A program made the translations under genes and the position numbers. 64,000 nt of DNA from Candidatus Zixiibacteriota bacterium (GTDB lineage Bacteria > RBG-13-66-14 > B26-G2 > WVWN01): positions 945 through 64,944 of the forward strand of contig JAUWLW010000011.1 in assembly GCA_030613505.1 (NCBI GenBank). The letters run 5' to 3'. Below are positions 1-64,000 of the stretch, one piece after another. Below the pieces are notes generated by a model. It was not told where the DNA came from. It saw only the letters and a list, made by a program, of their open reading frames with translations, and ran no database searches. Positions within the stretch are counted from its first letter, which is position 1, and each line of letters starts with the position of its first letter.

Positions 1-2440
1 CCCTTTCTCCCCTTGTGGTTTCGAAACCCAGCGCCCGTAACATACCCGTTATCGCTTTGTTTCCGAGGTAAAACCTATCGATCTTACCGGAGTTAAATCC
101 TTCGGCGATATCCTTAATTAATAATAAATTGCGGTTCACCTTTTCACACGAAGTACGTATCACGCCTATCAATTCCCCTTCTCTACTCCCCGCTTTTATA
201 ATGGACCTGCTCTCCTTTATATCGCTTATCAATGCGAGTAATCGATTCTCGTGATCCGGTTTTACCGCCCGGACAGTTTGAACCAAGGGTTTCGTTATAT
301 CCCCTAGCCGGCCCGGGACCGGCTTCTTAATATCGGGTAACTCCCGATCCAGGTAAGCCGCTCGAAACGCTAAAAGACGTTCTTTCAAAGGCAACGCGGT
401 TTCCGGCGTGACGTCGTTTTCGAAAGTCCTTCGCGAGTCCGGCATATTTATCGTGAGTGCCCTGGTCTCGAGGATCTCGTCAACCGGGCGGTTTGTAGCA
501 ATAATAGTTGGCCCGAAAACTTTATAGTAATCGATATCTTTATGAGGACCTTGCTCGGGACGGTTGACTCTCGGTACCAGAACCCCCTTTTCGAAACGGT
601 GAAGCACGATATCCTCGCAACCGAGCCGCTCAGCTTTCCGCCACAGGTCCCTCACATCGAAAAACAAAGTTGCCCCAAAATATTCGGCGACCCTGATAAT
701 ATATGGGTCGCGGAGCGACTCAACGTGGATCCCCCGGTAACCCACGTATGTCAGTCCTTTACCGGTCCGGGTCTTACCCCTCTCGGGGATCGCAAAAAGA
801 TACAAGACCGGCGAGAAATTAAACTTCTCCGGTAAAAACGAATGGAAATCCCATACCGCAAAGAGGTCATACATTTCCTCGCGCGGTAATTCGGAAATAC
901 TCTTATGGTAAGAAACCAGGTCGTCGTATAATTCTCCAACGAACCTGCCCAGACCGATATCGCTAATTCGATCGTAATGCGTTATAATTGCGCCGCCGTT
1001 AGGTAACATCCAAGGGATTTTATTTTTAGCGGGGGGTATGCTCCTTACCAGGTTTCGTACGACGTCCGCGGTAATTAATAGACCGTCTCCTTCCTTGATG
1101 AGGAACGCGACGTCGCCATTAGACTCGACCAAATCGACGAGCCCGTCGAACCTGGCGGTAACGTCGTCGGTCTTACCGGCCGGGTCCTTTTTGCCTGACC
1201 TCGAGCCCTTCAACTTCCCCTTTCGTTTTTCCTTAATTAATTTCCTATAACTTTCGGTATCTCTACTATCGAAGCTGAACCTCGGCGCTATCACGTTCTT
1301 AAGTATCGCTTCCGACTGAGGTTCGTCCTTTACCGCAAGATCTTGCAAAACGGGTTCGAGATATCGGAGGAGGTTTGTTTTTTTCACTTTGGTAGGTATC
1401 AGGCCGATTTTATACTCCGTAGTACTTACAGAGTTTTCCAATAGTCTTCGGAAATCCTCCGGTGACGTGTCCCTTAAGTAGTCGTTAATATCCAACCCGA
1501 GGGGTAGTTTCACTATCCTCGCCCTTTCGCCGATTTGCTCGGCGATCTTCAGCGCCCCTTTCCTCCCGGCCTCGTCGTTGTCAGTGCAAATATATATTTC
1601 CGAGCATCGAGAGAACTTCGATACAAGGCTCTCTCGAAAACTAGATGCGCTAAATACTCCAACGGCTGGATTACCGGCCTGCTCCGATGCAACAACGTCG
1701 AACTGCCCTTCGGCTACGACTACCTTATCGGCAGCTAGCGCATCCTCGTTGAAAAGGTTGGATATTGGGCCAGGTAAATTTAGGTATTTCGGTTTACCCC
1801 CATCTAAGCTTCGGCCCGAGATACCGACGACGCGACCCTGTTTTAAATTCGGGATAATTATCCTGTTATAGAAAAAATCCCGAGCCGACCCGTTTTCGTG
1901 TTGTTTAAGCACCCCAGCTTCAACACACAAGTCGATCGGGATTTTTAACTCCTGGACAAGATGACGCTTTAACTCGCCGTCCGCGTAACCTAACCGGAAC
2001 TTTTTGATCGTCTCTTCTTCTAGCCCGCGTCCGTTCGTGAGATACTGCATTGCTTCCGGTGAAATGCGCTTCTCGTAAAACCTGACCGTTTCATTCCGGA
2101 CGCTCTCGATAGCCCTTTCTCTCTCGAGTGTCTTCAGATCGGCGGGCGTTATTAGCGGTACAGTAACACCGTACTCTGCGGCGAGCTTTCTTATCGCTTC
2201 CCGAAAACTTACTCCGTCGATACGCTCAACAAATTTGATAACGTCACCGCCGGCGCCGCAGCCGAAGCAATGGAAATATTGCCCTTGGCGGTTAACCGAA
2301 AAGCTCGGCTTTGTGTCGTCGTGAAACGGGCAAATGCCTTTCAAATTCTGATCGAGTTCTACGTGTTTACGTACGACCTCTACGATATCGACGCGCGACT
2401 TAAACCCGTCGACCTCTCGTCTAAATTTCTCGGATTCCAT
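1..2440 (-). CDS. DNA primase, CHC2 zinc-finger + Toprim (DnaG-like N-terminus) with a long C-terminal domain; phage/satellite type; its 3' end runs off the window start
   Basis: Manual reverse translation from the ATG at 2440 (SD GAGAGGT upstream) gives MESEKFRREVDGFKSRVDIVEVVRKHVELDQNLKGICPFHDDTKPSFSVNRQGQYFHCFGCGAGGDVIKF (CHC2 Zn finger), then ...VVVAEGQFDV...EIYICTDNDEAGRKGA (Toprim E / DxD). No stop before position 1. Absent from the ORF track presumably because it is edge-truncated. The region is lower in GC. Confidence 0.7.
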   Translation of the reverse strand, partial: MESEKFRREVDGFKSRVDIVEVVRKHVELDQNLKGICPFHDDTKPSFSVNRQGQYFHCFGCGAGGDVIKFVERIDGVSFREAIRKLAAEYGVTVPLITPADLKTLERERAIESVRNETVRFYEKRISPEAMQYLTNGRGLEEETIKKFRLGYADGELKRHLVQELKIPIDLCVEAGVLKQHENGSARDFFYNRIIIPNLKQGRVVGISGRSLDGGKPKYLNLPGPISNLFNEDALAADKVVVAEGQFDVVASEQAGNPAVGVFSASSFRESLVSKFSRCSEIYICTDNDEAGRKGALKIAEQIGERARIVKLPLGLDINDYLRDTSPEDFRRLLENSVSTTEYKIGLIPTKVKKTNLLRYLEPVLQDLAVKDEPQSEAILKNVIAPRFSFDSRDTESYRKLIKEKRKGKLKGSRSGKKDPAGKTDDVTARFDGLVDLVESNGDVAFLIKEGDGLLITADVVRNLVRSIPPAKNKIPWMLPNGGAIITHYDRISDIGLGRFVGELYDDLVSYHKSISELPREEMYDLFAVWDFHSFLPEKFNFSPVLYLFAIPERGKTRTGKGLTYVGYRGIHVESLRDPYIIRVAEYFGATLFFDVRDLWRKAERLGCEDIVLHRFEKGVLVPRVNRPEQGPHKDIDYYKVFGPTIIATNRPVDEILETRALTINMPDSRRTFENDVTPETALPLKERLLAFRAAYLDRELPDIKKPVPGRLGDITKPLVQTVRAVKPDHENRLLALISDIKESRSIIKAGSREGELIGVIRTSCEKVNRNLLLIKDIAEGFNSGKIDRFYLGNKAITGMLRALGFETTRGER

Positions 2441-2577
2441 TTTTCTTACCTCTCGCTATTGTGTAACCGCTTTTCGTACGATTCATCTTCCGCACTTCGG
2501 CTAAGTACTGGTTAAACGTTAGGATCACAACGCAGCTACGAGTAGGACCTTAGCCCAGTTAAGACCCGGCCGGCCAC

Positions 2578-2874
2578 TTACTCCAAAACTTTTTTCTTCC
2601 GCGGCCGGCCCCGTTTTCGCGGCAATTGTACGCCCCGCTCGATGGCCTTCTCGACATCACCTCGGCGGACGCGCCAACCGCCGCCCAGCCGAACCGCGCG
2701 AAGCCCGAACTTCCCAGTAGCCGCGAATAATTGGCACCATCGTGTTATCGTGCTAGGGTCGCGGACCAGGATACGCGCGACCTGAGCCACGGTATATAGC
2801 CTCTCGAAACTATTTTCGATCCGACCGTCTATCGCAGTCGATTTTTTATCGCCGGCCGCGTTTTCCTTAATCAT
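2578..2874 (-). CDS. AlpA/excisionase-like HTH DNA-binding protein
   Basis: 98 aa with YTVAQVARILVRDPSTITRWCQ...GGGWRVRRGDVEKAI, a MerR/AlpA-type HTH, plus a basic C-terminus. Divergent from the repressor and integrase genes. Confidence 0.5.
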   Translation of the reverse strand: MIKENAAGDKKSTAIDGRIENSFERLYTVAQVARILVRDPSTITRWCQLFAATGKFGLRAVRLGGGWRVRRGDVEKAIERGVQLPRKRGRPRKKKVLE

Positions 2875-3091
2875 TTATACCTCCTAGACTTACGTTTGCC
2901 TTTGACCCTTTCAGCTCGAGTTTTTCCTGGAATACCCTTTTTACTTGCAATCGCCTGAGAAATATGCTAAAAACTATTTATGCGCGATTTTAACACAAGA
3001 GGCCCCGAATGTCAATCTTTAATATGGCAAAGGCGTGACCCTGAAACCCTAAAACCCGTAAACCATTAAATACGCCTAAAGTGAGAACGAT

Positions 3092-3670
3092 ATGGAACTG
3101 CACGAATTACTAAAGGCGAAGATGGAAGAAAAAGGTGTATCAGTGCCGGAACTCGCTGAAAAAACCGGGGTCGCGCCACAAGCAATTTACAATATCATTA
3201 AAGGGAAAACGCGGAGGCCGCGGTTGAATACGTTGAGGAAGATCGCCGCCTTTTTCGGCATCCCGGTATCCGTCTTCCTAGTCGCAGGACGGGGCGGTGG
3301 TACACCGGAAAATGCTGCGGAATCCGTGGAGAGCGATCTCGAAACCATTTGGAGAAAACTCGAGGGGATAAAAGTATTGGAGGACCGGTTGGGAAAGTTA
3401 GAGGCGCTCCTCGACCGAGTGCTCAACCTGCAAGACCGAGGCGTAGACTACTGCTTGGAGTTACCAGGGGTCGAATACGACGGGCTCGCGATGGCGTTGC
3501 CGGAGGAGTGCCCTGAAACGGTCGACGCCGAAACAAGGAAAGTGCTGTCGGAAAAATTTATACGGGAAGGGATAGCCATCGTCAAGCTGAACGGTTTGGA
3601 CGAAAATCTCCTTAACGCGGTATTCCAGTTGTTGTGGCTAATCAACGAGGCGGAAAAAGGCGACGATTAG
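3092..3670 (+). CDS. XRE-family HTH transcriptional regulator (phage CI-like repressor)
   Basis: N-terminal LKAKMEEKGVSVPELAEKTGVAPQAIYNIIKGKTRRPRLNTLRKIAAFFGIPVSVF is an HTH_XRE signature. It sits immediately upstream of the integrase. Confidence 0.6.
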   Translation: MELHELLKAKMEEKGVSVPELAEKTGVAPQAIYNIIKGKTRRPRLNTLRKIAAFFGIPVSVFLVAGRGGGTPENAAESVESDLETIWRKLEGIKVLEDRLGKLEALLDRVLNLQDRGVDYCLELPGVEYDGLAMALPEECPETVDAETRKVLSEKFIREGIAIVKLNGLDENLLNAVFQLLWLINEAEKGDD

Positions 3671-3682
3671 GGTGTTGTCGAG

Positions 3683-4690
3683 ATGGCCCGGATATTTAAA
3701 ATAGGGAAAACTTACTACGTAGATATCGTCGTAAACGGCCGGCGTATACGGCGGTCGCTCGGGGTAAAAAATAAAGCCGCGGCCGAAGCCGCGCGCGGTC
3801 GCCTCGAACTAACGGTCGCTCAAGGTAAGTCCCCTTTCATCGACGGCGACATCCGGATGGAAGATCTTATCGACGTGTATCTCGCCTATTGCGAAGCGAG
3901 GAACACGACGAAGACGGTGTCTTTGAAACGGACCTACCTCGGCAGGTTCTTGGAATTCGCCGGTAACGTAGGAGTGAGGAGTATCAAACGCGCCGACGTC
4001 GAAAACTACCTTAGCCGCCGGGCTAAAAGCGGAGAGTATCCAGCCGTGAACCGCGAACTCACGACGTTGAAGCATTTCTTCAACTTCGGGATCCAGCGGG
4101 AAATCATCGAGAAGAACCCGGCCGTCGGCGTCAAGAAGCTCCCGGAGAAACGCCGGCCTATAAGGTTACTCTCTGAGCGAGAACTCGATGCTTACTTCGA
4201 CTACTGTCGTAAGAACGACCAGTTGCTGTATGACTTGTCGGTAATCGCATTTCATACTGGACTTAGGCGCGGAGATATATTAAAAATAAAGGGGGAAGAT
4301 GTAGACGCCGAACGGCGTATGCTTACGGTAGTCGTGTCGAAACGGCGCGGCGAGCTAACGTTGACGTTACCGTTGAACGACACGGTTCACGAGGTACTGG
4401 CCCGGCGTAGTAATGACAATGGAAACGATTACCTATTCCCTGGCCGAAACGTTGACCACATCGTCGACTTCAAACGCCGATTTGAACGGGCTAAAAAAGC
4501 GATAGGGGTCGACTTCAAATTCATGGAGTTCAGGCACAATTGCGCTACGGCGCTACTACAATCCGGCGTAGATATATACACGGTGAAAGAGATTTTAGGA
4601 CACACGAGCCTAACGACGACGGAGCGGTACCTTAAGCTCGTAGATGAGAGGAAACGCGCGGCTCTCAATAAACTTGACCGCAAAAGTTAG
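3683..4690 (+). CDS. tyrosine-type site-specific integrase
   Basis: 335 aa with HTGLRRGDIL..., FRHNCAT, LGHTSLTTTERYLKL (R-H-R-Y catalytic tetrad pattern). Adjacent to a tRNA. Confidence 0.85.
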   Translation: MARIFKIGKTYYVDIVVNGRRIRRSLGVKNKAAAEAARGRLELTVAQGKSPFIDGDIRMEDLIDVYLAYCEARNTTKTVSLKRTYLGRFLEFAGNVGVRSIKRADVENYLSRRAKSGEYPAVNRELTTLKHFFNFGIQREIIEKNPAVGVKKLPEKRRPIRLLSERELDAYFDYCRKNDQLLYDLSVIAFHTGLRRGDILKIKGEDVDAERRMLTVVVSKRRGELTLTLPLNDTVHEVLARRSNDNGNDYLFPGRNVDHIVDFKRRFERAKKAIGVDFKFMEFRHNCATALLQSGVDIYTVKEILGHTSLTTTERYLKLVDERKRAALNKLDRKS

Positions 4691-4807
4691 GTTTGCCTTA
4701 TTTTTGCCATAATTCTATTTCGGTATACCCGTCACGCAAACTATGCAAAATATGCACAATCTTACAAATACTTGTAATATCAGGAAGTTAAACAACAGCA
4801 AGATTTC

Positions 4808-4881
4808 GGGGGCGTAGCGCAGGTCGGCAGCGCGTCTGCTTTGGGAGCAGAAGGTCGGAGGTTCAAATCCTCTCGCCCCCA
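4808..4881 (+). tRNA. tRNA-Pro (anticodon UGG)
   Basis: Hand-folded cloverleaf. Acceptor GGGGGCG/CGCCCCC, D stem GCGC/GCGC, anticodon stem TCTGC/GCAGA with loop TTTGGGA (UGG), T stem GGAGG/CCTCT, T loop TTCAAAT, discriminator A. No encoded CCA. Confidence 0.8.
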
Positions 4882-4888
4882 CATAAAA

Positions 4889-4912
4889 AGCCGCCCGGAC
4901 GGGCGGCTTCGT
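4889..4912. terminator. bidirectional hairpin terminator between tRNA-Pro and the convergent gene 4927..5562
   Basis: GCCGCCCGGACGGGCGGC stem-loop. A T-run follows on the minus sense (UUUUUAUGU) and a partial T-run on the plus sense. Confidence 0.5.
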
Positions 4913-4926
4913 CGTTTATCCCTTCG

Positions 4927-5562
4927 CTATTCTATCGCGAGCGACACCCCCACCGCAGCCGTGCCTCCCGCGGTGCCGTAGCCGCCGGCGAGGCGTACGT
5001 CGACGTTGCGCCAGACGCTGTAGCCGAGGGTACCGACGGCGGCTACCTCTCTATCCGGGAAGGCGACGGCGACGCCCGGGCCCAGGTGCAGCCGCCACGC
5101 CCGTACGACGTCCACGCCCGCGACGACGGCCGGGCCGTCAATACTCAGGCCGGCGCCGACGAAGGGTCTTAGCTCGAGCGCTACGGCCGGTTCGGGCTTG
5201 TGGTAGACGGTAACGCTGTGTGGCTGGCCTTCGGGAACCGCCACCTCGCCGCCGGGCAGGATGCCGAGCTCGACTTCCTCGCCGCCCTCGGTCTCAATCC
5301 TCACGACGCGCGAGCCCGCCGGCCAATCCTTCATGACGACGTCGGCCTCGCCAGGCCGGTGCAGCGGGTTGAGCCGCTGGAGCGCCGACGACGTTCGTTC
5401 CTCGTCGGCGACGCGCCAGCCGGGCGGCGGTTGGTCCGCAGCTCGAGCGGGCGCTCGAGCCGGCCCCTCCCCCCTCACGAACAACCACCTCACCGCCAGC
5501 GCGCCGATCACGACTACGACGGCAATTAACAGCGGGATGGTAAGCCGTTTTAACATCTTCAC
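4927..5562 (-). CDS. membrane-anchored hypothetical protein (N-terminal TM helix)
   Basis: MKMLKRLTIPLLIAVVVVIGALAV... is an N-terminal TM. Its start overlaps the amidase stop by 4 nt (operonic). Confidence 0.5.
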   Translation of the reverse strand: MKMLKRLTIPLLIAVVVVIGALAVRWLFVRGEGPARAPARAADQPPPGWRVADEERTSSALQRLNPLHRPGEADVVMKDWPAGSRVVRIETEGGEEVELGILPGGEVAVPEGQPHSVTVYHKPEPAVALELRPFVGAGLSIDGPAVVAGVDVVRAWRLHLGPGVAVAFPDREVAAVGTLGYSVWRNVDVRLAGGYGTAGGTAAVGVSLAIE

Positions 5563-6233
5563 GGGTAAGGCACCCCCTCGTCAGGTATAAGCGTCGGGTC
5601 GCCCCGCCAGATGACGTAGGTGGCGAACGCCGGCGGACTCGCCATGGCCTCCAGCGCGCGGAGGCGGTCCCAGTCGAAGAGAAGGCCCGGGTCCGTCTTG
5701 GAGTAGTGAAGGTTGCCGTGCGCCAGTAGGCCGCGGAAGCCGTCGAGCTCGTCGAGGCCGTACGCGTCGCCGCCGTGCTCGCGGCTGACGCGCGGGTCGC
5801 AGCCGAGCCAAGGGTCGGGCAGCGTTTGCAGGGGGACGTCGAAGCGCGCGAGGAGCAGCGGCAGGAGGAAGGCCAGCGCGCGGTACTGCGCCTCGGCGAA
5901 TTTGCGGGGCGGGCCGAGGTTGGAGATCTCAATGCCGACGGAGCGCTCGTTGGGCCGGAACGCGCGCCAGCGCCGCCACCGCCAGGTGTACGGCCTGCTC
6001 CACGTGATGCCGGCGTGAAAGGCGACGTTCTCCAGGCGGACGAGTTGATAGACGTCGCCTTCGGGGCATATGTAGAAGTGCGCCGACGGACAGGCGGGCC
6101 GGGGCGAGCGCGCGAGCCAATTCAGGTCGCCCGGGTGCGAGCCGGCGGTGTAATGCAGTACGACCCAATCTACGTTAAATTCGGCCGGCCGCGCGGCGAA
6201 CCCCCGCGCCGGCCGCCAATAGAGGCGCGGCAT
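5559..6233 (-). CDS. N-acetylmuramoyl-L-alanine amidase (amidase_2/PGRP fold; endolysin-like)
   Basis: VVLHYTAG, HFYI, AFHAG, SVGIEISN and HYSKTDPG motifs. Confidence 0.8.
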   Translation of the reverse strand: MPRLYWRPARGFAARPAEFNVDWVVLHYTAGSHPGDLNWLARSPRPACPSAHFYICPEGDVYQLVRLENVAFHAGITWSRPYTWRWRRWRAFRPNERSVGIEISNLGPPRKFAEAQYRALAFLLPLLLARFDVPLQTLPDPWLGCDPRVSREHGGDAYGLDELDGFRGLLAHGNLHYSKTDPGLLFDWDRLRALEAMASPPAFATYVIWRGDPTLIPDEGVPYP

Positions 6234-6254
6234 GGTACTCCCCCCAATACCTCG

Positions 6255-6503
6255 TTACCGGCCCGAGCGGGCCCGGGTCGGCTCGAGTATTTTTTTACGG
6301 ATTACGTTGACTTTGGGGATATGGCTCACGTGGCGCCACTCGCCGGCGCGCACGTCGTAGTCGGAGGCGACGGTTATGGTCTCGTCGTCCTCGCGGGCGA
6401 GCAGGCCGGCGGAGACGAGAACGACGCGAGGCTCGAAGTCGTCCTCGCCCAGGGGCCCCTCCTGATAGGAGGCGTCGAGCCACTCGACGTAGGCGAGTTT
6501 CAT
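6255..6503 (-). CDS. hypothetical small protein
   Basis: The ORF-track ORF 6255..6608 is trimmed to the internal ATG (MKLAYVEWL...) to avoid overlap with 6547..6837. The start is uncertain. Confidence 0.3.
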   Translation of the reverse strand: MKLAYVEWLDASYQEGPLGEDDFEPRVVLVSAGLLAREDDETITVASDYDVRAGEWRHVSHIPKVNVIRKKILEPTRARSGR

Positions 6504-6546
6504 CTTTCTATAATCGGAACGGATTGATAGGTAGACTAGCGAGGTA

Positions 6547-6837
6547 TTAAACGGAGGTTTTACCGGTCCACTTCCAACCGCCGTCGGCCGGCTCCGCGTA
6601 CCCTTCACGCTCGAGTTCCTCCATAATCTTGCGGCATTTGACGGCGCTGATGCCGGTCATCAACTCGAGCAACTCGGCCGTGATAACCCTTTTCCCGTGG
6701 GCGTCCCGGTGTAGGTGCTGCAGCGCCCGCAATACCCTCAACTTCTCCGGGGTACCCGGGGTTGGTAACGATTCGAACCGCAGCGGCGACGGCGGGCAAC
6801 TCGCGACGTCGTCGCCGCCTCTTTTGCGATTTCCCAT
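6547..6837 (-). CDS. hypothetical small protein, possible HTH
   Basis: 96 aa with LRVLRALQHL...ITAELLELMTGISAVKCRKIMEELEREGY, a helix-rich region. Confidence 0.35.
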   Translation of the reverse strand: MGNRKRGGDDVASCPPSPLRFESLPTPGTPEKLRVLRALQHLHRDAHGKRVITAELLELMTGISAVKCRKIMEELEREGYAEPADGGWKWTGKTSV

Positions 6838-6867
6838 CTCAGCCCCCCGTATTTCGTTTCCGCTGGT

Positions 6868-7824
6868 TTACGGATTATTCCTGCGGAAGTATTGGATGCG
6901 ACGGTTTAATATATCCGCGACGTAGACCACGCCGTCGCTCGCGACGGCCAGGCCGCGGGGCCAGTTGAACTCCCCCGCGCCCGCCCCCTTCGAACCCCAC
7001 GACGTTAGAAACGACCCGGCCTCGTCGTACACGCAAATCCGGTTCGTCTCGTCGTCGGCGACGAAGACGTTGCCCTCCGGCCCGACCGCTACGGCCCAGG
7101 GCCATTTCAATTCCCCCGGCCCCGAGGCGGGCGACCCCCACGCGCCCTTGAAGACGCCGGCCGCGTCGAAATATTGTACGCGGGCGTTGCCGACGTCGAC
7201 GACGTAGACCACGCCGTCGCGCGAGACGGCCACGTCGACCGGGCTGTCGAATTCACGCTCGCCCGAGCCGGCCGAGCCCCACGCGCCGAGGTACGAGCCG
7301 TCGACGGAGAAGTATTGAACCCGGTCGTTATTCCTATCGGCCACGTAAACCGTTCCGTTCGGCGCCACGGCTATCCCGTTCGGGACATCGAACTCACCAG
7401 GGCCGTCGCCCTCACTACCCCACGCGCCGAGGTACGAACCGCTCGAGGTGAAGTACTGTACGCGGTTGTTGAAGGAGTCCGCGACGTAAACGTCGCCGTC
7501 GTCCGCTACGGCTACACCCGAGGGCACGTGGAACTCGCCGGGCCCTTCGCCGCTCGTGCCCCACGAGCCGGCCAGGGAACCCGCGGAGGTAAAACACTCG
7601 ATTCGATCGTGCAGACAAACGGTAACGTAGACGTCGCCGTCCGGCGCGGTCGCCACGCCCCACGGCGACAGCGGCTCGCCGTCCACGGCCGAAACTCCTC
7701 CCCACTCGCCGGCGTAAACGTATTCCAACCGCGGCGGCTCGGCCTCGTCCACGGGCGCCGCGGCAACGAGCGTCCACGCCCCGGCACTTGCTAAAAACGC
7801 CATATAACCCAAAGCCTTCTTCAC
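6868..7824 (-). CDS. secreted NHL-repeat beta-propeller protein
   Basis: Signal peptide MKKALGYMAFLASAGAWTLVAAAP. Repeated DGDVYVAD..NRVQYF motifs. Ends ...RRIQYFRRNNP, so it lacks the tag. Confidence 0.8.
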   Translation of the reverse strand: MKKALGYMAFLASAGAWTLVAAAPVDEAEPPRLEYVYAGEWGGVSAVDGEPLSPWGVATAPDGDVYVTVCLHDRIECFTSAGSLAGSWGTSGEGPGEFHVPSGVAVADDGDVYVADSFNNRVQYFTSSGSYLGAWGSEGDGPGEFDVPNGIAVAPNGTVYVADRNNDRVQYFSVDGSYLGAWGSAGSGEREFDSPVDVAVSRDGVVYVVDVGNARVQYFDAAGVFKGAWGSPASGPGELKWPWAVAVGPEGNVFVADDETNRICVYDEAGSFLTSWGSKGAGAGEFNWPRGLAVASDGVVYVADILNRRIQYFRRNNP

Positions 7825-8080
7825 AGCCCGCCTCCTCCGCGTGTAAACGTTGACCTGTGTCTACAGTAACGTTACCAGTATAGCAGATTCGGCACGCGGC
7901 GCAAAACGCCCGACGTTTACCGCCGACGGTACCGGCGGTACGGCCCGGCGCGAGGCGTCGCGCCGCTCCCAAGTAGTTAAACATAGCGCGCCGCGGAATC
8001 AACGGCTTAGGCGTGTTCATACGCGATTAAAAGGGTTCAACCGGGGGGATTATAAGGAGGGTTTGCGCTTCCGGCGCCGC

Positions 8081-8108
8081 AAACAAAAACCGGGGGCTTC
8101 AACCCCCA
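8081..8108 (-). terminator. rho-independent terminator downstream of 8185..9228
   Basis: Minus sense has GGGGGUUGAAGCCCCC followed by UUUUUGUUUG. Confidence 0.5.
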
Positions 8109-8184
8109 GATAGGGTGAGGAAAGGGGCCTGGACTACCCCTCGGGTGGCGCGAGGCCGGCCCCGCTAAATCCCCGCGGCGCCTC

Positions 8185-9228
8185 TCACTCGACGTAAAGC
8201 AGTTCGTATTCCCATCTCTGTTTTTTCAGGTCGCCCCGGGCCGGATCCGTCGGCAACGGGAACGGCTCGCCGTACGTGGTGTCGAGGTACTTCGTCACGA
8301 TGCGGATGCCGTTCTCCTCCACGTCGAGTTCGGGGATGTAGACGATCACCTCGCGGTACCGACATAAAAAGAACCCGGCCGTAGTCTCTTCCACTTTAAT
8401 GTTACGATAATCGTCCGGGTCGTCGGGTTCGCGGAAGTAGTAGTCGATGCCGTAGCCCGAGCCGCACTTCACTACGCCGAGGCCATAAGTCAACGGCCCC
8501 TCTCCCGGCACCGCCGGCGTGTCAGGCGCCTCCCCCGGGTTCCAATGCCTGTCCGGCGGCTCGAATCCCGAGTCCGTCAATTCCCCCGTCGCCACGTCGT
8601 AGTAGCCGAATACCGCAGTCCGCCCTTCGGGCCGCCACTCGTCGTAGTCGACGTAGAACTTGTTTTCCCCCGCTACGCCGCAAAACCCAACGTTCCCCTC
8701 GACCTCCGCCATTTCCTCGATTCCCGTTCCCGGCGCGTAACGATAAAGGGTCGTCCGCGGCTGTGGCTCGGCCTCCTCCGAAGCCCGCTCGGAGGAAGAC
8801 CGGTTGAAGTAGAACACGCCCTCCTCGGGTACGGGCAAAACGTACGTGTAGTCGTGCCTCCGGTAACGGTCCTCGAAGATGGTTTCGCTTTCCCCACCCT
8901 CACCTAACGCCACCTTGTAGAAACGGGTTATCTCTCCGGTCCCATTGTACGTAAAACCCGCAACGAGTAAGTATTCCCATGCAGGGTCTGGCACGGCGTC
9001 CGATATAACGAAACCCGGTTCGAACGTCGCCACCGCCTCAAGGGTACGGCTAGTCAAATCGCCGACGTATAGCGTCGCGTTAGCCAACCCCTCCTCGTCG
9101 TCAAGGGTTCGCAGCAGCAGATAACGCCACCAGTCTTGGGCCGCCGGACCCTGCACCGCCGCTACCGCCGCGGCGACGAGACCCAGCGTAATTAGACCCC
9201 AAAGGCCCCACACGTTTGCAGATCTCAC
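8185..9228 (-). CDS. secreted/anchored hypothetical protein, 'LLYVE' family (paralog of 40141..41211)
   Basis: N-terminal hydrophobic segment. Shares ...LYRY.PG/TG... and the C-terminal ...YELLYVE-COOH with 40141..41211 (...YGLLYVE). Confidence 0.6.
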   Translation of the reverse strand: MRSANVWGLWGLITLGLVAAAVAAVQGPAAQDWWRYLLLRTLDDEEGLANATLYVGDLTSRTLEAVATFEPGFVISDAVPDPAWEYLLVAGFTYNGTGEITRFYKVALGEGGESETIFEDRYRRHDYTYVLPVPEEGVFYFNRSSSERASEEAEPQPRTTLYRYAPGTGIEEMAEVEGNVGFCGVAGENKFYVDYDEWRPEGRTAVFGYYDVATGELTDSGFEPPDRHWNPGEAPDTPAVPGEGPLTYGLGVVKCGSGYGIDYYFREPDDPDDYRNIKVEETTAGFFLCRYREVIVYIPELDVEENGIRIVTKYLDTTYGEPFPLPTDPARGDLKKQRWEYELLYVE

Positions 9229-9373
9229 CTTCGTCCTCCTCTCGTTACAATCGGCCTACGATGATACCCCTCAATACTTCGGAAACGTCGGATTGTATTA
9301 TATCACGTTCGCCGCTAGTCGTCGAGAGGAGGGATAAGAAAAACGCACGGCGCCGTACGAGGTCTTGACGACG

Positions 9374-9580
9374 TTAGCCGCCCCCCGCGTGCCGGCGGTC
9401 CATTATGGCGTTGCCGGCGATGTACGCGGCGGCGAGCGAGCAGGCCGCGGCGAACACCCCCACCGTGTGCTCCCGCAGCCAGGCGAACGGCCCCAAGGCC
9501 GGCAGCACGAACGCCGCGACGATGCCGCCCACTACCCCCAGCGCCGCCAGCATGAACTTCCTCGATTTAAATCCGTTCAT
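9374..9580 (-). CDS. holin-like small membrane protein (2 TM)
   Basis: 68 aa with two hydrophobic helices and a basic C-terminus. Immediately downstream of the XhlA-like gene with a 1-nt overlap. Confidence 0.4.
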   Translation of the reverse strand: MNGFKSRKFMLAALGVVGGIVAAFVLPALGPFAWLREHTVGVFAAACSLAAAYIAGNAIMDRRHAGGG

Positions 9581-9581
9581 C

Positions 9582-9872
9582 TCATCCCCCCAGCAGGCTG
9601 ACGAGCGCGACGACGACCGAGGCCACGGCCATCACGACGGCGCTGCCGACGATGGCCCGGGCGCGGCCTGAAAGCTCCGCCCGGGCGCAGCGCTCGCGGC
9701 AGCGGTCGTCAATGACGGCGATATCGGCGGCGTGGCGGTGGACCGTGTCGCCCACGCGCTCGACGTCGGCGCTGAGCCGGCGCAGGTCGGCGCGCATGCC
9801 CTCCAGCATCTCGCCCACCTTGCCGCGCCAGGCCGCGGCCTTCATCCCGCTCCAGTCGTTGTTTTCGGCCAT
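9582..9872 (-). CDS. XhlA-like membrane protein (N-terminal coiled region, C-terminal TM)
   Basis: 96 aa with DLRRLSADVERVGDTV... and then AIVGSAVVMAVASVVVALVSLLGG. The architecture and the xhlA-holin gene order resemble PBSX-type lysis cassettes. The assignment is tentative. Confidence 0.35.
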   Translation of the reverse strand: MAENNDWSGMKAAAWRGKVGEMLEGMRADLRRLSADVERVGDTVHRHAADIAVIDDRCRERCARAELSGRARAIVGSAVVMAVASVVVALVSLLGG

Positions 9873-10019
9873 TAGCGTTTACGTATTAATTGACATAAAT
9901 TCGTATCAAGCCCCGATTATTTACGGCGCTTTTATTTACCTTGACACCGGCGCCCCAAAGTGCTACAAGATATATAGAAGAGGGACTTTTCCGGAGTGGA
10001 CCTTCGGAGAGGAGGAGCG

Positions 10020-10844
10020 ATGACGAAAAGGGTGACGATAGCGTGCGTAGTGGCGATTGCGGTGCTCCAGGCCGCGGCGCCGGCCCGGGCGACGATCGGT
10101 TCGATAATAAGTTCTTTTCCCATAGGACGTTACCACGGTATATACCGCGAAGGGAATTACGTCTATATTTCCGAAAACGTTAACAACTATAACTACCTAC
10201 GGATTTACACGTTAACTGGGACTTACTTAAGGCGGGTACGACTTATAAACGGCAACGTATATTCGCTTCGTAGCGGCTCCCGTACGCACCTGGGGGCCGG
10301 TTACGTAGCGCTTGGCGATACTAACGATAGAGCGATTAAAGTATTCCGCCTAAGCGGCGGCAACCCCGTTACGTCATATCCCGTAATTACTCCTCAAAAT
10401 ATCTTCTGGGACGGTGACTACTATTACGTAAATCGATGGGGCGACAAAGGGGGTTTTCGCCGTTATACGCGCACCGGCGCTAACGCAGGGACGTGGAATT
10501 GTGTCGGTTGGCCTGCTACCATGCTTGAATGCCACGGCGCCGAATACGCCCGCCGCGGGAACTACGGCGAGGGCCCATATTTCGTAGCCAGCCCGGGGCA
10601 AGGGTCGAAGCCTTGTTGCATAACGACATTCCCGGCCGGTTCGCTCGTTAGTACGTGGACCGTTACGAACGGCCAAGTTTGGCACTTAGCCTACGGCGAC
10701 TCGTCCAAGCCGTCTACGTACGGCGCCGCTATATGGGGGATACAATATAGTCCATACTATATAATCGAGTTCGACATAGACGCCCGCGGCGCGTCCGCGG
10801 TAATGCCGGCCTCGTTAGGCAAGGTAAAAGCTATATACCGCTAA
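10020..10844 (+). CDS. secreted protein, tag-family fold A (paralog of 22009..22776), ending ...MPASLGKVKAIYR
   Basis: ATG at 10020 preceded by GGAGGAGGAG. Signal peptide MTKRVTIACVVAIAVLQAAAPARA. The C-terminal tag variant is PASLGKVKAIYR. Confidence 0.7.
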   Translation: MTKRVTIACVVAIAVLQAAAPARATIGSIISSFPIGRYHGIYREGNYVYISENVNNYNYLRIYTLTGTYLRRVRLINGNVYSLRSGSRTHLGAGYVALGDTNDRAIKVFRLSGGNPVTSYPVITPQNIFWDGDYYYVNRWGDKGGFRRYTRTGANAGTWNCVGWPATMLECHGAEYARRGNYGEGPYFVASPGQGSKPCCITTFPAGSLVSTWTVTNGQVWHLAYGDSSKPSTYGAAIWGIQYSPYYIIEFDIDARGASAVMPASLGKVKAIYR

Positions 10845-10866
10845 GGGCGCTTTTGGCCGCGGTTTT

Positions 10867-12954
10867 TTACGGCGCGTAGTAGTAACCCCAGACGGAGAAT
10901 ATCACGGACGCCGCGGCCGTAACGTCTCCCGTTTCGGAGCAATACGGGGCGCCGATATAGTCGTCGCATTCGTGGCCGGCATTAGTATAGGTTGTAACGT
11001 GGTTAGCTCCTTCTTGCTGGGTCTCAGGTATCGTAACCGAAATACCATTCGCCGACGTCGCATCGACGTACAATTGGTAAGTGGTATCGAGGTTAGGCGT
11101 CGTAAGGCACCGGGCCCCGGCCTTCAACATCAAATACCCGCCTGCGGCCCCGGGCATCGGGTAGCGGCCTCCTTGGAAACCAAGCGCGTCCATGTCTTCG
11201 GTCGCGAACGCCGTCTCGTCCGAGAAGTCCCACCGCATCTCGCGCCATCCCGCGGAGGGTTTAAACATCAGCGGGAACTCGCCGACGTGCAGCATCGCGT
11301 TGTCTATTCTTACGTTTTTCGCCGCGGCATGTTTGTTTAGGACCTTGAAGTAGACCTGCTTGGCGTCGGCCTGTATTTCTTTATATATAGTGAAGCGGCG
11401 CATCTCATCGTTGAGCGGGTGTACCTCCAGCGTCGTCTCCTCGGAAGTCGTAGCGTCGTCGTGGTCTCCCAATACGAGCGTTATGGGTTCGCTCGTCGTC
11501 GTGTCGAGCATCAAATCCACCGACGCGCATACCCTCGAGCCCCGAACAAGCCCCACGATAATATTCTCGTTTACGCAATCGCCCGCGTAGGTGGTGTCGG
11601 TTACAAGGCCAAGGTACTGGCCTATACCTTCGTTCGCGTCTAATTGCGCGTAGCACAACTTATTGCCCGTACCTGTCGCGACGTCGGCCCCGGCCTCGGG
11701 CGAGAAATCAGCCCCTCCTTCGGCGAACCAACCGTCGGGAGGTTCGTTATTTTCTGTCAACGTCCAGCGCTCGAAGCCGCCGTTGGAGAAGAGGTTGTCC
11801 TGGGTGGTGTCCATCAGGATGCGGGCGGCGTCCTCGTACGGGCCGATGGAGAAGCCGAACGCCTTGTCGCCTATGTTCATCTGCGCCCGGGCGACGTAGA
11901 AGGTACACGCCTGGTTGCCGCGGACGTACGCCCGCACTTCGGCCGTGCCGGCGGTTATCTCCCTCGTGACGGTGACGGTGGTCCACGTGTCCGCCGTTAT
12001 GTCGGGCGTCGTCCCGTAGCAGGTTGAGTCCTCCAGGAAGCCTATCTGGAGCGAGTCGGCGACGGAGGTCTTCACGCGGAACGTCGCGGCGACGTACTTA
12101 CCGGCCAGGATCTTGTCGGCGAAGTTGGGGCTCAAAGATAACGCGATGCCCTCGTTCGAGCCGGAAGCCGTTACCTTCTGCGCCCGGGCGGAGCCGTCGG
12201 TGTGCTCGGGGGTCGTCACTATTTCGTACGTGCCGCCGGAACCTATTTCCTCCACTTTGAACAGGAAGTCGTGCCGGTCGCCGTAGTGCTCGAGCGAGCC
12301 GCCGGCCAGGAGGTTCAGGGCGCTGTCGGTCATGACGGCCTCGCTGCCGTCGATGGCGGTGGAGTCGACGACGTCGGCCAGCAACTCGCCGGTGTCCTCG
12401 TGCAGGACGGCGTCGACGCGGCTCTTGACCTTGTCGATGAACGCGGCGAGGGTCCCGCCGTTGTGGGCTATCTGCCCGGTGCCCAGCGTGCCGCCGGCGC
12501 CCTCGGCCGTTATAAGCCAGTCGGCGGGGAGCATCATCTTCTTGGGGAAGAGCATTATGTGGAGGGCGTCGATGAAGGCCGCGGCGGAGTAGTCCGAGAT
12601 GCCGGAGGTAGCCGGGTTCTCGAGCTGGCCGTCGCCGAAGACGATGTAGCAGTCGGACCCGCTGACGGATACGGTCGTCTCCCACACGTTGGAGGAGCCG
12701 TAGTAAATCAGGGCGTACCAGCCCGAATCGCACACGTCGCGCGCTTCGCCGTTGGCCTGCAGCCATATCTCGCACGTGGCCGCGGTCGAGTTCTTGTCGG
12801 CGCAGGAGATGCCGCGGACGTAGCGGGCCCCCACGGCGTCGCAGATGTCCTGGTAGTTCTGGTTAAACTCGTCGGCGTCCGCCAGATAGGTCGCGGACAA
12901 CGGCCCGCCGGGCGGGTAGTTGGAGTGGTCGTGCGTGACCCATTTATTGGCCAT
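10867..12954 (-). CDS. phage tail-fibre/receptor-binding-like protein with CBM4/9-like modules
   Basis: 695 aa, no signal peptide, with two NGGFE(R)W-type segments typical of carbohydrate-binding modules. Lies in a 4-gene minus-strand block with 4-18 nt gene spacings. Confidence 0.5.
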   Translation of the reverse strand: MANKWVTHDHSNYPPGGPLSATYLADADEFNQNYQDICDAVGARYVRGISCADKNSTAATCEIWLQANGEARDVCDSGWYALIYYGSSNVWETTVSVSGSDCYIVFGDGQLENPATSGISDYSAAAFIDALHIMLFPKKMMLPADWLITAEGAGGTLGTGQIAHNGGTLAAFIDKVKSRVDAVLHEDTGELLADVVDSTAIDGSEAVMTDSALNLLAGGSLEHYGDRHDFLFKVEEIGSGGTYEIVTTPEHTDGSARAQKVTASGSNEGIALSLSPNFADKILAGKYVAATFRVKTSVADSLQIGFLEDSTCYGTTPDITADTWTTVTVTREITAGTAEVRAYVRGNQACTFYVARAQMNIGDKAFGFSIGPYEDAARILMDTTQDNLFSNGGFERWTLTENNEPPDGWFAEGGADFSPEAGADVATGTGNKLCYAQLDANEGIGQYLGLVTDTTYAGDCVNENIIVGLVRGSRVCASVDLMLDTTTSEPITLVLGDHDDATTSEETTLEVHPLNDEMRRFTIYKEIQADAKQVYFKVLNKHAAAKNVRIDNAMLHVGEFPLMFKPSAGWREMRWDFSDETAFATEDMDALGFQGGRYPMPGAAGGYLMLKAGARCLTTPNLDTTYQLYVDATSANGISVTIPETQQEGANHVTTYTNAGHECDDYIGAPYCSETGDVTAAASVIFSVWGYYYAP

Positions 12955-12972
12955 AATGCCCCCTTGGGTGCG

Positions 12973-13635
12973 TTAATCGAATATCAATTCCTCGGACGTA
13001 TCGGTGAGGTAGCCGAGCGTGCTCTCTTTCTCCGACGTCGAGAAGGACCCCCACGAGCCTTCGTCGGCCATGGCGCAGTTGACCTTCTCGGCGCCGGAGT
13101 AAGAACCCCACAGCGACTTATCCATGAACTTGAGGCCGCGCTCCACGGGCCAGGGTATGCTCTTGAAGGGCGCCAGGCCTATGACCTCCAGCGCCGCGGC
13201 GTGGCCGCCGGCGAAGGGCCGGCCGTCGACCTTGAAGTCGTCGACGCTTCCCTTGACGTGGCAGACGAAGAAGATGTCGTCGTTGTCGGAGTGGGGATAG
13301 AACTTGACCTTGAAGAGGCCGCCGCGGGCGCAGTGGTTGAGGACCGCGCACACCTCGCCCCCCACGGCCTTGCTGAGCAGCGGGAACTCGAGCTTGGCGC
13401 GGTAGTAGTAGCCGCCGGTCTCGACGATCTTGTGGCCGTCGATGCCGAGGCGGATCTTCTCCTCGAGCTCGAAGGATTCGATCATAACGGGCGCGACGTG
13501 CTCGAGCTCGAACAGGGAACCGGCGGCGACGTCGGTCCAGGTGTAGCTGAGCAGCACGGTCTCGCCGTCCTGGTCCAGGCAGTCCACCTTGGGGCCGAGC
13601 TCGCCACGAGTGTGGTACAGGTCCCAGGAACCCAT
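12973..13635 (-). CDS. hypothetical phage structural protein
   Basis: 220 aa, in an operonic block with the tail-fibre-like gene. Confidence 0.45.
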   Translation of the reverse strand: MGSWDLYHTRGELGPKVDCLDQDGETVLLSYTWTDVAAGSLFELEHVAPVMIESFELEEKIRLGIDGHKIVETGGYYYRAKLEFPLLSKAVGGEVCAVLNHCARGGLFKVKFYPHSDNDDIFFVCHVKGSVDDFKVDGRPFAGGHAAALEVIGLAPFKSIPWPVERGLKFMDKSLWGSYSGAEKVNCAMADEGSWGSFSTSEKESTLGYLTDTSEELIFD

Positions 13636-13651
13636 TTACATCCCCCCGATA

Positions 13652-14782
13652 TTAATCGTAGGCCGCGACGACCTTCTCCACCACGGTAAAGTTGGTCGTG
13701 CCCTTGGGGCTGAAGTCGCGGCCGGTAACGATGCCCGAGACCTTCCGGCCCAGGTAATAAAACACTTTCTCTTCGCACAGGCCGAATTGCTCGATGATAC
13801 CGGCGCACTCGACGGTGAACATGCGCCGCTTTATGGTATAGAAGTTGTAGGCCGCGGCGCACAGCAGTTCGGCGTGGCCCTTGTCGTAGACGTACTTGCA
13901 GCTCAGGCTCATCACCGGCTTGCCGCTCCCCAGCTCGACCTTGCCCTTGGCGTAACCGAAGGACACCTTCTCGTAGGCGGGGAGGTCGCGCTTGGTTATC
14001 TTGAGGACGTTGGGGAAGGCGCCGGTCTTGCTCGGCGTGTCGCGGCTGACGATGTAAAGCGTACCGAGGTGGTCGAAGCAATACTGGTCGCACGCCCGGG
14101 CGAGGTCGGCGACGACGTTCCATATCTTCTTGCCGCCGGCGTCGACCTCGTGGACGTAGCCGGACCACTCCTTGCCGAACTGGACGAGCAGGTTGGAGGG
14201 CGCGCTTATGGCCCAGATGCGGTCGTCGCCGGCCGTTATGCACGTCAGCTCGCGGTCGCCGTGACGCGGCGAATAAGTATTGACGAAGGTCCCGCCGCTG
14301 ACCTGCGCGAAGCGATGGCGCGCGCCGGCCTCGTTAAAGTAGAGCTTGCCGCCGAAGACGACGGGGCACTTGATCTCGGCGTCGGCCAGGAAGTACCGGT
14401 ACGCGACGTCGACCTTCTGGTTCTCCAGCGCCGGGTTGAAGTAGAGGTAGCACCGGTTATACTCGTCGCCCTTCCGGCGGTGCGCGACGCAGCGATACTT
14501 GGCCGGGACGGGCCAGGTCTCGTAGAACTTGGACTCCTCGCTCTCGTCGGTGTAGTCGGTGAGCTCGAGGGGCTTGGCGCTGGCGGTTAGCGTTACGGTT
14601 ACGGTGCCCGGCACCACGTTCGTCTCTTTCAGCGTGACGCGGGGCATGCGCTCGTAGTCGTCGTCGTATTTTACGGTGTGGCTCTCGCCCCGCCACTGCT
14701 TGGCCGCCCAGTCGACCTCGCCGCCCTCGTCGGGCTCGCCAGCCCAGGGCTTGGTCGCGTAGACTACTTCCCAATAGGCCAT
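13652..14782 (-). CDS. hypothetical phage structural (baseplate/tail-associated?) protein
   Basis: 376 aa, in the same block. Confidence 0.45.
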   Translation of the reverse strand: MAYWEVVYATKPWAGEPDEGGEVDWAAKQWRGESHTVKYDDDYERMPRVTLKETNVVPGTVTVTLTASAKPLELTDYTDESEESKFYETWPVPAKYRCVAHRRKGDEYNRCYLYFNPALENQKVDVAYRYFLADAEIKCPVVFGGKLYFNEAGARHRFAQVSGGTFVNTYSPRHGDRELTCITAGDDRIWAISAPSNLLVQFGKEWSGYVHEVDAGGKKIWNVVADLARACDQYCFDHLGTLYIVSRDTPSKTGAFPNVLKITKRDLPAYEKVSFGYAKGKVELGSGKPVMSLSCKYVYDKGHAELLCAAAYNFYTIKRRMFTVECAGIIEQFGLCEEKVFYYLGRKVSGIVTGRDFSPKGTTNFTVVEKVVAAYD

Positions 14783-14789
14783 AACCGCC

Positions 14790-17399
14790 TCACAATCGCC
14801 AGATCTGATGCCGCTCGACGCGACCCTTCATGAAGCTGATGTACTTGTCGCCGAGCTCCTCCATAGCTTGCTCGGGATAACCCCTCCAGCTCACGCCGTC
14901 GGCGTCCAGCGACAGCAGCGCCATCCACGTAACCTGGCCGCGGAAGTCGCCGGTCGTGGTCTCGGTTATGCGCCGCCAATCGGGCGATAGGTGATTGGGG
15001 CTCGTCGACTCCTTGACCTCGCGCGCGCCCGTCTCCACCTGGCTGACGTAGTAGTGCTTGGCCTTCGGCTGGTTGAACTTGTCCCCGAGTTTAATAATGG
15101 TGCCCGGCTCGAAGATGTCGGTGCGGTCGCCGGTTACCATGACTATGGCCGCGGTCATGCCGGTGTAGCCGGTCGGCGCATTTTTATCCTGGGGCGCCGC
15201 GGCCCAGAAGATCTGAAGGTTGGTGGGGACCCAGTTGGGCTCGTAGTAGCGACGGCCGCCGTAGCACCGGTCGCGGTAGCGCGCGAAAGACGTTATGTAA
15301 CACTCCGGCCTCTTCCACCAGCGGTTGGGGCCCTGGGCGTTGCGGCGGTCGATAAACCTGTTGCGGAACTTCTTGGCCTGCGGGTCCCACTTCGCGACGC
15401 GGCACTGGGAGAAGAACTTGCCGGTGACTTCGCACCGGGCGTGGTCGTTCCAGGCCGCCCAAACGCCGGAGCTATCTTTAAATAGGAATATGTCGCCGTA
15501 GGTCTTGAGCTCGCCGGCGCCCACCTTGCAGGTAACCCATTTCCCGCCCTGCGAACGGACCACGCGGCACGGCCCGGGCTGGTTGAAGGGGCCGTACTCG
15601 CCGTGGTCCTGCAGCGCGCTGGCGACGAAGAAGCCGTCCTCCACCAGGAACGACGGGTTGTACCCCTCGAGCTCGACCTCGAAAGGCGCCACCGCGCCGC
15701 TGGCGTAGTACTCCTTCGACTCTTCTTGAGTCGAGTCGTACATCTCCATGTCGCGGAACTCGATGAACGAGGCGTAACCGACGCGGTCGATGTAAAACTC
15801 GCCGGCCTCGTCTATCTGGCCGAGCTCGCGGGGCCAGAAGAAATCGTCGCGGCCCGTCTTGCGGTCGCGCGCTTCGACGTAGACGGTGGCGGAGTCGACG
15901 GACTTCAGGCCCTTGGGGAAGTTGAAGCGGACCTTGACGTTCTGCGGCTTGGCGATGAAGACGTTATTCGTAGGCTGCTTGCCGGGGGGGTAAAGGAATA
16001 TCGTGGAGGTAGCGGGGAAGTCGTAGGCGGCCTTATGTTGCACCGTGCACTCGAACGATTTGTCGTGTCCTTCGACGCGCGTAATGCGCCCCAGGGCCTG
16101 CCTCTTAGTCTGGTTGTCGTATACCTCTACGGAATAATCTTTGCCGGGGTGTTTCCACTTATATTTTGTCCTGGCGATAAACAGCTTGTTGTCGCGTTTT
16201 TTAATGGGGCTACCGGCGATAAGCGACGCCTCTATCCGGTCGGCGTTGCCGAGGACGCCGTGCTCCTTCTCGCCCCTCGGCGTCCCCCACCCTATGCACC
16301 GGGGCACGGCGTACGCCCAATACTGGGTTTCTTCGGTAGTGGTCCCGCCCTTGTTCTCGAAGAACATCACCTTCGACCTTACGACCGCGCCCTTATTGTG
16401 GAGCGTTAACAGCTTGGCGTCGAGTAGCTTGGCGTTCTCGGGCGGGTTGTCCATGCTAATCTCGCCATAACACTTGTAGTGAGTTTCTTTTTTACTGAGA
16501 TCGGTTTTGGTCGTCTGGCAGACGTAATAGACCTTGTCTTTGGAGGCGCTGTACTCGAGGTGAAGGACCTCCCATCCCTTCCCCTTGAGGAAACGCTTAC
16601 TTCCGGCGTACGTAAAGCCGCAGACGCGGTTCCACTTCCGCGACGCCGGGTGGTACGACATTAGCCACGGGTTCCGGCGGGAGTACGAGCTCCATACGCC
16701 CATATAGACGACCTTGCGGCTCGAGTCCCAGCAGATGGCCTTGACCTGGTAGGTATCGTCGTATTTGGCTCCCGGGCGGGCGAGCTTCTTGCGCGGCAGC
16801 TCCCCCCCGCTCCAGAAGTAGTTTTGCCCTTTAACTTTCTGTTCGTCGAGCTTGTACTTGCGGCCGCCGCCCGGGCCGGCCTGCTTGAACGCCTTCTTTA
16901 AAAATTTGGGGAGGAGCAGGTCCGTGACGTGCTTGTTCTTGTGCCAGGTTTTGGTGTTTGGGTCTTTGACGGCGTCGCCGTCCTCCCAGGCGCCGGGGGG
17001 CGACGTAAAGGTCAGCTTGAGCTTGTCGGAGGGGTAGGCGTCCACCCCTTCGGGCAGTTTCTCGAGGCGGCCGAACCAGACGAGTTGCTTCTGCCCTTTG
17101 CGGAAGATAAGGTAGGAATATATTTTGATGGACAGCCGCTTGGGGTCTTTAAGGCCCCCTAAAAAATCGACCAGTTCGTCGGTGCGGGTAAGCTCGACGG
17201 TAACGTGGTCGATGGTCGAGATCGAGTACTTGTCGCTCTCGAGCTTGGCCTTCACCGCGGGAAGGTTGTAGGCCTCGTCGTCGGGGACGTAGTTGCGCCT
17301 GGCGTCGCTGCGGCGGAGCTTCACCTGCCACAGCGGCTTGACGTACCCCTGTCGCGCCAGGTAACCCGGCGGCCTGTACGGAAATTCTATCGTGCTCAT
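14790..17399 (-). CDS. large phage structural protein (tail/host-specificity-like)
   Basis: 869 aa, no signal peptide. First gene of the block. Function inferred from size and context only. Confidence 0.45.
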   Translation of the reverse strand: MSTIEFPYRPPGYLARQGYVKPLWQVKLRRSDARRNYVPDDEAYNLPAVKAKLESDKYSISTIDHVTVELTRTDELVDFLGGLKDPKRLSIKIYSYLIFRKGQKQLVWFGRLEKLPEGVDAYPSDKLKLTFTSPPGAWEDGDAVKDPNTKTWHKNKHVTDLLLPKFLKKAFKQAGPGGGRKYKLDEQKVKGQNYFWSGGELPRKKLARPGAKYDDTYQVKAICWDSSRKVVYMGVWSSYSRRNPWLMSYHPASRKWNRVCGFTYAGSKRFLKGKGWEVLHLEYSASKDKVYYVCQTTKTDLSKKETHYKCYGEISMDNPPENAKLLDAKLLTLHNKGAVVRSKVMFFENKGGTTTEETQYWAYAVPRCIGWGTPRGEKEHGVLGNADRIEASLIAGSPIKKRDNKLFIARTKYKWKHPGKDYSVEVYDNQTKRQALGRITRVEGHDKSFECTVQHKAAYDFPATSTIFLYPPGKQPTNNVFIAKPQNVKVRFNFPKGLKSVDSATVYVEARDRKTGRDDFFWPRELGQIDEAGEFYIDRVGYASFIEFRDMEMYDSTQEESKEYYASGAVAPFEVELEGYNPSFLVEDGFFVASALQDHGEYGPFNQPGPCRVVRSQGGKWVTCKVGAGELKTYGDIFLFKDSSGVWAAWNDHARCEVTGKFFSQCRVAKWDPQAKKFRNRFIDRRNAQGPNRWWKRPECYITSFARYRDRCYGGRRYYEPNWVPTNLQIFWAAAPQDKNAPTGYTGMTAAIVMVTGDRTDIFEPGTIIKLGDKFNQPKAKHYYVSQVETGAREVKESTSPNHLSPDWRRITETTTGDFRGQVTWMALLSLDADGVSWRGYPEQAMEELGDKYISFMKGRVERHQIWRL

Positions 17400-17544
17400 T
17401 CTCTACCCCGCGAAGTCTTCCGCATATTTTTAACAGACGCCGCCCTATAATCAACATTTCAAAACGTGTTTTTGGCGGCTAAAGGGGTTCAAACCGGCTC
17501 GAGCGCGCCGCCCGACCGCATCACCCGCCGGGCCGCACGAATTA

Positions 17545-17573
17545 TTTGACACCGCCTCGAGGCGGTGTTAGCA
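17545..17573 (+). promoter_or_regulatory. sigma70-like promoter (TTGACA-17-TAGCAT) whose spacer is a perfect 20-bp palindrome ACACCGCCTCGAGGCGGTGT (putative operator)
   Basis: -35 TTGACA at 17545-17550, palindrome at 17548-17567, -10 TAGCAT at 17568-17573, 57 nt upstream of the PhzF ATG. Confidence 0.35.
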
Positions 17574-17629
17574 TCTGCCCAAGTTTGCGCCGCGATTATC
17601 GTTCTCATTAGCAAATCGGAGGAGCCGCA

Positions 17630-18424
17630 ATGGAAGTCCCCATCTACCAGGTGGACGCTTTTACCGAGGAACCGTTCGCCGGCAACCCGGCGGCGGTGTG
17701 CATATTGGAGGGCCCGGCCGACGAGGGTTGGATGCAGAACGTGGGCCGCGAGATGAACCTCTCCGAGACGGCGTTCCTCTATCGCCAGGACAACGGCTTC
17801 AACCTGCGCTGGTTCACGCCGACGGTGGAGGTGGAGCTATGCGGCCACGCCACGCTGGCCAGCGCCCACGTACTGTGGACGGAGGGTTACTTGCCGCCGG
17901 CCGAGGAGGGTCGCTTCCACACCAAGAGCGGCCTCTTGACCGCCGAACGTAAAAACGATTGGCTCGAGCTCGACTTCCCCGCCACGGCGCCGAAGGAGGC
18001 GGAAACCCCTCCGGGTCTACTGGAGGCGCTGGGCGTCGCGGAAGCCGGGTACGTCGGCAAGACGCGGTTCGACTACCTGGTGGAGGCGGCCCGCGAGGAG
18101 GTAGTCCGGAGTATCGAGCCGGACATAGGCCGGCTGCGCGAGCTCGACGTCCGCGGCGTGATGGTGACGGCGCGCACGGCCTCGGGCGAACACGACTTCG
18201 TCTCCCGGTTCTTCGCGCCGGGCGCGGGCATCGACGAGGACCCGGTGACGGGCTCGGCCCACTGCGCGCTGGGCCCCTACTGGGGCGCGAAGCTCGGCCG
18301 CGAGGAGATGGTGGCGTACCAGGCTTCGCCTCGGGGCGGCGTCGTGAGGGTGACGCTGGCGGGCGACCGCGTCAAGCTGGGAGGGAAAGCGGTCACGGTC
18401 CTCCGGGGTAAGTTGGCGGCGTGA
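17630..18424 (+). CDS. PhzF-family isomerase (phenazine biosynthesis-like protein)
   Basis: FTEEPFAGNPAAV, SETAF, CGHATLASAHVLW, EDPVTGSAHCALGPYW. Confidence 0.85.
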   Translation: MEVPIYQVDAFTEEPFAGNPAAVCILEGPADEGWMQNVGREMNLSETAFLYRQDNGFNLRWFTPTVEVELCGHATLASAHVLWTEGYLPPAEEGRFHTKSGLLTAERKNDWLELDFPATAPKEAETPPGLLEALGVAEAGYVGKTRFDYLVEAAREEVVRSIEPDIGRLRELDVRGVMVTARTASGEHDFVSRFFAPGAGIDEDPVTGSAHCALGPYWGAKLGREEMVAYQASPRGGVVRVTLAGDRVKLGGKAVTVLRGKLAA

Positions 18425-18442
18425 ACGAACGGGGTCGCGACG

Positions 18443-19186
18443 ATGCCTAACGGTACCCCCCGCGCCGAGCGGGAAGCAACCGCCGCGGCGGACAAGGCCG
18501 GCGAGACGAGGCGAGGCGTCAAACGTTGGCTTATCAAAAATTGCCTCGCGGTATTGATCGTCGGCGCCGCGGCCTTCCTCGCCGCGGGCCGGTTGGATTG
18601 GTTCTGGGGGTGGGCCTTCGTCGGCCTTCTGGACGTCAACGTCGTCGTCCTGGCGGTGGTCCTAATCCCGACCAACCCGGAGCTACTCGCCGAGCGGTCG
18701 GGCCTCAAGGAGGGAACCAAACGCTGGGACCTGGTCCTCGCGCCGCTCGTGGCGTACGGGCCGTTATACACGGCGATAGTAGCGGCGCTCGACTTCAGGT
18801 GGGGTTGGTCGGGGCCCCTTCCCCTCTGGCTGCACCTGGCGGCGCTGGTAGTCGTCGTCGCCGGGTGGGCGCTCACGGTCTGGGCCATGGCCGCCAACAA
18901 GTTCTTCGCGGCGACGGTGAGGATACAGACGGACCGGGGCCACACGGTAGCCGAAGGCGGCCCGTACCGCTTCGTGCGGCATCCGGGGTACGTAGGCGCG
19001 GCCGCGTTCGTCGTCGCGCTGGCGTTAATGCTGGGGTCGCTGTGGGCGCTAATACCGGCGGCGGTAGCGCTGGCGGCGGTTATCGAGCGGACGGCGCTGG
19101 AGGACCGGACGCTTCGGCTCGAGCTCGACGGGTACGAGGCGTACGCCAAGAAGACGCGATACCGGCTGGTGCCGGGCGTGTGGTAA
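18443..19186 (+). CDS. isoprenylcysteine carboxyl methyltransferase (ICMT/PEMT)-family membrane protein
   Basis: Polytopic. C-terminal FVRHPGYVGAAAF...ERTALEDRTLRLELDGYEAYAKKTRYRLVPGVW matches the ICMT family signature. Confidence 0.7.
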   Translation: MPNGTPRAEREATAAADKAGETRRGVKRWLIKNCLAVLIVGAAAFLAAGRLDWFWGWAFVGLLDVNVVVLAVVLIPTNPELLAERSGLKEGTKRWDLVLAPLVAYGPLYTAIVAALDFRWGWSGPLPLWLHLAALVVVVAGWALTVWAMAANKFFAATVRIQTDRGHTVAEGGPYRFVRHPGYVGAAAFVVALALMLGSLWALIPAAVALAAVIERTALEDRTLRLELDGYEAYAKKTRYRLVPGVW

Positions 19187-19242
19187 CCAGCGGCCAGCGT
19201 AGCCCGGCGTGACGACCGTGGAGTTTAAGCAGAAAAAAATAT

Positions 19243-19270
19243 TGCGAAAGCCGGAAAAGTAGCTATAATA
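19243..19270 (+). promoter_or_regulatory. candidate sigma70-like promoter (TTGCGA-15/16-TATAAT) for 19320..20913
   Basis: TTGCGA at 19243-19248 and TATAAT at 19264-19269. SD GGGAGAAG before the ATG. Confidence 0.3.
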
Positions 19271-19319
19271 TAACCGGCCGGCCGGGAGGAGGCCCGACGG
19301 CTATTTCAAGCGGGAGAAG

Positions 19320-20087
19320 ATGAAGTTAACGTTATACGTTGCGTTCCTGGAGGCCGCGCTGTCGGGTCCGTTCTGTACTTTCGCCGCGACGGAACCGGCC
19401 GAGGCCCTCCCGGCCGAACTTCCGGAATCGGCCTCCGCCGAAAACGGAACGTCGGCCGACGTCGCCGGTTGGCGCCTCTGCCCGTCCTGCGCGAAGTTGA
19501 ACGGGCCGGAGGCGTCTTACTGCATTTATTGCGGCCGCGACCTCGGGCGGAGCCGACCCGCGACGCGACGCGGCCCGGCGGTCACGTTGGAGCCGAGCCT
19601 CAGTTTCCTCTACTCCTTCACCGAACTCGGCCCGGGCTTCTCCTTCGCGGCCGAGGGAGGCCGCGTCCGCGAAGAAATTACAATGTTCGCCGTGCTGGAC
19701 GCCGATTATCGATTACATTACGACGGCGTTTTCTTCGCGAGCGGCACCCACTTCTATTTCACTAACTACGCGTTAAGGCCTTACGCCGCCGTCGACGTCA
19801 GCCTCTGGAATTACGGAGACGACGTAATCGCCGAGTTGGGCCCGGGGGCCGGCGTCCGCTACGACTACGGCCGCCGGGGCTCGTTCTTCTACTGCGGCGC
19901 GGGCTTCGGCGCGCGCGCGTTCCCGGCGTGGCGGGAACACGGCCCGGATACCTACGAGTGGGACAGCCAATTTTGGGCGAGGTTCCGCCTGACGCAATAC
20001 TACGCCGACTTCGCGGGCGTCGCTTTCGCCGCGCAAACGTTCTTCGGGGGCGCGGTGATAACGGTAGGGCACGCGTTCACTTTCTAA
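19320..20087 (+). CDS. secreted protein with N-terminal zinc ribbon (CxxC-x11-CxxC) and C-terminal putative OM beta-barrel
   Basis: Signal peptide, WRLCPSCAKLNGPEASYCIYCG, ends ...GHAFTF (aromatic C-terminus). Confidence 0.5.
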   Translation: MKLTLYVAFLEAALSGPFCTFAATEPAEALPAELPESASAENGTSADVAGWRLCPSCAKLNGPEASYCIYCGRDLGRSRPATRRGPAVTLEPSLSFLYSFTELGPGFSFAAEGGRVREEITMFAVLDADYRLHYDGVFFASGTHFYFTNYALRPYAAVDVSLWNYGDDVIAELGPGAGVRYDYGRRGSFFYCGAGFGARAFPAWREHGPDTYEWDSQFWARFRLTQYYADFAGVAFAAQTFFGGAVITVGHAFTF

Positions 20088-20103
20088 CACCCAGGGGGAG
20101 CGT

Positions 20104-20913
20104 ATGAAATATTTCCTGGTGCTAACGGCCGCGCTGGCGGTTTTTACGGTCGCCGCTCGCGCCGAAACGGCAACCTCGCCGACCGAAGAGACGACTACCT
20201 CGCCGGTCGACGTCAGCGGGTACCGCGTATGCCCGAAATGCAATACGTTGAACACGGCGCAGGCCGATTACTGCATGCGGTGCGGCGCGCAACTCGGCGA
20301 GGGCCCGGAGGAAGGGGCGGCTCCGCCGCCGGCCGCGGTCAAGGCCTTCGCGCTGACGCCGTTCGGCTTCGCGGGCAACTACGAGGCTCTGGGGGGAGGG
20401 TTGCGAGGCCGGTTCGACCGCTCGACGTGGTCGTACACCCCCTCCTACGCTTACGACGCGCGCGGGCCGGGAGCTTCCTTTTACGATAGCCACCAACATC
20501 ACGTCCTTCGCAACGACGCTCGCTTCTACTTCGGCGCCGCCGCGCTCCGGCCTTTCCTGGGCGGCGCCCTGGACGCGAACTACTACTACTCTCGATATGA
20601 TTACTACCGGTACTACGGACGCGAAAGACACTCCTTCATCGTATTCTTGGGGTTCGGCGGCGGCCTGGAGTTCAATTACGACCCCCGCGGCTCGTTCTTC
20701 GACATCCGCGGCTTCGCCGGCCCGGCGGCGACGTGGCTCGGCGGCCCCGACAGCAATTCGAGGATAATCACCTATTTTTCGTTCTCCACCGGCAACGTCG
20801 TCTACTTCAACCGACACGTCGGCCTGGACATCCATTTAGCGGCCGACGCCGGCATGGGTTACTACTCGGAAAACCGCGTAATGTTGGAAATCGGGCCGGC
20901 CTTCGCGTGGTAG
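20104..20913 (+). CDS. paralog of 19320..20087 (zinc ribbon + putative beta-barrel)
   Basis: YRVCPKCNTLNTAQADYCMRCG, ends ...IGPAFAW. Confidence 0.5.
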   Translation: MKYFLVLTAALAVFTVAARAETATSPTEETTTSPVDVSGYRVCPKCNTLNTAQADYCMRCGAQLGEGPEEGAAPPPAAVKAFALTPFGFAGNYEALGGGLRGRFDRSTWSYTPSYAYDARGPGASFYDSHQHHVLRNDARFYFGAAALRPFLGGALDANYYYSRYDYYRYYGRERHSFIVFLGFGGGLEFNYDPRGSFFDIRGFAGPAATWLGGPDSNSRIITYFSFSTGNVVYFNRHVGLDIHLAADAGMGYYSENRVMLEIGPAFAW

Positions 20914-21026
20914 GGCCTTGTATAAGGCCAAAAACATGAAGTAAGCCCGGCCGCCTTGGCGGTACGCCGGGCTCCTTTACTTACGGTCGATACTCCCGCA
21001 CCCCCCAACCCGAAAGGACCGCAACG

Positions 21027-21863
21027 TTGGGAAACGATATAGCCAGGCCACACGGCGGCGACGACGAATACCGTAGGTTGTTGGAGGTGACGCACCCGCT
21101 GCGCGAAGGGATAATACGGGACGCGGTCGCGGCGCTTCGCCTACCGGCCGGGAGTCGGGGCCTGGACGCCGGCTGCGGCGTCGGCTTGCCGGCGATAACT
21201 TTGGCCGAGGCCGTCGGTTCCTAAGGCCGCGTCGTCGGCCTAGACATGTCGGCGCCGCTGCTGGCCCGGGGAGTGGAGCTCGCCCGCGACGCCGGCCTGG
21301 CCGAGCGGGTCTCGTTCGAACGGGGAGACGTCAACGACCTCCCCTTCGAAGACGACGTTTTCGATTGGGCGTGGAGCGCCGATTGCGTCGGGTATTATAG
21401 GGAAGCGCCTTTCCCGGCGCTGCGGGAGCTGGCGCGGGTCGTAAAGCCGCGGGGCACGGTGGCGCTGCTGGCATGGTCGTCGGAGCAGCTGCTGCCGGGG
21501 TACCCCGAGTTGGAAGCCCGGCTGAAAGCGACGGCCGCGGGCCTGGCGCCCTTCGCCCGCGGGATGCCGCCGTCGCGGCACTTCTCGCGCGCGCTGGAAT
21601 GGTTCGGGGAGTTGGGGCTGGAGGAAGCGGGGATCAGCACCTTCGCCGGCGACGCGCACGCCCCCTTGACCGACGAGTTCCGGGAGGCGCTGACGGCGTT
21701 GCTCGAGATGCGGTGGCCGGGAGCAGAAGAGGAGTTGACGGCCGAGGAACGGGCGGAATTCAAACGCCTCGCCTACGCCGCGTCGCCGGATTTCGTATTG
21801 AACGACCCCGCGTACTACGCTTTCTTCACGTATTCGATGTTCTGGGGCAAGGTTCCGGCTTAG
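21027..21863 (+). pseudogene. class I SAM-dependent methyltransferase interrupted by one in-frame TAA (21222-21224)
   Basis: ORFs 21027..21224 and 21246..21863 are in the same frame: ...LDAGCGVGLPAITLAEAVGS*GRVVGLDMSAPLL.... Motif I and post-I continue across the stop. Confidence 0.6.
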
Positions 21864-22008
21864 CTTCAACCGCCGTAACCTCGCCCGACGCCGCGCCGGC
21901 CTTGCCGCGACGGCATATTCCTGAATTTAAAGGTTGACTATCGGGCGGCTAACGGTTAAAATGCCAAGCTTACTACCCGTCACAGCTATCCCGAAAGGTG
22001 GTTAGGCC

Positions 22009-22776
22009 ATGAAGAAACGTTTATCGATAGCGCTGGCCGTCGTACTATTGACCGCCGCCGCCGCGGATGCTTATTTAGGACAGATCCAGACGTCCTTCCG
22101 TTCGCCGGCGGCCGCCAACACCCGGGGCCTGGCCCGCGCGGCCGGGTACCTGTACGTGGTGGACGGGACCGACCGGGGCATCGTTTATCGTATGAACCCC
22201 GACACAGGCAAGGTGTACGACTGGTACGTCGTGCAGTGGGACGGCAACAACAGCGGCCTCGCGTTCTCCACTCCCTCGTATCTCTGGGTCGGCTGCATAA
22301 GTAACGACACCGTCTACCGGACGCGCGCTTTTACCGGCAGCATCCATTCGTCGTGGGGGGCCGGGCACGACCCGTTCGGCATCGCGCCGCGGAGCACCGG
22401 CGACAGCGGTAAGGGGACGACCCACATCTTCACTACCGACAACCTGCCCGACTACTTGTTCACCCACCGCCTGAACGGCAACGTCTTAAACTCCTTTCCG
22501 CTGGGCACGCGCTCCCGTTACGACTGCGCGTTCGATTGGCGCAACAACCTCGTGTGGCGGGGTGGCGGCGATTACATCTACGCCCACACGCCCACCGGCT
22601 CGATCGCGGCGTCCTTCGAGTCGCCCGCCGGATCGCCCCGGGGGCTGGCATATAACAACTACCGGCTGTGGATCGCGTGCACCGGCAACAGCTACATCTA
22701 TCGGGTCCACTGCCCGAGGGACTTCTTCGCCGTGGAGCCGGCGTCGGTGGGCCGCGTGAAAGCGCTGTTCCGCTGA
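22009..22776 (+). CDS. secreted protein, tag-family fold A, ending ...EPASVGRVKALFR
   Basis: Signal peptide MKKRLSIALAVVLLTAAAADA. C-terminal tag. Confidence 0.7.
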   Translation: MKKRLSIALAVVLLTAAAADAYLGQIQTSFRSPAAANTRGLARAAGYLYVVDGTDRGIVYRMNPDTGKVYDWYVVQWDGNNSGLAFSTPSYLWVGCISNDTVYRTRAFTGSIHSSWGAGHDPFGIAPRSTGDSGKGTTHIFTTDNLPDYLFTHRLNGNVLNSFPLGTRSRYDCAFDWRNNLVWRGGGDYIYAHTPTGSIAASFESPAGSPRGLAYNNYRLWIACTGNSYIYRVHCPRDFFAVEPASVGRVKALFR

Positions 22777-22870
22777 GCGGCGACGCCGATTCGTAAGTAA
22801 AGGAGCCCTAAGGGCTCCTTTTTTTGCGCCGACCGCGGCCTTTAACTACGAGTGAAGTTGTTCGGGGAAT

Positions 22871-23512
22871 TTACCCCTCGAGTTGCGAAAGTCGCACCTC
22901 GCCGGCCCGGGCGCGGTAGGCGGTCTGGATGTCGGCGTCGACGCCCGGGGCTACGCTCACCTCGACGTTGACGTTGGGGGAGGCGACGTTTACGTTGGGG
23001 GCGCCGAAGTCGCCCGGGCCGAAGCCGTAGCCCGACCGGCCGCCGGACAGCAGCGCGCGCATCCGCTCCTGCGTAACGACGAACTCCGGCTCGCGCTCGC
23101 CGACTAAGGCGAGGGTGGGGCTACGGACCAGGCCCTCGTGTTGGAAGCCGAGGAGGCTCGTTATCATGCCGAGGCCAGGGATCATGCTGAGGATGGAGCT
23201 GATGCCCTCGGTGACGAGGTTGGTGGCCGCGGTGGTGGCCATCTGCCCGCCTAAGTCCGCCATCGCGCCCTTCACGTCCCCCGACTTGAACCCCTGGACC
23301 AGGCTTGACGAGATCATACCCGAGACGCGCTCTACGGAAGCTTTTTCGGCTTTTTTGTCTCTTCCGTCTCCTTCGCCTCCGCCTTCTTTTTTCGCACCTT
23401 TACCCTTTAACGGCTCCTCTTGCAGGCGCTCCAATTGCTCGCCGAGGGTCCCGAGACCCTCCGTATCCTCAACCTTTAGCTCGCAGATTATTTCGTGTTG
23501 TTCTTGGTCCAT
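22871..23512 (-). CDS. hypothetical protein; its C-terminus (PGVDADIQTAYRARAGEVRLSQLEG) is shared with 30878..31111
   Basis: Start trimmed to the ATG at 23512 (SD GGGGGGAG). Gly/Ala-rich middle. Confidence 0.45.
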   Translation of the reverse strand: MDQEQHEIICELKVEDTEGLGTLGEQLERLQEEPLKGKGAKKEGGGEGDGRDKKAEKASVERVSGMISSSLVQGFKSGDVKGAMADLGGQMATTAATNLVTEGISSILSMIPGLGMITSLLGFQHEGLVRSPTLALVGEREPEFVVTQERMRALLSGGRSGYGFGPGDFGAPNVNVASPNVNVEVSVAPGVDADIQTAYRARAGEVRLSQLEG

Positions 23513-23688
23513 GTTACTCCCCCCAATCGGGAATGGTGGTAATAAAACCATCGTATAGCTGAAGGCCGTTTTTGTACGGACGATTTATATATCCTTAAAC
23601 CCTCTGCGCCATTATTTCCGCGACTTTGGCAGCAACCGGGGCCGCAAGCGGACCCGGTTTCTTTTTATACCGCTTTCATGGCGGGACT

Positions 23689-25029
23689 TTAATACCGTAA
23701 GAAGGGAGACGGCTTCAACTCAACTAATCCCCCCAACGGTTGGTCGACCCTGTTGAGGTAATTCGAGCTATCGGCATCGAATTCGCCGCACCGGAGCCAA
23801 GATACGAGACGGGTTTCCTCCATATAGTTGCGGCCCCGGGCTTTAAAGAGAGGCGTCAAGGTTCGCGTCTCGACCTCAAGCAGTTGGAATTCGACGACCT
23901 CCTCCTCGTGGGAGGCCCCCGGTATATAACGGGCAAGCACGACGCCTAAACCCTCCGGCGGTTGGAGGGTCGTAACCACCCACCCCGCGGGAACCTTGTA
24001 GAAAGGACGCTCCAGGTCGACGCGGAAGCCGGGGCGGTCCAACGGGGCGAGGTATAAATAGCGGCTATGGGCGCGGTCTCCTTTGGCGGGAACGGAGATC
24101 AGGCACTGGCGTTCGCCGTTCAAAGGGATGACGTCTTCCGTCCCCACGTCCTCCCAGAGGTCCACCAACGGCAGAACGTCCTCCTTCCCCGCTTCTTTAC
24201 GGATCTCCACCAAACGTTCGACGCAGCTACTCCGCCTCGGCCTGCGGCCCACCCAAATGCCGCGGCGAAGTCCGCCGAGTACGTAGAAGTAGTTTCGGGA
24301 AACGGCCACGATGGGATAACCAGGTGTGCCCGGGAATAAGTGCCAACGGCAAGGGGGGCGCGTCTCGACGACGGCCACGTCGGACGGGGGGGCTCCGTAG
24401 TCCCCATGCCTCCGACCCTTAACGAAACGCATCACTAATTCCCCGGCGCCGTCGTCCCAATACATACTGCCAATAGAAGCCAGGGTATTAAAATCCAACG
24501 TCGCAGCGTACGTGAAAGGACCGCGTTCATTTTTACGGGTCAGTACGCCGACGTCCGGCCGGCTGAACTTAAACGGCCAGAAGAAGAAGAAGTGGCCATC
24601 ACGGGACATGACTAAGTCTTGAGCCCGCCAGATGAATACGGCATACCCCACGCGCCGCCGCGACTCCTTAGTAAGGTTATATTCCATCAGCGCCGTAGTG
24701 AATTCCGGGAGGTCTACGGCCCCCACCCTCGCCAACGGCTCATCCGTCTCGACGCCGCGTTTATCGATAGGCCTGCGAACGCCCCGCCGGCGGGTGACCA
24801 CAGCGTAGTATATGAGGTCGTCGCCGGCTTCGGGCGCCGGGGCGTAGTAGCCGGCCATTTGGAGGCGCGTAACAATTATACGCGGGAGCGGAAGGCTAGC
24901 CGGAGCACCGCCGGGCGGCGGTTCTTTATCTAGGCCGGTACATACAACCAGGGTAAAGGCCAAGGCCAAAAGGCCGGCCGTACGTAATAAGCGGTTTCCC
25001 GAACAGGGCCTATGTGTCAAACTAACCAC
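23689..25029 (-). CDS. lipoprotein, hypothetical
   Basis: Signal peptide with lipobox LVVC. Confidence 0.55.
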   Translation of the reverse strand: MVSLTHRPCSGNRLLRTAGLLALAFTLVVCTGLDKEPPPGGAPASLPLPRIIVTRLQMAGYYAPAPEAGDDLIYYAVVTRRRGVRRPIDKRGVETDEPLARVGAVDLPEFTTALMEYNLTKESRRRVGYAVFIWRAQDLVMSRDGHFFFFWPFKFSRPDVGVLTRKNERGPFTYAATLDFNTLASIGSMYWDDGAGELVMRFVKGRRHGDYGAPPSDVAVVETRPPCRWHLFPGTPGYPIVAVSRNYFYVLGGLRRGIWVGRRPRRSSCVERLVEIRKEAGKEDVLPLVDLWEDVGTEDVIPLNGERQCLISVPAKGDRAHSRYLYLAPLDRPGFRVDLERPFYKVPAGWVVTTLQPPEGLGVVLARYIPGASHEEEVVEFQLLEVETRTLTPLFKARGRNYMEETRLVSWLRCGEFDADSSNYLNRVDQPLGGLVELKPSPFLRY

Positions 25030-25030
25030 G

Positions 25031-25735
25031 TTAATCTTCTATCGCTTTCCTAATATATTCCGGTATGTCCCTACGCGGTATACAATCCCCTCCGGTCCCG
25101 GGGATTACGGTCAACGTAAAATAACCCTCGGCGCCCTCGCCCTCTTCTTCGCGCTTTCGCCGTTTATCATCCCACTCCCTTTGCCTCTGCTCGCACGAGA
25201 AAATCCAAACCTCGCCGCCGGGTTTTAATAATTTCTCGACCTGGGCGAATAATTCACTCGGAGCGACGTCGCTATAGGGATCGTAATAACCGGGTTCGGC
25301 GTTTTTAGGGCGAGCCCTTTCTAACGCGGGCCCGTAACCGGTGACGTTCCCTTTCTCGTCGAAAATAGGCTCCCCGCCACCGTGGACCAGGAGCGCTATG
25401 CGATCGAACTTCGGGGCCTCCTCCAACGTTTTACCTTCGAACTCTCGTTGCTTTTTGTACTCCTCCACTAACTCCTCTGGGGTAAACCAACCTTTTTTGA
25501 ATTCATAAAAAAAGATTTCTTTACCTTCCGGTTTCATCTCCCTCCGCATATAGCTTTTAACCGCGTCAAATTCCGGGTACGTCTCCATAATGTTATGGTC
25601 GCCAACGAACAACGTCCGCTTCGTGATTTCCGGTTGTACCACCTCCTCCGCCTTCTGCCCCATGATTTCGCCTATTACCGGCGCAAGCGGGGCCGCAAGC
25701 GGGCCCGATTTCTCCTTGAGCCGGCCTTGCGCCAC
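25031..25735 (-). CDS. hypothetical protein (paralog of 28074..28847)
   Basis: Shared GPLAAPLAPVIGEIMGQKAEE, VHGGGEP and LLKPGGEVWIFSCEQ segments. Confidence 0.5.
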   Translation of the reverse strand: MAQGRLKEKSGPLAAPLAPVIGEIMGQKAEEVVQPEITKRTLFVGDHNIMETYPEFDAVKSYMRREMKPEGKEIFFYEFKKGWFTPEELVEEYKKQREFEGKTLEEAPKFDRIALLVHGGGEPIFDEKGNVTGYGPALERARPKNAEPGYYDPYSDVAPSELFAQVEKLLKPGGEVWIFSCEQRQREWDDKRRKREEEGEGAEGYFTLTVIPGTGGDCIPRRDIPEYIRKAIED

Positions 25736-25746
25736 CGTCTCTACTC

Positions 25747-26829
25747 TTAACGCGTCGTTGTCCCTTTTCGCCGTTTAAGGAAACGGCGCGCGATTAGCGT
25801 AATTAAAAAAACGATTATTAAGGCAGTTACGCCAAAAACGCCATACCGTGCAACGTGGAAAATCCGACTAGGCTTAAAACAACTTATACGCTGATTATAG
25901 CGGTCCGAAATGAATACGGTCCCACCCGGGGCCACGGCGATACCCGGGCCGTAGACCGTACTACGGTTTTCTGGTAAACCGAAAGAGCCCAAGAACGAGC
26001 CGGCCGCGGTGAAATAATCGAAACGACGGCCAACCCCTACGCGAGGATTTTCGAAAATGTAGACCTTGCCGTCCGTGCCGACGGCGATACCGCGGGGCTT
26101 CTTATACCTACTGTACCTACACCCCTCGGGCCCCCACCTCCCTAGATATGAACCTTCGGGGGTAAAGTACTGTACGCCGCCGAAGTCGTAATCTAAAACG
26201 TAAACGGTACCGTCCGGCCCTACTGCTAAATATAACGCTAAACCAAATTCCCCTTCCCCGGTCCCGTACGGACCCCATTCGGCGAGTAGAGTACCGTTAA
26301 CGTCATAACGTTGTATACGCCGCCCCGTCGAAGCGTAGATATCGCCGTTGGGCCCAACAGCCAACGGTCCTACTTCAGCTTCCCACTCCGATATCAATCG
26401 GCCCCGCGGCGTGAATTCGTACACGCGGCTTGCGGAGTGGTCGGCGGCGAAAACGGCTCCACCGCGCGCGATAGCTAAGCCGAAATACCCGAAACGAAAC
26501 GGGGAAATCGGCATTTCCCATTCCCCGAGAAAAGACCCCGCACTCGAAAAGTATTGCACGTGACCCTCGGATGCGACGTATACGTCGCCCGTTGGCGCAA
26601 CGACTACCGGTATCGGCGGAGCGCCGGTCCAACAACCGAAATCCTCTACCGGCCATTCGCCCGCTTTAACGTAATCCGGCGGGTTGTTCACCTTTTTAAT
26701 AAAAGATACGATTTTACGAAAACGGCTTTCGTCAGGCGTTTCGTCGATACGAGCCGACGCCACTCCCAAGGAGCAAACGGCCACCGTTATTACTGCGAAA
26801 ATTACTTTTTTATAAGGAATTGAATACAT
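25747..26829 (-). CDS. NHL-repeat protein with N-terminal signal anchor and C-terminal TM + basic tail
   Basis: Start trimmed to MYSIPYKKVIFAVITVAVCSLGVASA. Ends ...VFGVTALIIVFLITLIARRFLKRRKGTTTR. Lower GC than the flanks. Confidence 0.65.
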   Translation of the reverse strand: MYSIPYKKVIFAVITVAVCSLGVASARIDETPDESRFRKIVSFIKKVNNPPDYVKAGEWPVEDFGCWTGAPPIPVVVAPTGDVYVASEGHVQYFSSAGSFLGEWEMPISPFRFGYFGLAIARGGAVFAADHSASRVYEFTPRGRLISEWEAEVGPLAVGPNGDIYASTGRRIQRYDVNGTLLAEWGPYGTGEGEFGLALYLAVGPDGTVYVLDYDFGGVQYFTPEGSYLGRWGPEGCRYSRYKKPRGIAVGTDGKVYIFENPRVGVGRRFDYFTAAGSFLGSFGLPENRSTVYGPGIAVAPGGTVFISDRYNQRISCFKPSRIFHVARYGVFGVTALIIVFLITLIARRFLKRRKGTTTR

Positions 26830-26946
26830 ACTTAACGTCCCAACATTGGGCCTATGAAAGGCTTCATGTCGCGGTCGAAATCGCATTCTTCCCCTTCACC
26901 GGGCCAAACGATGGCCCTAAAAGGGCGGCCACTTTCCGCTACGGCT

Positions 26947-28050
26947 TCATCCCATTCCTCCTGTTCGCCGCGTTTTAATTACCCGGCATATTATAAAGGA
27001 ACCTACCAAGCTCGCAACGAAAACGCCGGCAGCGACGATTACCCACACGTATACGCGTTTATTAACCGAACGCTTGAACGTACGCACTTTCAAATCCCTA
27101 CCGTCGGCAACGTAAACGTCGCCCGAAGGAGCCGCCGCTACCCCCCAGAAGAAATCGCCCCGGCGCGGCGGCGCGGTATACTCCAGCACGCCTTTTAACC
27201 GGCCGCGGCGGTCGAAGTATTCCACTTTATCCTTTGACATATCGGAAACGAATACCTCTCCCGCACGCGCAACGGCAACGGCGTTGGGGTATTTGAACTC
27301 GCTCGGGCCGGTGCCCTCTTCGCCCCACGCGCCGAGGAACGAACCGTCGGCGCTGAAATACTGCACGCGCTCGTTCAACGTGTCGGTAACGTATACCGCT
27401 TCCCCGTCCGGCGCTATTGCGATACTTTCGGGATAATGGAATTTACCCTCGGCTGCCCCGTACGAACCCCATTTACCCAAAAAGGAACCCGTACTCGAAA
27501 AATACTGAACCCTCTCGTTGAGGGTATCGGCGACGTAAACTCGGCCGGTCGAATCGACTGCCAAACCCGCCGGGCTGCCGAATTGCCCTTCGCCGGTCCC
27601 GCGACTACCCCAGCCGCCCAAGTAAACGCCGTCCGACGAGAAGTAAATCACCGCATCTCCGCACAGCGCGTAAACGTTGCCGTCGGGCCCGCCGGCAATA
27701 CCCCGCGGCACGAACGTATACCTCGCCAACCCTACCGTACCGGGCGGCGGCGGCGGGACAACGTACCATTCATCAAGGGAGTTCCCCGTCGCGTCGTAAC
27801 GGCGTATCCGCTGCGTTAACGGGTCGGCGACGTAGACATCGCCGTCCGGGCCTACGGCTATGGGGATCGGCGGCGCTAATATCATGCCACACCGGTGGAA
27901 ACCTTCAAGGTCCCACTCGCCGGCGTATTCGTACCAGGTCGCAGGACCCGGCTTCAAGCGTTCGATGATATCCCGTTTGCCGCTACTGCACCCGGAGAAA
28001 ATAATGAGGATAGATAAAAACGCGGAAAAAAAAACGAGGTTTTTACGCAC
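26947..28050 (-). CDS. NHL-repeat lipoprotein with C-terminal TM anchor
   Basis: MRKNLVFFSAFLSILIIFSGC lipobox. Ends ...VYVWVIVAAGVFVASLVGSFIICRVIKTRRTGGMG. Confidence 0.7.
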   Translation of the reverse strand: MRKNLVFFSAFLSILIIFSGCSSGKRDIIERLKPGPATWYEYAGEWDLEGFHRCGMILAPPIPIAVGPDGDVYVADPLTQRIRRYDATGNSLDEWYVVPPPPPGTVGLARYTFVPRGIAGGPDGNVYALCGDAVIYFSSDGVYLGGWGSRGTGEGQFGSPAGLAVDSTGRVYVADTLNERVQYFSSTGSFLGKWGSYGAAEGKFHYPESIAIAPDGEAVYVTDTLNERVQYFSADGSFLGAWGEEGTGPSEFKYPNAVAVARAGEVFVSDMSKDKVEYFDRRGRLKGVLEYTAPPRRGDFFWGVAAAPSGDVYVADGRDLKVRTFKRSVNKRVYVWVIVAAGVFVASLVGSFIICRVIKTRRTGGMG

Positions 28051-28073
28051 GGGGCGTACCTCCTTCCTGGTTT

Positions 28074-28847
28074 TTACAAACCCAATAAGTCGTCGATAAA
28101 CGGAGCCGCGTCCTCTTCGTAACGGAAATCTCCCCCGCCTCCGGGGTAAATAATCACGTCGAAGTTACAACCGGCCTTTTCCAGTTCTTCCTCCCATTCG
28201 CTTAGGTACTGGCCGCAAACTAAGAGCCATAAATCGCCTCCGGGTTTAAGGTATTTCGCAACTACCCTGAACAATTCTCTCGGTTCTACCGGATACAAAT
28301 TCGCGCCCCTGGAGAGGGCTGGCTCGGCCGGCAAGCTATCTTCTTCGTACACGATCCTTGCCCCGTGCACCATTATACCTATCCGGTCGAAAACCACCTT
28401 ATCATCCGTAGGCTGACCTTGTCTACTCGACCATTCTTCGTAGTAACTATCCATAAGTGTGGGTTCGAAGTATGAATGGAATTTTACGAACACGACCGTT
28501 TTATCGGGCCACGTGTTTTCGTATATCTTCCGTTTATCTCCTAATACCCTTTCGTCCGGATATAAGTCCGCATCGTAGACTATAAGCGTACGGCCGGCCA
28601 AATAGTCAACGGCCACCTCTTCCGCCGCCTTCTGCCCCATGATCTCGCCAAGCACGGGCGCGAGCGGGGCCGCAACCGGACCGAGTATTTCCGGAAGTTG
28701 AGCTTTAACGGCCTGCGTTACGGCAGCCGATACGTCCCTTGCGGCATTACCAGTAGTCGTTTGGACCACTACTTTTATCTTTTTTACCTTCCCCACTTTA
28801 TAAATAATCCCCTTACATATTATACCCGCTATTCGTACGGCCGTCAA
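28074..28847 (-). CDS. hypothetical protein (paralog of 25031..25735); N-terminal extension uncertain
   Basis: GPVAAPLAPVLGEIMGQKAAEE, VHGARI, YLKPGGDLWLLVCGQY. Confidence 0.45.
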   Translation of the reverse strand: MTAVRIAGIICKGIIYKVGKVKKIKVVVQTTTGNAARDVSAAVTQAVKAQLPEILGPVAAPLAPVLGEIMGQKAAEEVAVDYLAGRTLIVYDADLYPDERVLGDKRKIYENTWPDKTVVFVKFHSYFEPTLMDSYYEEWSSRQGQPTDDKVVFDRIGIMVHGARIVYEEDSLPAEPALSRGANLYPVEPRELFRVVAKYLKPGGDLWLLVCGQYLSEWEEELEKAGCNFDVIIYPGGGGDFRYEEDAAPFIDDLLGL

Positions 28848-29020
28848 TTAACCCAAACGCTCGCGTCGCACGCGGCGCCGGGTATCTTCAACCGCCGCTT
28901 CCTCCTCCGCGGTTAAATTACACAGGCACTCCACCACGCCGTAGAACTTGGCCGCGTTCCACGCGAGGACGTCGCGAGGATCGAGGCCCAGCCGCCTCCC
29001 CACCTCCACGACCAGCTCCG

Positions 29021-29551
29021 TTAAGCCGCAGTACCTTGCCGGCCGGCCTCCTCTTTTTTTTTAAACATCACGCGCTCCAGCAAGCCGAATAAGGCCGGCG
29101 CGAGCGACGTCACCACGACGTCGGCTCGAGGAATCCGCTTCCGGAGGAGCTCGAGCGCCGCGGCCTCATCCACCTCCGGTACGACGTACTTTTTACGCCG
29201 CAACCAAGCGAACAACCCCCGCGGCCGCTGGTGGAGAAGCCAGAACGCTCGCGCCAATATCGTTACGTACTCGTGGATGTCGGTTAGCTCCGGCCCCAGC
29301 CGCTCCAGCTCCCGCACCACGGCCTCGAACACCTCCAGCGACGGCACCGGTATCGTGACGCGCAGCCGCTCGTCCTCGTAGACGTAGACCTGCTCGTCGG
29401 CGAGGCGCTTGAGCTCCACGCCCACCCGGCCCGAGCCGGGCATCCCCGGCGCGTAGCGCGTTATCATCTCTTGCGCCTCGGCCGGAAGCTCCGACGACGG
29501 CCTTACGTCGGCGCCCAGCCGCTTCAGCTCCTCCTTCAGCTCCTCGCTCAT
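29021..29551 (-). CDS. hypothetical phage protein (possible tail-assembly chaperone position)
   Basis: MSEELKEELKRLGAD.... The ATG overlaps the stop of 29551..30306 by 1 nt. Confidence 0.4.
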   Translation of the reverse strand: MSEELKEELKRLGADVRPSSELPAEAQEMITRYAPGMPGSGRVGVELKRLADEQVYVYEDERLRVTIPVPSLEVFEAVVRELERLGPELTDIHEYVTILARAFWLLHQRPRGLFAWLRRKKYVVPEVDEAAALELLRKRIPRADVVVTSLAPALFGLLERVMFKKKEEAGRQGTAA

Positions 29552-30306
29552 CAGTCGAAGTAGATGACCAGGTCGCCGGAGGCGTCGTTGTTGACGCGGA
29601 ACTCGCGCGTTAAGGCGTCGTGGCCCGCGCGCGTAGCGCCCAGCTTCAGCGCGCCGGTCCACACGATATCCTTGGCGTGGATCGTCATGCGGCCCAGCGT
29701 ATTGGTCTCCAGGAACCGCTCGATGACGAGATACCCCGCCCAACTTGACGGCGTATCCGTAGGTCCTATCGTGACCTTGACGCCGGAGGTGTTGGTATAC
29801 AGGTACGTCGTCTTGACCGCCTTGTCGGCGTCCGCGGAGTGGAACGTCAGCACGCCGCTCGCGACCTGGACCTCGCCCGACCCCGACGGCGCGCCGGAGA
29901 CGACCTGGAAGTACGACTTGGCCGCGCCCGAGCCGGTATACACGGAGCCGTGGCCTATGGAGTCGTCGCCGCAGTTGGCGGAGTTGGTCAGCGTCACGTC
30001 GTACGGCGAGCCGGACGGGACCGTCCCCGCCTCCTCCTTGGCCACCGATATGCCCTGCGAGGCGGTGGTCGAGCCGCCGATCAGCGCCGCGACCAGGTTG
30101 GCGTCGGAGTAGTGCCAGCCGATGGTCCCGCCGAACCCGCCTATCAGCGCGTGGTACGCGTTCTGGTTGTTCCAGTTCCCCTTCGGGATCTCGATCTCCT
30201 TGGTGTCGACGTTGAAGTTTATCTCGGCGTAGCCCAGGAACGGGTACTTGTTCGTGGTGTCGAACACCATCCCCTGGCCCACCAGCGCACCCAGTGCGAG
30301 TGCCAT
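29551..30306 (-). CDS. putative major tail/structural protein
   Basis: 251 aa, Gly/Ser/Thr-rich beta-type composition, downstream of head genes. No specific motif recognised. Confidence 0.35.
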   Translation of the reverse strand: MALALGALVGQGMVFDTTNKYPFLGYAEINFNVDTKEIEIPKGNWNNQNAYHALIGGFGGTIGWHYSDANLVAALIGGSTTASQGISVAKEEAGTVPSGSPYDVTLTNSANCGDDSIGHGSVYTGSGAAKSYFQVVSGAPSGSGEVQVASGVLTFHSADADKAVKTTYLYTNTSGVKVTIGPTDTPSSWAGYLVIERFLETNTLGRMTIHAKDIVWTGALKLGATRAGHDALTREFRVNNDASGDLVIYFD

Positions 30307-30367
30307 AATCTATCCCCCCTGGTTGTGGGTTATGTGAAAAGGAATTTTTTTAACGAAGTGTTGCGTT

Positions 30368-30805
30368 TTATACGCCGCCCGGGACGAGGCCGGTCGAGAA
30401 GTCGAACCGCACCTCGACCGTTACGTTCTCGGGCTTCTGCACCACCTTGGTGGCGCTGGCGGCGACGTCGTACCAGGGCGGCCCGTCGCCGGAGATGACC
30501 GGCAGGCCGCGCCGGACGCCCTCCCGCACCGTCTCCACCAGGTGGCTCGCCAGGTCGCCGGCGTTCTCGTGGGCGTCCTCCTTCGAGCCGTGCTGGATGG
30601 CGGCGCGCACCGAGGCGTGGCACACGGCCCACCCCAGCCGGTCGTACGTGTCGGCGCCCATCTCGACCTCGAACGTGGGCTGCGTGAACCGGCCTATGGG
30701 CGCGGCCTTCTCGTAGACGTAGCTCGAGCCGTACTCGTCCTTCAACAGCTGGACGAGGTAGCGCTTCACGCGCTCGCCCGGGCTCTCTCCTATCGTTACG
30801 GCCAT
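30368..30805 (-). CDS. hypothetical phage neck/tail-completion-like protein
   Basis: 145 aa. Context only. Confidence 0.35.
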   Translation of the reverse strand: MAVTIGESPGERVKRYLVQLLKDEYGSSYVYEKAAPIGRFTQPTFEVEMGADTYDRLGWAVCHASVRAAIQHGSKEDAHENAGDLASHLVETVREGVRRGLPVISGDGPPWYDVAASATKVVQKPENVTVEVRFDFSTGLVPGGV

Positions 30806-30877
30806 AGCGTCAAACCTCCGCGGCTGCGACGCGGCGTTCTGTTATTAAGTTGGAATGGGAATGTGAACGGGTGGAAA

Positions 30878-31111
30878 CTAGCCCTCGAGCTGGGAGAGGC
30901 GGGCCTCGCCGGCTCGCGCCCGGTAGGCGGTCTGGATGTCGGCGTCAACGCCGGGGTCGGAAAGGTCGTAGCGGTCGCGCAGGACCGCCTCTATCTCGGC
31001 CTCCGCCCGGTCGCGGTTGGCGGTTACGCGCGCGTCCGCGCACAGGTCGCTCGTAAGCAGCGGATACTCCGTCCGCACGTCGCTTACGTTCGCCGGAGTC
31101 GTCCAGGCCAT
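30878..31111 (-). CDS. chimeric small protein: connector-like N-terminal 52 aa fused to the VDADIQTAYRARAGEARLSQLEG module
   Basis: The N-terminus is near-identical (also at nt level) to 32841..33299, 39549..40010 and 43159..43620. The C-terminus matches 22871..23512. Confidence 0.45.
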   Translation of the reverse strand: MAWTTPANVSDVRTEYPLLTSDLCADARVTANRDRAEAEIEAVLRDRYDLSDPGVDADIQTAYRARAGEARLSQLEG

Positions 31112-31143
31112 CTTTAATTCACCATCCTATTAGCGCGTCCCCA

Positions 31144-31238
31144 GGCCGGCCTCGAGCCAATCGAGGCGCCGGTGGTAAACGCTGCAATCGTTTAATGGGA
31201 AATGCGCGAGATGGGAAACTTACGGTGAGGAAAGGTTG
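31144..31238. repeat. conserved ~90-nt intergenic element, copy A
   Basis: ...CGAGGCGCCGGTGGTAAACGCTGCAATCGTTTAATGGGAAATGCGCGAGATGGGAAACTTAC..GAGGAAAGGTTGTTACTTATCGTC. Also at 36773, 40030 and 41320. Confidence 0.6.
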
Positions 31239-32213
31239 TTACTTATCGTCCGCGGCGACGGGGCGGAAGTATTGGACGCGGTGGTTGCCGGCGTCGGCAA
31301 CGTAGACGGTGCCGTATGCGGCGACGGCTACGGTAATGGGGCCGGAGAATTCGCCTTCGCCTTTACCGTACGAACCGAATTGACCCAGGAAAGAACCCTC
31401 GCGGGAGAAGTATTGTACCCGTTCGTTGCCGACGTCTGCGATGAAGATGGTACCGTTGGAACCTACGGCGACGCCGCTCGGGAATTCGAATTTACCCTCC
31501 CCCGACCCGTGCCGTCCGAAAGATGCGACACACGAACCGTCGGAAGTAAACCGCTTAACTACGCATTCGTACGTATCCGCGACTAAAAATCCGCCTTCGG
31601 AGGTGGACGCCAAGGCAGCCGGGTAGAAACGGCCGCTTTTTTCTCCCACGACGGCCGGACGAGACTTGAAGATTATCGACCCGGCTTCATCATAACATGT
31701 TACGAACGGCGACGCGCCATCACCCACTAAAACCCGGCCACCAGCGGTTACGGTAAGAGAGGGCGGCATACCGTAAACGTACAGCCTTTCCCTAGGGTTG
31801 GCGTCTCGGTAAGGCCACTCGTTTATGAACGAGCCGGCGGCGGTAAACCTTTTCACGTTGCGGGTACGCGCGTCGGCAACGAAAACCGAACCGTCGATAC
31901 CCGCCGCTAAACATACCGGTTCTAACCCCGGGGGATTTCCCCCTTCTTCGGGAACCTGAGGATCGAGTTGCCATTTAGTTATGAAAGAACCTGAACCCGA
32001 AAAAACCTGTACCGTTCGTGCCGCCTCGTCAATCGCGTAAACACTACCTTGCGGTCCGACGGCAATACCGACCAACTCGAGGAATTGCCCGTCGCCCGAG
32101 CCCTTTTCGCCCCAACCGCCGGCGTAAACGTACCTCTGGGGGGCCGCGGGTTTGGGGCTGCACGTTACGGACAAAGCAACCGCTAATAACGTTATTGAAA
32201 ATAGGCGCGTCAT
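31239..32213 (-). CDS. secreted NHL-repeat protein (subfamily ending ...YFRPVAADDK)
   Basis: Signal peptide. NHL repeats. Confidence 0.8.
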   Translation of the reverse strand: MTRLFSITLLAVALSVTCSPKPAAPQRYVYAGGWGEKGSGDGQFLELVGIAVGPQGSVYAIDEAARTVQVFSGSGSFITKWQLDPQVPEEGGNPPGLEPVCLAAGIDGSVFVADARTRNVKRFTAAGSFINEWPYRDANPRERLYVYGMPPSLTVTAGGRVLVGDGASPFVTCYDEAGSIIFKSRPAVVGEKSGRFYPAALASTSEGGFLVADTYECVVKRFTSDGSCVASFGRHGSGEGKFEFPSGVAVGSNGTIFIADVGNERVQYFSREGSFLGQFGSYGKGEGEFSGPITVAVAAYGTVYVADAGNHRVQYFRPVAADDK

Positions 32214-32764
32214 TTCCCGAATAAACTACCAAACCATTGTAATAAGTTAGGCGGTTCTTCCTCAACTATAAACTTACCCCTAAGTTCCGGGTATTTGAAA
32301 CCTCGACCCGTACCCGGCCATACTCTCAACTTCCGTGTGAACCCGCAGGATATCGCCCATTCCCGCCACTTGTCTATTTTTTGGTAACACGCGCATATAT
32401 ACAACGTTCCATCACCCGCGATATAAGGCGCGGTATTTCGGAATATCTCGTCAGGACTTATTAATTCTAGTTGCGGGGGCCAATGCCGCAATAAACCGGG
32501 TCCCGGGTAAACGCCATGATGGTAAATTATAATATGGTCGAACCGTCGCCAACCGCTAACACCTTGATAAGTCCGCCACACGAAAGTATTTTGGATCGTA
32601 CTACCGATGTCGTCGGGTTCGGTCGGAACGAAATAGGCAAAATCCAATATGACATCATTCGCCTCGGCCAGGTCGAGATAAGTTTCCTTATCCCCCTCTA
32701 CGTCGCCGGCTTGGCGACTACCAAGGGCTGTGACTATACACGCGAATTCCGTGCGATCGCCCAT
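32210..32764 (-). CDS. hypothetical protein
   Basis: 184 aa, locally lower GC. Overlaps the next gene by 4 nt. Confidence 0.4.
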   Translation of the reverse strand: MGDRTEFACIVTALGSRQAGDVEGDKETYLDLAEANDVILDFAYFVPTEPDDIGSTIQNTFVWRTYQGVSGWRRFDHIIIYHHGVYPGPGLLRHWPPQLELISPDEIFRNTAPYIAGDGTLYICACYQKIDKWREWAISCGFTRKLRVWPGTGRGFKYPELRGKFIVEEEPPNLLQWFGSLFGK

Positions 32765-32840
32765 TTACAATCGTAGTATTATTCGGCCGCTAGAGGCAGC
32801 CGCGGCCTTTCACGTATAACCGGGCGGCTGTTACCGTTAA

Positions 32841-33299
32841 TTAATCGTCGTCGTTGAATGGGAATCCCGGCCCGGGATGTTTATTAAGGCCGAAACTACT
32901 AAAGGCGCTCTTTCCCAGGTCGAAATTCCCCACCGTCGGCGTAGGGATGTTCCTCGATACTTTTAAAGAAAGCTTTACCTTGCCTCGAAGAACGTCCGCT
33001 TTAAATACTTCCCACTCGTGCCAGTACGTCGAAGCCGCCGTCCGCCCCTCCCCGGTCCACCCCTGCTCGCCGTACGCCGAGTTGATGCAGTGGTAGAGCG
33101 TCAGCGCCAGGCAGATGCGCCACACGTACTTGTCGGCGCCGGGGTCCGTCAGGTCGTAGCGGTCGCGCAGGACCGCCTCTATCTCCGCCTCCGCCCGGTC
33201 GCGGTTGGCGGTAACTCGCGCGTCCGCGCACAGGTCGCTCGTAAGCAGCGGATACTCCGTCCGGACGTCGCTTACGTTCACGGGAGTCGTCCAGGCCAT
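32841..33299 (-). CDS. phage gp6-like head-tail connector-like protein (152-aa family, 3 full copies)
   Basis: N-terminal VSDVRTEYPLLTSDLCADARVTANRDRAEAEIEAVLRDRYDL resembles gp6-type connectors. Positioned after the major capsid gene. Confidence 0.45.
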   Translation of the reverse strand: MAWTTPVNVSDVRTEYPLLTSDLCADARVTANRDRAEAEIEAVLRDRYDLTDPGADKYVWRICLALTLYHCINSAYGEQGWTGEGRTAASTYWHEWEVFKADVLRGKVKLSLKVSRNIPTPTVGNFDLGKSAFSSFGLNKHPGPGFPFNDDD

Positions 33300-33673
33300 T
33301 ATTCTTTCCCCCTTCTCTTGCTCGAGCCGCGGCCGCGGCCTTTGCCGGATGTCGCTTTCTTATCGTTTGAACTCTTCTTCGCCGTCGCCGTGGGCGCCTT
33401 TTTGGCCGGGGCCTTCCGTACCTCCAGGTGGCCCAGCTCGACGCCGCGCTCGAGGCGCGCCATGTCCGCGGCGGCCTCGTCGAACGCGGTCCACTTGCCG
33501 GCGAAGAACCGTACGTCGCCGAAGACGCGGCCTCGCGTCCTCATGAGCGCCGGGCCGTCGCCCTCCAGCGTCCTCAGATATTCGTCCGTCAGTCGTCCTT
33601 CGCACATAGCCATAGCGATTACCTCACGTCGGTAATATTCAACGAAAAGGAGTTGGGAGCCCGGGTTGGCCAA
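33299..33673 (-). CDS. hypothetical phage protein with Lys/Arg-rich C-terminal tail
   Basis: ...KAPAKKAPTATAKKSSNDKKATSGKGRGRGSSKRRGKE. Confidence 0.4.
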   Translation of the reverse strand: MANPGSQLLFVEYYRREVIAMAMCEGRLTDEYLRTLEGDGPALMRTRGRVFGDVRFFAGKWTAFDEAAADMARLERGVELGHLEVRKAPAKKAPTATAKKSSNDKKATSGKGRGRGSSKRRGKE

Positions 33674-33691
33674 GCCTCCCCGGGCTCTTTT

Positions 33692-34612
33692 TTAGACGTC
33701 GCCGATTATCGCAAGGTACCACGGGCCGTAGCCGAAGCGGTACCGCTCGTACGTCTTGGTGACGTAGTTGTCGGTATGCTGGTCGGGCTCGAAGACGTTG
33801 ACCTCGAGGTCGATGCGCTTCTGGAATATGAACGGCCTTACGGGCTTGCCTAGGTCGAGGAAGTACCAGGCGGTGGCGCTGGAGATGTAGGGCGTCTGGA
33901 TGAGCGCCAGCTTCTCGTAGAACGGGTTGTAGCCGGCGTTGGCGGTGCCCGCGGCGCCCGGCGTGTTGATGAGCATCTCCCACGCGACGCCGGTGTCGCC
34001 GGCGCCGGTCACGATGTGGGTCGGCCGGACGTCAAGCGGGCTGCCCTTGGGGTCCGTGAAGGCGCGCATTACCTTGAGGACGTCGATGGCGTTTGAGAGT
34101 GACGTCGCCAGATCGGCGGTCCCCACGGCCTTGTTCTGGTCGTCGTTGGACTGGTTGGAGCTGCCGGCGTGGTCGGTGTCGAAGAAGTACTGGCCGTCGT
34201 GGCACGTGGCGGCGGTGCCGCCGGTGACGAGCGAGGCCCAGTTATCCTGGAGCTTGATCTGGTGGCCTATGGCGGCGCTCTGGAACTTCTGGCGGATGTA
34301 GTTGTGCCGGTCGTCCTCCACCATCTTGCGGTGGATGTCGATGGCCAGGCCGTAGGTGTAGTTGGTTAAGGAGTAGCTCTCGTCGTCTAGGCCGTAGTGG
34401 ATGCGGGCGTCCTCGTCGATGCGCCCCGGGACCGGCAAGCGGCCGCCGAAGCCGTAGTACTCTGTTTCGCCGTCGCTCGACGTCACCATAACGGCGTCCT
34501 TCCAGGAGGCGTCCTGGTAGTACGAGTCCTCGTAGATGCGGAAGAACTCCTCCTTGCACGCCACCTCCAGGACCCGGGCGAAGTCGCTCGGCGAAAGGTT
34601 AGGTCCTGCCAT
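33692..34612 (-). CDS. phage major capsid protein (Mu gpT-like size and position)
   Basis: 306 aa, directly after the protease/scaffold and a small gene. No signal peptide. Confidence 0.55.
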   Translation of the reverse strand: MAGPNLSPSDFARVLEVACKEEFFRIYEDSYYQDASWKDAVMVTSSDGETEYYGFGGRLPVPGRIDEDARIHYGLDDESYSLTNYTYGLAIDIHRKMVEDDRHNYIRQKFQSAAIGHQIKLQDNWASLVTGGTAATCHDGQYFFDTDHAGSSNQSNDDQNKAVGTADLATSLSNAIDVLKVMRAFTDPKGSPLDVRPTHIVTGAGDTGVAWEMLINTPGAAGTANAGYNPFYEKLALIQTPYISSATAWYFLDLGKPVRPFIFQKRIDLEVNVFEPDQHTDNYVTKTYERYRFGYGPWYLAIIGDV

Positions 34613-34667
34613 TAAAGTTCACCCCCCTTGAATTGGGATTCGGACAAGGGGCTTGGGCCCCCTGCGT

Positions 34668-35114
34668 TTACGGACAATAGTTGTCGACGGCGAGCACGGC
34701 CGTCGAGGTCAGGTAGTCGACGCAGCAGCCGACCTTGCAGCCGGTGGTCGTGCCGGACTGCGCCGTGGCCGGCGTACCGGAGGCCCCGCCGTCGCAGTAG
34801 AACTCGGTGCCGACGTCGGTGACGGCGGGCGTGCCCTTGACGAACTCGAACAGGCCCTTGCGCCACACCTTTATCTTGGCGGTGCCGTCGCCGGTTACGG
34901 TCTGAGCCGCGACGCCGGCGAAGGTCTCGCTCGCCAGGTTGGCGGCGTACGTCACGTAGCCGGTTAGCGCGGTCGTGTCGTACTCGAAGACCACGAGCGA
35001 GCCCTTGTAGACCGTGACGCCGCTCTTGACGATGTAATGGGTGTAGGCCGAGTCGTCGTTGGGAATGCGGCGCGGGTTACACTCGTGCTCCGCGGTGATG
35101 TTTCCAAACGCCAT
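34668..35114 (-). CDS. hypothetical head protein (decoration-like?)
   Basis: 148 aa between the protease/scaffold and the major capsid. Confidence 0.35.
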   Translation of the reverse strand: MAFGNITAEHECNPRRIPNDDSAYTHYIVKSGVTVYKGSLVVFEYDTTALTGYVTYAANLASETFAGVAAQTVTGDGTAKIKVWRKGLFEFVKGTPAVTDVGTEFYCDGGASGTPATAQSGTTTGCKVGCCVDYLTSTAVLAVDNYCP

Positions 35115-35167
35115 TTACTTCACCCCCCTTTGGGTTCGGTATAGGGCGGCGGGTATGAAACCCGCCG

Positions 35168-36742
35168 TTATAATTGGCCGTAGAGCTCGCCGAGGCGGCG
35201 CTCGATGGCGGCTTCGTCGTAGCCCATCGCCTTAAGCACTTCCACCACTTCGGGGTTCTCGCGCGCCAAAGGCGACGGCTCCGCGGGCCGGCCGTGCTCC
35301 TGGGGCTCGCCTCCGGTGGGCGCGGCGTCGAAGCGGACCTCCAGAGCCGCCGCGGCCTCCATCGCGAGCTCCTTGTCCTTCAGATAGAGCTCGAGCCACT
35401 TGCTTTGATGCGCCGGCTTGGCACGGCCCGCGCGGACCAGCGCCTCGGCGAAGCGTTCCGCCTCGGCCTCGAAGGCCATGCGGTCGTGGGCGGCGCGCTC
35501 GAGCTTCTCCAGCCGGAGATTGTCGCGCTCGGCCTTGACGGCCTCGAAGTCGGTCGCCAGCCGCTCGTGCCGACCCCGGAGCGCCTCGAAGCGGGCGCTC
35601 AGGCCGTCGAGCCGCGTCTCCATCCGGGCGACGTCTTTCGACGGAGCGCCCTCGCCGCGGAAGCCGAGCTTGCCGAGGAACTTCGCCAGCCGCCGCGACT
35701 TAGCGCCTTCGGCCTCGACCGCGGCCTTGTCTTCCTCCGCGGGTTTCTCCCCTTCCGCCTTGGCCTCCTCCAGCAGCGCCTCCAGCTCCTCGCGGACGCG
35801 CTCGCGGTCTTCCTCGGGAATCGGCTCGCCGGTGGACATAGTCTCGGCGTCGAGCGCCGCCAACGCCTCCTCCACGTGCGAGAGCGAGACGTTGCCTTCC
35901 GCGTCGCGGACCGGGAAGTGGCGCAGCTCGCGCGGGACGGTCTTACCCTCCTCGTCGGCCTCGCCGCCGGGCTCTACGTAGGCGAACGACTCGTCGGGCA
36001 GGGCGTCGACGTACTCGGCGTCCCACTTTTCCTCGGGCCCTTCGGCCTTCGGCTCCTTCTCGTCGTCGACGGCGTCGCCGGCGCGGAAGTAGAAGCCGCC
36101 GTCGCGGCGCGCTTCCATCAGCGCCTGGAAGCCGTCCTGTTCGCGGACGTGGGGGTCGAGGGTCAGGGCGACGTGGCGGATGACCTCGTCGTAGCGGCGG
36201 CCGCAGGCCGTGAGCACCGGCCCCACGCCGACGGAGACGTCCTGGATGGTGCCGTCCACGATGCGGGCGGCGGTGTCCTCGTCGGTAATGTTGAAGACGC
36301 CGTAGAGCTTGCCGTCGGCGATCTCGAAGGCCTCCACCCAGCCGGCGTTGTCGGCGGGATGGTAGGAGTGGTGGTACGGGACCCAGGTCTTGACGCCGGC
36401 GGCCCGGGTATCGTTCACCCAGTCCCGCAGGCGCTCGAGCGTGACGTCGACCGTCTTGCCCGGGTCGTCGGGGAGGACGTAGCGGCCCACGCGGATTATC
36501 TCCTTGCGGAAGCGCGCCTCGGCCTTGAGCGTCCACTCGCCTTCGGCCTCCTCGTATTTTTCTTTGGCCTTCTCCCAGGCGACGTCGGCGCACTCCTTCT
36601 GGGCGGCCTCGTCGGTCTTGCCCTTGTCGGCCAGGCAGGCGAAGTAGGACTCGCGCAAGAGCTCGTTGAGCTCCGCGGGGGCGTCCGGGCCGGCCTCGGG
36701 CGGTTTGAGCTTCTTCTCGTCGGGCATATTGAACCCCTCCAA
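35168..36742 (-). CDS. prohead protease/scaffolding fusion protein (Mu gpI-like)
   Basis: N-terminal globular region, then a long Glu/Ala/Arg-rich coiled-coil C-terminal half. Confidence 0.45.
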   Translation of the reverse strand: MEGFNMPDEKKLKPPEAGPDAPAELNELLRESYFACLADKGKTDEAAQKECADVAWEKAKEKYEEAEGEWTLKAEARFRKEIIRVGRYVLPDDPGKTVDVTLERLRDWVNDTRAAGVKTWVPYHHSYHPADNAGWVEAFEIADGKLYGVFNITDEDTAARIVDGTIQDVSVGVGPVLTACGRRYDEVIRHVALTLDPHVREQDGFQALMEARRDGGFYFRAGDAVDDEKEPKAEGPEEKWDAEYVDALPDESFAYVEPGGEADEEGKTVPRELRHFPVRDAEGNVSLSHVEEALAALDAETMSTGEPIPEEDRERVREELEALLEEAKAEGEKPAEEDKAAVEAEGAKSRRLAKFLGKLGFRGEGAPSKDVARMETRLDGLSARFEALRGRHERLATDFEAVKAERDNLRLEKLERAAHDRMAFEAEAERFAEALVRAGRAKPAHQSKWLELYLKDKELAMEAAAALEVRFDAAPTGGEPQEHGRPAEPSPLARENPEVVEVLKAMGYDEAAIERRLGELYGQL

Positions 36743-36772
36743 TCTTAAATTATGGAAAGCTTGCCGGCCGCT

Positions 36773-36849
36773 CGAGGCGCCGGTGGTAAACGCTGCGATT
36801 GATTAATGGAGATTAAGGGAGATGGGAAACTTGCCGCGAGGAAAGGTTG
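36773..36849. repeat. conserved intergenic element, copy B
   Basis: Same core as 31144..31238. Confidence 0.6.
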
Positions 36850-37779
36850 TTACTTATCGTCGGGGGCGGCGGGACGGAAATATTGGATGCGGCCGTTGCC
36901 GGTGTCGGCTACGTAGACGGTGCCGTCCGCGGCGACGGCGATACCTGCAGGGTAATGGAACTCGCCCGGGCCGAGACCGTCGTTACCCCAGGCGCTTACG
37001 AAAGACCCCTCGGCTGTGAAGTGTTGTACACGGTGGTTATAATTATCCGCGACAAATACGTCGCCGTTCGGGCCGACGGCGATGTCGCCCGGGTATAAAA
37101 ACTCGCCTAAACCGGAACCCATTTTACCCCAAGAACCGAGGAATTCCCACTCGGCGTCGAAATACATAACTTTCCCGGAAGTGTTGTTTAATAAATATAT
37201 TATACCCTCGGCCGTTATAGCGATACTCACGAAATCAGTGTAGCGGAATTCTTTACAACGCCACTCCCCTATATATTCCCCCCCGGGCTTGAAGTATTGA
37301 ATCCGGCTGTTATTGTAGTCTACTACGAAAACCGTCCCTAAGGGTCCGAACGCTATACCCGCCGGTCCATGGAACTCGCCCGGGCCCTTACCAGGACCGC
37401 CCCATTTACCGACAAACTCCTTTTCCTTCGAAAAAAACTGCACGTCGTCCCGGTATATATCGGCGACGTATATATTCCCGTTATCGGCTACGGCTACGGT
37501 CGTAGGATATCGGAATTCGCCGTCGCCGTTACCTCCGGAACCGAACGCGCCGAGGAATATACCCTCGGGCGAAAAATATTGTACCCGGGCGTTCCCCGTA
37601 TCGGCAACGTAAACGATGCCTTCAGGGCCGACGGCGACGTCATAAGGAATGTTAAAACAGCCGTTGAAGGCCGCGCTAACCCCCCAAGACCCCGCGTACA
37701 CGTAATCATTTCCGGCCGCCGTCAACCCGGGAGTTAAGAGAAGGACGCAGCTTAAAAAGTTTATGAGGAGTTTATACAT
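36850..37779 (-). CDS. secreted NHL-repeat protein (...YFRPAAPDDK)
   Basis: MYKLLINFLSCVLLLTPGLTAAG signal peptide. NHL repeats. Confidence 0.8.
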   Translation of the reverse strand: MYKLLINFLSCVLLLTPGLTAAGNDYVYAGSWGVSAAFNGCFNIPYDVAVGPEGIVYVADTGNARVQYFSPEGIFLGAFGSGGNGDGEFRYPTTVAVADNGNIYVADIYRDDVQFFSKEKEFVGKWGGPGKGPGEFHGPAGIAFGPLGTVFVVDYNNSRIQYFKPGGEYIGEWRCKEFRYTDFVSIAITAEGIIYLLNNTSGKVMYFDAEWEFLGSWGKMGSGLGEFLYPGDIAVGPNGDVFVADNYNHRVQHFTAEGSFVSAWGNDGLGPGEFHYPAGIAVAADGTVYVADTGNGRIQYFRPAAPDDK

Positions 37780-37794
37780 AGGTTAAGAACGGTA

Positions 37795-38727
37795 CTACTT
37801 ATCGTCCGCGGCGGCGGGGCGGAAGTATTGAATGCGGCCGTTGCCTTTATCAACGACGTATAACAAACCCCCCGCGGAAAAAGCCAAACTACACGGTGCA
37901 TAGAATTCGCCGGCGTTGAAACCCTCTACCCCCAACTTGCCTAAAAAAGAACCTGTCGACGTGAAATATTGAATGCGATGATTAAACTCATCCGCAACGT
38001 ACACGTTGCCATCAGGGCCCACCGTAATACCGGTAGGGAAATCGAATTGCCCGTCGCCAACGCCGTGAGAACCCCACATACCTAAAAAAGAACCGGAACG
38101 GTTAAAATACTGCACCCGATGGTTTTCTGAGTCGGTAACGAAGATTTTACCGCCCGAACCAGCCGCGATATCTCCGGGGTTCCTAAAACACCCCTCTCCC
38201 GTACCGCTGGAACCCCATTCCCTTAAAAATGAACCGGTGGAAGTGAAATGTTTTATACGGTTTTCGAGGCGGTCGGCTACATAAACGTCGCCGTTAGTAT
38301 CCACACCTAGGGCACTCGGAAAAGAAAAAGAACCGCCGACGGTTACGAAGGAACCCCACTCGTATACGAAATCGCCGTCCCGCGTAAACCGTTGTACCTT
38401 CCCGAGTTCGGTTTGGAGAATGTAAATATCGCCGTTGGGGGCTACCTCCACCGCTTCCGGAAAATCAAACTCCCCCTCGCCCGGAGCGTAATTACCCCAC
38501 GTACTTATTACCGACCCGGAAGGCGTATATTTGGCGAGACGTTGCATCCTTAAATCAATTACGTATACGTTTCCATCAGCGCCGACGGCGACGCGCCCGG
38601 GAAGCGAAAGATTCATTGTCCCGTCTAAGGTACGCCACTCCCCCGCATATCGGTATTCATTAGCGATAGATGGCTTACCGCAGGTAAGCGACAAAAAGAC
38701 GAATACCATTAGAAATCGAACGCGCAT
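37795..38727 (-). CDS. secreted NHL-repeat protein (...YFRPAAADDK); near-duplicate of 41406..42338
   Basis: MRVRFLMVFVFLSLTCG... signal peptide. Confidence 0.8.
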   Translation of the reverse strand: MRVRFLMVFVFLSLTCGKPSIANEYRYAGEWRTLDGTMNLSLPGRVAVGADGNVYVIDLRMQRLAKYTPSGSVISTWGNYAPGEGEFDFPEAVEVAPNGDIYILQTELGKVQRFTRDGDFVYEWGSFVTVGGSFSFPSALGVDTNGDVYVADRLENRIKHFTSTGSFLREWGSSGTGEGCFRNPGDIAAGSGGKIFVTDSENHRVQYFNRSGSFLGMWGSHGVGDGQFDFPTGITVGPDGNVYVADEFNHRIQYFTSTGSFLGKLGVEGFNAGEFYAPCSLAFSAGGLLYVVDKGNGRIQYFRPAAADDK

Positions 38728-38841
38728 ATTCTATATCCCGTGGATATCGTAAAACATCTTATATTACTTATTATAGCTATAAAAAGCGGAAACGTAAAGT
38801 CCCTACGTCATCGTGGTAAATATATTAAAATATTTAAACGC

Positions 38842-39540
38842 TTAAGGCCGGACGGGTCCGAAAGGCCAAGGACAAGTATACCGCACCGTAACGTACCAAT
38901 GGGGCGGGTCCCCCGTTAGGTGGTAGAAACCGCCCACGTCGTTGTCACCTATACTGTGCAAGACGGCTGGGTCCATCGGCGGGTCGAATCGGTTGGCGAA
39001 AAAAGTCTTAGCATCAGGCCTCGTAACGACGTCAACGGCGCAACCGTTCCAATGGCCGAACGCGTCGCTTGCGTCCCGAATGCCGTACGGGTCACTCTCG
39101 GGTAAACCATTAATTACCGGCGTACCCAAGCGCCGATAACCCGACGTTAAGTATATAACCGGCTTCATTCCGGCGGGTATGCCCCAGGGGCGAGGGAATA
39201 ATTTCTTATGCTCCTCCCACGCCGCGTCGCGCCACTCGCGCAGCTTCTCGATTAACTCCGGACGCGCCAACATACACCGATCGCCGTGCGCCGTCGTCGC
39301 GACCTTATTGGGGATAGGCTCCAGGACATTTTTCTCTATATCGTCGACGACAGCCTGTAAATCCTCCCACGAACTTACGCCCGGTTGGTGCCTTTTAAAG
39401 CTCGTTATTAAATCCCTAATCGCGGCCCGTTCTTCCCAGTCGTTGGAATACGCGTACGACGCCAGCGTTCGGAAGCGGCAAGAATTCAACCCCCGAACCG
39501 TGGAGTGCCGGGCCAATGGTCCCATCGGGTCGGCAGCCAT
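38842..39540 (-). CDS. peptidase M15-family (VanY / L-Ala-D-Glu endopeptidase-like) zinc peptidase
   Basis: LTSGYRRLGT...SDAFGHWNGCAVDVV...DPPHWYV. About 85% nt identity to 42452..43150. Confidence 0.55.
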   Translation of the reverse strand: MAADPMGPLARHSTVRGLNSCRFRTLASYAYSNDWEERAAIRDLITSFKRHQPGVSSWEDLQAVVDDIEKNVLEPIPNKVATTAHGDRCMLARPELIEKLREWRDAAWEEHKKLFPRPWGIPAGMKPVIYLTSGYRRLGTPVINGLPESDPYGIRDASDAFGHWNGCAVDVVTRPDAKTFFANRFDPPMDPAVLHSIGDNDVGGFYHLTGDPPHWYVTVRYTCPWPFGPVRP

Positions 39541-39548
39541 TTTTCCCC

Positions 39549-40010
39549 TTAGTCGTCGTCTTCGCTAAACGGAAAACCCGGCCCGGCGTGTTTATCCAGG
39601 CCGAAACTGCTGAAGACGCTTTTTCCCAGGTCGAAGTTCCCCACCGTAGGCGTAGGGATGTTCCTCGACACAGTTAAAGAGAGTTTAAGCTGGCCGCGAA
39701 GGACGTCGCCTTTGAACACTTCCCACTCGTGCCAGTACGTCGAGGCCGCCGTCCGCCCCTCGCCGGTCCAACCCTGCTCGCCGTAGGCGGAGTTGATGCA
39801 GTGGTAGAGCGTAAGCGCCAGGCACACGCGCCACACGTACTTGTCGGCGCCGGGGTCGGAAAGGTCGTAGCGGTCGCGCAGGACCGCCTCTATCTCCGCC
39901 TCCGCCCGGTCGCGGTTGGCGGTTACCCTAGCGTCCGCGCACAGCTCGCTCGTCAGCAGCGGGTACTCGGTCCGCACGTCGCTCACGTTCACGGGAGTTG
40001 TCCAGGCCAT
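39549..40010 (-). CDS. connector-like protein (152-aa family)
   Basis: MAWTTPVNVSDVRTEYPLLTSELCADARVTANRDRAEAEIEAVLRDRYDL.... Alternative ATG at 40016. Confidence 0.45.
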   Translation of the reverse strand: MAWTTPVNVSDVRTEYPLLTSELCADARVTANRDRAEAEIEAVLRDRYDLSDPGADKYVWRVCLALTLYHCINSAYGEQGWTGEGRTAASTYWHEWEVFKGDVLRGQLKLSLTVSRNIPTPTVGNFDLGKSVFSSFGLDKHAGPGFPFSEDDD

Positions 40011-40029
40011 TACCATACACCTTCCTTCG

Positions 40030-40130
40030 CCGGCCTCGAGCCGCTCAAGGCGCCGGTGGTAAACGCTGCGATCGTTTAATGGGGATTAAGCGCGATGGGA
40101 AACTTGCTGTGGGGAAACTTAATTAATTAC
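40030..40130. repeat. conserved intergenic element, copy C
   Basis: Same core. Here it lies downstream of the LLYVE-family gene. Confidence 0.55.
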
Positions 40131-40140
40131 GGCCGGGCCG

Positions 40141-41211
40141 CTACTCGACGTAAAGCAAGCCGTAGTCGTACGGCGGCGGGGCTTCGGCAGCCTCCGCTTC
40201 CGGGATGGAGACGGGAACCGGTTCCGCGGAGGTCCCGTCGGGATACGTTACCGCGATATGCGCGGTGTCCTCGTCCCTCGGGGGAGTTAAAATATATACA
40301 AAAGCATCGCGGGAGAGCGAGTAACATACAGGCCCCGGCGTTCCGTTGACCTTCACCTCGCGGTAACCGCCTGGCGCGCCGGCGTAGCGGAGGTAGATCG
40401 TACGTTCGTCGGCCTCCTCGGCCTTTGCGGTATCGTCGGCGTACGCTCTCGGGCCGGCGATCGCCGTCGGCGCCGCGGGTAGGAGTTGGCCTACTCCCTC
40501 CGGGCCGCCGTACGGAACGTACCGCGTCGGCTCGCGGCCGAAATGGTCCGGGAATATTCCGAGGGGAACGACGTCGAACGTCTTCTTGTCGACGTAGCCG
40601 TAAAGCCGCCGTCGGCCGTAAGAGGTTTTATCGTCATACAAAACGCAAATCCTGTCGTCGTCGGCCTCGCCGTCCAGGAAGACGGATCGTCCCAAGCGGG
40701 CGAGCTCAAGCGGAGGCCCCGCGGTCGGCTCGTACCGATATAGGACCGTCTCGCGGTACTTCTCGCCGTCGGCCCCGGTCGCGACCGCTTCCGCGCCGAC
40801 GTAGAACGCCCCCTCGCCGGCGTCGAAAATTACGTCCCCGTACGGCTGACGGGGCCCCTCTAATTCCAGGATAACCTCGGCCTCCCCGGACTCGCTCGAG
40901 GCGCCGGGGGCGGCGAGGCGGTAACAGACGAAACGCCCGTCGGCCTTCAGGTCGAAGCCGGCGACCAGGACCGTCTCCCACGGCTCGTCCGCGACGGCGC
41001 TCCATACGTGTAAATCGTGGAAGGAGGCGAGCTCCTCTCCCTCGCCGGTTCGTACGTCGACGAGGTAGAGGGTGAAGAGGTACTCGTCGCCGGCGTTCTT
41101 AAGCCACTCGCCGTAGAGACATCGCCAGGGGTCTTCTTCGGCGGCAGAGAAGGCGACCGTACTTAAAAGAAATAAACCCGCGGCGTAAAACGCCAATAGC
41201 TTACGGCCCAT
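40141..41211 (-). CDS. secreted hypothetical protein, 'LLYVE' family
   Basis: Signal peptide MGRKLLAFYAAGLFLLSTVAFSAA. Ends ...YDYGLLYVE. Confidence 0.6.
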   Translation of the reverse strand: MGRKLLAFYAAGLFLLSTVAFSAAEEDPWRCLYGEWLKNAGDEYLFTLYLVDVRTGEGEELASFHDLHVWSAVADEPWETVLVAGFDLKADGRFVCYRLAAPGASSESGEAEVILELEGPRQPYGDVIFDAGEGAFYVGAEAVATGADGEKYRETVLYRYEPTAGPPLELARLGRSVFLDGEADDDRICVLYDDKTSYGRRRLYGYVDKKTFDVVPLGIFPDHFGREPTRYVPYGGPEGVGQLLPAAPTAIAGPRAYADDTAKAEEADERTIYLRYAGAPGGYREVKVNGTPGPVCYSLSRDAFVYILTPPRDEDTAHIAVTYPDGTSAEPVPVSIPEAEAAEAPPPYDYGLLYVE

Positions 41212-41282
41212 CTCCGACGCCTCCCGTTCAGCGCGTTAAACGACGTAGTTCTACACGAGGATTCGATTGCGTCTTCGCCGTG

Positions 41283-41312
41283 AAATTAACACCGGGTCTA
41301 ACAGTTGTCAAG
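41283..41312 (-). promoter_or_regulatory. sigma70-like promoter TTGACA-18-TAATTT for 40141..41211
   Basis: Minus strand: -35 at 41312-41307, -10 at 41288-41283. SD GGGAGG before the ATG. Confidence 0.35.
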
Positions 41313-41319
41313 GAGCATA

Positions 41320-41405
41320 CCGGCCGCTCGAGGCGCCGGTGGTAAACGCTGTAATCGTTTAATAGGGATTAAGCGAGACGTGAAACTTGCTACGAGGGAA
41401 CGTTA
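41320..41405. repeat. conserved intergenic element, copy D
   Basis: Same core. Confidence 0.6.
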
Positions 41406-42338
41406 TTACTTATCTTCCGGCGCGACGCGGCGGAAATATTGGACGCGGCCGTTACCTTTATCAACGACGTATAACAACCCGCTAGCGGAAAACGCCAAAC
41501 TACATGGTGCGTAGAACTCGCCGGCGTTATAACCCTCTACCCCCCACGTACCTAAAAAAGAACCATTGGGCGTAAAATATTGAATGCGATGATTAAGCTC
41601 ATCAGCAACGTATACGTTACCGTCGGGGCCTACCGTAATACCAGTAGGGAAATCGAATTGCCCGACACCAACCCCGTGAGAACCCCACATACCCAAAAAA
41701 GAACCCGAACGATTAAAATATTGCACGCGATGGTTTTCCGAGTCGGTAACGAAGATTTCGCCGCCCGAACCAGCCGCGATATCTCCGGGGTCCCTAAAAC
41801 AACCCTCACCGCCACCCTTCGAACCCCATTCCCCTAAAACCGAACCGGTGGAATTGAAATGTTTAATACGGTTTTCCAGGCGGTCGGCTACGTAAACGTC
41901 GCCGTTAGCGGCCACACCCAAAGCGCTAGGAAAAGAAAAAGGACCTCCGACGGTTACAAAGGACCCCCACTCGTATACGAAATCGCCATCCCGCGTAAAC
42001 CGCTGGACCTTCCCGAGCTCGGTTTGGAGAATGTAAATATCGCCGTTGGGGGCTACCTCCACCGCTTCCGGGAAATCAAACTCCCCCTCGCCCTCGGCGA
42101 AATTACCCCACGTACTTATTACCGACCCGGAAGGCGTATATTTGGCGAGACGTTGCATGCTTAAATCAATTACGTATACGTTTCCTTCAACGCCGACGGC
42201 AACACGGCCGGGAAGTGAAAAATTCATTGCCCCGTCCAAGGTACGCCACTCGCCCGCATATTCGTATTCGTTACCGATAAAAGGCCTACCGAATGCGAGC
42301 GACAAAAGGATAAATACCATTAAAAATCGAACCCGCAT
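41406..42338 (-). CDS. secreted NHL-repeat protein (...YFRRVAPEDK)
   Basis: Near-duplicate of 37795..38727. Confidence 0.8.
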   Translation of the reverse strand: MRVRFLMVFILLSLAFGRPFIGNEYEYAGEWRTLDGAMNFSLPGRVAVGVEGNVYVIDLSMQRLAKYTPSGSVISTWGNFAEGEGEFDFPEAVEVAPNGDIYILQTELGKVQRFTRDGDFVYEWGSFVTVGGPFSFPSALGVAANGDVYVADRLENRIKHFNSTGSVLGEWGSKGGGEGCFRDPGDIAAGSGGEIFVTDSENHRVQYFNRSGSFLGMWGSHGVGVGQFDFPTGITVGPDGNVYVADELNHRIQYFTPNGSFLGTWGVEGYNAGEFYAPCSLAFSASGLLYVVDKGNGRVQYFRRVAPEDK

Positions 42339-42451
42339 ATTCTACATCCCGTGGACGTCGTTAAATATCTTATTGTCTTATTATAGCTATTGAAAGCGGA
42401 AACGTAAAGCCCTTACGTAATCGTGGTAAATGGATTAGAATATTTAAACGC

Positions 42452-43150
42452 TTAAGGGCGGGCGGGCCCGAAAGGCCAAGGACAAGTATACCGGACATTA
42501 ACGTACCAATGGGGCGGGTCGCCCGGCAAGTCGGAAAATCCCTCCACGTCGTTGAGACCTATACTTTTTAAGACAGCTGGGTCCATCGGCGGGTCGAATT
42601 GGTTAGCGAAAAAAGTTTTAGCTTCCGGCCTAGTAACAACGTCAACGGCGCAACCGTTCCAATGGCCGAACGCGTCCCCGGCGTCCCGGACGCCGTAAGG
42701 GTCGTCTTCGGGGTAACCGTTAAGTATTGTCTTACCCAAGCGACGATAACCCGACGTTAGGTAGATAACCGGCTTCCTTTCGGCGCGTTGGCCTTTGGGG
42801 CGAGGGAATAACTTCTTGTGCTCCTCCCACGCTGCGTCGCGCCACTCGCGCAGCTTCTCGATTAACTCCGGACGCGCCAACATACATCGGTCGGCGTGGT
42901 CTGTCGTAGCGACGGTGGTCGGAATGGGAACTAGGATATTCTTCTCGATGTCGTCGACGACGGCCTGTAAATCCTCCCACGAACTTACGCCCGGTTGGTG
43001 CTTTTTAAAACTCGCAATCAAATCCCTTATCGCAGTCCGTTCTTCCGAGTCGTCGGAATACGCGTACGACGCCAACGTTCGGAAGCGGCACGAGTTCAAC
43101 CCCCGAACCAAGGAATATCGGGCCAAAGGTCCCATAGGATCGGTAGCCAT
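42452..43150 (-). CDS. peptidase M15-family zinc peptidase (duplicate)
   Basis: SGYRRLGK...FGHWNGCAVDVV...PPHWYV. Confidence 0.55.
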   Translation of the reverse strand: MATDPMGPLARYSLVRGLNSCRFRTLASYAYSDDSEERTAIRDLIASFKKHQPGVSSWEDLQAVVDDIEKNILVPIPTTVATTDHADRCMLARPELIEKLREWRDAAWEEHKKLFPRPKGQRAERKPVIYLTSGYRRLGKTILNGYPEDDPYGVRDAGDAFGHWNGCAVDVVTRPEAKTFFANQFDPPMDPAVLKSIGLNDVEGFSDLPGDPPHWYVNVRYTCPWPFGPARP

Positions 43151-43158
43151 TTTCCCCC

Positions 43159-43620
43159 TTAGTCGTCGTCTTCGCCGAACGGGAATCCCGGACCCGGATG
43201 TTTATTCAAGCCGAAACTGCTGAAGGCGCTCTTTCCCAGATCGAAGTTCCCCACCGTCGGCGTAGGGATGTTCCTCGACACAGTTAAAGAGAGTTTAAGC
43301 TGACCGCGAAGGACGTCGCCTTTGAACACTTCCCACTCGTGCCAGTACGTCGAGGCCGCCGTCCGCCCCTCGCCGGTCCAGCCCTGTTCGCCGTAGGCGG
43401 AGTTGATGCAGTGGTAGAGCGTCAGCGCCAGGCAGATGCGCCACACGTACTTGTCGGCGCCCGGGTCGGTCAGCGCGTAGCGGTCGCGCAGGACCGCCTC
43501 TATCTCCGCCTCCGCGCGGTCGCGGTTGGCGGTAACGCGCGCGTCCGCGCACAGGTCGCTCGTCAGCAGCGGGTACTCCGTCCGAACGTCGCTCACGTTA
43601 ACGGGAGTCGTCCATGACAT
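43159..43620 (-). CDS. connector-like protein (152-aa family)
   Basis: MSWTTPVNVSDVRTEYPLL.... Its start is 6 nt after the portal stop. Confidence 0.45.
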   Translation of the reverse strand: MSWTTPVNVSDVRTEYPLLTSDLCADARVTANRDRAEAEIEAVLRDRYALTDPGADKYVWRICLALTLYHCINSAYGEQGWTGEGRTAASTYWHEWEVFKGDVLRGQLKLSLTVSRNIPTPTVGNFDLGKSAFSSFGLNKHPGPGFPFGEDDD

Positions 43621-43626
43621 CGCCTT

Positions 43627-44925
43627 TCACCTTCCTGGTTGCGCCCCGACGGTTTCCGCCACATCCCCCTCGCCCTTGGGCATGGGCTCTTCCTCGGCGG
43701 CGGCGGGGCCGGCGGTCGGGGGGGGCGAGGCCGGCGTCTCTTCCGGCATCTTGAGGCCCATCTGCGCCACCTTGTCGCGGCAGGCTTCGATGGTGCGGCG
43801 GTCGGCGTTGGCCGAGAGGATGCCGCGGCACAGCTCGAGTATGAACTCGCGCTTGTCGTCGGAGAGTGGCTCGGCCTCGAGGTAGCACGTCGGCGGTTTT
43901 TGGAAGTTGTACTGGACCAGCTTCTTGACGTTGTGCTCGTTCTCGGCGCGCAGGACGTCGCCGGCGATGCCGTCGGTGGTCTTGGTGAAGAACTTGGAGT
44001 GGACCTCGGCCTGCTTGTACGCGCCCACCTCGCCCTGCGTCACGACGCGGTCCGGGATGCGGAGCGCGCGGAACATCTCGACGTTGAAGTAGTCGAGCTT
44101 CCCTACCCAGTGGCTGCCGTCGCCGGCGGGCGGGACAACGTCGACGTCCCACAGCGGGTTGCGGCCGTCGTCGAAGACCTGGGGCAGCGTGACGTAGGAG
44201 TTGTCGCGCACGTCGCGGCCCAGCGTCTGCGCCGCGCCGCGGTTGGTTACGTCGTCGCCGGTGTCGGGCGGATACTTCACCTTGACGAAGGGGGTGCCGA
44301 AGCGCTCGGCCTCGCGCAGCATGAACAACGTCAGCATCTCGTGGTTGTACCAGGCGCGGTAGCAGGACTTGGTGGCCGGGATGCCGTAGAGGTTGCCGAA
44401 CTCGTCGTCGTGGGCGTACCAGGCCGACTTGTCGGCGGGGACGTTTATGATGTCGCCGGCGAGCTGCTGGAATCCGTTGTAGGAGCCGTGCTCGTCGGCC
44501 AACCAGCGGCAGTTCTCGGGGTGCGGGTCGCGCAACTCGCGGAAGACCCACCTGGGCGCGCCGTGGTAGTCCACCGAGGTCCAGACGTGCTCGAGCGGCG
44601 CGTAACCGAAGTCGAGGGCGTTGAGGCACATTTTAGTGAAGCGGTCGCTCCACGGCTCCAGGTACTGCGACTCGACGAAGCGGCGCACGTCGGCGTCGTC
44701 GCACACCACGCGCTTCTCCGCCGCCAGCACCGCCATTTTGATGACGGCCAGGCCGAAGTGAATTTGCGGGTACTCGCGCATCCGCTTGAGCGAGGAGAAC
44801 GATATCGACGAGGGGTTGTAGACGCCCAGCTCGGCGATGAGCCGCGCGGCGTACTGGTAATAAAAACGGGTCAGCGACGCCTGATACGCCGCCGGGGTTT
44901 TTTTGCGGTCTTTATTCTGCGCCAT
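43627..44925 (-). CDS. phage portal protein (putative)
   Basis: 432 aa, overlaps the TerL stop by 14 nt. Acidic/Pro-rich C-terminus. Position is canonical. Confidence 0.55.
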   Translation of the reverse strand: MAQNKDRKKTPAAYQASLTRFYYQYAARLIAELGVYNPSSISFSSLKRMREYPQIHFGLAVIKMAVLAAEKRVVCDDADVRRFVESQYLEPWSDRFTKMCLNALDFGYAPLEHVWTSVDYHGAPRWVFRELRDPHPENCRWLADEHGSYNGFQQLAGDIINVPADKSAWYAHDDEFGNLYGIPATKSCYRAWYNHEMLTLFMLREAERFGTPFVKVKYPPDTGDDVTNRGAAQTLGRDVRDNSYVTLPQVFDDGRNPLWDVDVVPPAGDGSHWVGKLDYFNVEMFRALRIPDRVVTQGEVGAYKQAEVHSKFFTKTTDGIAGDVLRAENEHNVKKLVQYNFQKPPTCYLEAEPLSDDKREFILELCRGILSANADRRTIEACRDKVAQMGLKMPEETPASPPPTAGPAAAEEEPMPKGEGDVAETVGAQPGR

Positions 44926-46216
44926 AGTCTAAACCTCTGCTTTGGTATACCCGGCCGCCGTCGGCGGTCGGTAGGGCGCTCGAGCTCCCGCGCCCCAATC
45001 CCCAACAGGCCAGCGCCAGCGCGGTCACGGCGTCGTCGTGGTAGCCGGCCGGCGCGCCGTAGCGGACGCCCCCTCCCGGGAGCTGCTCGGCGGCGTAGAT
45101 CTCGAGCTCGCTCAGTAGCGCCGGCACGTCCGGGAAGCGAACGGTTCGCTCCGCCAGCGCCAGCGCCAGATTCTCCACCAGGCGGCGCTTGGTCTCGGCG
45201 GTGAACTTGTAGCCGCGCGCCGGGACGCCCAGCGACTTCAAGCGGTCGTAGACCGGGTCGCCTAGGCCGGTGCTGTCGAGCCACACCGTCGCGTCGTGGT
45301 AGCGGCTCGAGGCGCTGCGGACCTTCGCCACCTGGAACTCCCAGTCGAGCTGGTTGAAGCGCTCGAAGTGGACCAGCGCCCGGCTCGAGCGCTTGAGCAC
45401 GCACATCACGGTGAAGTCGGTCGTCTTGGCGAGGTCGCAGCCGACGACGTAGGTCTCGTCCGGCTGCGGCTCCTCCAGGTCGCCGGCGACGCACTCGCGG
45501 ATGTCGTGGAAGACGCCGCCCAGGTCGCCCAGGAACTCGGCCAGAATTTCCTGGCGGTAGACGTTCTCGGGTAGGCTGCGGGCCTCGGCGTCGATGCTGG
45601 CCGCGGGGAGGATGCCGTCGTAACTGGTGAAGTGGAAGCCGACGTAGCCCGGTTCCGCGGCGGCGGCTCGCGCCCACAGCTCGTGCGCCTGGTTGAGGCC
45701 CTTGGGCGTGAAGATGAAGAGGGCGGGCGCGTCGCGGGCCATAAGGGTAGGGCGGACGCACTCCTCCCAGGCGTAGCGGCTCCAGAGGCTGAACTCCTCG
45801 GCCACCAGGCCGGCGACGGAGAGCGGCCGGACAGCGTCCGGGTTGTCCATCGAGCGCAGGATTATTTTGGCGTCGTTGGCCAGCGTCAATACGTGCTCCG
45901 TCTTGTTGTAGGCGTCGCCCCAGCCGCCGCCCCGGAGGGCTTCGGCCGGGATGGCGCGGATCATTTCGGGGACGAGCTGGTCGCGCAGGTAAGCGTACTC
46001 GGGCGCGGCGACGAGAACGTACGCGCCGGGTTGGGCGTCGCAGGCCCAGTCGCGGGCGACGCGCACGGCGGCGAAGGTCTTGCCGAACTTGCGGCCGGCG
46101 CGCACGACGACGCGCCTGTGTTTATCGAGAACGCACGCGCGGTAGACGGCATATTGCTTAGGATTTCGCCTTAGCGTTGCGTCCCTTATTCTTATGCGAG
46201 TTTTCGGGAGGCACAA
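44912..46216 (-). CDS. terminase large subunit
   Basis: Walker A-like VRAGRKFGKT. Nuclease-region acidic motifs VGCDLAKTTDF and HDD. Confidence 0.75.
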   Translation of the reverse strand: MCLPKTRIRIRDATLRRNPKQYAVYRACVLDKHRRVVVRAGRKFGKTFAAVRVARDWACDAQPGAYVLVAAPEYAYLRDQLVPEMIRAIPAEALRGGGWGDAYNKTEHVLTLANDAKIILRSMDNPDAVRPLSVAGLVAEEFSLWSRYAWEECVRPTLMARDAPALFIFTPKGLNQAHELWARAAAAEPGYVGFHFTSYDGILPAASIDAEARSLPENVYRQEILAEFLGDLGGVFHDIRECVAGDLEEPQPDETYVVGCDLAKTTDFTVMCVLKRSSRALVHFERFNQLDWEFQVAKVRSASSRYHDATVWLDSTGLGDPVYDRLKSLGVPARGYKFTAETKRRLVENLALALAERTVRFPDVPALLSELEIYAAEQLPGGGVRYGAPAGYHDDAVTALALACWGLGRGSSSALPTADGGRVYQSRGLDYGAE

Positions 46217-46547
46217 CTTCGGAGATTATTTCAACGGCGCCTTCGCCGCCGCCGGGTTGGCGAGCGCGTTCATGGGCGGCCTCGAGTTCCTTGAGGAAGA
46301 GTTGGATCGCCTTGTAGTCGCCCTCCTCGGCGCGGTCGGCCAGGACCTCGTAGATGCGGGCGGCGCGGCTGAGGAGGTAGGCGTCGAGGCGGCGCCGCGA
46401 GGCGGCCCAGACGGCCGAGGTGAGCTTGCGGACGAGGGTGCGAACGCCGACGCCGAGGGCCCGGCCTTTGGCGAGGAGGCCCCTGGTGCGAGAGGAGGCG
46501 AGGACCTCGGCCAGGCGCTCGTCGGTGGGTTCTTTGTTGGATGGCAC
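46158..46547 (-). CDS. putative terminase small subunit
   Basis: 129-aa helical protein overlapping the TerL start. Position only. Confidence 0.35.
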   Translation of the reverse strand: MPSNKEPTDERLAEVLASSRTRGLLAKGRALGVGVRTLVRKLTSAVWAASRRRLDAYLLSRAARIYEVLADRAEEGDYKAIQLFLKELEAAHERARQPGGGEGAVEIISEVVPPENSHKNKGRNAKAKS

Positions 46548-46608
46548 ACGTTAAGGCGGGGACGTACGGCGGCCTCCCCCCCAATACCCTTACCCGTCCA
46601 GAGGGAGG

Positions 46609-46657
46609 TCGGACGATGAAACCCTCGGTTTCTTCGGACGATGAAACGTATGGTTTC
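46609..46657. repeat. two tandem ~25-bp units, each a 14-bp direct repeat TCGGACGATGAAAC plus an internal inverted repeat (GAAACC/GGTTTC)
   Basis: Repeats at 46609-46622 and 46634-46647. Located 60-110 nt upstream of the TerS start. Confidence 0.6.
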
Positions 46658-46841
46658 CCCCCGGAGGGGGTGCTCGCGGCTGCACTTTTTCCGCGCGGGT
46701 TCACCGCGAGCCGGTAGGGACTAAGGCGCGGCCTCGCGTGGGGCCGCGCTCGCCTATATTATTAGCAGCGGCGGGGTATTAGTCAACGTGCTAAAGGGGG
46801 CTAAATGCGGTTAAACGGGGGCGGGGGTGGTTAGGTAAGTA

Positions 46842-47819
46842 TTATTGTTCGTCCCACTTTACCACCGGCTTGAAGTACTGGATCCGGCCGTTGCCCTGGT
46901 CGACGACGTAGACCCAGCCGTTGGGGCCGACGGCCAGGGCCGAAATCCAACCGAACCGGCCGGCCTTCGTGCCAGCCGCGCCCCACTGGCCCAGGTACGA
47001 ACCGCTCGAGGTGAAGTATTGAACGCGGTAGTTGCGGTCGTCGGCGACGAAGACGGTCCCGTCCGGGCCGACGGCGACGTCCGTGGGTTGTCGCAATTCG
47101 CCGGAGCCGGAACCGCCCACACCCCAAAAGCCAAGGTAGTCGCCGCGCGAGCCGTAATACTCGATAAAGTTATAGCCGTAGTCCGCGACGTACACCGCGC
47201 CGTACGGGCCTACGCCTATGCCGTATCCCGACGCGACCCAATGAGCGACCAAGAAACCGGCGGGAGTGAAGCAATCGATACTCACCGAGTGCGGCATCTT
47301 GAGCGGGGGCGGGCGCCTGTAACTGACGTAGATATTCCCGTCCGCGCCGGCCGCCACGTCTTCGAGAATCGGCGAACAGATACCGCGGACGCGGCCGTAA
47401 CGGGCGGGCCAATCCGTAACGTAAGAACGCTCGGCGTCGTAAACGACGATACGGACATCGTAAACGTCGGTTACGTAAACGGTCCCGTCCGACCCGGCGG
47501 CAACTCCGCGCGACGCGAACATCCCCGACTCGCTTTCGGGCGGGGGCGGTAACGTACCCAGGTACGAGCCCTCCGGCGTGAAATAGTACACGCCCGGAGC
47601 GGAGTCTTCAGTTACGTAAACCGTCCCGTCGGGCCCCACCGCAATACGAGTGGGCCGCATGAAAACCGGCGCCTCCTCGCCCTCGGCGGGCGCGAGGCCG
47701 CAGCGGTTCCACTCCCCCGCGTATTCGTACGCGACGGCGGCCTCCCCGGCCGTAGGGCCTACGCTCGCCACGACGACGAAGCACAGTGAAGCAACGAGCA
47801 AACAAACGTGCTTGTTCAT
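46842..47819 (-). CDS. secreted NHL-like beta-propeller protein (...YFKPVVKWDEQ)
   Basis: Start trimmed to MNKHVCLLVASLCFVVVASVG (signal peptide). Confidence 0.65.
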   Translation of the reverse strand: MNKHVCLLVASLCFVVVASVGPTAGEAAVAYEYAGEWNRCGLAPAEGEEAPVFMRPTRIAVGPDGTVYVTEDSAPGVYYFTPEGSYLGTLPPPPESESGMFASRGVAAGSDGTVYVTDVYDVRIVVYDAERSYVTDWPARYGRVRGICSPILEDVAAGADGNIYVSYRRPPPLKMPHSVSIDCFTPAGFLVAHWVASGYGIGVGPYGAVYVADYGYNFIEYYGSRGDYLGFWGVGGSGSGELRQPTDVAVGPDGTVFVADDRNYRVQYFTSSGSYLGQWGAAGTKAGRFGWISALAVGPNGWVYVVDQGNGRIQYFKPVVKWDEQ

Positions 47820-47834
47820 ATTATAAGCCCCCAT

Positions 47835-47856
47835 GGGGCGCAAAGCTTTGCGCCCC
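47835..47856. repeat. palindrome family member GGGGCGCAAAGCTTTGCGCCCC
   Basis: Perfect 22-bp palindrome abutting the cupin gene stop. Confidence 0.6.
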
Positions 47857-48194
47857 TACAGACGCCGATACCTGTCCGCCTCGTCGAAGATGTCCAACAG
47901 GCGGGAGCCCGCTTTAATGCGGGCGGTATGCGGGGCGCCGGCGGGAACGAAGTACGTATCGCCTCTCCGGTAAACGGCCTTCTCGCCGGCCATCGTCAGC
48001 TCGACCTCGCCGTCCAGGACGACGACCCACTGCGCCGCGTGCGACTCCTCGGGCGCGTCGACGTCGTCGTCGAACGCGACGAAGACCACCTGCTTACGCT
48101 CGCCCTGCAAGAGGTACGCACGCACGCGCTCGCCGGGGACGTCGGCCCGCGGCAGATTGGTTATGATTTCCGGAAAGAAGTCCTCTTGCACCAA
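47856..48194 (-). CDS. cupin-domain protein
   Basis: 112 aa. Conserved G(D)TY..P.G.PH. Confidence 0.65.
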   Translation of the reverse strand: MVQEDFFPEIITNLPRADVPGERVRAYLLQGERKQVVFVAFDDDVDAPEESHAAQWVVVLDGEVELTMAGEKAVYRRGDTYFVPAGAPHTARIKAGSRLLDIFDEADRYRRL

Positions 48195-48222
48195 GGTTCA
48201 ACCTCCTGTTTGAATAACGCCC

Positions 48223-48561
48223 CTACTTAGCGCGGTAGCGGTCCTCCTGGTCGAAGAGGTCCTGGAGGCTCGAGCCGCCTTTGATGCGCGCGCTGTGGGG
48301 GACGCCGGCGGCGATGGAGTACGTATCTCCTTTGTGGAAAGTATTCGTCTCGCCGCCGACGGTCAGCTCGATCTCGCCGTCCAGGACCGCGCCCCACTGC
48401 GCCGCGTGGTCGTGTTCGGGCACGTCGACGTCGTCGGCGAAGGTCATGAAGACGAGCTGCTTGCCGTCGCCCTGGAACAGGTACGCGCGTACGCCGGCGA
48501 GCGGAACGTCGGCCTGCGGCAACGTCGTAACGATATCCGGGAAGAAGTCCTCCTGGGGCAA
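48223..48561 (-). CDS. cupin-domain protein (tandem paralog)
   Basis: 112 aa, about 65% identical to 47856..48194. Confidence 0.65.
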   Translation of the reverse strand: MPQEDFFPDIVTTLPQADVPLAGVRAYLFQGDGKQLVFMTFADDVDVPEHDHAAQWGAVLDGEIELTVGGETNTFHKGDTYSIAAGVPHSARIKGGSSLQDLFDQEDRYRAK

Positions 48562-48622
48562 GGTTCAACCTCCAATTTCAAATACCTTTTGCGCCGGTCG
48601 GTAACAACCGGCGCCGCGGCGG

Positions 48623-49573
48623 TTACCGGAACAGCGCCTTCACCTTCCCCAGCGACGTGGGGGAGATGGCGGGGTTTTCCCATTTGAAATATTGTACCCG
48701 GTGGTGAGAATCAGCTATGTAAACGCGCTTGCCACTTGTCGGGAAAGCCACGTCCTCAGGGAAAACGAATTCCCCGTAAAATAAACCCAGGAAAGAACCT
48801 GTGGGCGTGAAATATTGGATACGACTATGGCCCATATCGGCGACGTAAACGTCGCCTTGGGCCGTAACGGCAACGCCACGAGGCATTAAGAATTGCCCGG
48901 CGCCATGCCCGGGAGACCCCCACATACCGATAAAAGACCCGTTAGCCGTGAAGTATTGTACGCGTTCGTTATCGATGTCTACGACGTAAACGTTGCCGCT
49001 GGGGGCCACCGCCAAGCCCCACAGACGGTTAAATTCGGCGGGGCCGGAGCCGGGGCTGCCCCACTTACCGAGGTACGAACCGGCGGAGGTGAAGTATTGG
49101 ACGCGGTCATTACCCCAATCGGCGACGTAAACGTTACCGCTCGAGGCGACGGCCACGCCGACGGGGAGGACAAATTGGCCGTTACCGGGGCCCAACGAAC
49201 CCCATTTGCCTAAAAAAGAACCCTCCGACGTGAAGTACTGAACGCGGTTATTGAAACGGTCGGCGACGTAAACGTCGCCGTTGTCGGCTACGGCTATGTG
49301 CATGGTTATCGTAAATTCGCCGTCGGCCGTACCGAGGCTACCCCACATACCTAAAAACGAACCCGTAGGCGTGAAATATTGAATGCGATGGTTGCCGTGG
49401 TCGGTCACGTATACGTTACCGCTGGGGGCTACCGCCAACCCGTAAATGTGTATGAACTCCCCTTTCCCGGAACCGTACGAACCCCACTGGCCCTCGAACA
49501 CCCACTCGCCCCAGGCGCAAAAGGCCGCCAACGCATACAGCGCCGCGGCCGTCATTATCGTCAGCTTCCTCAT
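48623..49573 (-). CDS. secreted NHL-repeat protein with C-terminal tag ...NPAISPTSLGKVKALFR
   Basis: Signal peptide MRKLTIMTAAALYALAAFCAWG. NHL repeats. Tag. Confidence 0.85.
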   Translation of the reverse strand: MRKLTIMTAAALYALAAFCAWGEWVFEGQWGSYGSGKGEFIHIYGLAVAPSGNVYVTDHGNHRIQYFTPTGSFLGMWGSLGTADGEFTITMHIAVADNGDVYVADRFNNRVQYFTSEGSFLGKWGSLGPGNGQFVLPVGVAVASSGNVYVADWGNDRVQYFTSAGSYLGKWGSPGSGPAEFNRLWGLAVAPSGNVYVVDIDNERVQYFTANGSFIGMWGSPGHGAGQFLMPRGVAVTAQGDVYVADMGHSRIQYFTPTGSFLGLFYGEFVFPEDVAFPTSGKRVYIADSHHRVQYFKWENPAISPTSLGKVKALFR

Positions 49574-49640
49574 TTCCCTTTACCTCCTCAAGCTACTGTC
49601 CTCTTAGATTAACTATAACAGGAAATACCGGACAGCGCCA

Positions 49641-49672
49641 ACTAAAAAAAGGGCCGACCTTAGGGTCGACCC
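49641..49672 (-). terminator. rho-independent terminator (GGGCCGACC-UUAG-GGUCGACCC + U7)
   Basis: Hairpin followed by a U-run on the minus sense. Confidence 0.55.
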
Positions 49673-49696
49673 GTACGTATATGAGCAAAAGGGAGG

Positions 49697-50659
49697 TTAT
49701 CTAAACAGCGCCTTCACGCGGCCGAGGGAGGCCGGCTCCACCGCGGGGTCGGAGGGGCGGAAGTACTGGATGCGGTCGTTATGGGTATCGGCCACGTAAA
49801 TTCTATCGCCCGCGGCGTTGGAAGCGATGCCCTCCGGTTCGTCGAATTGGCCGCGGCCCGTGCCGTACGTACCCCACTTGCCCAGGAAGGAGCCCGTAGC
49901 GGTGAAGTATTGGACGCGGTCGTTTTTGTTGTCGGTCACGAAAACGTGGTTACCGGCCGAGACGGCCACGCCGTACGGGTCGTCGAACCGGCCGTTGGCC
50001 GTGCCGTGCGAACCCCATTTGCCGAGGAACGAGCCCGTCGCCGTGAAGCGCTGGACGCGGTTGTTGTCGCCGTCGGCGACGTAGACGTTGCCGTTGGCCG
50101 CCACCGCTACGCCGACGGGGCCGTCGAACCGGCCGTTGGCCGTGCCGTGCTCGCCCCACTTGCCCAGGTAGGAGCCGGCGGAGTTGAAGTATTGGACGCG
50201 GTCGTTACCCCAATCGGCGACGTAAACGTTACCGCTCGAGGCGACGGCCACGCCGACGGGGAGGTAAAATTGGCCATTGCCGGGGCCCAACGAGCCCCAC
50301 TTGCCGAGGAACGAGCCGGTCGGCGTAAAATACTGCACCCGTTCGTTCATCCGGTCCGTTACGTAAACGTTGCCGTTCGGGCCCAGGGCTATGCCGGCGG
50401 GGAATTGGAACTGGCCGTCGCCGGAACCCGACGAGCCCCACTTCCCGTTGAAGGAACCGGTCGGGGTGAAATATTGGATCCGGTGGTTCCACTCGTCGGC
50501 TACGTAAACGTTGCCGCCCGGCGCCACGGCGACGCCGTCGGGCTGGTTGAACCGACCGTTGCCCGTTCCGGGCAATCCCCACTTGCCCGCGTAGACCCAG
50601 TCCGTGGCGGCGGCGGCCGCCGCGAGCGCCGCGGCCGTGATTATCGCGAGTTTCCTAAT
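49697..50659 (-). CDS. secreted NHL-repeat protein with tag ...DPAVEPASLGRVKALFR; canonical ATG replaced by ATT
   Basis: In-frame upstream extension IRKLAIITAAALAAAAAATDWVYAGKWG matches the signal peptides of paralogs. SD GGAGGT is intact. A TAA lies 2 codons upstream. The ORF track starts at TTG (50575). Confidence 0.55.
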   Translation of the reverse strand: MRKLAIITAAALAAAAAATDWVYAGKWGLPGTGNGRFNQPDGVAVAPGGNVYVADEWNHRIQYFTPTGSFNGKWGSSGSGDGQFQFPAGIALGPNGNVYVTDRMNERVQYFTPTGSFLGKWGSLGPGNGQFYLPVGVAVASSGNVYVADWGNDRVQYFNSAGSYLGKWGEHGTANGRFDGPVGVAVAANGNVYVADGDNNRVQRFTATGSFLGKWGSHGTANGRFDDPYGVAVSAGNHVFVTDNKNDRVQYFTATGSFLGKWGTYGTGRGQFDEPEGIASNAAGDRIYVADTHNDRIQYFRPSDPAVEPASLGRVKALFR

Positions 50660-50740
50660 TACCTGTTACCTCCTCGAGCTACCGCCCTCTGCGCATAAAT
50701 ATAATATAAAAACCTCGACGGCCACAAATAAAAACGGGCC

Positions 50741-50768
50741 GACCTTAAGGCCGGCGCGTACGTATATC
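50741..50768 (-). terminator. rho-independent terminator (GCCGGCC-UUAA-GGUCGGC + U5)
   Basis: Same terminator family as 49641 and 55062. Confidence 0.5.
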
Positions 50769-50826
50769 GCGGGGACAAGGGGCCGTTAACCGGCGGTTTT
50801 AACCGCCGGGTTGCCCCCTGTCCGAG

Positions 50827-50846
50827 CGGCCTTAGGGGCGCACAGC
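50827..50846. repeat. palindrome family member GGGCGCACAGCCGTGCGCCC
   Basis: Perfect 8+4+8 palindrome. Confidence 0.55.
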
Positions 50847-50902
50847 CGTGCGCCCTTACAAAAACTTTCCGCGTTTTCCGGTAACAACCGGCGCCACAGC
50901 GG

Positions 50903-50947
50903 TTACCGGAACAGCGCCCGGATACGGCCCGGCGAGGCGGCGACCCG
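50903..50947 (-). other. orphan, degenerate tag-coding remnant (...VAASPGRIRALFR*), out of frame with 50976..51986
   Basis: Reverse translation in the +1 frame relative to the NHL gene gives the tag. The NHL gene instead ends ...CGGCGGVLY*. Confidence 0.55.
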
Positions 50948-50975
50948 AATATAAACGCGCGTGAAGGCCACGCCC

Positions 50976-51986
50976 TCAGTATAGCACGCCGCCGCAGCCT
51001 CCGCACCCGTCGCGCGGCGTCCCGCCGCAAACAGGCGGCACCGGGATGGCGAAAAACTGGACCCGGTGGTTGCCGGAATCGACTACGTAAAGCAGTCCCT
51101 CGTACCGGGAGGCCGCGAGGCCGCGGGGGTGGTTGAACTCGCCGTCCCCGGCTCCCCGCCGGCCCCACGCGCCGACGAAATCGCCCGCGGAAGTGAACTC
51201 TTGAACCCGGCCGTTGCCCTTGTCGGCAACCAGTACGCCGTACCCGTCGCCCGTAACCGCTACCCCCTCCGGGAACCGAAACTCGCCGTGGGCCGAACCC
51301 TCCGAACCCCACGACGCAACGAAAGAACCGGCGGCGGTAAAACTCAGGACGCGGTGGCGTCCCCCGGCGCCGCCACCCTCGGTTACGTAAACCAGGTCGT
51401 CGCGCGGCGAGAGGGCGATGCCCAACGGGTAACCGAGGCGACCTTCGCCCTCGCCGGACCATTTTCCCAGGAAAACGCCGTCCGGGCCGAAACGTTGGAC
51501 GCGGCGGTTGAGAGTATCGACGACGTAGATCTCGCCGGAGAGGGGGTGGACGGCTACGCCGGTCGGGTACCGGAACTGGCCGTCGCCCTTCCCCTCCGAC
51601 CCGATCTGACCCAGAAACGAACCGGTGGAGGTGAAAATTTGGAGGCGGTGGTTGTACTTATCGGTGACGTACGTCGTCCCGTCCCAGGCCACGGCGACGC
51701 CGTGCGGCTCGCGGAACTGGCCGGGGCCGCCGCCCTCCGACCCCCACTTGCCGAGGAAGGAACCGCGCGAGGTGAAGTACTGGATCCGGTGGTTCAAGGT
51801 GTCGGCCACGTATACGTAGTGACGGTAAACGGCCACGCCGACGGGCGACAGGAATTGGCCGTCGCCCTTCCCCTCCGAACCCCACTGCCCCTTGTATTCG
51901 TAACGTCCGGGATCGCCGCGGGGCGTCGTCACCGTCGCGAGGACGAAAAGCAACGCCGCAGCAACTAAACGCCATAATGTTTTCAT
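50976..51986 (-). CDS. secreted NHL-repeat protein whose C-terminus has lost the tag (possible frameshifted or degraded end)
   Basis: Signal peptide MKTLWRLVAAALLFVLATVTTP. NHL repeats. Atypical Cys/Gly-rich C-terminus. A tag remnant lies 30-75 nt downstream. Confidence 0.65.
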   Translation of the reverse strand: MKTLWRLVAAALLFVLATVTTPRGDPGRYEYKGQWGSEGKGDGQFLSPVGVAVYRHYVYVADTLNHRIQYFTSRGSFLGKWGSEGGGPGQFREPHGVAVAWDGTTYVTDKYNHRLQIFTSTGSFLGQIGSEGKGDGQFRYPTGVAVHPLSGEIYVVDTLNRRVQRFGPDGVFLGKWSGEGEGRLGYPLGIALSPRDDLVYVTEGGGAGGRHRVLSFTAAGSFVASWGSEGSAHGEFRFPEGVAVTGDGYGVLVADKGNGRVQEFTSAGDFVGAWGRRGAGDGEFNHPRGLAASRYEGLLYVVDSGNHRVQFFAIPVPPVCGGTPRDGCGGCGGVLY

Positions 51987-51997
51987 CTTAACCCTCC

Positions 51998-52036
51998 TAC
52001 CGGGACAGCGCCCTCACGCGGCCCAGCGGAGGTACC
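51998..52036 (-). other. orphan tag-coding remnant (GKVPPLGRVRALSR*) between the T9SS-CTD gene and the next NHL gene
   Basis: +1 frame relative to the upstream gene. It ends at a TAG that directly abuts the SD of 50976..51986. Confidence 0.5.
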
Positions 52037-53975
52037 TTACCGTACCACCACCATACGCTTCGCCGCGGCCTCGCCGCCCGCCTCCAGCCGGTAAGTGTAG
52101 ACGCCCGGCGCGAGGTAAGACACGTCAAGCTTGAGCTTATTCGCGCCCGCGTCTGCCGACACGGCGCGGGAGGCGACCTTCCGCCCGGCCAGGTCGTAGA
52201 GCGCGAGCATGGCGTCGCAAGCCCCGGGGACCGAGAACGCGATCGTCGTGGCCGCTCGAGCCGGGTTGGGGACGTTCTGCGCCAGCGCGAAGGACGCTTT
52301 GCCGGCGCCGCCGGCGGTACAGTAAACCGGCCCGTAGGTCTCTTTGCCGCCGCTCAGGTCGACGGCCTCGAGCCAGAACTTATATTCCACGCCGCGGCCT
52401 ACTTCCCGGTCGAGGAAGTTATAAGGGGATTTGCCCGTGACGAGCGAAGCGTTGAGCCTGGCCTTAGCGTCGTCGCCCCCCGCGGAGGCGCGGTAGAGGT
52501 TGAAGCCGGCGCGGTTCCACTCGCCGGCGGTGGCCCAGCGGAGCAGGACGGCCTCGCCCTCGGCACGGGCGCCGAAGTAGTCCAGCTTGATGCCGATTCC
52601 CAAATCGGTATCGTAGCAGCAGGTATGGCGGCGGTCGTGGTTGTGCATGGGCCAGACCCGCGAGTCGGGGTCGCCGCCCAGGCGGAAAGCCTCGACGTAA
52701 CCGCCACCCCAATTAGAGGAGACGGTTACCATCTCAAGCGCGCCGTCGCGGTCAATATCCCATACGACCACCGAATTGCCGCTCGCGTCTCCCCTGGTCA
52801 CCACCGGGAAACCGGCCAGGGGAGAGCCGTCGTGGTTAAAACCTACAATATCGCCCCAATCTCCGTTCCCTACGATCTCGAAACGCCCGTCGCCGTCGAC
52901 GTCCGCCACCGCGGCGTTGCCTACGTCGCTTGCGCTGGAAACCGGAAAGCCGGGTATGGTGGTGCCGTCGTAATTCCACACGTAGACGTGGCCGCGCGAG
53001 TCATATTCGCGCGCTACGATTTCCAGATAGCCGTCGTTATCGATATCGGCCGCCGAGGCCGAAGCCCATATGCGTTTCACTTTTTTAGGCCACCCCGGCA
53101 AAACCTTGCCGTTTCCGCCCAGAAGGTAAAAATAACTCTGGCGCGGGTCCCACGACGGGGAAGCCGGCCCGGTCCCGAAAGCTATTTCCAAATCGCCGTC
53201 GTTGTCCCAATCCGCCAGCGTCGGCGCCGCGCCCGCCATGTACGTTTTCGCGTCGTGGAACAGGTACGGGAAGCCGCTCACGGCCGTACCGTCGGCGTTC
53301 CAGGCGAAAAGGGCGTGCCTACCCGCCCGGGTTTTACTCGAGAGGAGTATCTCCGGCTTGCGGTCGCCGTCTATGTCGCCTACCGCGAATCCGCTATAGG
53401 GCAAGCCGTATAGATTTTTGGGCCACCCGGGAAACCGCTTGCCGGCGCCGTCGTACACGCGGACCTTGCCGACGGGGTAGTTTCTCTCGGCGGCTATTAT
53501 CTCGCACGCGCCGTCGGCGTCCAGGTCCTCCAACGCTACCGTGCCGGATACGCGAATTTCATCTTTCGGAAACCCGCTCACGGCCTTGCCGTCGTGATGC
53601 CAGGCGTAAAGAGCGCCGCGGTCGCGGGCATACCAACCCCTGGCGCCGATTACGACTTCGAGGTCGCCGTCGCCATCTATATCGCCGACGGCCGGCGAGG
53701 ACGTGAAGTAATAACCGGACCGGTGGACCTGGGTCGGGAAGCCGGGGAATTCGGTCCCGTTGGGCCGCCAGACGTGACATTTCCCGTCGGCGGCGGCGAC
53801 CACTACGTCGTCCTTTCCGTTGCTATCGAGGTCGGCGACGACGGCCCCGTCGAGCGGCCGCAAAGAACCGGCTACGCCTATTGCTCTCTCCCAGAGCTTC
53901 ACCGGCCCTACGCCCCAAACGCCGAGGGGCGCGCACGCCGCGGCGCCGACGAAGCATAGAATTATCTTTCGCATG
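52037..53975 (-). CDS. FG-GAP/VCBS-repeat protein with T9SS type-A (FlgD Ig-like) C-terminal sorting domain
   Basis: Start trimmed to MRKIILCFVGAAACAPLGVWG. Many DxDGDG FG-GAP motifs. C-terminus LAQNVPNPARAATTIAFSVP...LYDLAGRKVA...GVYTYRLEAGG...KRMVVVR matches TIGR04183. Confidence 0.75.
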
Positions 53976-54030
53976 TCCCTACCCCTTTCCTCCTCGCCCC
54001 GGGACGCGGTCGCCGAGGCGGTATAAGCAA

Positions 54031-54050
54031 GGGCGCAAGGCCTTGCGCCC
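54031..54050. repeat. palindrome family member GGGCGCAAGGCCTTGCGCCC
   Basis: Perfect 20-bp palindrome abutting the stop of 54051..54992. Confidence 0.55.
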
Positions 54051-54992
54051 CTACCGGAACAACGCCCGCAGCCGTCCCAGCGACGTGGGCGCGACGGCGG
54101 GGTTAGCGTATTCGAAATATACGACCCTATGTCCACCATAGTCCGCCACGTAGACGCGACCTCCGTCCGGCGTCACCCGGACGCCGGTGGCCGAGAACCG
54201 GCAGAAAAAATTGAGGTAAGAACCGGAGGAGGTGTAGATATATATGCGTCGGTACCCCAACAGGCAGACGAACACGGTACCGTCCGTTCCCACGTCGATG
54301 CCCGTGGGGCCACTCATAAAGCCGGTGCCCCACTTGCCGAGGAAGGAGCCCGCGGCGGTGAAGTATTGCACGCGGTCGTTTTCGTACTCGGTGACGTAGA
54401 CGGTGCCGCCGCCGCTAAAGGCGATTTGGTCGGGCGTATTGAATTGGCCGTCGCCGGTACCGTACGAGCCCCACTTGCCGAGAAAGGACCCGGCGGCGGT
54501 GAAGTATTGGACGCGATGGTTTAGGCTGTCGGCTACGTAGACGTACCCGTTCGGCCCGCGCCGTACGCCGAACGGCTCGTTGAATTGGCCGTCACCCGAA
54601 CCCAACGCGCCCCATTTTCCCAGGAACGAACCCGTCGAGGTGAAGTATTGGACGCGGTGGTTGCCTATCTCGGAGACGTAGGCCGTGCCGTCGGCGGCGA
54701 CGTATATGCAGACCGGCTTGTCGAATTCGCCGTTGCCCGTGCCCCGCGAGCCCCATTTGCCGAGAAAGGACCCGGCGGCGGTGAAGTATTGGACGCGGTG
54801 GTTATGGGTGTCGGCGACGTAGACGTTACCGTTGGGCGCCAACGCCAAGCCGTACGGTATGTAAAACTGGCCGTCGCCCGACCCCTCGGAACCCCATCCG
54901 CCGGCCTTGACGTATCGGGGGGGCGAGGCCCAAACGCAAACGGCCGCCAGCGCGCCGAGCGCCGCGGCCGTAGTTATCGCGAGTTTCCTCAT
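54051..54992 (-). CDS. secreted NHL-repeat protein with tag ...NPAVAPTSLGRLRALFR
   Basis: MRKLAITTAAALGALAAVCVWA signal peptide. Confidence 0.85.
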   Translation of the reverse strand: MRKLAITTAAALGALAAVCVWASPPRYVKAGGWGSEGSGDGQFYIPYGLALAPNGNVYVADTHNHRVQYFTAAGSFLGKWGSRGTGNGEFDKPVCIYVAADGTAYVSEIGNHRVQYFTSTGSFLGKWGALGSGDGQFNEPFGVRRGPNGYVYVADSLNHRVQYFTAAGSFLGKWGSYGTGDGQFNTPDQIAFSGGGTVYVTEYENDRVQYFTAAGSFLGKWGTGFMSGPTGIDVGTDGTVFVCLLGYRRIYIYTSSGSYLNFFCRFSATGVRVTPDGGRVYVADYGGHRVVYFEYANPAVAPTSLGRLRALFR

Positions 54993-55061
54993 TTCCCTTT
55001 ACCTCCTCAAGCTACTGTCCTCTGGAAATAAATATAACATAAAAACCTCGACAGTTACGAA

Positions 55062-55090
55062 TAAAAATGCGCCGACCTGAAGGTCGGCCC
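55062..55090 (-). terminator. rho-independent terminator (GCCGACC-UUCA-GGUCGGC + U-run)
   Basis: Downstream of 55143..56243. Confidence 0.5.
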
Positions 55091-55142
55091 CTACAATTCC
55101 AGTTTAGCGGGGGCGGTTGAGGTCAACGGCGAGCTCCCCCGG

Positions 55143-56243
55143 TCATTTCAACTCGCCCTCGACCCTCTTGATATACCGCTTAACCTTCGCGTTCCCGGGG
55201 TCGTAGATCAGCGCCCGGCGCCAGGCCTTGAGCGCCGCCGTAAGCTTGCCGCGGGAATATAGGTCGAGGCCGTGGAGGAGGTAGGCGTCGACCAATTTAC
55301 CGCGGGCCGCGCCGTAGGTGGGATGCTCCCCCACGACGGCGCCGAGGATGCGTATGGCGCCGCCGATGTCGCCGCCGGAGAGAGCGGCCTTCCCCCGCCC
55401 GTAGGCTTCGACGGCCTCCGGCGGGATGGTACGTTTTACAACCTCCGGCTCCGGCTCGGGCCTGGGCACCGGCCTCGGCCTGGGCGCGGGCGCGCGAAGG
55501 CTCTCGGCGAGCAGGCGCTCCGACTCCTGCAGCAGCTCGTCCGCCTCGGCGTGGCCCGGGTACGCGGCGAGCACCTCTTTACTTATTTTTATGGCTTCGT
55601 GGTAATCGCCCCGGCCGTTGGCCTCCCCGACTTCGGCGAGTTTTTCCGCGACGGCCTCCTCCTCGGCGATGAGGGCCAACCTCTCTTCCTCGAGGCGCCT
55701 TGCCTCGGCGATGCGGGCCTGTCTCTCTTTCTCGAGCCGTCGAACGCGCCCCGTGCTGAAGCGCACGCCCACCTCGACCTTGAAACCGGTATCCGCTTCT
55801 TCGCCGACAAAGAAGAGGACGCCCGCATCCACGTACGGCGACAGCGACACCCGGGGAATGTCGAAGTCGCAGCCGGCGGCGAAGTTGACATACGCGCCGG
55901 TCTTTGCCTCGTTTATTTTTGTATCGTCCTCGTCTAAGGCGTGGGCGGCGCCCAGGCCGAACGCCAGATGGGGCTGGAAGACGTCGTGAAGGCTGGGGAT
56001 AACGTAAAACCTCGCCGCGGCGCCGCCGTAGAACGCGCGGCCGCCGCCGAAGCCCAGCGCGAACTCCGGCCCGATGCAGACGTACGGCGAGAGCATGAAG
56101 TTGCGCTCGCCGCCGACGTAGCCGTCGGCGAGGCCGCCGGCGCCCAGGCCGAAGGTCAAGCCGGAAAGGCCGTGTGGCAAAGCAATCGCGGCCGATGTGG
56201 CCGCGAGCGTCAAAACCGCCGCAATCGTCGCCGTTTTTTTCAT
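55143..56243 (-). CDS. outer-membrane beta-barrel-like N-domain + coiled coil + Pro-rich linker + TPR-like C-domain protein
   Basis: Signal peptide. Gly/aromatic-rich N-terminal 170 aa. PRPRPVPRPEPEPE linker. Helical C-terminus. Confidence 0.55.
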   Translation of the reverse strand: MKKTATIAAVLTLAATSAAIALPHGLSGLTFGLGAGGLADGYVGGERNFMLSPYVCIGPEFALGFGGGRAFYGGAAARFYVIPSLHDVFQPHLAFGLGAAHALDEDDTKINEAKTGAYVNFAAGCDFDIPRVSLSPYVDAGVLFFVGEEADTGFKVEVGVRFSTGRVRRLEKERQARIAEARRLEEERLALIAEEEAVAEKLAEVGEANGRGDYHEAIKISKEVLAAYPGHAEADELLQESERLLAESLRAPAPRPRPVPRPEPEPEVVKRTIPPEAVEAYGRGKAALSGGDIGGAIRILGAVVGEHPTYGAARGKLVDAYLLHGLDLYSRGKLTAALKAWRRALIYDPGNAKVKRYIKRVEGELK

Positions 56244-56321
56244 ATCCCTACACGCCTGCGCCCCTCCGGCGCCTTAGCTTACATTATAACACAACGCCGG
56301 CGGCGAAGCAAATCGCGTAAA

Positions 56322-56366
56322 AGGAAAGGCCGCCCCGGCGGGCGGCCCTTCAAGGACAAGGGGCTA
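56322..56366 (-). terminator. two tandem GC hairpins (GGCCGCCCCGGCGGGCGGCC; AGGGGCTAAAGCCCCT) downstream of 56377..56964
   Basis: Minus-sense U-rich tail after the first hairpin. Confidence 0.4.
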
Positions 56367-56376
56367 AAGCCCCTCC

Positions 56377-56964
56377 TTAACGAAATACCGCCCGGACGCG
56401 GCCCAGCGAGGTTGGGGAGACGGCGGGTTCGCCGGCGTCAACGACGACGTTGTCCAAGTCCCAGGCGTAAACGGCTACGTGCTGCGGGTGCCGGTTCTGG
56501 ACCCACACCTCGAAGCGGGCCTTCACCAGGCCCTCGTGCGTCGCGACCGCCGTACCCCTAAATACCCGCCACGTGGACGTCAACGGTATCCGGTGCGAGG
56601 CGAAAACCTCTTCCGGCTGGGTCGCGTAGAGCAACGAGAAGGTCGCCCGGTTCTCCGCCTCGAAGCCGCCGTGGCCGTACTTGTAGTCGAAACGAAACGC
56701 CAGCTCGGTTTTGGCGGGCACGGCGAAGGAGTAGGTATCCATCTTGGCCCACCGCTCGGCGCTCGCGGAGCTGGACGCCCACCCCACGGCGAACTTCCCC
56801 CACGGCCCGCCGGCTTCCGCGTCCCAGCCGGCCCCCGCGCCGCTCTTGCTCGACGTCCACCGGGGCGGCGGAACGCTTTGCTCAAACTTTTCGTCGACGT
56901 AGGTCGCGGCGTCCGCAAAGCCGGCCGCCGCCAACGCAGCTACTACTATAAGCCATAACTTCAC
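56377..56964 (-). CDS. secreted non-NHL protein (fold B) with tag ...EPAVSPTSLGRVRAVFR
   Basis: GTG start at 56964 with a perfect SD GGAGGTG 6 nt upstream. Signal peptide MKLWLIVVAALAAAGFADA. Confidence 0.6.
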   Translation of the reverse strand: MKLWLIVVAALAAAGFADAATYVDEKFEQSVPPPRWTSSKSGAGAGWDAEAGGPWGKFAVGWASSSASAERWAKMDTYSFAVPAKTELAFRFDYKYGHGGFEAENRATFSLLYATQPEEVFASHRIPLTSTWRVFRGTAVATHEGLVKARFEVWVQNRHPQHVAVYAWDLDNVVVDAGEPAVSPTSLGRVRAVFR

Positions 56965-57253
56965 GTTGGTCACCTCCGTGAGGCGATATCTCGCGCGAAG
57001 GCCGTCGGCGCCTTGCCGCCGGCCGAAAGGCATACGCCGAAAAACAACGCCAGGTCGGCCGTTTGGCCTACCTGGGCACTGTTCGCTTCCGCGCGGCTCT
57101 TGCCGCGACGTACCGGCGTTACGCCCGATTCCGTTTCCCCCGACATATCTTAGCCACCTTGACAAGCCAATATAAAATAATTCGTTGAATTAGTCAATTA
57201 AAAAGTGTCCCAATCATCAAACGGCGTTACGCCGCGCCCGCCCCTTCCGAATG

Positions 57254-57275
57254 GGGGCGTACAGCTGTACGCCCC
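57254..57275. repeat. palindrome family member GGGGCGTACAGCTGTACGCCCC
   Basis: Perfect 22-bp palindrome overlapping the stop codon by 1 nt. Upstream arm CGCCCC (57241-57246) can alternatively pair with it. Confidence 0.6.
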
Positions 57276-58240
57276 TACTTAAATATCGCCTTTACCCGGC
57301 CGAGGGAGGTGGGGGTAACGCGCGCCACGTTCCGGTTGAAGTACTGGACGCGGCAGTTGCCCGAGTCTCCGACGTACGCCCGGGCGCCTGATCCCGAAAC
57401 GGCAACGTGCGCCGGCTGTTCGAATTGACCTTCCCCGGCCCCCCTCGAGCCCCATTTGCCGAGGAAGGACCCGCTCGAGGTGAAGTATTGCACGCGGTGT
57501 AAGTCAATGTCCGTCACGAAGAAGTCGCCGTTAGGCGCGGCGGCGATGCCCCACGGCGCTAAGAACTCGCCGTCCCCGCGGCCCTCGCGGCCTACAACGC
57601 CGAGTAACGAACCCGCGGCGGTGAAGCACTGCACGCGAGAGTTCAGCGTATCCGCTACGTACACGCGGCCGTTGGGGCCGACGGCTACGCCGCAAGGCAT
57701 CACGAACTGCCCCGCCGCCGAGCCGTAGTACCCCCATTTGCCGAGAAACGAACCGGCGGGCGTGAAATATTGTATACGATGGTTCAAGGAATCCGCTACG
57801 TAGACGTTCCCGTTCCCCGCAACGGCGACATCTTCGGGGAGGAAAAGTTGACCGTCGCCGGAACCGAACGTGCCCCACTGGCCCAAGTACGAGCCGGCGG
57901 CGGTAAAGTACTGGATACGGTCATTACCCTCGTCCGCGACGTACACGCGGCCGCCACCGGCAACTGCCATGCCGGTGGGTTGTTCGAATTGGCCGTTACC
58001 AGAGCCGAACGAACCCCAACGCCCCAAGAACGAACCGGACGCGGTGAAGTATTGCACGCAATCGTTTGCGTGGTCAGATACGTAAACGTTACCCGTGGGC
58101 CCGACCGCAACGCCGCGAGTTGAGTTAAACTGGCCGTTCCCCGAACCGCGACTGCCCCATTGGCCCTCGTACGTCCAAGCGCCCCAGGCCGCGGCGGCCA
58201 CGAGCGCCGCCGCCGTCAAAACAACTAAAACCCTCTTCAC
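57275..58240 (-). CDS. secreted NHL-repeat protein with tag ...VTPTSLGRVKAIFK
   Basis: MKRVLVVLTAAALVAAAAWGA signal peptide. Confidence 0.85.
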   Translation of the reverse strand: MKRVLVVLTAAALVAAAAWGAWTYEGQWGSRGSGNGQFNSTRGVAVGPTGNVYVSDHANDCVQYFTASGSFLGRWGSFGSGNGQFEQPTGMAVAGGGRVYVADEGNDRIQYFTAAGSYLGQWGTFGSGDGQLFLPEDVAVAGNGNVYVADSLNHRIQYFTPAGSFLGKWGYYGSAAGQFVMPCGVAVGPNGRVYVADTLNSRVQCFTAAGSLLGVVGREGRGDGEFLAPWGIAAAPNGDFFVTDIDLHRVQYFTSSGSFLGKWGSRGAGEGQFEQPAHVAVSGSGARAYVGDSGNCRVQYFNRNVARVTPTSLGRVKAIFK

Positions 58241-58251
58241 CTCTTAACCTC

Positions 58252-59181
58252 CTACTTAAACAACGCCTTCACGCGGCCCAGCGAGGCCGGAACTACGGCC
58301 GTGGCCGTATCGTCGAAGTATTGGACGCGGCAGCCGTAGTAATCGGTGGCGTACGCGCGCACACCCGAGGGCGAAACGGCCACGTCATGGAGGAGGGTGA
58401 ATAGGCCGACACCTTCGCCGGGCCCGCCGAATATGCCGAGCCAGGAGCCGGTAGCGCTGAAGTAATCGACGCAGTGATTGTACGTATTGGCGACGAACAC
58501 TATCCCCGACCTCGAGACGTCGAGTCCGCGCGGGTCGTCGAATTCGCCGGGCCCCTCGCCCCATTTACCCCACGCACCCAGGAACGAGCCGGTAGGCGTG
58601 AAGTATTGGACGCGGCTGTTGCCGTTGTCGACTACGTAGACGGTACCGTTCAAGGCGACGGCGATACCGTCCGGGTTATAAAATTGGCCGGGGCCCGAAC
58701 CTTCGGAACCCCACGAACCGAGCAACGAGCCGGTGGGGGTATAATACGACACGCCGGGAAGCCAGAATTCGCTCACGTATACGTTGCCGTCGGGCGCCAC
58801 GGCCACGTCCATCGGGGAGGCGAGACAGCCCCAGGAACCGACGAACGAGCCCGTCGAGGTGTAGTAACGAACGACGCTGCCCTGGGAATCGATTACGTAG
58901 ACGACGCCGCGGCGCGAGACGTCGATGCCGCCGCCGCCGGGGTTATTCCATTGGCCGAGGTACGAGCCGGCGGAGGTGAAGCACTGAACCCTTTTCGTCC
59001 CCGAGTCGATTACGTAGACGTTGCCGTTGGGCGCGGTAGCCAAGGCGTAGGGGCCGGCGAACTCCCCCGGCCCGGACCCGTACTTACCCCACGTGCCCGC
59101 GTACTGGTACGTGGGAGCCGCGACCGAGGCCGCGGCGGCCGCGAGCGCGACTGCAGTTAAAACAACTAAACCCGTCTTCAT
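58252..59181 (-). CDS. secreted NHL-repeat protein with tag ...VVPASLGRVKALFK
   Basis: MKTGLVVLTAVALAAAAASVAAP signal peptide. Confidence 0.85.
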   Translation of the reverse strand: MKTGLVVLTAVALAAAAASVAAPTYQYAGTWGKYGSGPGEFAGPYALATAPNGNVYVIDSGTKRVQCFTSAGSYLGQWNNPGGGGIDVSRRGVVYVIDSQGSVVRYYTSTGSFVGSWGCLASPMDVAVAPDGNVYVSEFWLPGVSYYTPTGSLLGSWGSEGSGPGQFYNPDGIAVALNGTVYVVDNGNSRVQYFTPTGSFLGAWGKWGEGPGEFDDPRGLDVSRSGIVFVANTYNHCVDYFSATGSWLGIFGGPGEGVGLFTLLHDVAVSPSGVRAYATDYYGCRVQYFDDTATAVVPASLGRVKALFK

Positions 59182-59500
59182 CGTTCTACCTCCTCTTCGA
59201 TTTATGAACGCTTTCTTTTATTGCGCCGTTGAGCCGGTTGTGAATAAAAAAGGCCGGGCCGGCGCGGAGCCGAACCCGGATAGTATTCTCTTATGAGCGA
59301 CCGGACCGTCGGCCGCGTTCGTTACGCACTCCCGTTTCCTCCGATCCGGGCATAACCCTGACCTCCTTAGGAAATCGCCCGGTTAAATTTCTACGCCAAC
59401 CCTATGTGGACATTATGACACCGGCCTGTACCCAAGTCAAGCAAAAACTATCCTAATCATTAATTATTTAGTAAGGTTGACATATGCTTATTTTAGTACG

Positions 59501-59524
59501 GAAAAAAGGGGCCGCGCGGGCCCC
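59501..59524 (-). terminator. rho-independent terminator GGGGCCGCGCGGGCCCC + U6
   Basis: Hairpin with AAAAAA on the plus strand (U6 on the minus sense). Confidence 0.6.
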
Positions 59525-59533
59525 TGCCGAATG

Positions 59534-59555
59534 GGGGCGTACAGCTGTACGCCCC
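59534..59555. repeat. palindrome family member GGGGCGTACAGCTGTACGCCCC
   Basis: Identical to the copies at 57254 and 63961. Confidence 0.6.
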
Positions 59556-59611
59556 TACCGGAACAACGCCTTCACGCGGCCGAGGGAGGTGGGCGCAACG
59601 CCGGGCCTTCT
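59555..59611 (-). other. orphan tag-coding remnant (...RRPGVAPTSLGRVKALFR*) without an NHL body
   Basis: Out of frame and downstream of the membrane-protein stop at 59629. The ORF-track 59555..59968 ORF is otherwise Arg-rich junk. Confidence 0.55.
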
Positions 59612-59628
59612 CGCGTTGCGCGCCGATC

Positions 59629-60117
59629 TCAACATCCTGATAATTGGCTCAACCATATCAGTAAACCGCAAATTAATCCCACCGCGCCGCTGGTTCCGCC
59701 GAGGACGACGGTCCATTTTACCGCGCGCCAACCGGGGTATTCGTAGAGTAGCTCGCCCCGGGCGGCGGCCCCGGCGCTCGCGAAGGCGCCGTAAACGAGA
59801 AGTCCTATCCAAACGACGCCCCCCAACGTACCGCCGAAGAGGATTATTATGAAGATGACTTGCCCGAACCCTTCGGCGGCGTCGAGTCGCCCGAATATCG
59901 TCGCCACCGCGGCCCAACCTGCGACCACATAGTAGAAGGCGAGCGTCGTCGCCGCCACGGCGAGCCAAAGCTCGAGGGCGCGAAAGAGATGGTGCCGGAC
60001 GAAGGTATTAACGAAAGCTGCGGGGATCGCGAGGGGTAGCGCAACCAGGAAATACGAGCCGGCGGCTACTGACCGCGCGGCCTTATTCGATTCGACGACG
60101 TCGCGAGGCGAAGACAT
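59629..60117 (-). CDS. polytopic membrane protein, hypothetical
   Basis: Start trimmed to MSSPRDVV.... Four or more hydrophobic helices. The upstream 160 aa of the ORF-track ORF are Arg-rich GC artefact. Confidence 0.5.
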   Translation of the reverse strand: MSSPRDVVESNKAARSVAAGSYFLVALPLAIPAAFVNTFVRHHLFRALELWLAVAATTLAFYYVVAGWAAVATIFGRLDAAEGFGQVIFIIILFGGTLGGVVWIGLLVYGAFASAGAAARGELLYEYPGWRAVKWTVVLGGTSGAVGLICGLLIWLSQLSGC

Positions 60118-60164
60118 GGTAAACGTTGCCGCTAAGGCGAGTGTGATACCCGCGGCCCAGGCCG

Positions 60165-60720
60165 CTAGACGCGCACCGCCATCGTGACGCACGCCTCCGG
60201 GCAGACGTCGGCGCACAGGCCGCAGCCGTAGCACTTCTCGTCGGCGACGGCCAGCTTGCCGTCGGCTATCTCGCGGGCGCCGAAGTAGCACACGTCGACG
60301 CAGGTCCCGCAGGCCGCGCACGCGCCCATATCGATGCGGGCGGCGAACATCCCCCGGTCGCACGCCGCCGTCTCCACGTCCGACCGGAAGTAGTAGCAGC
60401 AGTCGTCGCAGCAGAAGCAGATCCCCTGGACGCGGGTTTTGTCCTCCTCGTACCGGAACGGCCGGACGACGAGGCGCTTGTCCTCCGCCTCCTTCATTAT
60501 CCCGGCGACGAAGTCGGCGCCTACCTCGCGGAAGTCGGAGCCGGTCCCGGCCATCTGCGTGTCGAAGAAGAGGCACACGTCGGCGCGGGAGCGTTGACAC
60601 CCCGGCTCACCCTCACGGCAGCCGCAGTTGGAGACCCAGAACTTGTCGAACCCGGCGATCAGCTCCTCCGCCTCCTCGCGCGTCGCGACGTAGTGGAAAT
60701 GCAGCTCGTCGTCTTTCATA
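60165..60720 (-). CDS. 4Fe-4S dicluster ferredoxin-type domain protein
   Basis: Start at MKDDELHF (SD GGAGGT). CAACGTCVDVC and CYGCGLCADVCP motifs plus an extra Cys cluster. Confidence 0.65.
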
Positions 60721-60835
60721 ATATTACCTCCAAGCGTTAACAAGGGGCTTAAGCCCCCTGGCCGGCGCGCCGCCGTCAAGGGGGAAAGCCTCCCGCGGCG
60801 CCGCTACGTTACGAAAGGAAATACGAAGCCGTATA

Positions 60836-61783
60836 TTAAAACGCGCGGACGACCGACGGTAGTATTTGGACCGCGAACGCGAAGGCAAAGGGTAGCAGGA
60901 CGGACGATAAAAATATAATAATAAAAAACGAGGTGGCGTCGAATTTCCTCTCGGCGACGTCGTCCGGCGCAAGCTGCCGCCCCGCTACTAACGCGAGGTA
61001 AAAAAGCGGCAACCACGCGAAAATCGTCGCGGCAAGGCCGACGTCGTAGCGTCGGGAAAAACACGCCACTATCAGCGCCGCCGGCAACGCGGCAAGCAAC
61101 CCCCAGCGCACGGGCCGCCACACCGGCGCGAGTTCCCTCGTTAACGCCCGGCCAAAATGATACCGTCGGGCGGTCGCGCCGCGGTACCGCGTTACGACGA
61201 GAGCATACAAGAGGAAGTAGGCCGCGGCGATGGCGGCGGCGACGGCGAGGTAATGGCCTATTATGAAACTCCATACCCGCGTAGGCTCTTCGGCCCGGTA
61301 AGAAACCGCCAGGCCGCCAACGGCGACGGCCGCCAAGAGAGAAACGGGCCAGAAGCCGAAGACCACCGCCACGTCGAGTAGTTTCTTTTTCCCCTCCTCG
61401 GTCGCCGGCACCGCGGCCCGTTGGAGGGCGTACGGCGCGCGAAGTAAAAAAGACGCGTTAATCCACAACGCCGCTAAGTAAAAAGCGCCGAGCGCCATAC
61501 GGCTCAGGTCGCCGGGGAGGTCGACAAGCTCGTACAGGAAAGAGGCGACGACGAAAACGGTCACGTAACTCGCTACGCGGAAAAACTCCCGCACCGTAAC
61601 GGGCGACGAATCGCCCGCAGAAGCGAAGGCCTTTAAAAGCGGGCCGGCGGCAACTGCGAAATACAACGCCGTGAGCGCCAGCCACGGGTAAGGTAAATAA
61701 AAGAGCAACCCGGCGTACGCCGCGGCCGCCGTCGCGTACCATACTACGTAAACCGACCTGGATACTTTGGCCTCGGCCTCCAT
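60836..61783 (-). CDS. polytopic membrane protein, hypothetical
   Basis: 315 aa with about 8 hydrophobic segments. Confidence 0.55.
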   Translation of the reverse strand: MEAEAKVSRSVYVVWYATAAAAYAGLLFYLPYPWLALTALYFAVAAGPLLKAFASAGDSSPVTVREFFRVASYVTVFVVASFLYELVDLPGDLSRMALGAFYLAALWINASFLLRAPYALQRAAVPATEEGKKKLLDVAVVFGFWPVSLLAAVAVGGLAVSYRAEEPTRVWSFIIGHYLAVAAAIAAAYFLLYALVVTRYRGATARRYHFGRALTRELAPVWRPVRWGLLAALPAALIVACFSRRYDVGLAATIFAWLPLFYLALVAGRQLAPDDVAERKFDATSFFIIIFLSSVLLPFAFAFAVQILPSVVRAF

Positions 61784-61796
61784 AACGTAAATATGC

Positions 61797-61832
61797 GAAA
61801 AAGGCGCGCCGCCGTCAAGGGCGGAGCGTCGC
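61797..61832. repeat. 36-bp direct repeat GAAAAAGGCGCGCCGCCGTCAAGGGCGGAGCGTCGC (left copy)
   Basis: 28/28 identical core with 63132..63167. Partial copies at 60764-60785 and 63903-63925. Confidence 0.65.
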
Positions 61833-61949
61833 GGGCCGGTATATTGTCATTTAAATACGGCAATAACGTAAAAATAGAATTGCGAAAAACACAAATTCTT
61901 TCCCTGGAATTGCGAAAAACCGCTCTTAATTACAAATTTCAGTCATAAC

Positions 61950-63134
61950 TCACTCAGAAAAAAGGATTTCGAAAATCGGATCGGCGATAAAAGCCTTCGG
62001 ATATTTAATTTCCCCTAACTGACTTAAGATACCCAATTCGACTAATCTATTTACGCAATCCCTCGCAACGCTATATTTAACGCTTAATATTACCGCCGCT
62101 GATTTATAAGTAATAACCGGATTTCCTATTAAAGCTTCTGCTAGCTCAACGTCAGAAGCCGATGCCCTGGGGCGCTTTATCAGCTCGCGCCAATCCTTCC
62201 TAAGTGCGTCCAAAGCGTTAATACGCCTTCCAACGTCCGCAGCTTGGGTTCTAATAGCTTCCAGGAAAAAAAGTATCCATTCGCGCCACGCACCTTTGGT
62301 ACTAACTTCAAACATCAAATCACAGTAGGCCTCTTTATTATTTTCAAAGTAACGGCTCAGGTGTAGTAACGGGGTGGGTAAAAGGCCCCAATAAACTAAT
62401 AAAAATATAACTAACAACCTGCCTATCCGGCCGTTCCCGTCCCGGAACGGATGGATCGTTTCGAATTGGTAGTGGATAAACGCAAGCCTTACCAACTTTG
62501 GATAATTGTCATTCGCGTGTAGGTATTTCTCAAACGCGTCCAGGCAATTTTCAATTTCCGGCGGTGGCGGCGGTATAAAAACGGCTTCTTGAACCGTCCC
62601 GCGTCCTCTTACGCCTACCTGGAGGCGCCGGAACTGACCTAACTCTGCTTCCCCTCCACGCACCCCGGTCATTAGTATTTTGTGCAATTCGCGTATTAAC
62701 CTTAAACTCAAAGGAGTTTTCGTTTGGTCCAAAGCATACTCAATCGCGGCGACGTAATTAAATACTTCCTTTAAGGCGGCAGCCCGGGGGTCGGTTTCAA
62801 ACCCCGGTAGTTTAAGTTGCCCAGCTTCGTACGCGTACAGGTCTTTAATATCGACGACGGTACCCTCAATGATCGATCCTAGGCGCGCCTCCCGGCGAAT
62901 AAAAGGCCGAACGAATAGGTTAGCATTCTCGACTTTTCTACCCAGGCCGTCCAACGCGCCCAAAGCGAGCGAAGCCTCCTCGACCGCGCCAGTTAAATCG
63001 CTCAAATCTATGCGAGGCGGAAGAGGCTTAGGTATAAACGCCCAATCGCCTCCGTATTTCGTCGAAATCGGGACGAGTTTACCGGGGGCGTCTTCCGTAA
63101 AAAGGCCAGCGTCCATCGAACACGATAATATCAA
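61950..63134 (-). CDS. Fic-family protein (AMPylation motif HPFRDGNGRIGR)
   Basis: 394 aa with FIHYQFETIHPFRDGNGRIGRLL. A degenerate inhibitory-helix-like GSIIEG. C-terminal wHTH-like region. GC roughly 45% versus roughly 68% in the flanks. Confidence 0.85.
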   Translation of the reverse strand: MILSCSMDAGLFTEDAPGKLVPISTKYGGDWAFIPKPLPPRIDLSDLTGAVEEASLALGALDGLGRKVENANLFVRPFIRREARLGSIIEGTVVDIKDLYAYEAGQLKLPGFETDPRAAALKEVFNYVAAIEYALDQTKTPLSLRLIRELHKILMTGVRGGEAELGQFRRLQVGVRGRGTVQEAVFIPPPPPEIENCLDAFEKYLHANDNYPKLVRLAFIHYQFETIHPFRDGNGRIGRLLVIFLLVYWGLLPTPLLHLSRYFENNKEAYCDLMFEVSTKGAWREWILFFLEAIRTQAADVGRRINALDALRKDWRELIKRPRASASDVELAEALIGNPVITYKSAAVILSVKYSVARDCVNRLVELGILSQLGEIKYPKAFIADPIFEILFSE

Positions 63135-63167
63135 AAAAGGCGCGCCGCCGTCAAGGGCGGACGTCGC
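63132..63167. repeat. 36-bp direct repeat (right copy)
   Basis: CAAAAAAGGCGCGCCGCCGTCAAGGGCGGACGTCGC. Confidence 0.65.
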
Positions 63168-63803
63168 TCAGTCGGTTACTCCCGGCGGCAGGTGTACCGC
63201 GAAGGTGCAGCGCTCGTCGCCCCGCATGACGGACCGGAGGACCTCGACGCGCACCGGCCTCTCGACGATGAACTCCCAGATACGGCCGTACCACCCGCCG
63301 CCGCAGCAGCAGTAGGGCTCCGGCGCGGGCGTCGTCGCCGCCCCGGCCCGGGCCAGCGGGCAGTGGCAATAGGCGACCCGCCTCTCGTCCGGCGTTTGGG
63401 CGGCCGCGAACGCCTCGGCGTCGCCGGGGGCCTTGGTCTCGTAGATGACGTCGCCCTCGCGGTAAGGGCGGGAGTGCTTTTCGGGGTCGCGGGCCATGGC
63501 CTCGAAGACCGCGTCCACGCCGCCGGCCTCTCGGTAAATTTTCCGCAGCTCGAGCAGCGGCTCGTCGCCGAACTCCTCGACGAAGACGCAGGCCCGGCGT
63601 TCCATTATCTTCTCGCGCGTCGCGACGTCGGGGACGGCCTCGGCCAGCCGCTCCATCGCCAGCCGCGACCAGGCCGCGCGCTCCTCGGGGGAGGCTTCGG
63701 CCAGCTCCCGGTGGCCCTCCAGGACCCGCTCGCTGACGCCCGGGCCGGCGTGCTCGTCGATAAGCCGGGCCCACTTGGCCATCTTTTCCTCCAACCAACC
63801 CAT
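63168..63803 (-). CDS. hypothetical Cys-rich protein
   Basis: 211 aa with CHCPLARA...CCCGGGWY. No recognisable family. Confidence 0.45.
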   Translation of the reverse strand: MGWLEEKMAKWARLIDEHAGPGVSERVLEGHRELAEASPEERAAWSRLAMERLAEAVPDVATREKIMERRACVFVEEFGDEPLLELRKIYREAGGVDAVFEAMARDPEKHSRPYREGDVIYETKAPGDAEAFAAAQTPDERRVAYCHCPLARAGAATTPAPEPYCCCGGGWYGRIWEFIVERPVRVEVLRSVMRGDERCTFAVHLPPGVTD

Positions 63804-63841
63804 ACGTGACCTCCTTGCCTACAAGGTGACCGGCCCGCCCC

Positions 63842-63863
63842 GGGGCGCACAGCGGTGCGCCCC
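63842..63863. repeat. palindrome family member GGGGCGCACAGCGGTGCGCCCC (in the 5' UTR of 63168..63803)
   Basis: Perfect 9+4+9 palindrome, 40 nt upstream of the ATG. Confidence 0.55.
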
Positions 63864-63889
63864 TATAAAAACAAACGTTGCCGGCGGCC

Positions 63890-63919
63890 ATTATAGGGCG
63901 GCGGCGGCTCGGCGTCAAG
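63890..63919 (-). promoter_or_regulatory. sigma70-like promoter TTGACG-18-TATAAT on the minus strand
   Basis: -35 at 63919-63914, -10 at 63895-63890. Confidence 0.35.
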
Positions 63920-63928
63920 GGGGGATGA

Positions 63929-63950
63929 AAAAGGGGCCGCAGGGGCCCCT
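63929..63950 (-). terminator. rho-independent terminator GGGGCCCCUGCGGCCCC + U5
   Basis: Same architecture as 59501..59524. Confidence 0.55.
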
Positions 63951-63960
63951 TCCGAAGTAG

Positions 63961-63982
63961 GGGCGTACAGCTGTACGCCCCT
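63961..63982. repeat. palindrome family member GGGGCGTACAGCTGTACGCCCC
   Basis: Third identical copy. Confidence 0.6.
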
Positions 63983-64000
63983 ACCGGAATAACGCCTTCA
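63982..64000 (-). CDS. C-terminal end (...KALFR*) of another tag-bearing gene running off the right edge
   Basis: Reverse translation gives ...(V)KALFR-stop, immediately followed by palindrome + spacer + terminator exactly as in the other cassettes. Confidence 0.5.

Follow-up and report, generated by a model that had tools for sequence, protein, structure and literature searches.

Tail-carrying genes in the analysed window

The stretch of DNA analysed here (the window, 64,000 nt in total) contains nine complete copies of a conserved 16-residue C-terminal tail, one further copy cut by the window end and two decayed relics. The corresponding genes and features are as follows:

10020-10844, + strand: gene for a signal-peptide protein similar to a 5-bladed propeller, aligning with the 22009 family; tail at 10794-10844 (16 codons plus stop; 27.8 bits)
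22009-22776, + strand: 5-bladed beta-propeller (glutaminyl-cyclase-like) gene with Sec signal peptide; tail at 22726-22776 (32.2 bits)
48623-49573, - strand: NHL propeller gene (Pfam NHL 126 bits); tail at 48623-48673 (32.1 bits)
49697-50655, - strand: NHL propeller gene; tail at 49697-49747 (37.4 bits)
50903-50929, - strand: decayed, out-of-frame tail relic, VAASPGRIRALFR-stop (10.9 bits), downstream of a tail-less NHL gene (50976-51986)
51997-52035, - strand: decayed tail relic, VPPLGRVRALSR-stop, directly behind the stop codon of the next gene
52037-53974, - strand: FG-GAP repeat protein with a T9SS type A C-terminal domain (CTD; TIGR04183 33.4 bits, PF18962 34.3 bits)
54051-54992, - strand: NHL propeller gene; tail at 54051-54101 (30.3 bits)
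55143-56243, - strand: putative receptor with signal peptide, N-domain, coiled coil and TPR, adjoining a tailed gene
56377-56964, - strand: jelly-roll (CBM/MAM/cleaved-adhesin-like by AlphaFold2 (AF2) and Foldseek) protein with signal peptide; tail at 56377-56427
57275-58240, - strand: NHL propeller gene; tail at 57275-57325 (30.1 bits)
58252-59181, - strand: NHL propeller gene; tail at 58252-58302 (32.9 bits)
59555-59605, - strand: orphan tail of 16 perfect codons plus stop (38.0 bits), with terminator hairpins but lacking a gene body; the stop of an unrelated membrane-protein gene lies 24 nt upstream
63982-64000, - strand: last codons (KALFR-stop) of a gene running off the window

The sequence-only reading of this DNA had proposed that at least nine secreted proteins share a C-terminal peptide, and the shared tail proved to be real. 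A degenerate DNA pattern matched the window nine times and 100 shuffles not once, and a tail HMM scored the nine copies at 27.8-38 bits, whereas the next best real-frame matches reached at most 11 bits; chance origin is thus excluded. The orphan tail and the two relics are additions to the earlier list. Five of the six carriers named there as NHL proteins were confirmed by Pfam (81-164 bits for NHL repeats, PF01436, against a gathering cut-off of 20), whereas the body of the sixth (63982) lies outside the window. One of the five, 49697-50655, has an ATT start where its paralogues use ATG, with GGAGG 9 nt upstream. An identical 20-nt palindrome stands right behind the stop codon in three tail copies, and the hairpins 3' of the tail are dissimilar between most copies.

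The claim of three unrelated folds had to be corrected. In the AF2 model of 22009-22776 (pLDDT 86.8 overall, below 50 in the tail), Foldseek found glutaminyl cyclases as best matches and NHL proteins next. The family of 10020-10844 and 22009-22776 is a 5-bladed beta-propeller and therefore has its fold class in common with the NHL carriers, so that two of the three supposed folds are propellers. On the other hand, 56377-56964 is indeed a distinct fold, a jelly-roll sandwich modelled with pLDDT above 90 for residues 21-177 and about 55 for the tail.

Sequence and conservation of the tail

The consensus of the 16-residue tail is …A-V-x-P-[A/T]-S-L-G-[R/K]-V-K-A-L-[F/Y]-[R/K]-end, with a conserved region of 15-16 residues. 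Among 283 tails, P(-12) was found in 281, S(-10) in 282, G(-8) in all and A(-4) in 275, and K(-5) was present in 266. The last residue is R (196 tails), K (62) or Q, preceded by F/Y. This near-invariance is set against carrier bodies that are only 23-39% identical, as observed in an alignment of the jelly-roll protein 56377-56964 and its relatives.

The position of the tail is equally strict. A stop codon directly followed the peptide match in all 150 cases examined in the window and a further 825 kb of loci, and so neither a hydrophobic stretch nor a TM helix follows the motif, as had been stated before. When a 20-column tail profile was searched against 1.84 billion representative proteins (187 matches), its final residue was the protein end in 141 of the best 150 matches; the remaining nine were rejected as repeat or low-complexity artefacts.

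Codon differences between tail copies are largely synonymous, and codon usage varies from copy to copy. Pooled pS was 0.60 for the tail and 0.61 for the NHL gene bodies (saturated), whereas pN was 0.22 versus 0.33. The saturated synonymous sites and the divergent bodies bear out the earlier view that purifying selection, and not recent copying, maintains the peptide. Conservation acts on the peptide rather than on the DNA.

In AF2 models the tail was left unpacked against the fold. Residues 185-193 (56377-56964) and 250-253 (22009-22776) were drawn as helix with pLDDT below 56. The helical hydrophobic moment of the tail is 0.45, a value equalled or exceeded by 43% of shuffles, and the strand-type moment is higher (0.72-0.76).

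Occurrence in other organisms and protein families

Beyond the window, at least 280 non-redundant proteins terminate in the tail. They come from at least 10 species-level MAGs of the uncultured Candidatus Coatesbacteria and relatives, with 4 to 25 or more copies per MAG (all lower bounds). The carriers fall into approximately 15 families without BLAST links among them, including 6-bladed NHL propellers, 5-bladed propellers, jelly-roll modules and PD40 proteins. Thus, the motif extends well beyond recent duplicates, and this wider census more than restores the diversity that was lost by the fold correction. Pfam assigned 29 of 86 carriers to NHL, three to PD40, two to Omp28 and one to CBM96, and most had no family. 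The carriers are small, with a median mature length of about 280 aa and a maximum of 490 aa. A Sec signal peptide was predicted in at least 159 of 194, as expected from the earlier description of secreted proteins, and a lipobox-like sequence in only three.

The tail is undescribed in the resources that we searched: no Pfam or NCBIfam sorting-signal model matched it, and searches of the literature with motif strings returned no matching paper. This agrees with the earlier statement that the peptide could not be placed in any described family.

A possible sorting signal and its candidate receptor

We consider it somewhat probable that the tail is a sorting or anchoring signal that is read in trans by a separate protein via its free C-terminus. 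The sequence-only reading had left the choice between sorting, recognition and degradation; of these, sorting or recognition is better supported, and processing is kept below as an improbable alternative. In the proposed route, Sec would take the carriers to the periplasm, a step supported by their signal peptides. A flexible, Pro-containing linker would then present the tail with its carboxyl end free, as supported by its constant position at the last residues and by the unpacked state in AF2 models. Finally, a receptor in the envelope might read the tail and either transfer the carrier through or onto the outer membrane or dock it there. Such a receptor might be a lineage-restricted outer-membrane beta-barrel with a periplasmic TPR module, and the route could be regarded as an offshoot of type IX secretion logic in which the TPR domain captures a C-terminal peptide, by analogy with PEX5/PTS1 and BamD/beta-signal.

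A PorV-like barrel-TPR protein is the leading candidate for this receptor, as inferred from sequence and gene order. In the window, the product of 55143-56243 begins with a signal peptide and a small beta-rich N-domain (about 165 aa), continues with a coiled coil and closes with a TPR module. Over its last 158 aa it shares 49-57% identity with the C-termini of PorV-like barrel-TPR proteins that are encoded behind tailed genes in other MAGs. It shares only this TPR end with the barrel-TPR family, and the adjacent tailed gene belongs to a different family. The barrel-TPR gene itself lies downstream of a tailed gene at five loci (L003, L004, L101, L104 and L105). For most genomes, the barrel resembles PorV/PorQ, and a gene for a small protein that consists of nothing but signal peptide and CTD stands before it. 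Positions 11-325 of the 326 in the PorV/PorQ model NF033709 were covered (E = 7e-14 and 2e-17), at scores of 52 and 64 bits that are below the NCBIfam cut-off of 90.

At 48% identity or more, the barrel-TPR family comprises no more than 54 clusters, one of them from Coatesbacteria (CP070633.1). Adjacency to tailed genes was seen in only six related genomes and could reflect inherited gene order. At two distant barrel-TPR loci (L102 and L103) no tail was found within 21 kb, and 61 operon-adjacent neighbours of tailed genes showed no dominant family. It also counts against this reading that classical TPR or PDZ ligands are usually shorter than the 15 conserved residues of the tail. A more specific version, that the tail serves a new outer-membrane targeting or secretion route of Coatesbacteria-like bacteria in which a PorV-derived barrel-TPR protein, paired with a stand-alone CTD protein, captures the peptide, is offered only as a tentative proposal.

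Relationship to type IX secretion

The gene at 52037-53974 was confirmed as a bona fide T9SS CTD protein (cut-off of TIGR04183: 23), and therefore the organism apparently uses T9SS-type signals as well as the tail. The same relic as at 51997-52035 was observed directly behind the stop of T9SS-CTD orthologues in L074 and L045 (three genomes in total). It appears that the tail and the T9SS signal swap at this locus, which would support a role of the tail in sorting.

The tail resembles T9SS CTDs in several respects: both stand at the extreme C-terminus of Sec-exported proteins after a flexible linker, are attached to many unrelated passengers in many copies per genome, and have a basic last residue after a hydrophobic run. 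It might thus be an ultra-short type IX signal without a dedicated receptor, consisting of a cleavage-like P-[T/A]-S site and a motif-E-like final strand (K, three hydrophobic residues, R/K-COOH) and handled by the usual T9SS translocon with its PorV shuttle and PorU sortase. The organism encodes both CTD cargo and PorV-family barrels, relic tails stand behind CTD genes, and the ends of local CTDs (KRMVVVR, FVAVARR and VVIVKR) are basic-hydrophobic-basic like KALFR. CTDs can also shrink: three-strand CTDs of 43-55 aa are functional in Prevotella intermedia, and the same paper cites work according to which the last 22 residues of Hbp35 were the portion that was absolutely required (PMC11969387). 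The signal peptides (at least 159 of 194) and the basic residue near the end also fit a T9SS CTD, although these are weak and non-specific features.

However, TIGR04183 and PF18962 matched no tail, neither in the eight window carriers (NCBIfam E <= 1, Pfam E <= 0.1), where the positive control 52037-53974 scored 33 to 34 bits, nor in the 86 carriers (0/86). The tail also lacks motifs B (G..Y) and D (GxY), the parts of a CTD that touch PorV in published models. The earlier argument from length also stands: the tail has a third of the length of the shortest known CTDs, and its 16 residues are too few for their three-strand sheet. In the AF2 models the tail, with pLDDT below 56, formed no sheet, whereas a CTD is a folded sheet or sandwich of at least three strands and at least about 43 aa with motifs B, D and E (PMC11969387). 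Furthermore, the near-invariant tail is far more rigid than the loosely conserved CTD sequences. An ultra-short type IX signal is therefore unlikely.

Other explanations

It is also doubtful that the tail works as an anchor without any receptor, in which case a short cationic amphipathic peptide would attach exported proteins to a membrane leaflet or to LPS. The C-terminal helices of PBP5 or MinD are a precedent for such anchors, and the tail intersperses three basic residues among L, V, L and F. The helix drawn by AF2 would fit as well, although its confidence is low, and shuffles often reach its hydrophobic moment while the strand-type moment is larger. A purely physico-chemical anchor would not be expected to show near-invariant P, S, G and A or to stop at an exact point.

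A processing or degradation signal, read by a periplasmic C-terminal protease (PDZ-containing, of S41/HtrA type) or by a gingipain-like C25 protease with cleavage behind the Arg/Lys residues of the tail, seems quite improbable. PDZ proteases read free C-terminal peptides, and a C25 peptidase with a gingipain-type propeptide is encoded directly upstream of a tailed gene in two MAGs (L093:811-3225 and L010:2308-4713), and one MAG has an esterase-PDZ protein as such a neighbour (L061:2640-4232). Nevertheless, these are only two and one of approximately 100 loci, and it is hard to see why dozens of well-conserved secreted proteins in each genome should carry a constitutive degron. Known Prc/Tsp signals have non-polar ends, whereas the tail ends in R or K.

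Two remaining explanations were rejected. Many carriers are tandem NHL paralogues, the palindrome is shared by three copies, and the orphan and relic tails show that 3' ends recombine, which might suggest an artefact of recent duplication or gene conversion, or a translated DNA element such as a terminator-linked repeat; this is refuted by the saturated synonymous sites with differing codon usage, the spread over families and MAGs, the dissimilar hairpins and the motif being always in frame and ending at the stop. There is likewise next to no chance that the tail belongs to the propeller fold itself, for instance as a closing "Velcro" strand, even though most carriers are propellers and it loosely resembles the NHL strand SFLGKWG, since it is also found on jelly-roll, PD40, Omp28-like and many unclassified proteins and is left unpacked in the propeller 22009-22776; from the repeat register, the N-terminal NHL strand WVYEGQWG is the equivalent of the repeat outer strand and thus the likely closing strand.

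Comparison with other terminal signals

Like the tail, PEP-CTERM, LPXTG, GlyGly-CTERM and MYXO-CTERM are lineage-restricted, multi-copy C-terminal tags on unrelated secreted families. The start of the tail, V-x-P-[A/T]-S-L, faintly echoes PEP-[S/T]-x-L, and the best NCBIfam match of the NHL carriers was ScyF, below its cut-off; NHL homologues elsewhere carry PEP-CTERM. In contrast to these four tags, the tail is followed by neither a TM helix nor a basic cluster, and their NCBIfam models did not match it.

With respect to function, PTS1 (SKL-COOH) and its receptor PEX5, as well as the beta-signal of outer-membrane proteins (OMPs) and BamD, may serve as analogies, in that a free C-terminal peptide is read by a TPR protein. 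Compartment, sequence and machinery are all different, and the TPR reader is only a candidate here. An OMP beta-signal proper was rejected: the tail ends in R/K/Q after F/Y and its carriers are soluble propellers and jelly rolls, and the OMP-like proteins of the window (19320-20913) end in the canonical F/W, not in F-R. Encapsulin cargo-loading peptides and dockerins are also short conserved terminal peptides that follow a linker on unrelated cargo, and the likeness possibly extends to docking on a common scaffold. However, the cargo of encapsulins stays in the cytoplasm and has no signal peptides, and a dockerin is a folded module with a length of about 70 aa.

If the proposed capture by a barrel-TPR protein is true, the tail and its reader would amount to a bacterial version of PTS1/PEX5 built onto type IX secretion. 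The tail would then be the shortest known outer-membrane sorting signal, by which small folded proteins would be exported or docked at the cell surface.

Tail copies and their carriers in the window

Six-frame translation revealed nine window copies of the peptide P-x-S-L-G-[RK]-[VL]-[KR]-A-[LIV]-[FY]-[RK], each directly before a stop codon; including one copy cut by the window edge, the 64 kb hold 10 tails. The degenerate back-translated DNA pattern gave nine matches in the window and none in 100 dinucleotide-preserving shuffles, and the nine copies scored 27.8-38 bits with an HMM built from 283 tails.

Tail ends and tail remnants in the window
10844 and 22776, + strand: complete tail ends (six-frame translation)
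48623, 49697, 54051, 56377, 57275, 58252 and 59555, - strand: complete tail ends (six-frame translation)
59555, - strand, among these: orphan tail of sixteen perfect codons, stop and terminator hairpins without a gene body, just past an unrelated membrane-protein gene
63982: KALFR-stop, gene continuing past the window edge
50903-50929: decayed tail relic (10.9 bits, tail HMM) behind the tail-less NHL gene 50976-51986
51997-52035: decayed tail relic (7.8 bits, tail HMM) immediately after the FG-GAP/T9SS-CTD gene's stop codon

A Sec-type signal peptide was present at the start of all eight complete carriers, as we call the tailed proteins. The sequence-only reading had counted at least six NHL proteins ending at the motif; five were confirmed by Pfam (81-164 bits), and the sixth, at 63982, shows only KALFR-stop before the window edge. 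The carrier 22009-22776, a 5-bladed propeller, is structurally closest to glutaminyl cyclases and next to NHL domains, and 10020-10844 groups with it by alignment. No family match was found for 56377-56964, for which a confident AlphaFold2 model (pLDDT >90 for residues 21-177) shows a jelly-roll sandwich resembling CBM4/22, MAM and gingipain cleaved-adhesin domains in structural comparison. Since the NHL and 5-bladed families are both propellers, the three unrelated folds initially proposed are distinct families at the sequence level and represent only two fold classes in the window, propellers and a jelly-roll. In both AlphaFold2 models the tail is a low-confidence appendage packed against nothing (pLDDT ~55 in 56377-56964 and <50 in 22009-22776). 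The idea of the tail as a structural part of the propeller was refuted by the data.

The gene 49697-50655 has ATT at the start position (50653-50655), where its paralogues have ATG, with GGAGG 9 nt upstream; it has either a rare ATT start or was recently inactivated.

Conservation of the peptide

Codons vary freely among the window copies. When the window NHL paralogues were pooled, synonymous divergence was saturated in both tail and body (pS 0.60 and 0.61, respectively), whereas non-synonymous divergence was lower in the tail (0.22) than in the body (0.33), in agreement with the earlier suggestion that the peptide itself is under purifying selection; it is selected, not the DNA. Members of the jelly-roll family share 23-39% identity in their bodies and have an almost invariant tail. 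The consensus of 283 non-redundant tails is [P/T/V]-A-V-x-P-[A/T]-S-L-G-[R/K]-V-K-A-L-[F/Y]-[R/K]-COOH, with P(-12), S(-10) and G(-8) essentially invariant, and 15 consecutive residues are under strong purifying selection. An origin of the tail by recent duplication or as a DNA element was refuted by the data.

Distribution of the tail

When one genome per GTDB species was scanned with the degenerate DNA pattern, at least 99 stretches matched, and DNA was fetched as 8-kb blocks around the matches. The matches listed lie in about a dozen MAGs, among them two complete "Candidatus Coatesbacteria" chromosomes, two MAGs labelled Zixiibacteriota, several unlabelled and one labelled Gemmatimonadota. 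The scanned loci contain at least 144 tail-ending ORFs (at least 4-25 per MAG), and in the Coatesbacteria chromosome CP070633.1 the tails are spread over the whole chromosome. The motif is thus not limited to recently duplicated genes of the window.

The tail is strictly C-terminal. Across the window and 825 kb of fetched DNA, a stop directly follows the peptide pattern in 150 of 150 matches, a set partly chosen by a pattern containing the stop. A search with a 20-column tail profile, which involved no selection for the stop, gave 187 matches at E <= 1e-3 among 1.84 billion representative proteins; 141 of the top 150 terminate precisely with the final tail residue, and the nine exceptions are repeat or low-complexity proteins. 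A 40-aa tail-containing query returned only 19 short protein fragments, and the full-length jelly-roll carrier (E <= 10) found orthologues only (56-98% identity), with neither tail-only matches nor distant homologues bearing other anchors.

After removal of the tail, 207 carriers fell into 15 BLAST single-linkage clusters. Pfam assigned 29 of 86 carriers to NHL, 3 to PD40, 2 to Omp28-like and 1 to CBM96, leaving most without a family, and detected no T9SS CTD or any other anchor in the 86. Among 194 full-length carriers, a crude test assigned a Sec signal peptide to at least 159; most of the others are truncated or start at non-ATG codons, and only 3 are lipoprotein-like. Mature carriers are 160-490 aa long (median 279). 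The tail, present in many copies per genome and independent of carrier fold, is limited to Sec-exported, non-lipoprotein, mostly small single-domain proteins, and to one lineage.

A variant, P-T-S-F-G-x-I-K-A-x-[F/Y]-R-stop, was identified in the second Coatesbacteria genome, the Gemmatimonadota-labelled MAG (GC 0.74) and nine JGI metagenome contigs (loci L078:1023-1049, L079:5763-5789 and L106-L114; L numbers denote loci from other MAGs or metagenome contigs). Its carriers are again unrelated, some being 520-534 aa long, and therefore the family is wider than the P-[A/T]-S-L-G form. It may reach beyond one phylum.

Recombination at tail-coding 3' ends

Orphan tails of 15-38 codons were also observed ~90-130 nt behind complete tailed genes in L038, L073, L019, L084 and L096. 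Out-of-frame relic tails behind the stop of an FG-GAP/T9SS-CTD gene occur in the window, in L074 (downstream of L074:4926) and in L045 (downstream of L045:3153); in L074, LGRVKALFR-stop is intact although out of frame. Tail-coding 3' ends plus terminators are therefore recombination scars, and these orphans and relics indicate that recombination or gene turnover is frequent there. At one locus the gene, which formerly ended in a tail, now has a T9SS CTD in that position.

A 20-nt palindrome, GGGCGTACAGCTGTACGCCC, lies directly 3' of three tail stops (exact copies at 57255-57274, 59535-59554 and 63961-63980; copies with 3 mismatches at 50836-50855 and 63843-63862); a second GC hairpin and then a T-run come after it. 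No copies are expected by chance, and it may be a shared terminator module travelling with the tail-coding 3' end.

Comparison with known sorting signals

Even at permissive thresholds, NCBIfam 20.0 and Pfam gave no match to the tail, while the bona fide T9SS CTD protein noticed earlier in the same array was recovered as a control. The tail has no TM helix, so tripartite sortase-type signals are excluded, as the sequence-only reading had argued. Nor is the tail the local OMP beta-signal, given that the OMP-like proteins encoded in the window terminate in F or W. A literature search with motif strings returned no match, and among the publications found to mention Coatesbacteria none concerned protein sorting, judging by titles or abstract openings.

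It is possible, if unlikely, that the tail is an ultra-short signal for the ordinary T9SS. Its sole likeness to the T9SS CTDs of this lineage (KRMVVVR, FVAVARR) is a basic-hydrophobic-basic ending. On the other hand, the shortest documented T9SS signals are three-strand CTDs of 43-55 aa with motifs B, D and E (PMC11969387); the tail has a third of their length and lacks motifs B and D, which bears out the initial judgement that it is far too short. A receptor-free cationic anchor is more doubtful still, as the helical hydrophobic moment is unremarkable and no better than that of shuffled sequences. We consider a processing or degradation signal the least probable of these readings. The tag stands as a real, peptide-level conserved C-terminal tag for which no description was found, and it has the hallmarks of a C-terminal protein-sorting signal type that differs from known classes in length and architecture.

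Candidate partners of the tail

The search for a recurrent partner beside tailed genes yielded three leads; neither all-against-all BLAST (2,179 ORFs, 100 loci) nor a Pfam census of 61 ORFs operon-adjacent to tailed genes revealed a dominant family.

Genes of interest near tailed genes
55143-56243, - strand: candidate receptor, the gene after the jelly-roll carrier; signal peptide, small beta-rich domain, coiled coil and TPR module
L101:9579-9971, L102:9610-9990, L104:6252-6650, L105:9564-9968, and in L003 and L004: CTD-only small genes upstream of a barrel-TPR gene
L093:811-3225, - strand: secreted C25 peptidase with C25 propeptide and CarboxypepD_reg-like end
L010:2308-4713, + strand: secreted C25 peptidase with C25 propeptide and CarboxypepD_reg-like end

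Over its last 158 aa, 55143-56243 shares 49-57% identity with the C-terminus of 586-aa barrel-TPR proteins of other MAGs. In these proteins the N-terminal 300 aa cover the PorV/PorQ model over its full length (E 7e-14 and 2e-17) with 52-64 bits, below the cut-off of 90. This family is narrow (54 clusters, all at least 48% identical, one from CP070633.1), and a PDB sequence search matched only generic designed TPRs. In seven contexts the barrel-TPR gene is preceded by a small gene encoding a signal peptide and T9SS-CTD/FlgD_ig and nothing else. The product is conserved (…DYDFxFHTYPNPF…VAVARR) and recalls PorA, a CTD-only T9SS cargo of P. gingivalis (PMC7712824). In five of the seven (L003, L004, L101, L104 and L105) the next gene upstream encodes a tailed NHL protein; in L102 and L103, more distant barrel-TPR loci of higher GC, no tail was found within 21 kb.

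PorV is described as a T9SS shuttle binding CTDs (PMC5562754), and genes for PorP/SprF-type shuttles as frequent neighbours of those for their type B cargo (PMC12618676). The adjacency of barrel-TPR and tailed genes is suggestive, but may be inherited gene order. TPR modules read C-terminal peptides elsewhere, such as in PEX5 and BamD.

TPR proteins of a second, heterogeneous family occur near tails in 6 loci. In two MAGs the start of a tailed 5-bladed-propeller gene is overlapped or abutted by the gingipain-like C25 peptidase gene directly upstream. Both peptidases lack a CTD and a tail, and neither is called PorU by NCBIfam. One esterase-PDZ protein adjoins a tailed gene.

Other features of the window

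The window contains a prophage-like region (22871-46547, also 10867-17399) with the following genes.

Genes of the prophage-like region
43627-44925: Mu-type portal
44912-46216: large terminase
10867-17399: large family-less proteins resembling tail or baseplate genes

Within the prophage a ~3.6-kb block is duplicated at 86-88% identity (37787-39066 and 41398-42676), spanning paralogous ORFs of 310, 232 and 155 aa, and a tail-less NHL protein (46842-47843) lies at the region's edge. Tandem 112-aa paralogues of cupin-like sequence (47856-48194 and 48223-48561) directly follow the first tailed NHL gene on its downstream side. No family match was obtained for the adjacent paralogues 19320-20087 and 20104-20913; each combines a signal peptide and a zinc-ribbon-like CxxC…CxxC motif with a C-terminal part resembling a small OMP barrel that ends in F or W. 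A homologue of Fic-family protein adenylyltransferases (61950-63134; E = 5e-45, below the equivalog cut-off) separates the array of tailed genes from the next tailed gene.

Proposed role and significance

On balance, we lean towards the reading that the tail, with its free carboxyl end, is read in trans by an envelope component, which would decide where tailed proteins go. For such reading in trans, the PorV-like barrel-TPR protein would be the best receptor candidate, if a weak one.

Through C-terminal sorting signals such as LPXTG, PEP-CTERM and T9SS CTDs, machines for secretion or anchoring were discovered in each case, and practical tools for surface-proteome prediction became available. 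To our knowledge, no member of the candidate phylum bearing the tag has been cultured, and hardly anything has been published on it. The tag is borne by a considerable number of exported proteins in these bacteria (at least 4-25 per MAG among the loci scanned, 10 in this window), allows immediate listing of the lineage's putative surface or secreted proteins and, with 16 residues, is short enough for direct testing as a portable tag. It also points to specific candidate partners, so that envelope protein addressing in these bacteria becomes testable.

Follow-up and report, generated by a model that had tools for sequence, protein, structure and literature searches.

A degraded C-terminal tag out of frame behind an intact NHL-propeller gene, probably the decayed 3' stump of a neighbouring paralogue

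Why does an NHL-propeller gene in a cluster of tagged paralogues end without the C-terminal peptide tag of its neighbours, and why does a recognisable but degraded copy of that tag follow its stop codon in another reading frame? The gene, 50976..51986, lies in the window (the whole stretch of 64,000 nt that was analysed here), in which eight long open reading frames end in frame with the tag, five of them coding for NHL proteins and three for non-NHL secreted proteins (Table 1). The tag comprises about 14-17 residues with the consensus ..AVxP[TA]S[LVMF]G[RK][VI][KR]A[LIM][FY][RK]-COOH, the eight reading frames ending with ..AVxP[TA]SLG[RK]V[KR]A[LIV][FY][RK]. The six blades encoded by gene 50976..51986 all align with those of its paralogues; the last blade ends with ...GNHRVQFF and is followed by AIPVPPVCGGTPRDGCGGCGGVLY, such that the C-terminus of the product reads ...FFAIPVPPVCGGTPRDGCGGCGGVLY, closing with ...CGGCGGVLY. 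A first-pass annotation of the sequence had reported a degenerate tag in the +1 frame 30-75 nt downstream of this gene. As its cause it had named either a frameshift or indel that detached the tag and left an incipient pseudogene, or the acquisition of a 3' cassette by recombination without restoration of the frame.

The absence of a tag is in itself not unusual among the NHL genes of the window, eight of which are untagged besides gene 50976..51986. In six of these eight the protein ends 4-7 residues past the last-blade YF (..YFRRNNP; ..YFRP[VA]A[AP]DDK in three genes; ..YFRRVAPEDK; ..YFKPVVKWDEQ), and the other two have a C-terminal membrane helix instead.

Table 1. Positions of the features of the locus and of related elements in the window.
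Feature	Position	Strand	Remarks
NHL six-bladed beta-propeller gene	50976..51986	minus	336 codons + TGA; N-terminal signal peptide (MKTLWRLVAAALLFVLATVTTP...)
Atypical tail, codons 313-336 (AIPVPPVCGGTPRDGCGGCGGVLY)	50979..51050	minus	unique in window
Relic part 1: last-NHL-blade fragment, 48623-like paralogue	50949..50979	minus	shares frame with relic tag; holds the gene's TGA
Relic part 2: degraded C-terminal tag (VAASPGRIRALFR-stop)	50903..50944	minus	+1 frame
Stop codon and 3' UTR stretch (taaccgcYgYggcgccggttgttacc)	50879..50905	minus	common to 3' end of gene 48623; left direct-repeat copy
Member of stop-adjacent palindrome family (GGGCGCAC GGCT GTGCGCCC)	50836..50855	minus	predicted hairpin
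Long imperfect hairpin (GGACAGGGGGC...CCGGCGGTT AAAA CCGCCGG...GCCCCTTGTCC)	50773..50823	minus	intergenic
Intrinsic-terminator-like hairpin, then T-run	50729..50755	minus	before next NHL gene 49697..50575
Intact in-frame tag of gene 48623..49573 with same 27-nt 3' UTR	48597..48664	minus	right direct-repeat copy; cupin gene next
Second relic tag (VPPLGRVRALSR-stop)	51997..52035	minus	directly after stop of FG-GAP/T9SS-CTD gene; 10 nt before ATG at 51986
Third orphan tag (VAPTSLGRVKALFR-stop), undegraded	59555..59596	minus	after unrelated membrane-protein ORF; then palindrome + terminator
Tagged NHL genes of the same cluster	48623, 49697, 54051, 57275, 58252		
Tagged non-NHL secreted-protein genes	10844, 22776, 56377	plus, plus, minus	

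The relic tag and the break in the gene

The whole window was scanned with a 42-nt log-odds matrix built from its eight in-frame tags. With this matrix the intact tags score 44-54 bits, the orphan tag at 59555 53.2 bits, the sequence behind gene 50976..51986 31.0 bits and a second relic at 51997 23.6 bits; the best non-tag site in the window reaches 5.8 bits and the maximum over 30 simulated windows is 16.8 bits. The reported degenerate tag is thus real (31 bits versus a null maximum of 16.8) and lies, by our count, 31-75 nt from the stop codon of the gene. In the +1 frame the sequence 3' of the gene reads ...EGVAFTRVYIRVAASPGRIRALFR up to a stop codon at 50905..50903, and the relic tag aligns with the tags of the paralogues in ungapped register. 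It reads V-A-A-S-P-G-R-I-R-A-L-F-R-stop, retaining the G-R-x-R-A-L-F-R-stop part of the tag, with the near-invariant Pro replaced by Ala and the Leu of S-L-G replaced by Pro (S-P-G). Two features of a functional tag, the Pro at position -12 and a hydrophobic residue before the invariant Gly, are hence lost. Neither is the relic placed as a functional tag would be, since it occupies the +1 frame and is separated by a TGA from the signal-peptide gene 50976..51986. A start codon that opens a separate reading frame over the relic and is conserved in L001, a metagenome contig with the orthologous locus, was not found.

Alignment with the NHL paralogues, which had been proposed as a check, placed the break in the interval from the last-blade YF to the tag. 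Counted from the Phe codon in the (V/I)QYF motif of the last blade up to the P[TA]S of the tag, the spacing is 24 nt (8 codons) in five of five tagged NHL paralogues compared to 109 nt in gene 50976..51986. The net excess of 85 nt equals 3n+1 and, consequently, no single-base change or indel can restore the frame. Given this spacing and about 70 nt of unassignable sequence within it, a frameshift or small indel does not account for the detached tag.

A related possibility is that an in-frame tag was broken artificially by a sequencing or assembly indel, for which the homopolymer and the GC-rich repeats near the junction (T5, GCGGCGG) might be cited. We regard such an artefact as barely conceivable. 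The protein of gene 50976..51986 is encoded identically on contigs of two ENA and two Logan assemblies that stem from different runs, and the DNA of these four assemblies equals that of the window over 51100..50560 or to the end of the contig, the sole difference being one distant base at 50657 in one contig. Moreover, the orthologue on JGI metagenome contig L001 (P0001), which is 94% identical and of equal length, has the same ...CGGCGGVLY end and the same TGA in the same frame, and is likewise followed by an out-of-frame relic, which there reads VAASPGRVRALFR before its stop codon. Furthermore, the excess amounts to 85 nt and not to 1-2 nt. An indel that restores an in-frame tag, named beforehand as the observation that would speak against a detached tag, is therefore not seen in the four assemblies, and the comparison of orthologous loci suggested at the same time returned the same stop codon and an out-of-frame relic in both. 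L001 is the sole diverged orthologue, as scans of genome contigs and metagenome contigs for orthologous loci yielded nothing above 49% identity.

The stretch between last blade and stop codon (~70 nt, 51050..50980) shows no significant similarity to the tags, the relic or any of eleven NHL genes when local alignments are compared with those of shuffled sequences. Two candidate sources, a diverged tandem copy of the tag and an out-of-frame piece of an NHL gene, were rejected on this ground, their local alignments being no better than those of shuffles. The tail had no match among Pfam and NCBIfam models, nor in viral contigs searched by exact pattern. Judged by its sequence, the origin of this ~70-nt tail thus appears unassignable, which leaves both the exact point of joining and the kind of event beyond reconstruction.

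Origin of the relic

The homology to the 3' ends of paralogues goes beyond the tag itself. The relic extends upstream to 50979 and downstream to about 50879, ~100 nt in all, and its homology falls into three pieces (a blade fragment, the tag and 27 nt of 3' UTR), each of which is closest to gene 48623. In the frame of the relic tag the blade fragment reads TEGVAFT-RVYI, corresponding to PEDVAFPTSGKRVYI of gene 48623. At the nucleotide level 50979..50949 matches the last blade of that gene (CTGAGGACGTGGCTTTCCCGACAAGTGGCAAGCGCGTTTACAT) at 27 of 31 positions with one 12-nt gap, and the alignment score of 33.25 compares with 12.9 ± 2.3 for the shuffle null (p<=0.001); against four other paralogues the alignment was not significant. 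The 27 nt after the relic stop are 92.6% identical to the 3' UTR of gene 48623 (48625..48599). The TGA of gene 50976..51986 (50978..50976) is itself part of the blade fragment, where it occurs out of frame as cCTGAGg.

We consider it probable that the relic is a decayed 3' stump, left by a neighbouring tagged NHL paralogue that resembled 48623, and that gene 50976..51986 was joined to it out of frame by deletion or illegitimate recombination. Such an event would have fused the gene to the stump. Past ...HRVQFF, the reading frame would then run through the ~70 nt of unassignable sequence, and the TGA that ends it would have arisen from the out-of-frame Pro-Glu codons of the stump. With the stump joined out of frame and a TGA in front of the tag, the tag would no longer be translated and would thus decay neutrally. 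The stump also appears to have internal deletions. We infer both the order of these steps and deletion as the joining event. Against this reading it has to be said that the match of the blade fragment covers no more than 31 nt and reaches significance for one paralogue only, and that the ancestral, unrearranged locus was not seen, with L001 as the one diverged orthologue. The earlier suggestion of a 3' cassette acquired by recombination without restoration of the frame comes close to the paralogue stump, relic tag, blade fragment and 27-nt UTR all being 48623-like.

Alternatively, the relic could be the gene's own tag, displaced by an insertion of ~85 nt that carried a stop codon into the 24-nt linker between blade and tag. 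The relic tag begins only 31 nt past the stop codon, the 85-nt excess (3n+1) matches the +1 frame, and the gene is part of the tagged cluster, with a signal peptide like those of the tagged genes around it. In addition, the stretch that would have been inserted has its own small hairpin and a T-rich tract right after the TGA. However, the 31 nt that precede the relic tag look like the last blade of 48623 (PE[GD]VAF...RVYI) and not like the linker, and gene 50976..51986 already has a complete last blade ending with VQFF. Moreover, the 3' UTR that follows the relic is that of 48623, and a source for the insert was not found elsewhere in the window, among the tags or among the NHL genes. We thus hold an insertion in front of the gene's own tag to be unlikely and prefer the stump of a 48623-like paralogue.

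As a stump, the scar is an ordinary gene remnant in a recombining array of paralogues, which is a well-known kind of feature. An example from such arrays is provided by rhs and cdiA genes, behind which displaced "orphan" C-terminal modules are found. The present locus resembles these orphan 3' fragments in that a short untranslated 3' piece of a paralogue lies directly downstream of an intact gene, and in that cassettes are gained and lost at joints made of sequence common to the paralogues. A neutral decay of the fragment, as known from such arrays, would fit the present locus too. It differs from the rhs and cdiA arrays in that the recombination-prone part is the extreme 3' end (tag and 3' UTR) and not an internal core, and in that the relic comes without a functional module and without an immunity gene; nor was any sign seen of orphan fragments being put to use again.

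Selection on the gene and fate of the relic

To follow the gene and the relic separately, the window and L001 were compared segment by segment. The body of the gene (codons 1-312) has 37 differences, 17 of which are synonymous (dS 0.081, dN 0.027, dN/dS 0.33; p=0.01 in a binomial test versus an expectation of 27% synonymous changes). The body is under purifying selection and the gene is maintained. Its open reading frame of 336 codons is intact, its length is kept in L001, and the arrangement has become fixed in both lineages, whose nucleotide identity is about 95%, all of which, together with the dN/dS of 0.33, argues against the incipient pseudogene that had been proposed. Gene 50976..51986 probably yields a secreted NHL protein that has lost the putative sorting or anchoring tag of its neighbours, and this protein would suitably be annotated as an NHL propeller that is complete, lacks the tag and has a short tail without conservation.

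The 24 codons of the tail have four differences, none synonymous and four non-synonymous (dN 0.082, close to dS and hence at the neutral rate), and the 76 nt from gene stop to relic stop have five, which is about the neutral rate as given by the dS of the body (0.081). Three differences between window and L001 fall inside the relic tag, and each of them leaves the window copy further from the consensus; with the tag matrix the L001 relic scores 41.5 bits versus 31.0 bits for the window relic. This reflects either decay of the window copy or a patching of the L001 copy by recombination. The divergence of the relic, with the window copy leaving the consensus, would be in keeping with neutral evolution, as judged from nine substitutions.

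The same comparison bears on the possibility that the tag is still in use. A programmed +1 frameshift between codon 312, where a T5 run occurs (CAG UUU UUC), and the UGA would yield a minor tagged isoform beside the major untagged one; a single gene would then supply both a propeller that is secreted freely and a tagged form with another localisation. The +1 frame stays open over 61 codons, from 51085 up to the stop of the relic. From codon 313 to the relic stop it shows a dN/dS of 0.33 (five synonymous and four non-synonymous changes), equal to that of the body, versus 0/4 synonymous changes in the annotated tail, with a single orthologue for comparison. Furthermore, the U5 run is unique to gene 50976..51986, lies exactly where the frames must switch and is conserved in L001. 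However, with nine substitutions behind it this signal, though it may be real, is not significant (estimated p of about 0.1), and in the window the relic is moving away from the consensus. Three of the nine +1-frame changes are explained by the L001 copy lying nearer to the tag consensus.

In the +1 frameshift of prfB (RF2), a slip codon of the CUU-U type re-pairs at a poor stop codon, stimulated by a Shine-Dalgarno-like sequence a few nucleotides upstream. The locus studied here is similar in that, past an in-frame UGA, the +1 frame remains open and codes for a peptide that can be recognised. It differs in having neither a CUU-U-type slip codon nor a Shine-Dalgarno sequence at the required short distance: at GUG CUA UAC UGA G a shift from UAC to ACU cannot re-pair in the +1 frame, and the only GGAGG is found ~19 nt upstream of the UGA instead of ~3 nt from a slip codon. 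The features of a prfB-type frameshift are hence absent at this stop codon, no other slippery or stimulatory arrangement for a +1 shift is recognisable, and an Rfam search of the locus gave no match. A +1 product would moreover bear the degenerate tag, which with its Pro lost and a Pro in place of the hydrophobic residue is probably non-functional even if made, and its conservation could be judged from two lineages only. Taken together, we consider continued use of the tag by frameshifting highly improbable. Selenocysteine read-through of the UGA was rejected as well, as read-through in frame 0 yields no tag and no conserved peptide.

A further explanation for the persistence of the relic would be selection at the level of RNA. 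The 3' UTR (50990..50725) is strongly structured, with a folding z of -3.4 and no shuffled sequence folding as well, and contains a hairpin at the relic stop, the family palindrome, the long imperfect hairpin and the terminator-like hairpin with its T-run. Hereby the last codons of the relic and its stop codon make up the 5' arm of the hairpin CCGGUAAC...GUUACCGG, which might end or stabilise the NHL transcript. The same hairpin-forming sequence is present after gene 48623, and family palindromes abut stop codons elsewhere in the window. In L001, however, the 3' arm of the relic-stop hairpin is altered (GTTGGCGG for GTTACCGG). The hairpin is thus not conserved, and we therefore put little weight on RNA-level selection. 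The near-neutral divergence of the relic points in the same direction, and a role of the RNA could explain why the relic was retained but not where it came from. Selection on the transcript accordingly strikes us as quite improbable as an account of the relic. A similar terminator-like element is found after gene 49697.

The first-pass annotation had also placed a member of a palindrome family behind the relic. The palindrome is present, its position being 50836..50855 and not 50827..50846. The family (GGGCGYRCRGCYGYRCGCCC) has 7 matches in the window versus 0.05 expected by chance; most copies stand immediately after stop codons and one stands 47 nt after the relic. With its length of 20 nt, its GC-rich sequence and 7 copies within 64 kb, mostly right after stop codons, the family is reminiscent of REP-like elements. 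The palindromes of the window differ from these in that they flank the scar rather than explain it, and they have no Rfam match.

The tag family and cassette turnover

The tag is strictly C-terminal, each occurrence of the motif in the ~0.6 Mb of loci examined standing directly before a stop codon. It is also modular, its carriers being NHL propellers, a family of 255 residues without Pfam matches and other secreted proteins; the source labels of tagged proteins include Candidatus Coatesbacteria and Zixibacteria (Zixiibacteriota). In the 255-residue family 87/88 homologues end with the tag and S-[LVMFIAW]-G holds in 87/88, and distant members are 38% identical in their bodies and 74% identical over the last 12 residues. 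The in-frame tag copies differ mainly at synonymous positions. A DNA-level repeat was rejected as the nature of the tag in view of these mostly synonymous differences and of a peptide that is conserved to 74% compared to 38% for the bodies.

Two profile searches were directed at the distribution of the tag. A profile that included the tag was run against 1.84 billion representatives, where the top 150 matches were all long NHL-repeat proteins that matched profile positions 1-59; the upstream columns of the profile resemble an NHL blade, for which reason this search is uninformative on the distribution of the tag. A 42-residue tail profile run against a set of 5.8 billion proteins retrieved only fragments of 29-74 residues and showed orphan-tag reading frames rather than domain architectures. 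No model of Pfam or NCBIfam recognised the tag, whether in tagged proteins or in isolated tails, and literature searches with literal strings and keywords found no description of it.

For the tagged paralogue 48623..49573 an AlphaFold2 model was obtained with a mean pLDDT of 90.8. Here, the propeller (residues 23-299) has a pLDDT above 90 and the tag (residues 303-316) a pLDDT below 50. A role of the tag as closing strand of the propeller was rejected, as the tag is unstructured in this model and also occurs on non-NHL proteins; the untagged paralogues, which stop 4-7 residues past YF, further contradict such a role. According to the model, the tag appears dispensable for the propeller fold. 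Since it is unstructured there and eight NHL genes of the window are untagged, loss of the tag should leave a folded, secreted propeller, and a change would be expected only in whatever the tag mediates. We infer that the tag is a sorting or anchoring signal that is read by a conserved partner. The NHL cluster offers a natural contrast of tagged and untagged proteins which could help to work out the role of the ...PxSLGRVKALFR-COOH tag.

In several respects the tag behaves like known C-terminal sorting signals. Like the C-terminal domain (CTD) of T9SS substrates (TIGR04183 / PF18962) and the signals of sortases, exosortases, rhombosortases and myxosortases, it is strictly C-terminal, occurs on proteins with a signal peptide and is attached to unrelated passengers, and, as with such signals, it is far more conserved than its passengers. 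NHL homologues elsewhere have a FlgD/T9SS-like C-terminal domain or other extensions at the position of the tag, and in homologues the tag alternates with a FlgD/T9SS-like CTD, a transmembrane helix or PEP-CTERM (ScyF-like NHL proteins). The CTERM signals (LPXTG, PEP-CTERM, GlyGly-CTERM, MYXO-CTERM) are described as tripartite, with a signature motif, a hydrophobic transmembrane helix and a basic cluster. Measured against this description the tag is different, as it ends 10 residues past S-L-G and has no transmembrane helix, hydrophobic stretch or basic tail cluster, and no CTERM signal was matched on the tagged proteins by NCBIfam models. From the T9SS CTD, which has roughly 70-80 residues, the tag differs by its length of ~14-17 residues, and the type A CTD models (TIGR04183 / PF18962) matched neither the tagged proteins nor the isolated tails. 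These models do work in this genome, as the neighbouring FG-GAP protein matches T9SS models with 33.7 and 34.5 bits. In contrast to any sorting signal, the relic behind gene 50976..51986 is attached to no protein.

Comparison of the gene order with L001 reveals that the array has changed at tag sequences. A segment of 2.28 kb, which lies between 50903 and 48623 and is bounded by direct-repeat copies of the tag, is present in the window and absent from L001. It consists of the structured intergenic region and the NHL genes 49697 and 48623 and ends with the intact tag of 48623 and its 27 nt. In L001 the relic and the 27-nt UTR run directly into the cupin genes. At the junction in L001, the 5' side corresponds to the relic (0 differences in 45 nt), the sequence differs from mid-tag on and, just past the relic stop, reads CCGCCGCGG, like the UTR of 48623. 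A crossover within the tag would produce such a pattern.

A second extra segment of the window, ~2 kb in length, lies between 54051 and 51997, holds the FG-GAP/T9SS gene and is again bounded by tags, namely the second relic and, ~2 kb upstream of it, the intact tag of gene 54051. At the position of the second relic (37 nt), an intact NHL tag is read in frame in L001; it belongs to an NHL gene that stands before the ribosome-binding site of the orthologue, at the place taken by the FG-GAP/T9SS-CTD gene in the window. Together with the two other orphan tags, the relic and these differences suggest that the tag and the 3' UTR sequence serve as a recombination joint at which cassettes for secreted proteins are gained, lost and replaced in the array. 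In our view the tag family and this role as a joint are of more interest than the scar itself. Given the additional orphan tags and the tag-bounded differences from L001, relics such as the one behind gene 50976..51986 are a recurrent by-product of cassette turnover at these 3' ends. Orphan or truncated tags also occur in unrelated contigs, for instance after a secA-like gene in contig L102.

The C-terminal tag family

Tags of the consensus ..AVxP[TA]S[LVMF]G[RK][VI]KA[LM][FY][RK]-COOH, comprising about 14-17 residues in a strictly C-terminal position, are present in the window (see table) as well as outside it (loci L013 and L046, proteins P0369-P0456), and the source labels of tagged proteins include Coatesbacteria and Zixibacteria. 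The carriers are signal-peptide proteins with passenger domains unrelated to one another, and conservation of the tag amounts to 74%, compared to 38% identity of the protein bodies. The tag region is predicted to be without structure in an AlphaFold2 model. It has no match among Pfam or NCBIfam models, and a literature search provided no description. The tag may serve in protein sorting or anchoring, as a signal not described so far.

Features of the window and of two outside contigs
Feature	Position	Strand	Remark
In-frame tag stops	10844, 22776	+
In-frame tag stops	48623, 49697, 54051, 56377, 57275, 58252	-
Second relic tag	51997..52035	-	VPPLGRVRALSR-stop; 23.6 bits
Undegraded orphan tag	within 59555..59640	-	VAPTSLGRVKALFR-stop; 53.2 bits
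Further tag end, ..KALFR-stop	63981..64000	-	tgaaggcgttattccggtag; truncated at window edge
Palindromes, 20 nt each	47836, 50836, 54031, 57255, 59535, 63843, 63961
HTH regulator and integrase	3092..4690		phage-like
Amidase	5559..6233		phage-like
Mu-like major head gpT	33692..34612
Mu-like portal	43627..44925
Terminase	44912..46216		phage-like
Untagged NHL genes among phage-like genes	6868, 25747, 26947, 31239, 36850, 37795, 41406, 46842
NHL proteins with C-terminal hydrophobic helix, then basic tail	25747..26886, 26947..28050	-
Perfect orphan tag	L102 2540..2600		VAPASLGRVKALFR; spacer after SEC-C-motif (secA-like) gene
Orphan tag stump	L103 1114..1257		47 codons, last blade plus tag

Palindromes and assembly breaks

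The palindrome family GGGCGYRCRGCYGYRCGCCC has seven copies in the window (0.05 expected), and immediately in front of each stands a triplet, either TAG or TAA, which lengthens the palindrome (TAGGGGCG...CGCCCCTA). Three of these triplets are tag stops, one belongs to the window-edge tag and one is the stop of a cupin gene, while two are without an assigned ORF. The family looks like a REP-like 3'-end hairpin. Downstream of the untagged NHL gene (50976..51986), two independent Logan contigs (L004, L005) both end exactly 188 nt past the stop, at about window position 50788 inside a long hairpin; judging from this shared end point, assemblies seem to break in the repeat-rich intergenic region because of its sequence.

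Relic and orphan tags

The second relic tag lies directly 3' of the stop of an FG-GAP/T9SS-CTD gene (52037 to about 53974), with the NHL start codon 10 nt further on; at its place, the JGI metagenome contig L001 carries an intact, in-frame NHL tag. The undegraded orphan tag comes after an unrelated membrane-protein ORF, whose stop overlaps the ATG at which a 26-aa peptide without signal peptide (MLRSARNARRPGVAPTSLGRVKALFR) would start, and is followed by a palindrome and a terminator. Likewise, the window-edge tag end has a palindrome (63961..63980) and a terminator (GGGGCCCCTGCGGCCCC-T5) behind it. In other organisms, the L102 orphan tag has a mutated stop codon (TGA to TGC), and the L103 stump has no gene upstream.

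Untagged NHL genes of the phage-like region

Phage-like genes occur in the window between about 3000 and 46300, and the blocks 36850-41211 and 41406-43620 appear to be duplicates. The C-terminus ..YFR[PR].A..DK-stop is found in four of the eight untagged NHL genes scattered here. The helix plus basic tail (..VFLITLIARRFLKRRKGTTTR-stop and ..VFVASLVGSFIICRVIKTRRTGGMG-stop, respectively) is a third C-terminus type on the NHL passenger fold.

Follow-up and report, generated by a model that had tools for sequence, protein, structure and literature searches.

A complete orphan 3′ cassette of tag codons, GTAG-type REP and terminator behind a membrane-protein gene, probably the remnant of a lost tag-bearing gene

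How the complete 3′ end of a tagged gene comes to stand without a gene body behind an unrelated membrane-protein gene is the question raised by a short minus-strand stretch (59502..59611) of the 64-kb piece of DNA analyzed here as a whole, hereafter termed the window. The initial annotation had described this stretch as a complete but orphan cassette, and we can confirm that tag, palindrome, spacer and terminator follow each other at 59502..59602 with no gene body attached. Translation of the minus strand from 59611 to 59555 gives RRPGVAPTSLGRVKALFR and a stop. The orphan tag itself consists of the 15 codons GVAPTSLGRVKALFR (59602..59558, minus strand), which together with the stop occupy 59602..59555, match the consensus of 112 intact tails at all 15 positions and score E = 1.7e-13 against the tag profile (nhmmer). 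The same motif terminates ten reading frames of the window. The TAG stop is located at 59557..59555 (minus strand), and its last base is also the first G of a perfect, REP-like 22-mer palindrome, GGGGCGTACAGCTGTACGCCCC (59534-59555, no strand assigned), such that the context reads CGGTAG/GGGCG. As RNA, the palindrome folds into a 9-bp stem. It is followed by a spacer of 9 nt, CATTCGGCA (59533..59525, minus strand), the sequence CCGAAU reported earlier for the spacer being its plus-strand reading. The cassette is closed by a predicted intrinsic terminator (59502..59524, minus strand; terminator scan), GGGGCCCGCGCGGCCCC then T6, that combines a GC-rich stem-loop (59524..59508; seven pairs within 59525..59507 in the terminator scan) with a T-run (59507..59502) and has a gene upstream. 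An Rfam scan of the window at the gathering threshold returned only a tRNA and no RNA family at the cassette. In the three tagged proteins scanned, the tag is not covered by any Pfam or NCBIfam model, and identification with a known C-terminal sorting domain (T9SS CTD, PEP-CTERM and similar) was dismissed, as no curated model matched. A separate classical Por_Secre_tail protein is encoded in the same genome.

The gene in front of the orphan (59629-60117, minus strand) encodes an untagged, multi-pass membrane protein of 162 aa and is the last of a DUF6144-Fic-membrane-Fer4-membrane block; for the DUF6144 protein of the window no database record was found. The TGA stop of the membrane-protein gene lies in another frame and is separated from the tag by a junction of 26 nt (59603..59628, minus strand), the distance from stop to stop being 74 nt. 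A 9-bp hairpin (59593-59621) reaches into this junction, with the first tag codons forming its 3′ arm. Orthologs of the membrane-protein gene in contigs L004 and L005 end with the same residue and have no tag behind them. The frame of the tag holds an ORF of 137 aa (59555-59968, 150 open codons), which is an arginine-rich out-of-frame read of the membrane-protein gene. Downstream of the cassette, a predicted sigma-70-like promoter (TTGACT-17-CATAAT, 59412..59440, minus strand; promoter scan) belongs to a pair of NHL genes, and both this promoter and the terminator at 59502..59524 are conserved in the related contigs L129, L124 and L154.

An assembly chimera or a collapsed repeat, the objection that the initial annotation had anticipated, would be suggested by the repetitive nature of the cassette and by Logan contig L002, which, like L003, contains the membrane-protein gene, enters the orphan when followed to its end and terminates inside repeat copies on both sides, in the orphan tag at one end and at 63843, in a REP-like hairpin, at the other. 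This is refuted by an ENA contig (L001, 14.1 kb at 99.2% identity) and by L154, a 97%-identical relative, both of which bridge the junction and run continuously from the membrane-protein gene through the orphan to the first NHL gene (NHL1), leaving an artifact with practically no probability. In all, the junction is common to four independent assemblies. All contigs of the same species are broken at the repeats, and whether the cassette at the end of the window is attached to a gene beyond base 64000 was judged indirectly, via L154.

Within the window, the exact palindrome occurs three times (57254, 59534 and 63960), as compared to zero occurrences expected from 100 shuffles. The copy at 57254 is part of a cassette (C; 57223-57313, minus strand) that forms the live tail of the NHL gene 57275-58240 and has the same palindrome, the spacer in the form CATTCGGAA and half of the terminator. 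What the orphan (cassette B) and cassette C have in common, although the genes in front of them are unrelated, extends from the tag codons through palindrome and spacer across the first half of the terminator. The orphan had been called a perfect copy; this is exact for the palindrome only, the two cassettes being 88% identical over 91 nt. The L128 ortholog of the NHL gene (92% aa identity) has a different sequence behind its stop codon. A further cassette (A; 63928..64000, minus strand) lies 4.4 kb upstream of the orphan cassette and repeats it directly: it reads ...KALFR and stop, followed by this palindrome, TACTTCGGAA and again a terminator. In the window as well as in L154, a 4.3-kb block is enclosed by A and B as direct repeats. 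The spacer variant TACTTCGGAA is also found in L088, and L154 has CACTTCGGCA. At site A, L154 contains the end of an intact 320-aa NHL gene with a different hairpin, tag and terminator being conserved relative to the window; L124 contains an orphan tag.

Two other remnants had been listed earlier. At 50903, the NHL gene 50975-51985 has been frameshifted and the copy is its tail; the copy at 63960, judging from the L154 ortholog, probably terminates an NHL gene that is intact and lies beyond the window. A further true orphan is a tag reading PPLGRVRALSR and stop (51997-52032, minus strand; nhmmer E = 1e-3), which is situated 39 nt behind the stop of an FG-GAP/Por_Secre_tail gene and lacks a hairpin. 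A third is a 14-nt leftover, CGGCCTGGGCCGCG (60151..60164, minus strand), behind the stop of the Fer4 gene. L154 and L194 have a full orphan at this site, and compared with them a deletion between GGCCGCG microhomologies took a 352-aa gene out of the window.

With regard to the palindrome, seven GGGCG-N10-CGCCC hairpins including that of the orphan are present in the 64 kb of the window, all of them intergenic and on the coding strand, which is the minus strand in each case, with the heads GTAG (five), GTAA (one) and ATAG (one). Related loci contributed 88 non-redundant hairpins, 80 of which have the GTAG head at one end or at both. Eight hairpins occur in 21 kb of L124 and none in 27 kb of L128 and L129. 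At all loci the hairpin adjoins only tags terminated by TAG; in the orphan, the GTAG head is made up of the last base of a CGG codon (59558) and the TAG stop. With this head and a GC-rich stem-loop in the range of 20-40 nt, the orphan palindrome is, by its sequence, a GTAG-headed REP, with the TAG stop and the GTAG overlapping. It is known of GTAG REPs that they provide neighboring ORFs with a TAG stop (PMC3733652). In addition, a REP-associated tyrosine transposase (RAYT; Y1 HuH type) is encoded on the related contig L165 (NF047646, 88.8 bits at a cut-off of 80; PF01797, 48 bits) and has tag plus GTAG-hairpin modules on its flanks; the direct repeats there measure 75 nt and consist of a gene tail with tag and GTAG. 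In L225, the repeats on both sides of the RAYT measure 46 nt and represent another gene tail with GTAG at the end. At these two loci the direct repeats reach 42-71 nt into the gene tail, and three of five RAYT loci are free of tail duplication. The RAYT of L165 belongs to a related contig, and a tblastn search of the window itself found none. Assignment to REPINs or BIMEs was rejected: the hairpins of the window are single and of the same orientation, those at 63843 and 63961 being direct and 118 nt apart. The arrays of L139, L190 and L157 are likewise direct and not inverted repeats, and inverted doublets occur only beside more distant RAYTs (L228, L231). When genomes were scanned for the exact palindrome, cyanobacteria of the Nostoc type dominated among the matches listed, and one useful relative, L088, was obtained; no RAYT was found near the Nostoc copies examined. 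A metagenome scan for palindrome plus spacer gave zero matches, and the palindrome sequence was not found in the literature searched.

A comparison with sister genomes had been suggested as a way to see whether an NHL gene was deleted at the orphan site. What the Coatesbacteria sequence CP070633 contains at this site is an intact, tagged, 160-aa gene that is not of the NHL type, followed by the same terminator, promoter and NHL pair, and the lost body was probably not that of an NHL gene. Window and CP070633 share 80% identity in a stretch that leads from the terminator across about 350 nt of promoter and leader and on into NHL1, and the terminator of the orphan is orthologous to the one behind the intact gene. 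In the alignment, the codons for GVAPTSLGR of the tag fall on the last codons of the 160-aa gene, the palindrome is missing there, and homology peters out within the junction (59603..59628). Terminator, AT-rich promoter region, conserved leader and the NHL1-NHL2 pair are orthologous in four lineages, while the gene upstream varies by lineage: CP070633 has the intact 160-aa tagged gene, the window and L154 have the 162-aa membrane-protein gene with the orphan, and L124 has a 191-aa gene with hairpin debris. Orthologs of the 160-aa gene (85% identical) are present in L124, L137 and L133, and a homolog was not found anywhere in the window. As for a pseudogene remnant, there is thus an intact syntenic gene in CP070633 and a decayed copy in L154, with homology traceable only through the 15 tag codons; upstream of the tag it is untraceable, and orthology of the tag consists in its position and nine shared residues. 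The residues AVAPTSLGR also occur in the NHL tail at 54051. The content of the upstream block differs even among close relatives, the Fic gene and the 352-aa gene each being present in some and absent in others.

The L154 copy of the orphan reads AVAPPSLGNVRALFR and has N where all 112 intact tails have R or K. Identity between window and L154 is 96.9% for the membrane CDS, 96.6% for the junction and 95.8% for the palindrome, as opposed to 77.8% for the tag, a difference from the flanking parts (spacer and palindrome about 96-97%) that gives p = 0.011 in Fisher's test but is only marginal when 12.5% divergence is taken as the baseline for intergenic DNA (binomial p = 0.05). The window orphan is identical to the L154 tail of cassette A at 42 of 48 positions with an unbroken run of 27 nt, and tails A and B share diagnostic bases inside each genome. 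Gene conversion, one of two mechanisms put forward earlier, gains support from these figures, and the perfect appearance of the window orphan probably stems from conversion by a neighboring live tag.

Orphan tags are not restricted to this site. Among the related metagenomic contigs, which were recruited by a scan for the tag plus TAGGGGCG, 44 non-redundant short orphans stand against 171 intact tails, and about one fifth of all tag-like sequences are orphans. As to whether orphans occur only where hairpins are present, the numbers in the window and in contigs that were not picked for hairpins are four orphans and 14 intact tails for the window plus L124 and zero and 12 for L128 plus L129, too small for a test. 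Orphans occur 0-45 nt behind the stops of many unrelated genes, with three in a row in L154, two behind L088 genes and two in L124. In L154, a tag-like module of the same orientation stands behind each of the Fer4 gene, the 352-aa gene and the membrane-protein gene. Tandem arrays of tag plus hairpin are present in L139, L184, L190, L157 and L194. The left ends are scattered from profile position 1 to 27 and are modestly enriched at 7-8 and 21-23; a fixed left end, expected of a defined element, was not found. A unit of a second hairpin (hp2), linker and tag from position 7-8 recurs in several contigs, and one class of orphans begins at GGCCGCG (positions 21-27). Several orphans are plain pseudogene tails caused by nonsense or frameshift mutation, and some lack any hairpin (51997 in the window, 5921 in L154). 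The earlier suggestion that the 3′ module moves or duplicates as a unit is borne out insofar as cassettes B and C, the tandem arrays and the proportion of orphans indicate a separable repeat unit; the palindrome, on the other hand, is not peculiar to it, as it also occurs without tags, and it is absent from the CP070633 site.

Taken together, the cassette is in our opinion probably the non-coding, surviving 3′ end of a tagged gene that has lost its body, comprising the last 15 codons, the stop, the REP and the terminator. Because an intact tagged gene occupies the same site in CP070633, synteny points to a gene of the 160-aa type as the most likely source. That the orphan is non-coding follows from its being out of frame, from the even distribution of frame offsets relative to the upstream ORF (6/6/8 among 20 orphans with a long upstream ORF) and from the non-consensus residues in L154. 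The body of the 160-aa-type gene would have been lost or displaced as the block from DUF6144 to the membrane-protein gene came to the site, while the tail may have been retained because it was welded to REP and terminator. These would now close the transcript of the block and insulate the NHL promoter, which would give REP hairpin and intrinsic terminator the present role of terminating the membrane-gene operon and leave the tag codons idle. Later, the window copy could have been overwritten through gene conversion from cassette A or C, the L154 copy representing undisturbed decay. Several points speak against a remnant: homology to the 160-aa gene is not followed above the tag and its final residues recur in an NHL tail, direct repeats A and B equally fit the insertion of a block between duplicated modules, the regular position of orphans directly behind unrelated stops is hard to obtain by random deletions, and the excess divergence of the tag is marginal. 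A further point on this side is that the RAYT was found in a related contig, the window containing none.

A possible but considerably less probable explanation is a portable 3′ module of tag and GTAG REP, with or without a second hairpin or terminator, that duplicates as an element, either by a REP-associated transposase carrying along the 5′ flank or by Campbell-type recombination between modules. The orphan would then have arrived as a copy behind the membrane-protein gene, or the block would have integrated between A and B. Such a module would account for the tandem arrays, the recurring hp2-linker-tag unit, the orphan class starting at GGCCGCG, the position directly behind unrelated genes, the gene-tail repeats flanking the RAYTs of L165 and L225, the direct repeats around the block in window and L154 and the hairpin swapped at site A between conserved tag and terminator. 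It is, however, at odds with the scattered left ends, with orphans that are plain pseudogene tails or free of hairpins and with the three RAYT loci lacking tail duplication; moreover, synteny with CP070633 already explains a tag at the orphan site, and transposition of a REP with its flank is undemonstrated for any RAYT, the mechanism of dissemination being described as unknown (PMC8266576). Somewhat more doubtful still is the wider proposal that in this Coatesbacteria-like lineage host genes had their final 8-25 codons captured by a REP/RAYT system and that units of tail, TAG and REP, in part with terminator, are copied round the genome by the transposase or by recombination between modules. 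If true, orphan tags, tandem arrays and module-flanked blocks would result, and the tail units could occasionally add or strip a secretion tag, thus acting as a natural shuffler of 3′-end cassettes. The modular 3′-end exchange among secreted-protein genes that had been deduced from the orphan is at present a conjecture, as no live gene with a demonstrably new 3′ end was found.

Continued use of the tag, by frameshift or readthrough on the membrane protein or in a small ORF MVEPIIRMLRSARNARRPGVAPTSLGRVKALFR, would agree with the tag frame being open over the 3′ end of the membrane-protein gene in both window and L154 and with the full consensus of the window tag. We consider it highly improbable: orphan frames are random, the L154 copy has lost consensus residues, the orthologs of L004 and L005 do without a tag, in DNA rich in GC chance alone will produce long open frames, and the putative peptide has no signal peptide, which sets it apart from the tagged proteins examined. 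Readthrough or frameshift tagging of upstream genes in general was rejected for the same distribution of offsets and for the use of all three stop codons among the in-frame orphans. Equally remote appears a series of integron-like cassettes in which tag plus hairpin act as an attC-type site, although each of three successive L154 genes is followed by a module of the same orientation and although in the MFE fold the tag GGCCGCG pairs with CGCGGCC of the terminator around the palindrome, resulting in an extended imperfect palindrome. The z-score of this fold is only -2.6, RYYYAAC/GTTRRRY core sites are absent from the cassette sequence, several genes have their own promoters and terminators, GTAG-headed hairpins are linked to Y1 transposase and not to a tyrosine recombinase, and no integrase is seen among the genes annotated in the last 8 kb of the window or in the syntenic contigs. 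For the cassette-shuffling mechanism proposed as the other alternative, no integron-like machinery was seen.

Among known systems, GTAG REPs (PMC3733652, PMC2817692, PMC8266576) come close. They are 20-28-nt, GC-rich perfect palindromes behind GTAG, extragenic, downstream of ORFs and on the coding strand, occur in several variants per genome and give a TAG stop to the flanking ORF (PMC3733652), and a repeat-flanked RAYT exists in L165. Unlike these, the REP described here is recurrently welded to codons of one C-terminal protein motif, orphans of tag plus REP and direct tandem arrays take the place of inverted doublets (REPINs/BIMEs), and the flanking direct repeats extend into the gene tail at two RAYT loci; none of these three features is described in the literature searched. 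Pseudogene relics resemble the orphan as bodiless, out-of-frame tails that decay in a sister and are intact in a relative, but would lead to expect neither the full consensus of the window copy nor an orphan share of about 20% clustered closely behind unrelated stops. Duplicated gene 3′ ends of the att type (tRNA, tmRNA or protein genes) share with cassettes A and B and with the RAYT flanks of L165 and L225 the arrangement of direct repeats of about 50-110 nt around a block, one attached to a gene and the other orphaned; here, in contrast, the block lacks an integrase, varies in content among close relatives, and the repeats evolve in concert. Integron attC cassettes are similar in having imperfect palindromes directly behind stops in same-strand gene series, but differ by their R/L core boxes, IntI and attI, while here GTAG heads, Y1 transposase and, for some genes, own promoters are found.

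The 5′ flank carried by REP copies, be it tag codons or the tail of a methylase-like gene, is a natural barcode of origin and flank length. Should the pattern hold in complete genomes, it would offer a direct handle on the mechanism of REP copying and would mean that functional gene ends, a candidate secretion signal among them, can be carried elsewhere by REPs. As regards annotation, about one in five tag-like sequences of these lineages is dead, and the 137-aa ORF ending with a perfect tag at the present site is not a gene. Rickettsia palindromic elements (RPEs) and other MITEs are small palindromic repeats whose position at or within the ends of ORFs allows them to be translated. Coding sequence contributed by such elements has been mentioned (PMC3733652, PMC3184786). 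In contrast to RPEs, the part encoding peptide here, i.e., the tag, is a protein motif under selection and of greater age that is present in the hairpin-free contigs L128 and L129, and the repeat appears to have picked up the tag rather than to have created it.

Downstream of a gene for a membrane protein of 162 aa (59629-60117, minus strand, TGA stop at 59631..59629), a junction of 26 nt leads on the minus strand from the TGA into 15 codons, GVAPTSLGRVKALFR (59602..59558, minus strand), that represent the C-terminal tag of secreted proteins without a gene body. The TAG stop of this orphan tag (59557..59555, minus strand) ends in the G with which the exact palindrome GGGGCGTACAGCTGTACGCCCC (59534-59555) begins, and the palindrome is followed on the minus strand by the spacer CATTCGGCA and by a terminator hairpin, GGGGCCCGCGCGGCCCC plus six T's (59524..59502). 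The orphan tag is non-coding; its frame differs from that of the membrane gene, and the two stops are 74 nt apart. An ORF of 137 aa in the frame of the tag, open over 150 codons, was rejected as an out-of-frame reading, rich in arginine, of the membrane gene. The palindrome occurs in three exact copies in the window vs. none in 100 shuffles, and the tag motif closes ten of the window's reading frames. In the minimum-free-energy RNA fold of 59495-59635 (minus strand, z = -2.6), GGCCGCG of the tag pairs with CGCGGCC of the terminator around the palindrome and replaces the terminator hairpin, which may represent an alternative structure or chance pairing in GC-rich sequence.

The consensus of the tag, [AG]-V-x-P-[AT]-S-[LV]-G-[RK]-[VI]-K-A-L-F-[RK]-stop, was derived from 112 distinct intact tails in the window and related contigs and is matched by the orphan at all 15 positions. 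The best named relative of the neighboring NHL protein stems from Candidatus Coatesbacteria (complete genome CP070633). Among homologs of this protein, 67 of 120 end in the tag, while those labeled as Zixibacteria end without it. Scanning of tagged proteins against Pfam and NCBIfam returned no model over the tag, the tagged proteins examined carry N-terminal signal peptides, and a classical T9SS Por_Secre_tail protein is encoded separately in the same genome. These features suggest that the tag is specific to this lineage, a C-terminal motif found on exported proteins.

The orphan cassette as such is real, as the same junction is present in contigs from other assemblies and in a close relative. 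The ENA contig L001 (14.1 kb, 99.2% identical) is colinear with window positions 63756..49630, and L154, a metagenome contig from a close relative (membrane gene DNA 96.9% identical), spans membrane gene, orphan, palindrome, terminator and next gene unbroken. Both are contiguous through the orphan, which rules out the assembly chimera or collapsed repeat envisaged as a refutation in the initial annotation. The same gene block is present in two Logan contigs. Read to both ends, the Logan contig L002 extends from the REP-like hairpin of 63843 into the orphan tag, so that both breaks fall in repeats, as expected of short-read assembly.

With regard to what once stood at this site, CP070633 is informative. 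Orthologs of the NHL genes 58252-59181 and 57275-58240 form the same tandem there with 12 nt between them, and the ~350 nt upstream of the pair are 80% identical to the window, including the terminator GGGGCCCGCGTGGCCCC-T5, an AT-rich stretch, the promoter TTGACT-17-CATAAT and a leader. Immediately before the shared terminator, CP070633 has an intact non-NHL gene for 160 aa, ending in RLTFTAAGVAPTSLGRIKTFLK and a stop, whose last codons align with the window orphan; 23 unrelated bases separate its stop from the terminator, vs. palindrome and spacer in the window. Orthologs with 85% identity exist in other contigs, while no homolog was found anywhere in the 64-kb window. A further related contig, L124, keeps this terminator, promoter and leader; upstream of them stand a 191-aa gene, broken hairpins and, of a tag, no more than CCGGTAA. 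As different genes precede the shared terminator, the junction is a site of repeated replacement of the upstream neighbor, which places the orphan at a junction of recurrent rearrangement. The most plausible source of this stump is the gene still present in CP070633, although homology can be traced no further than the 15 tag codons. The lost body was thus probably not the NHL gene whose deletion had been considered initially.

Comparison with L154 revealed that the orphan exchanges sequence with live copies. In L154 the orphan occupies the same place and reads AVAPPSLGNVRALFR followed by a stop, with Asn at a position occupied by Arg or Lys in 112 of 112 intact tails. Identity between window and L154 amounts to 96.9% for the membrane CDS, 96.6% for the 26-nt junction plus stop, 77.8% for the tag (10 of 45 positions differ), 95.8% for stop plus palindrome, 78% for the terminator and 87.5% for promoter/leader. 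Divergence of the tag significantly exceeds that of the sequence on either side (Fisher p=0.011) and is marginally above an intergenic baseline (binomial p=0.05). The window orphan agrees at 42 of 48 positions, with an unbroken run of 27 nt, with the NHL gene tail that L154 carries at the site corresponding to the window's cassette A (63928..64000). The tails at site A and at the orphan share genome-specific bases, GCGTT(A/G)TTCCGG in the window and GCGCTGTTCAGG in L154, and site A has the palindrome of the orphan in the window, a different variant plus a second hairpin in L154. In addition, the live tail of the second NHL gene (57223-57313) has tag codons, palindrome, spacer and half of the terminator in common with the orphan, while other sequence follows the stop of its ortholog in contig L128. 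Such a pattern of patchy divergence and local sharing is produced by conversion between nearby copies.

The palindrome is a repetitive extragenic palindrome (REP) of the GTAG type. Seven GGGCG-N10-CGCCC hairpins occur in the window (47836, 50836, 54031, 57255, 59535, 63843 and 63961), each with its GTAG-type head on the minus strand, on which the adjacent genes are encoded; a tag adjoins those at 54031, 57255 and 59535 and a tag end that at 63961, while 47836 and 63843 are devoid of it. Of 88 non-redundant hairpins in related loci, 80 bear the GTAG head; the hairpins comprise several sequence variants, most commonly with the central cores ACTGGCCAGT, CAAGGCCTTG, CACAGCCGTG and TACAGCTGTA. Throughout all loci, tags adjoining a hairpin stop with TAG, never with TAA or TGA, in keeping with published work on GTAG-tagged REPs and their REP-associated tyrosine transposases (RAYTs), which covers their occurrence in cyanobacteria and the frequent supply of the flanking ORF's TAG stop by GTAG (PMC3733652; also PMC2817692, PMC8266576). 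GTAG hairpins of this kind were found neither in CP070633 nor in L128 (27 kb examined), both of which contain tags, indicating that the tag predates the hairpin expansion. Among the matches listed, the exact 22-mer present at 57254, 59534 and 63960 is high-copy, as the 28-nt palindrome GTAGGGGCGTACAGCTGTACGCCCCTAC, in Nostoc-type cyanobacteria (Nostoc, Amazonocrinis, Desmonostoc), usually as the center of longer inverted-repeat (MITE-like) units, and has one copy in a Terriglobia MAG. Identical cores across unrelated phyla suggest transfer of REP/RAYT pairs or strong convergence.

A motif screen of the contigs collected yielded one Y1 transposase (L165 2581-3066), which scored 88.8 bits (cut-off 80) with NCBIfam NF047646, 'REP-associated tyrosine transposase', also passed the Pfam Y1_Tnp cut-off and is flanked by GTAG hairpins of the same family as the palindrome. 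Direct repeats, 594-744 nt apart, bracket each of the five RAYT loci examined (L165 2425-3243; L225 21-684; L228, L231 and L226). Two of the loci have repeats that include 42-71 nt of a gene tail 5' of GTAG: L165 has two 75-nt repeats, each consisting of a tail of the 160-aa family, tag and GTAG, and L225, whose RAYT is 80% identical, has 46-nt repeats of a methylase-like tail (LYGLTAEEIEIVE plus stop) ending in GTAG. The repeats of the other three are REPs or REP doublets without a gene tail. An orphan methylase-like tail follows the RAYT of L226.

Orphans are not confined to this site. A profile of the 48-nt tail searched against the Coatesbacteria-like sequence collected retrieved 171 intact tails, 19 intermediate ones and 44 short non-redundant orphans, a ratio biased by part of the sample having been chosen for tag plus hairpin. 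The orphans are heterogeneous. Some are tails severed by a frameshift or an in-frame stop, e.g., the degenerate ASPGRIRALFR-stop at 50903-50939 in the +1 frame after the NHL gene 50975-51985 (ending GGVLY) and paralogs in L166. In at least four tandem NHL paralogs (L166 6186-9235, L185 2531, L193 12038-13410) an in-frame TAG separates QYFKKRD from partly degenerate tags, so that a tag-removing nonsense mutation was seemingly propagated by gene duplication. Direct tandem arrays of tag, hairpin and second hairpin occur in L139, L184, L190, L157 and L194. Many orphans trail an unrelated gene at 0-45 nt from its stop, e.g., genes for a glycosyltransferase and a lipoprotein (L124), a PAS/HD-GYP protein (L088) or, consecutively in L154, Fer4, a 352-aa protein and the membrane protein. 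A second window orphan, PPLGRVRALSR-stop (51997-52032, minus strand), lies 39 nt past the stop of an FG-GAP/Por_Secre_tail (T9SS) gene, and, just as between live NHL genes in tandem, its TAG shares bases with the RBS of the NHL gene that follows. After the Fer4 stop, 14 nt left over from another orphan tag (60151-60164) mark a deletion joining two GGCCGCG microhomologies; L154 (4764-5951) still has the lost portion, with a full orphan, the 352-aa gene and another degenerate orphan. The left ends of orphans scatter between profile positions 1 and 27, being somewhat more frequent at 7-8 and 21-23, and frames relative to upstream genes are random.

Taken together, we consider it reasonably probable that the orphan is a relic maintained by conversion. 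The stump would persist because its deletion would also damage REP and terminator, which would close the DUF6144-Fic-membrane-Fer4-membrane transcript and protect the promoter of the NHL genes, while live tags would refresh it by conversion. A rather unlikely alternative, not mutually exclusive with a converted relic, is that units of tail plus REP are copied by RAYT or by module-to-module recombination; the latter would also account for cassette A and the orphan as direct repeats flanking the block. Of the initial interpretation, unit-like behavior and gene conversion are borne out, while the palindrome proved to be a generic REP and no case of exchange among live genes was demonstrated in the window and related contigs. 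The cassette differs from REPIN/BIME in lacking the inverted doublets required and from integrons in that core sites are absent and no integrase was seen among the genes annotated around it or in syntenic contigs. REPs at stop codons, RAYTs and REPs as structures of mRNA 3' ends are known. Our literature search found no description of a systematic linkage between a REP family and the codons of one protein motif, of the resulting orphan-tail population and direct tandem module arrays, or of RAYT genes bracketed by duplicated gene tails. Should complete genomes show active copying of tail plus REP units, the finding would gain in importance.

Further features of the window deserve mention. The conserved leader of ~230 nt upstream of the NHL pair (59182-59412, minus strand), with RBS, has no Rfam match and contains a 20-codon uORF (MPGSEETGVRNERGRRSGRS plus stop, 59353..59291) and, at 59279..59246, a hairpin with a U-run that resembles a terminator. 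Conservation of the leader extends to L154, L129, L124, L088 and L184; its terminator stem shows one compensatory pair, and the whole has the look of an attenuator or of a leader with a cis-regulatory role. The Fic/DOC gene (61950-63134) and the adjoining AT-rich stretch (61793-61948) are absent from syntenic L154, where a 315-aa membrane gene directly follows DUF6144; judged by this comparison, the gene is probably a recent gain or loss. Large dispersed repeats at 30944-43640 (300-nt blocks, 82-92% identity, spaced 3.6 and 6.7 kb) appear to indicate recently duplicated multi-kb segments with NHL-type genes.
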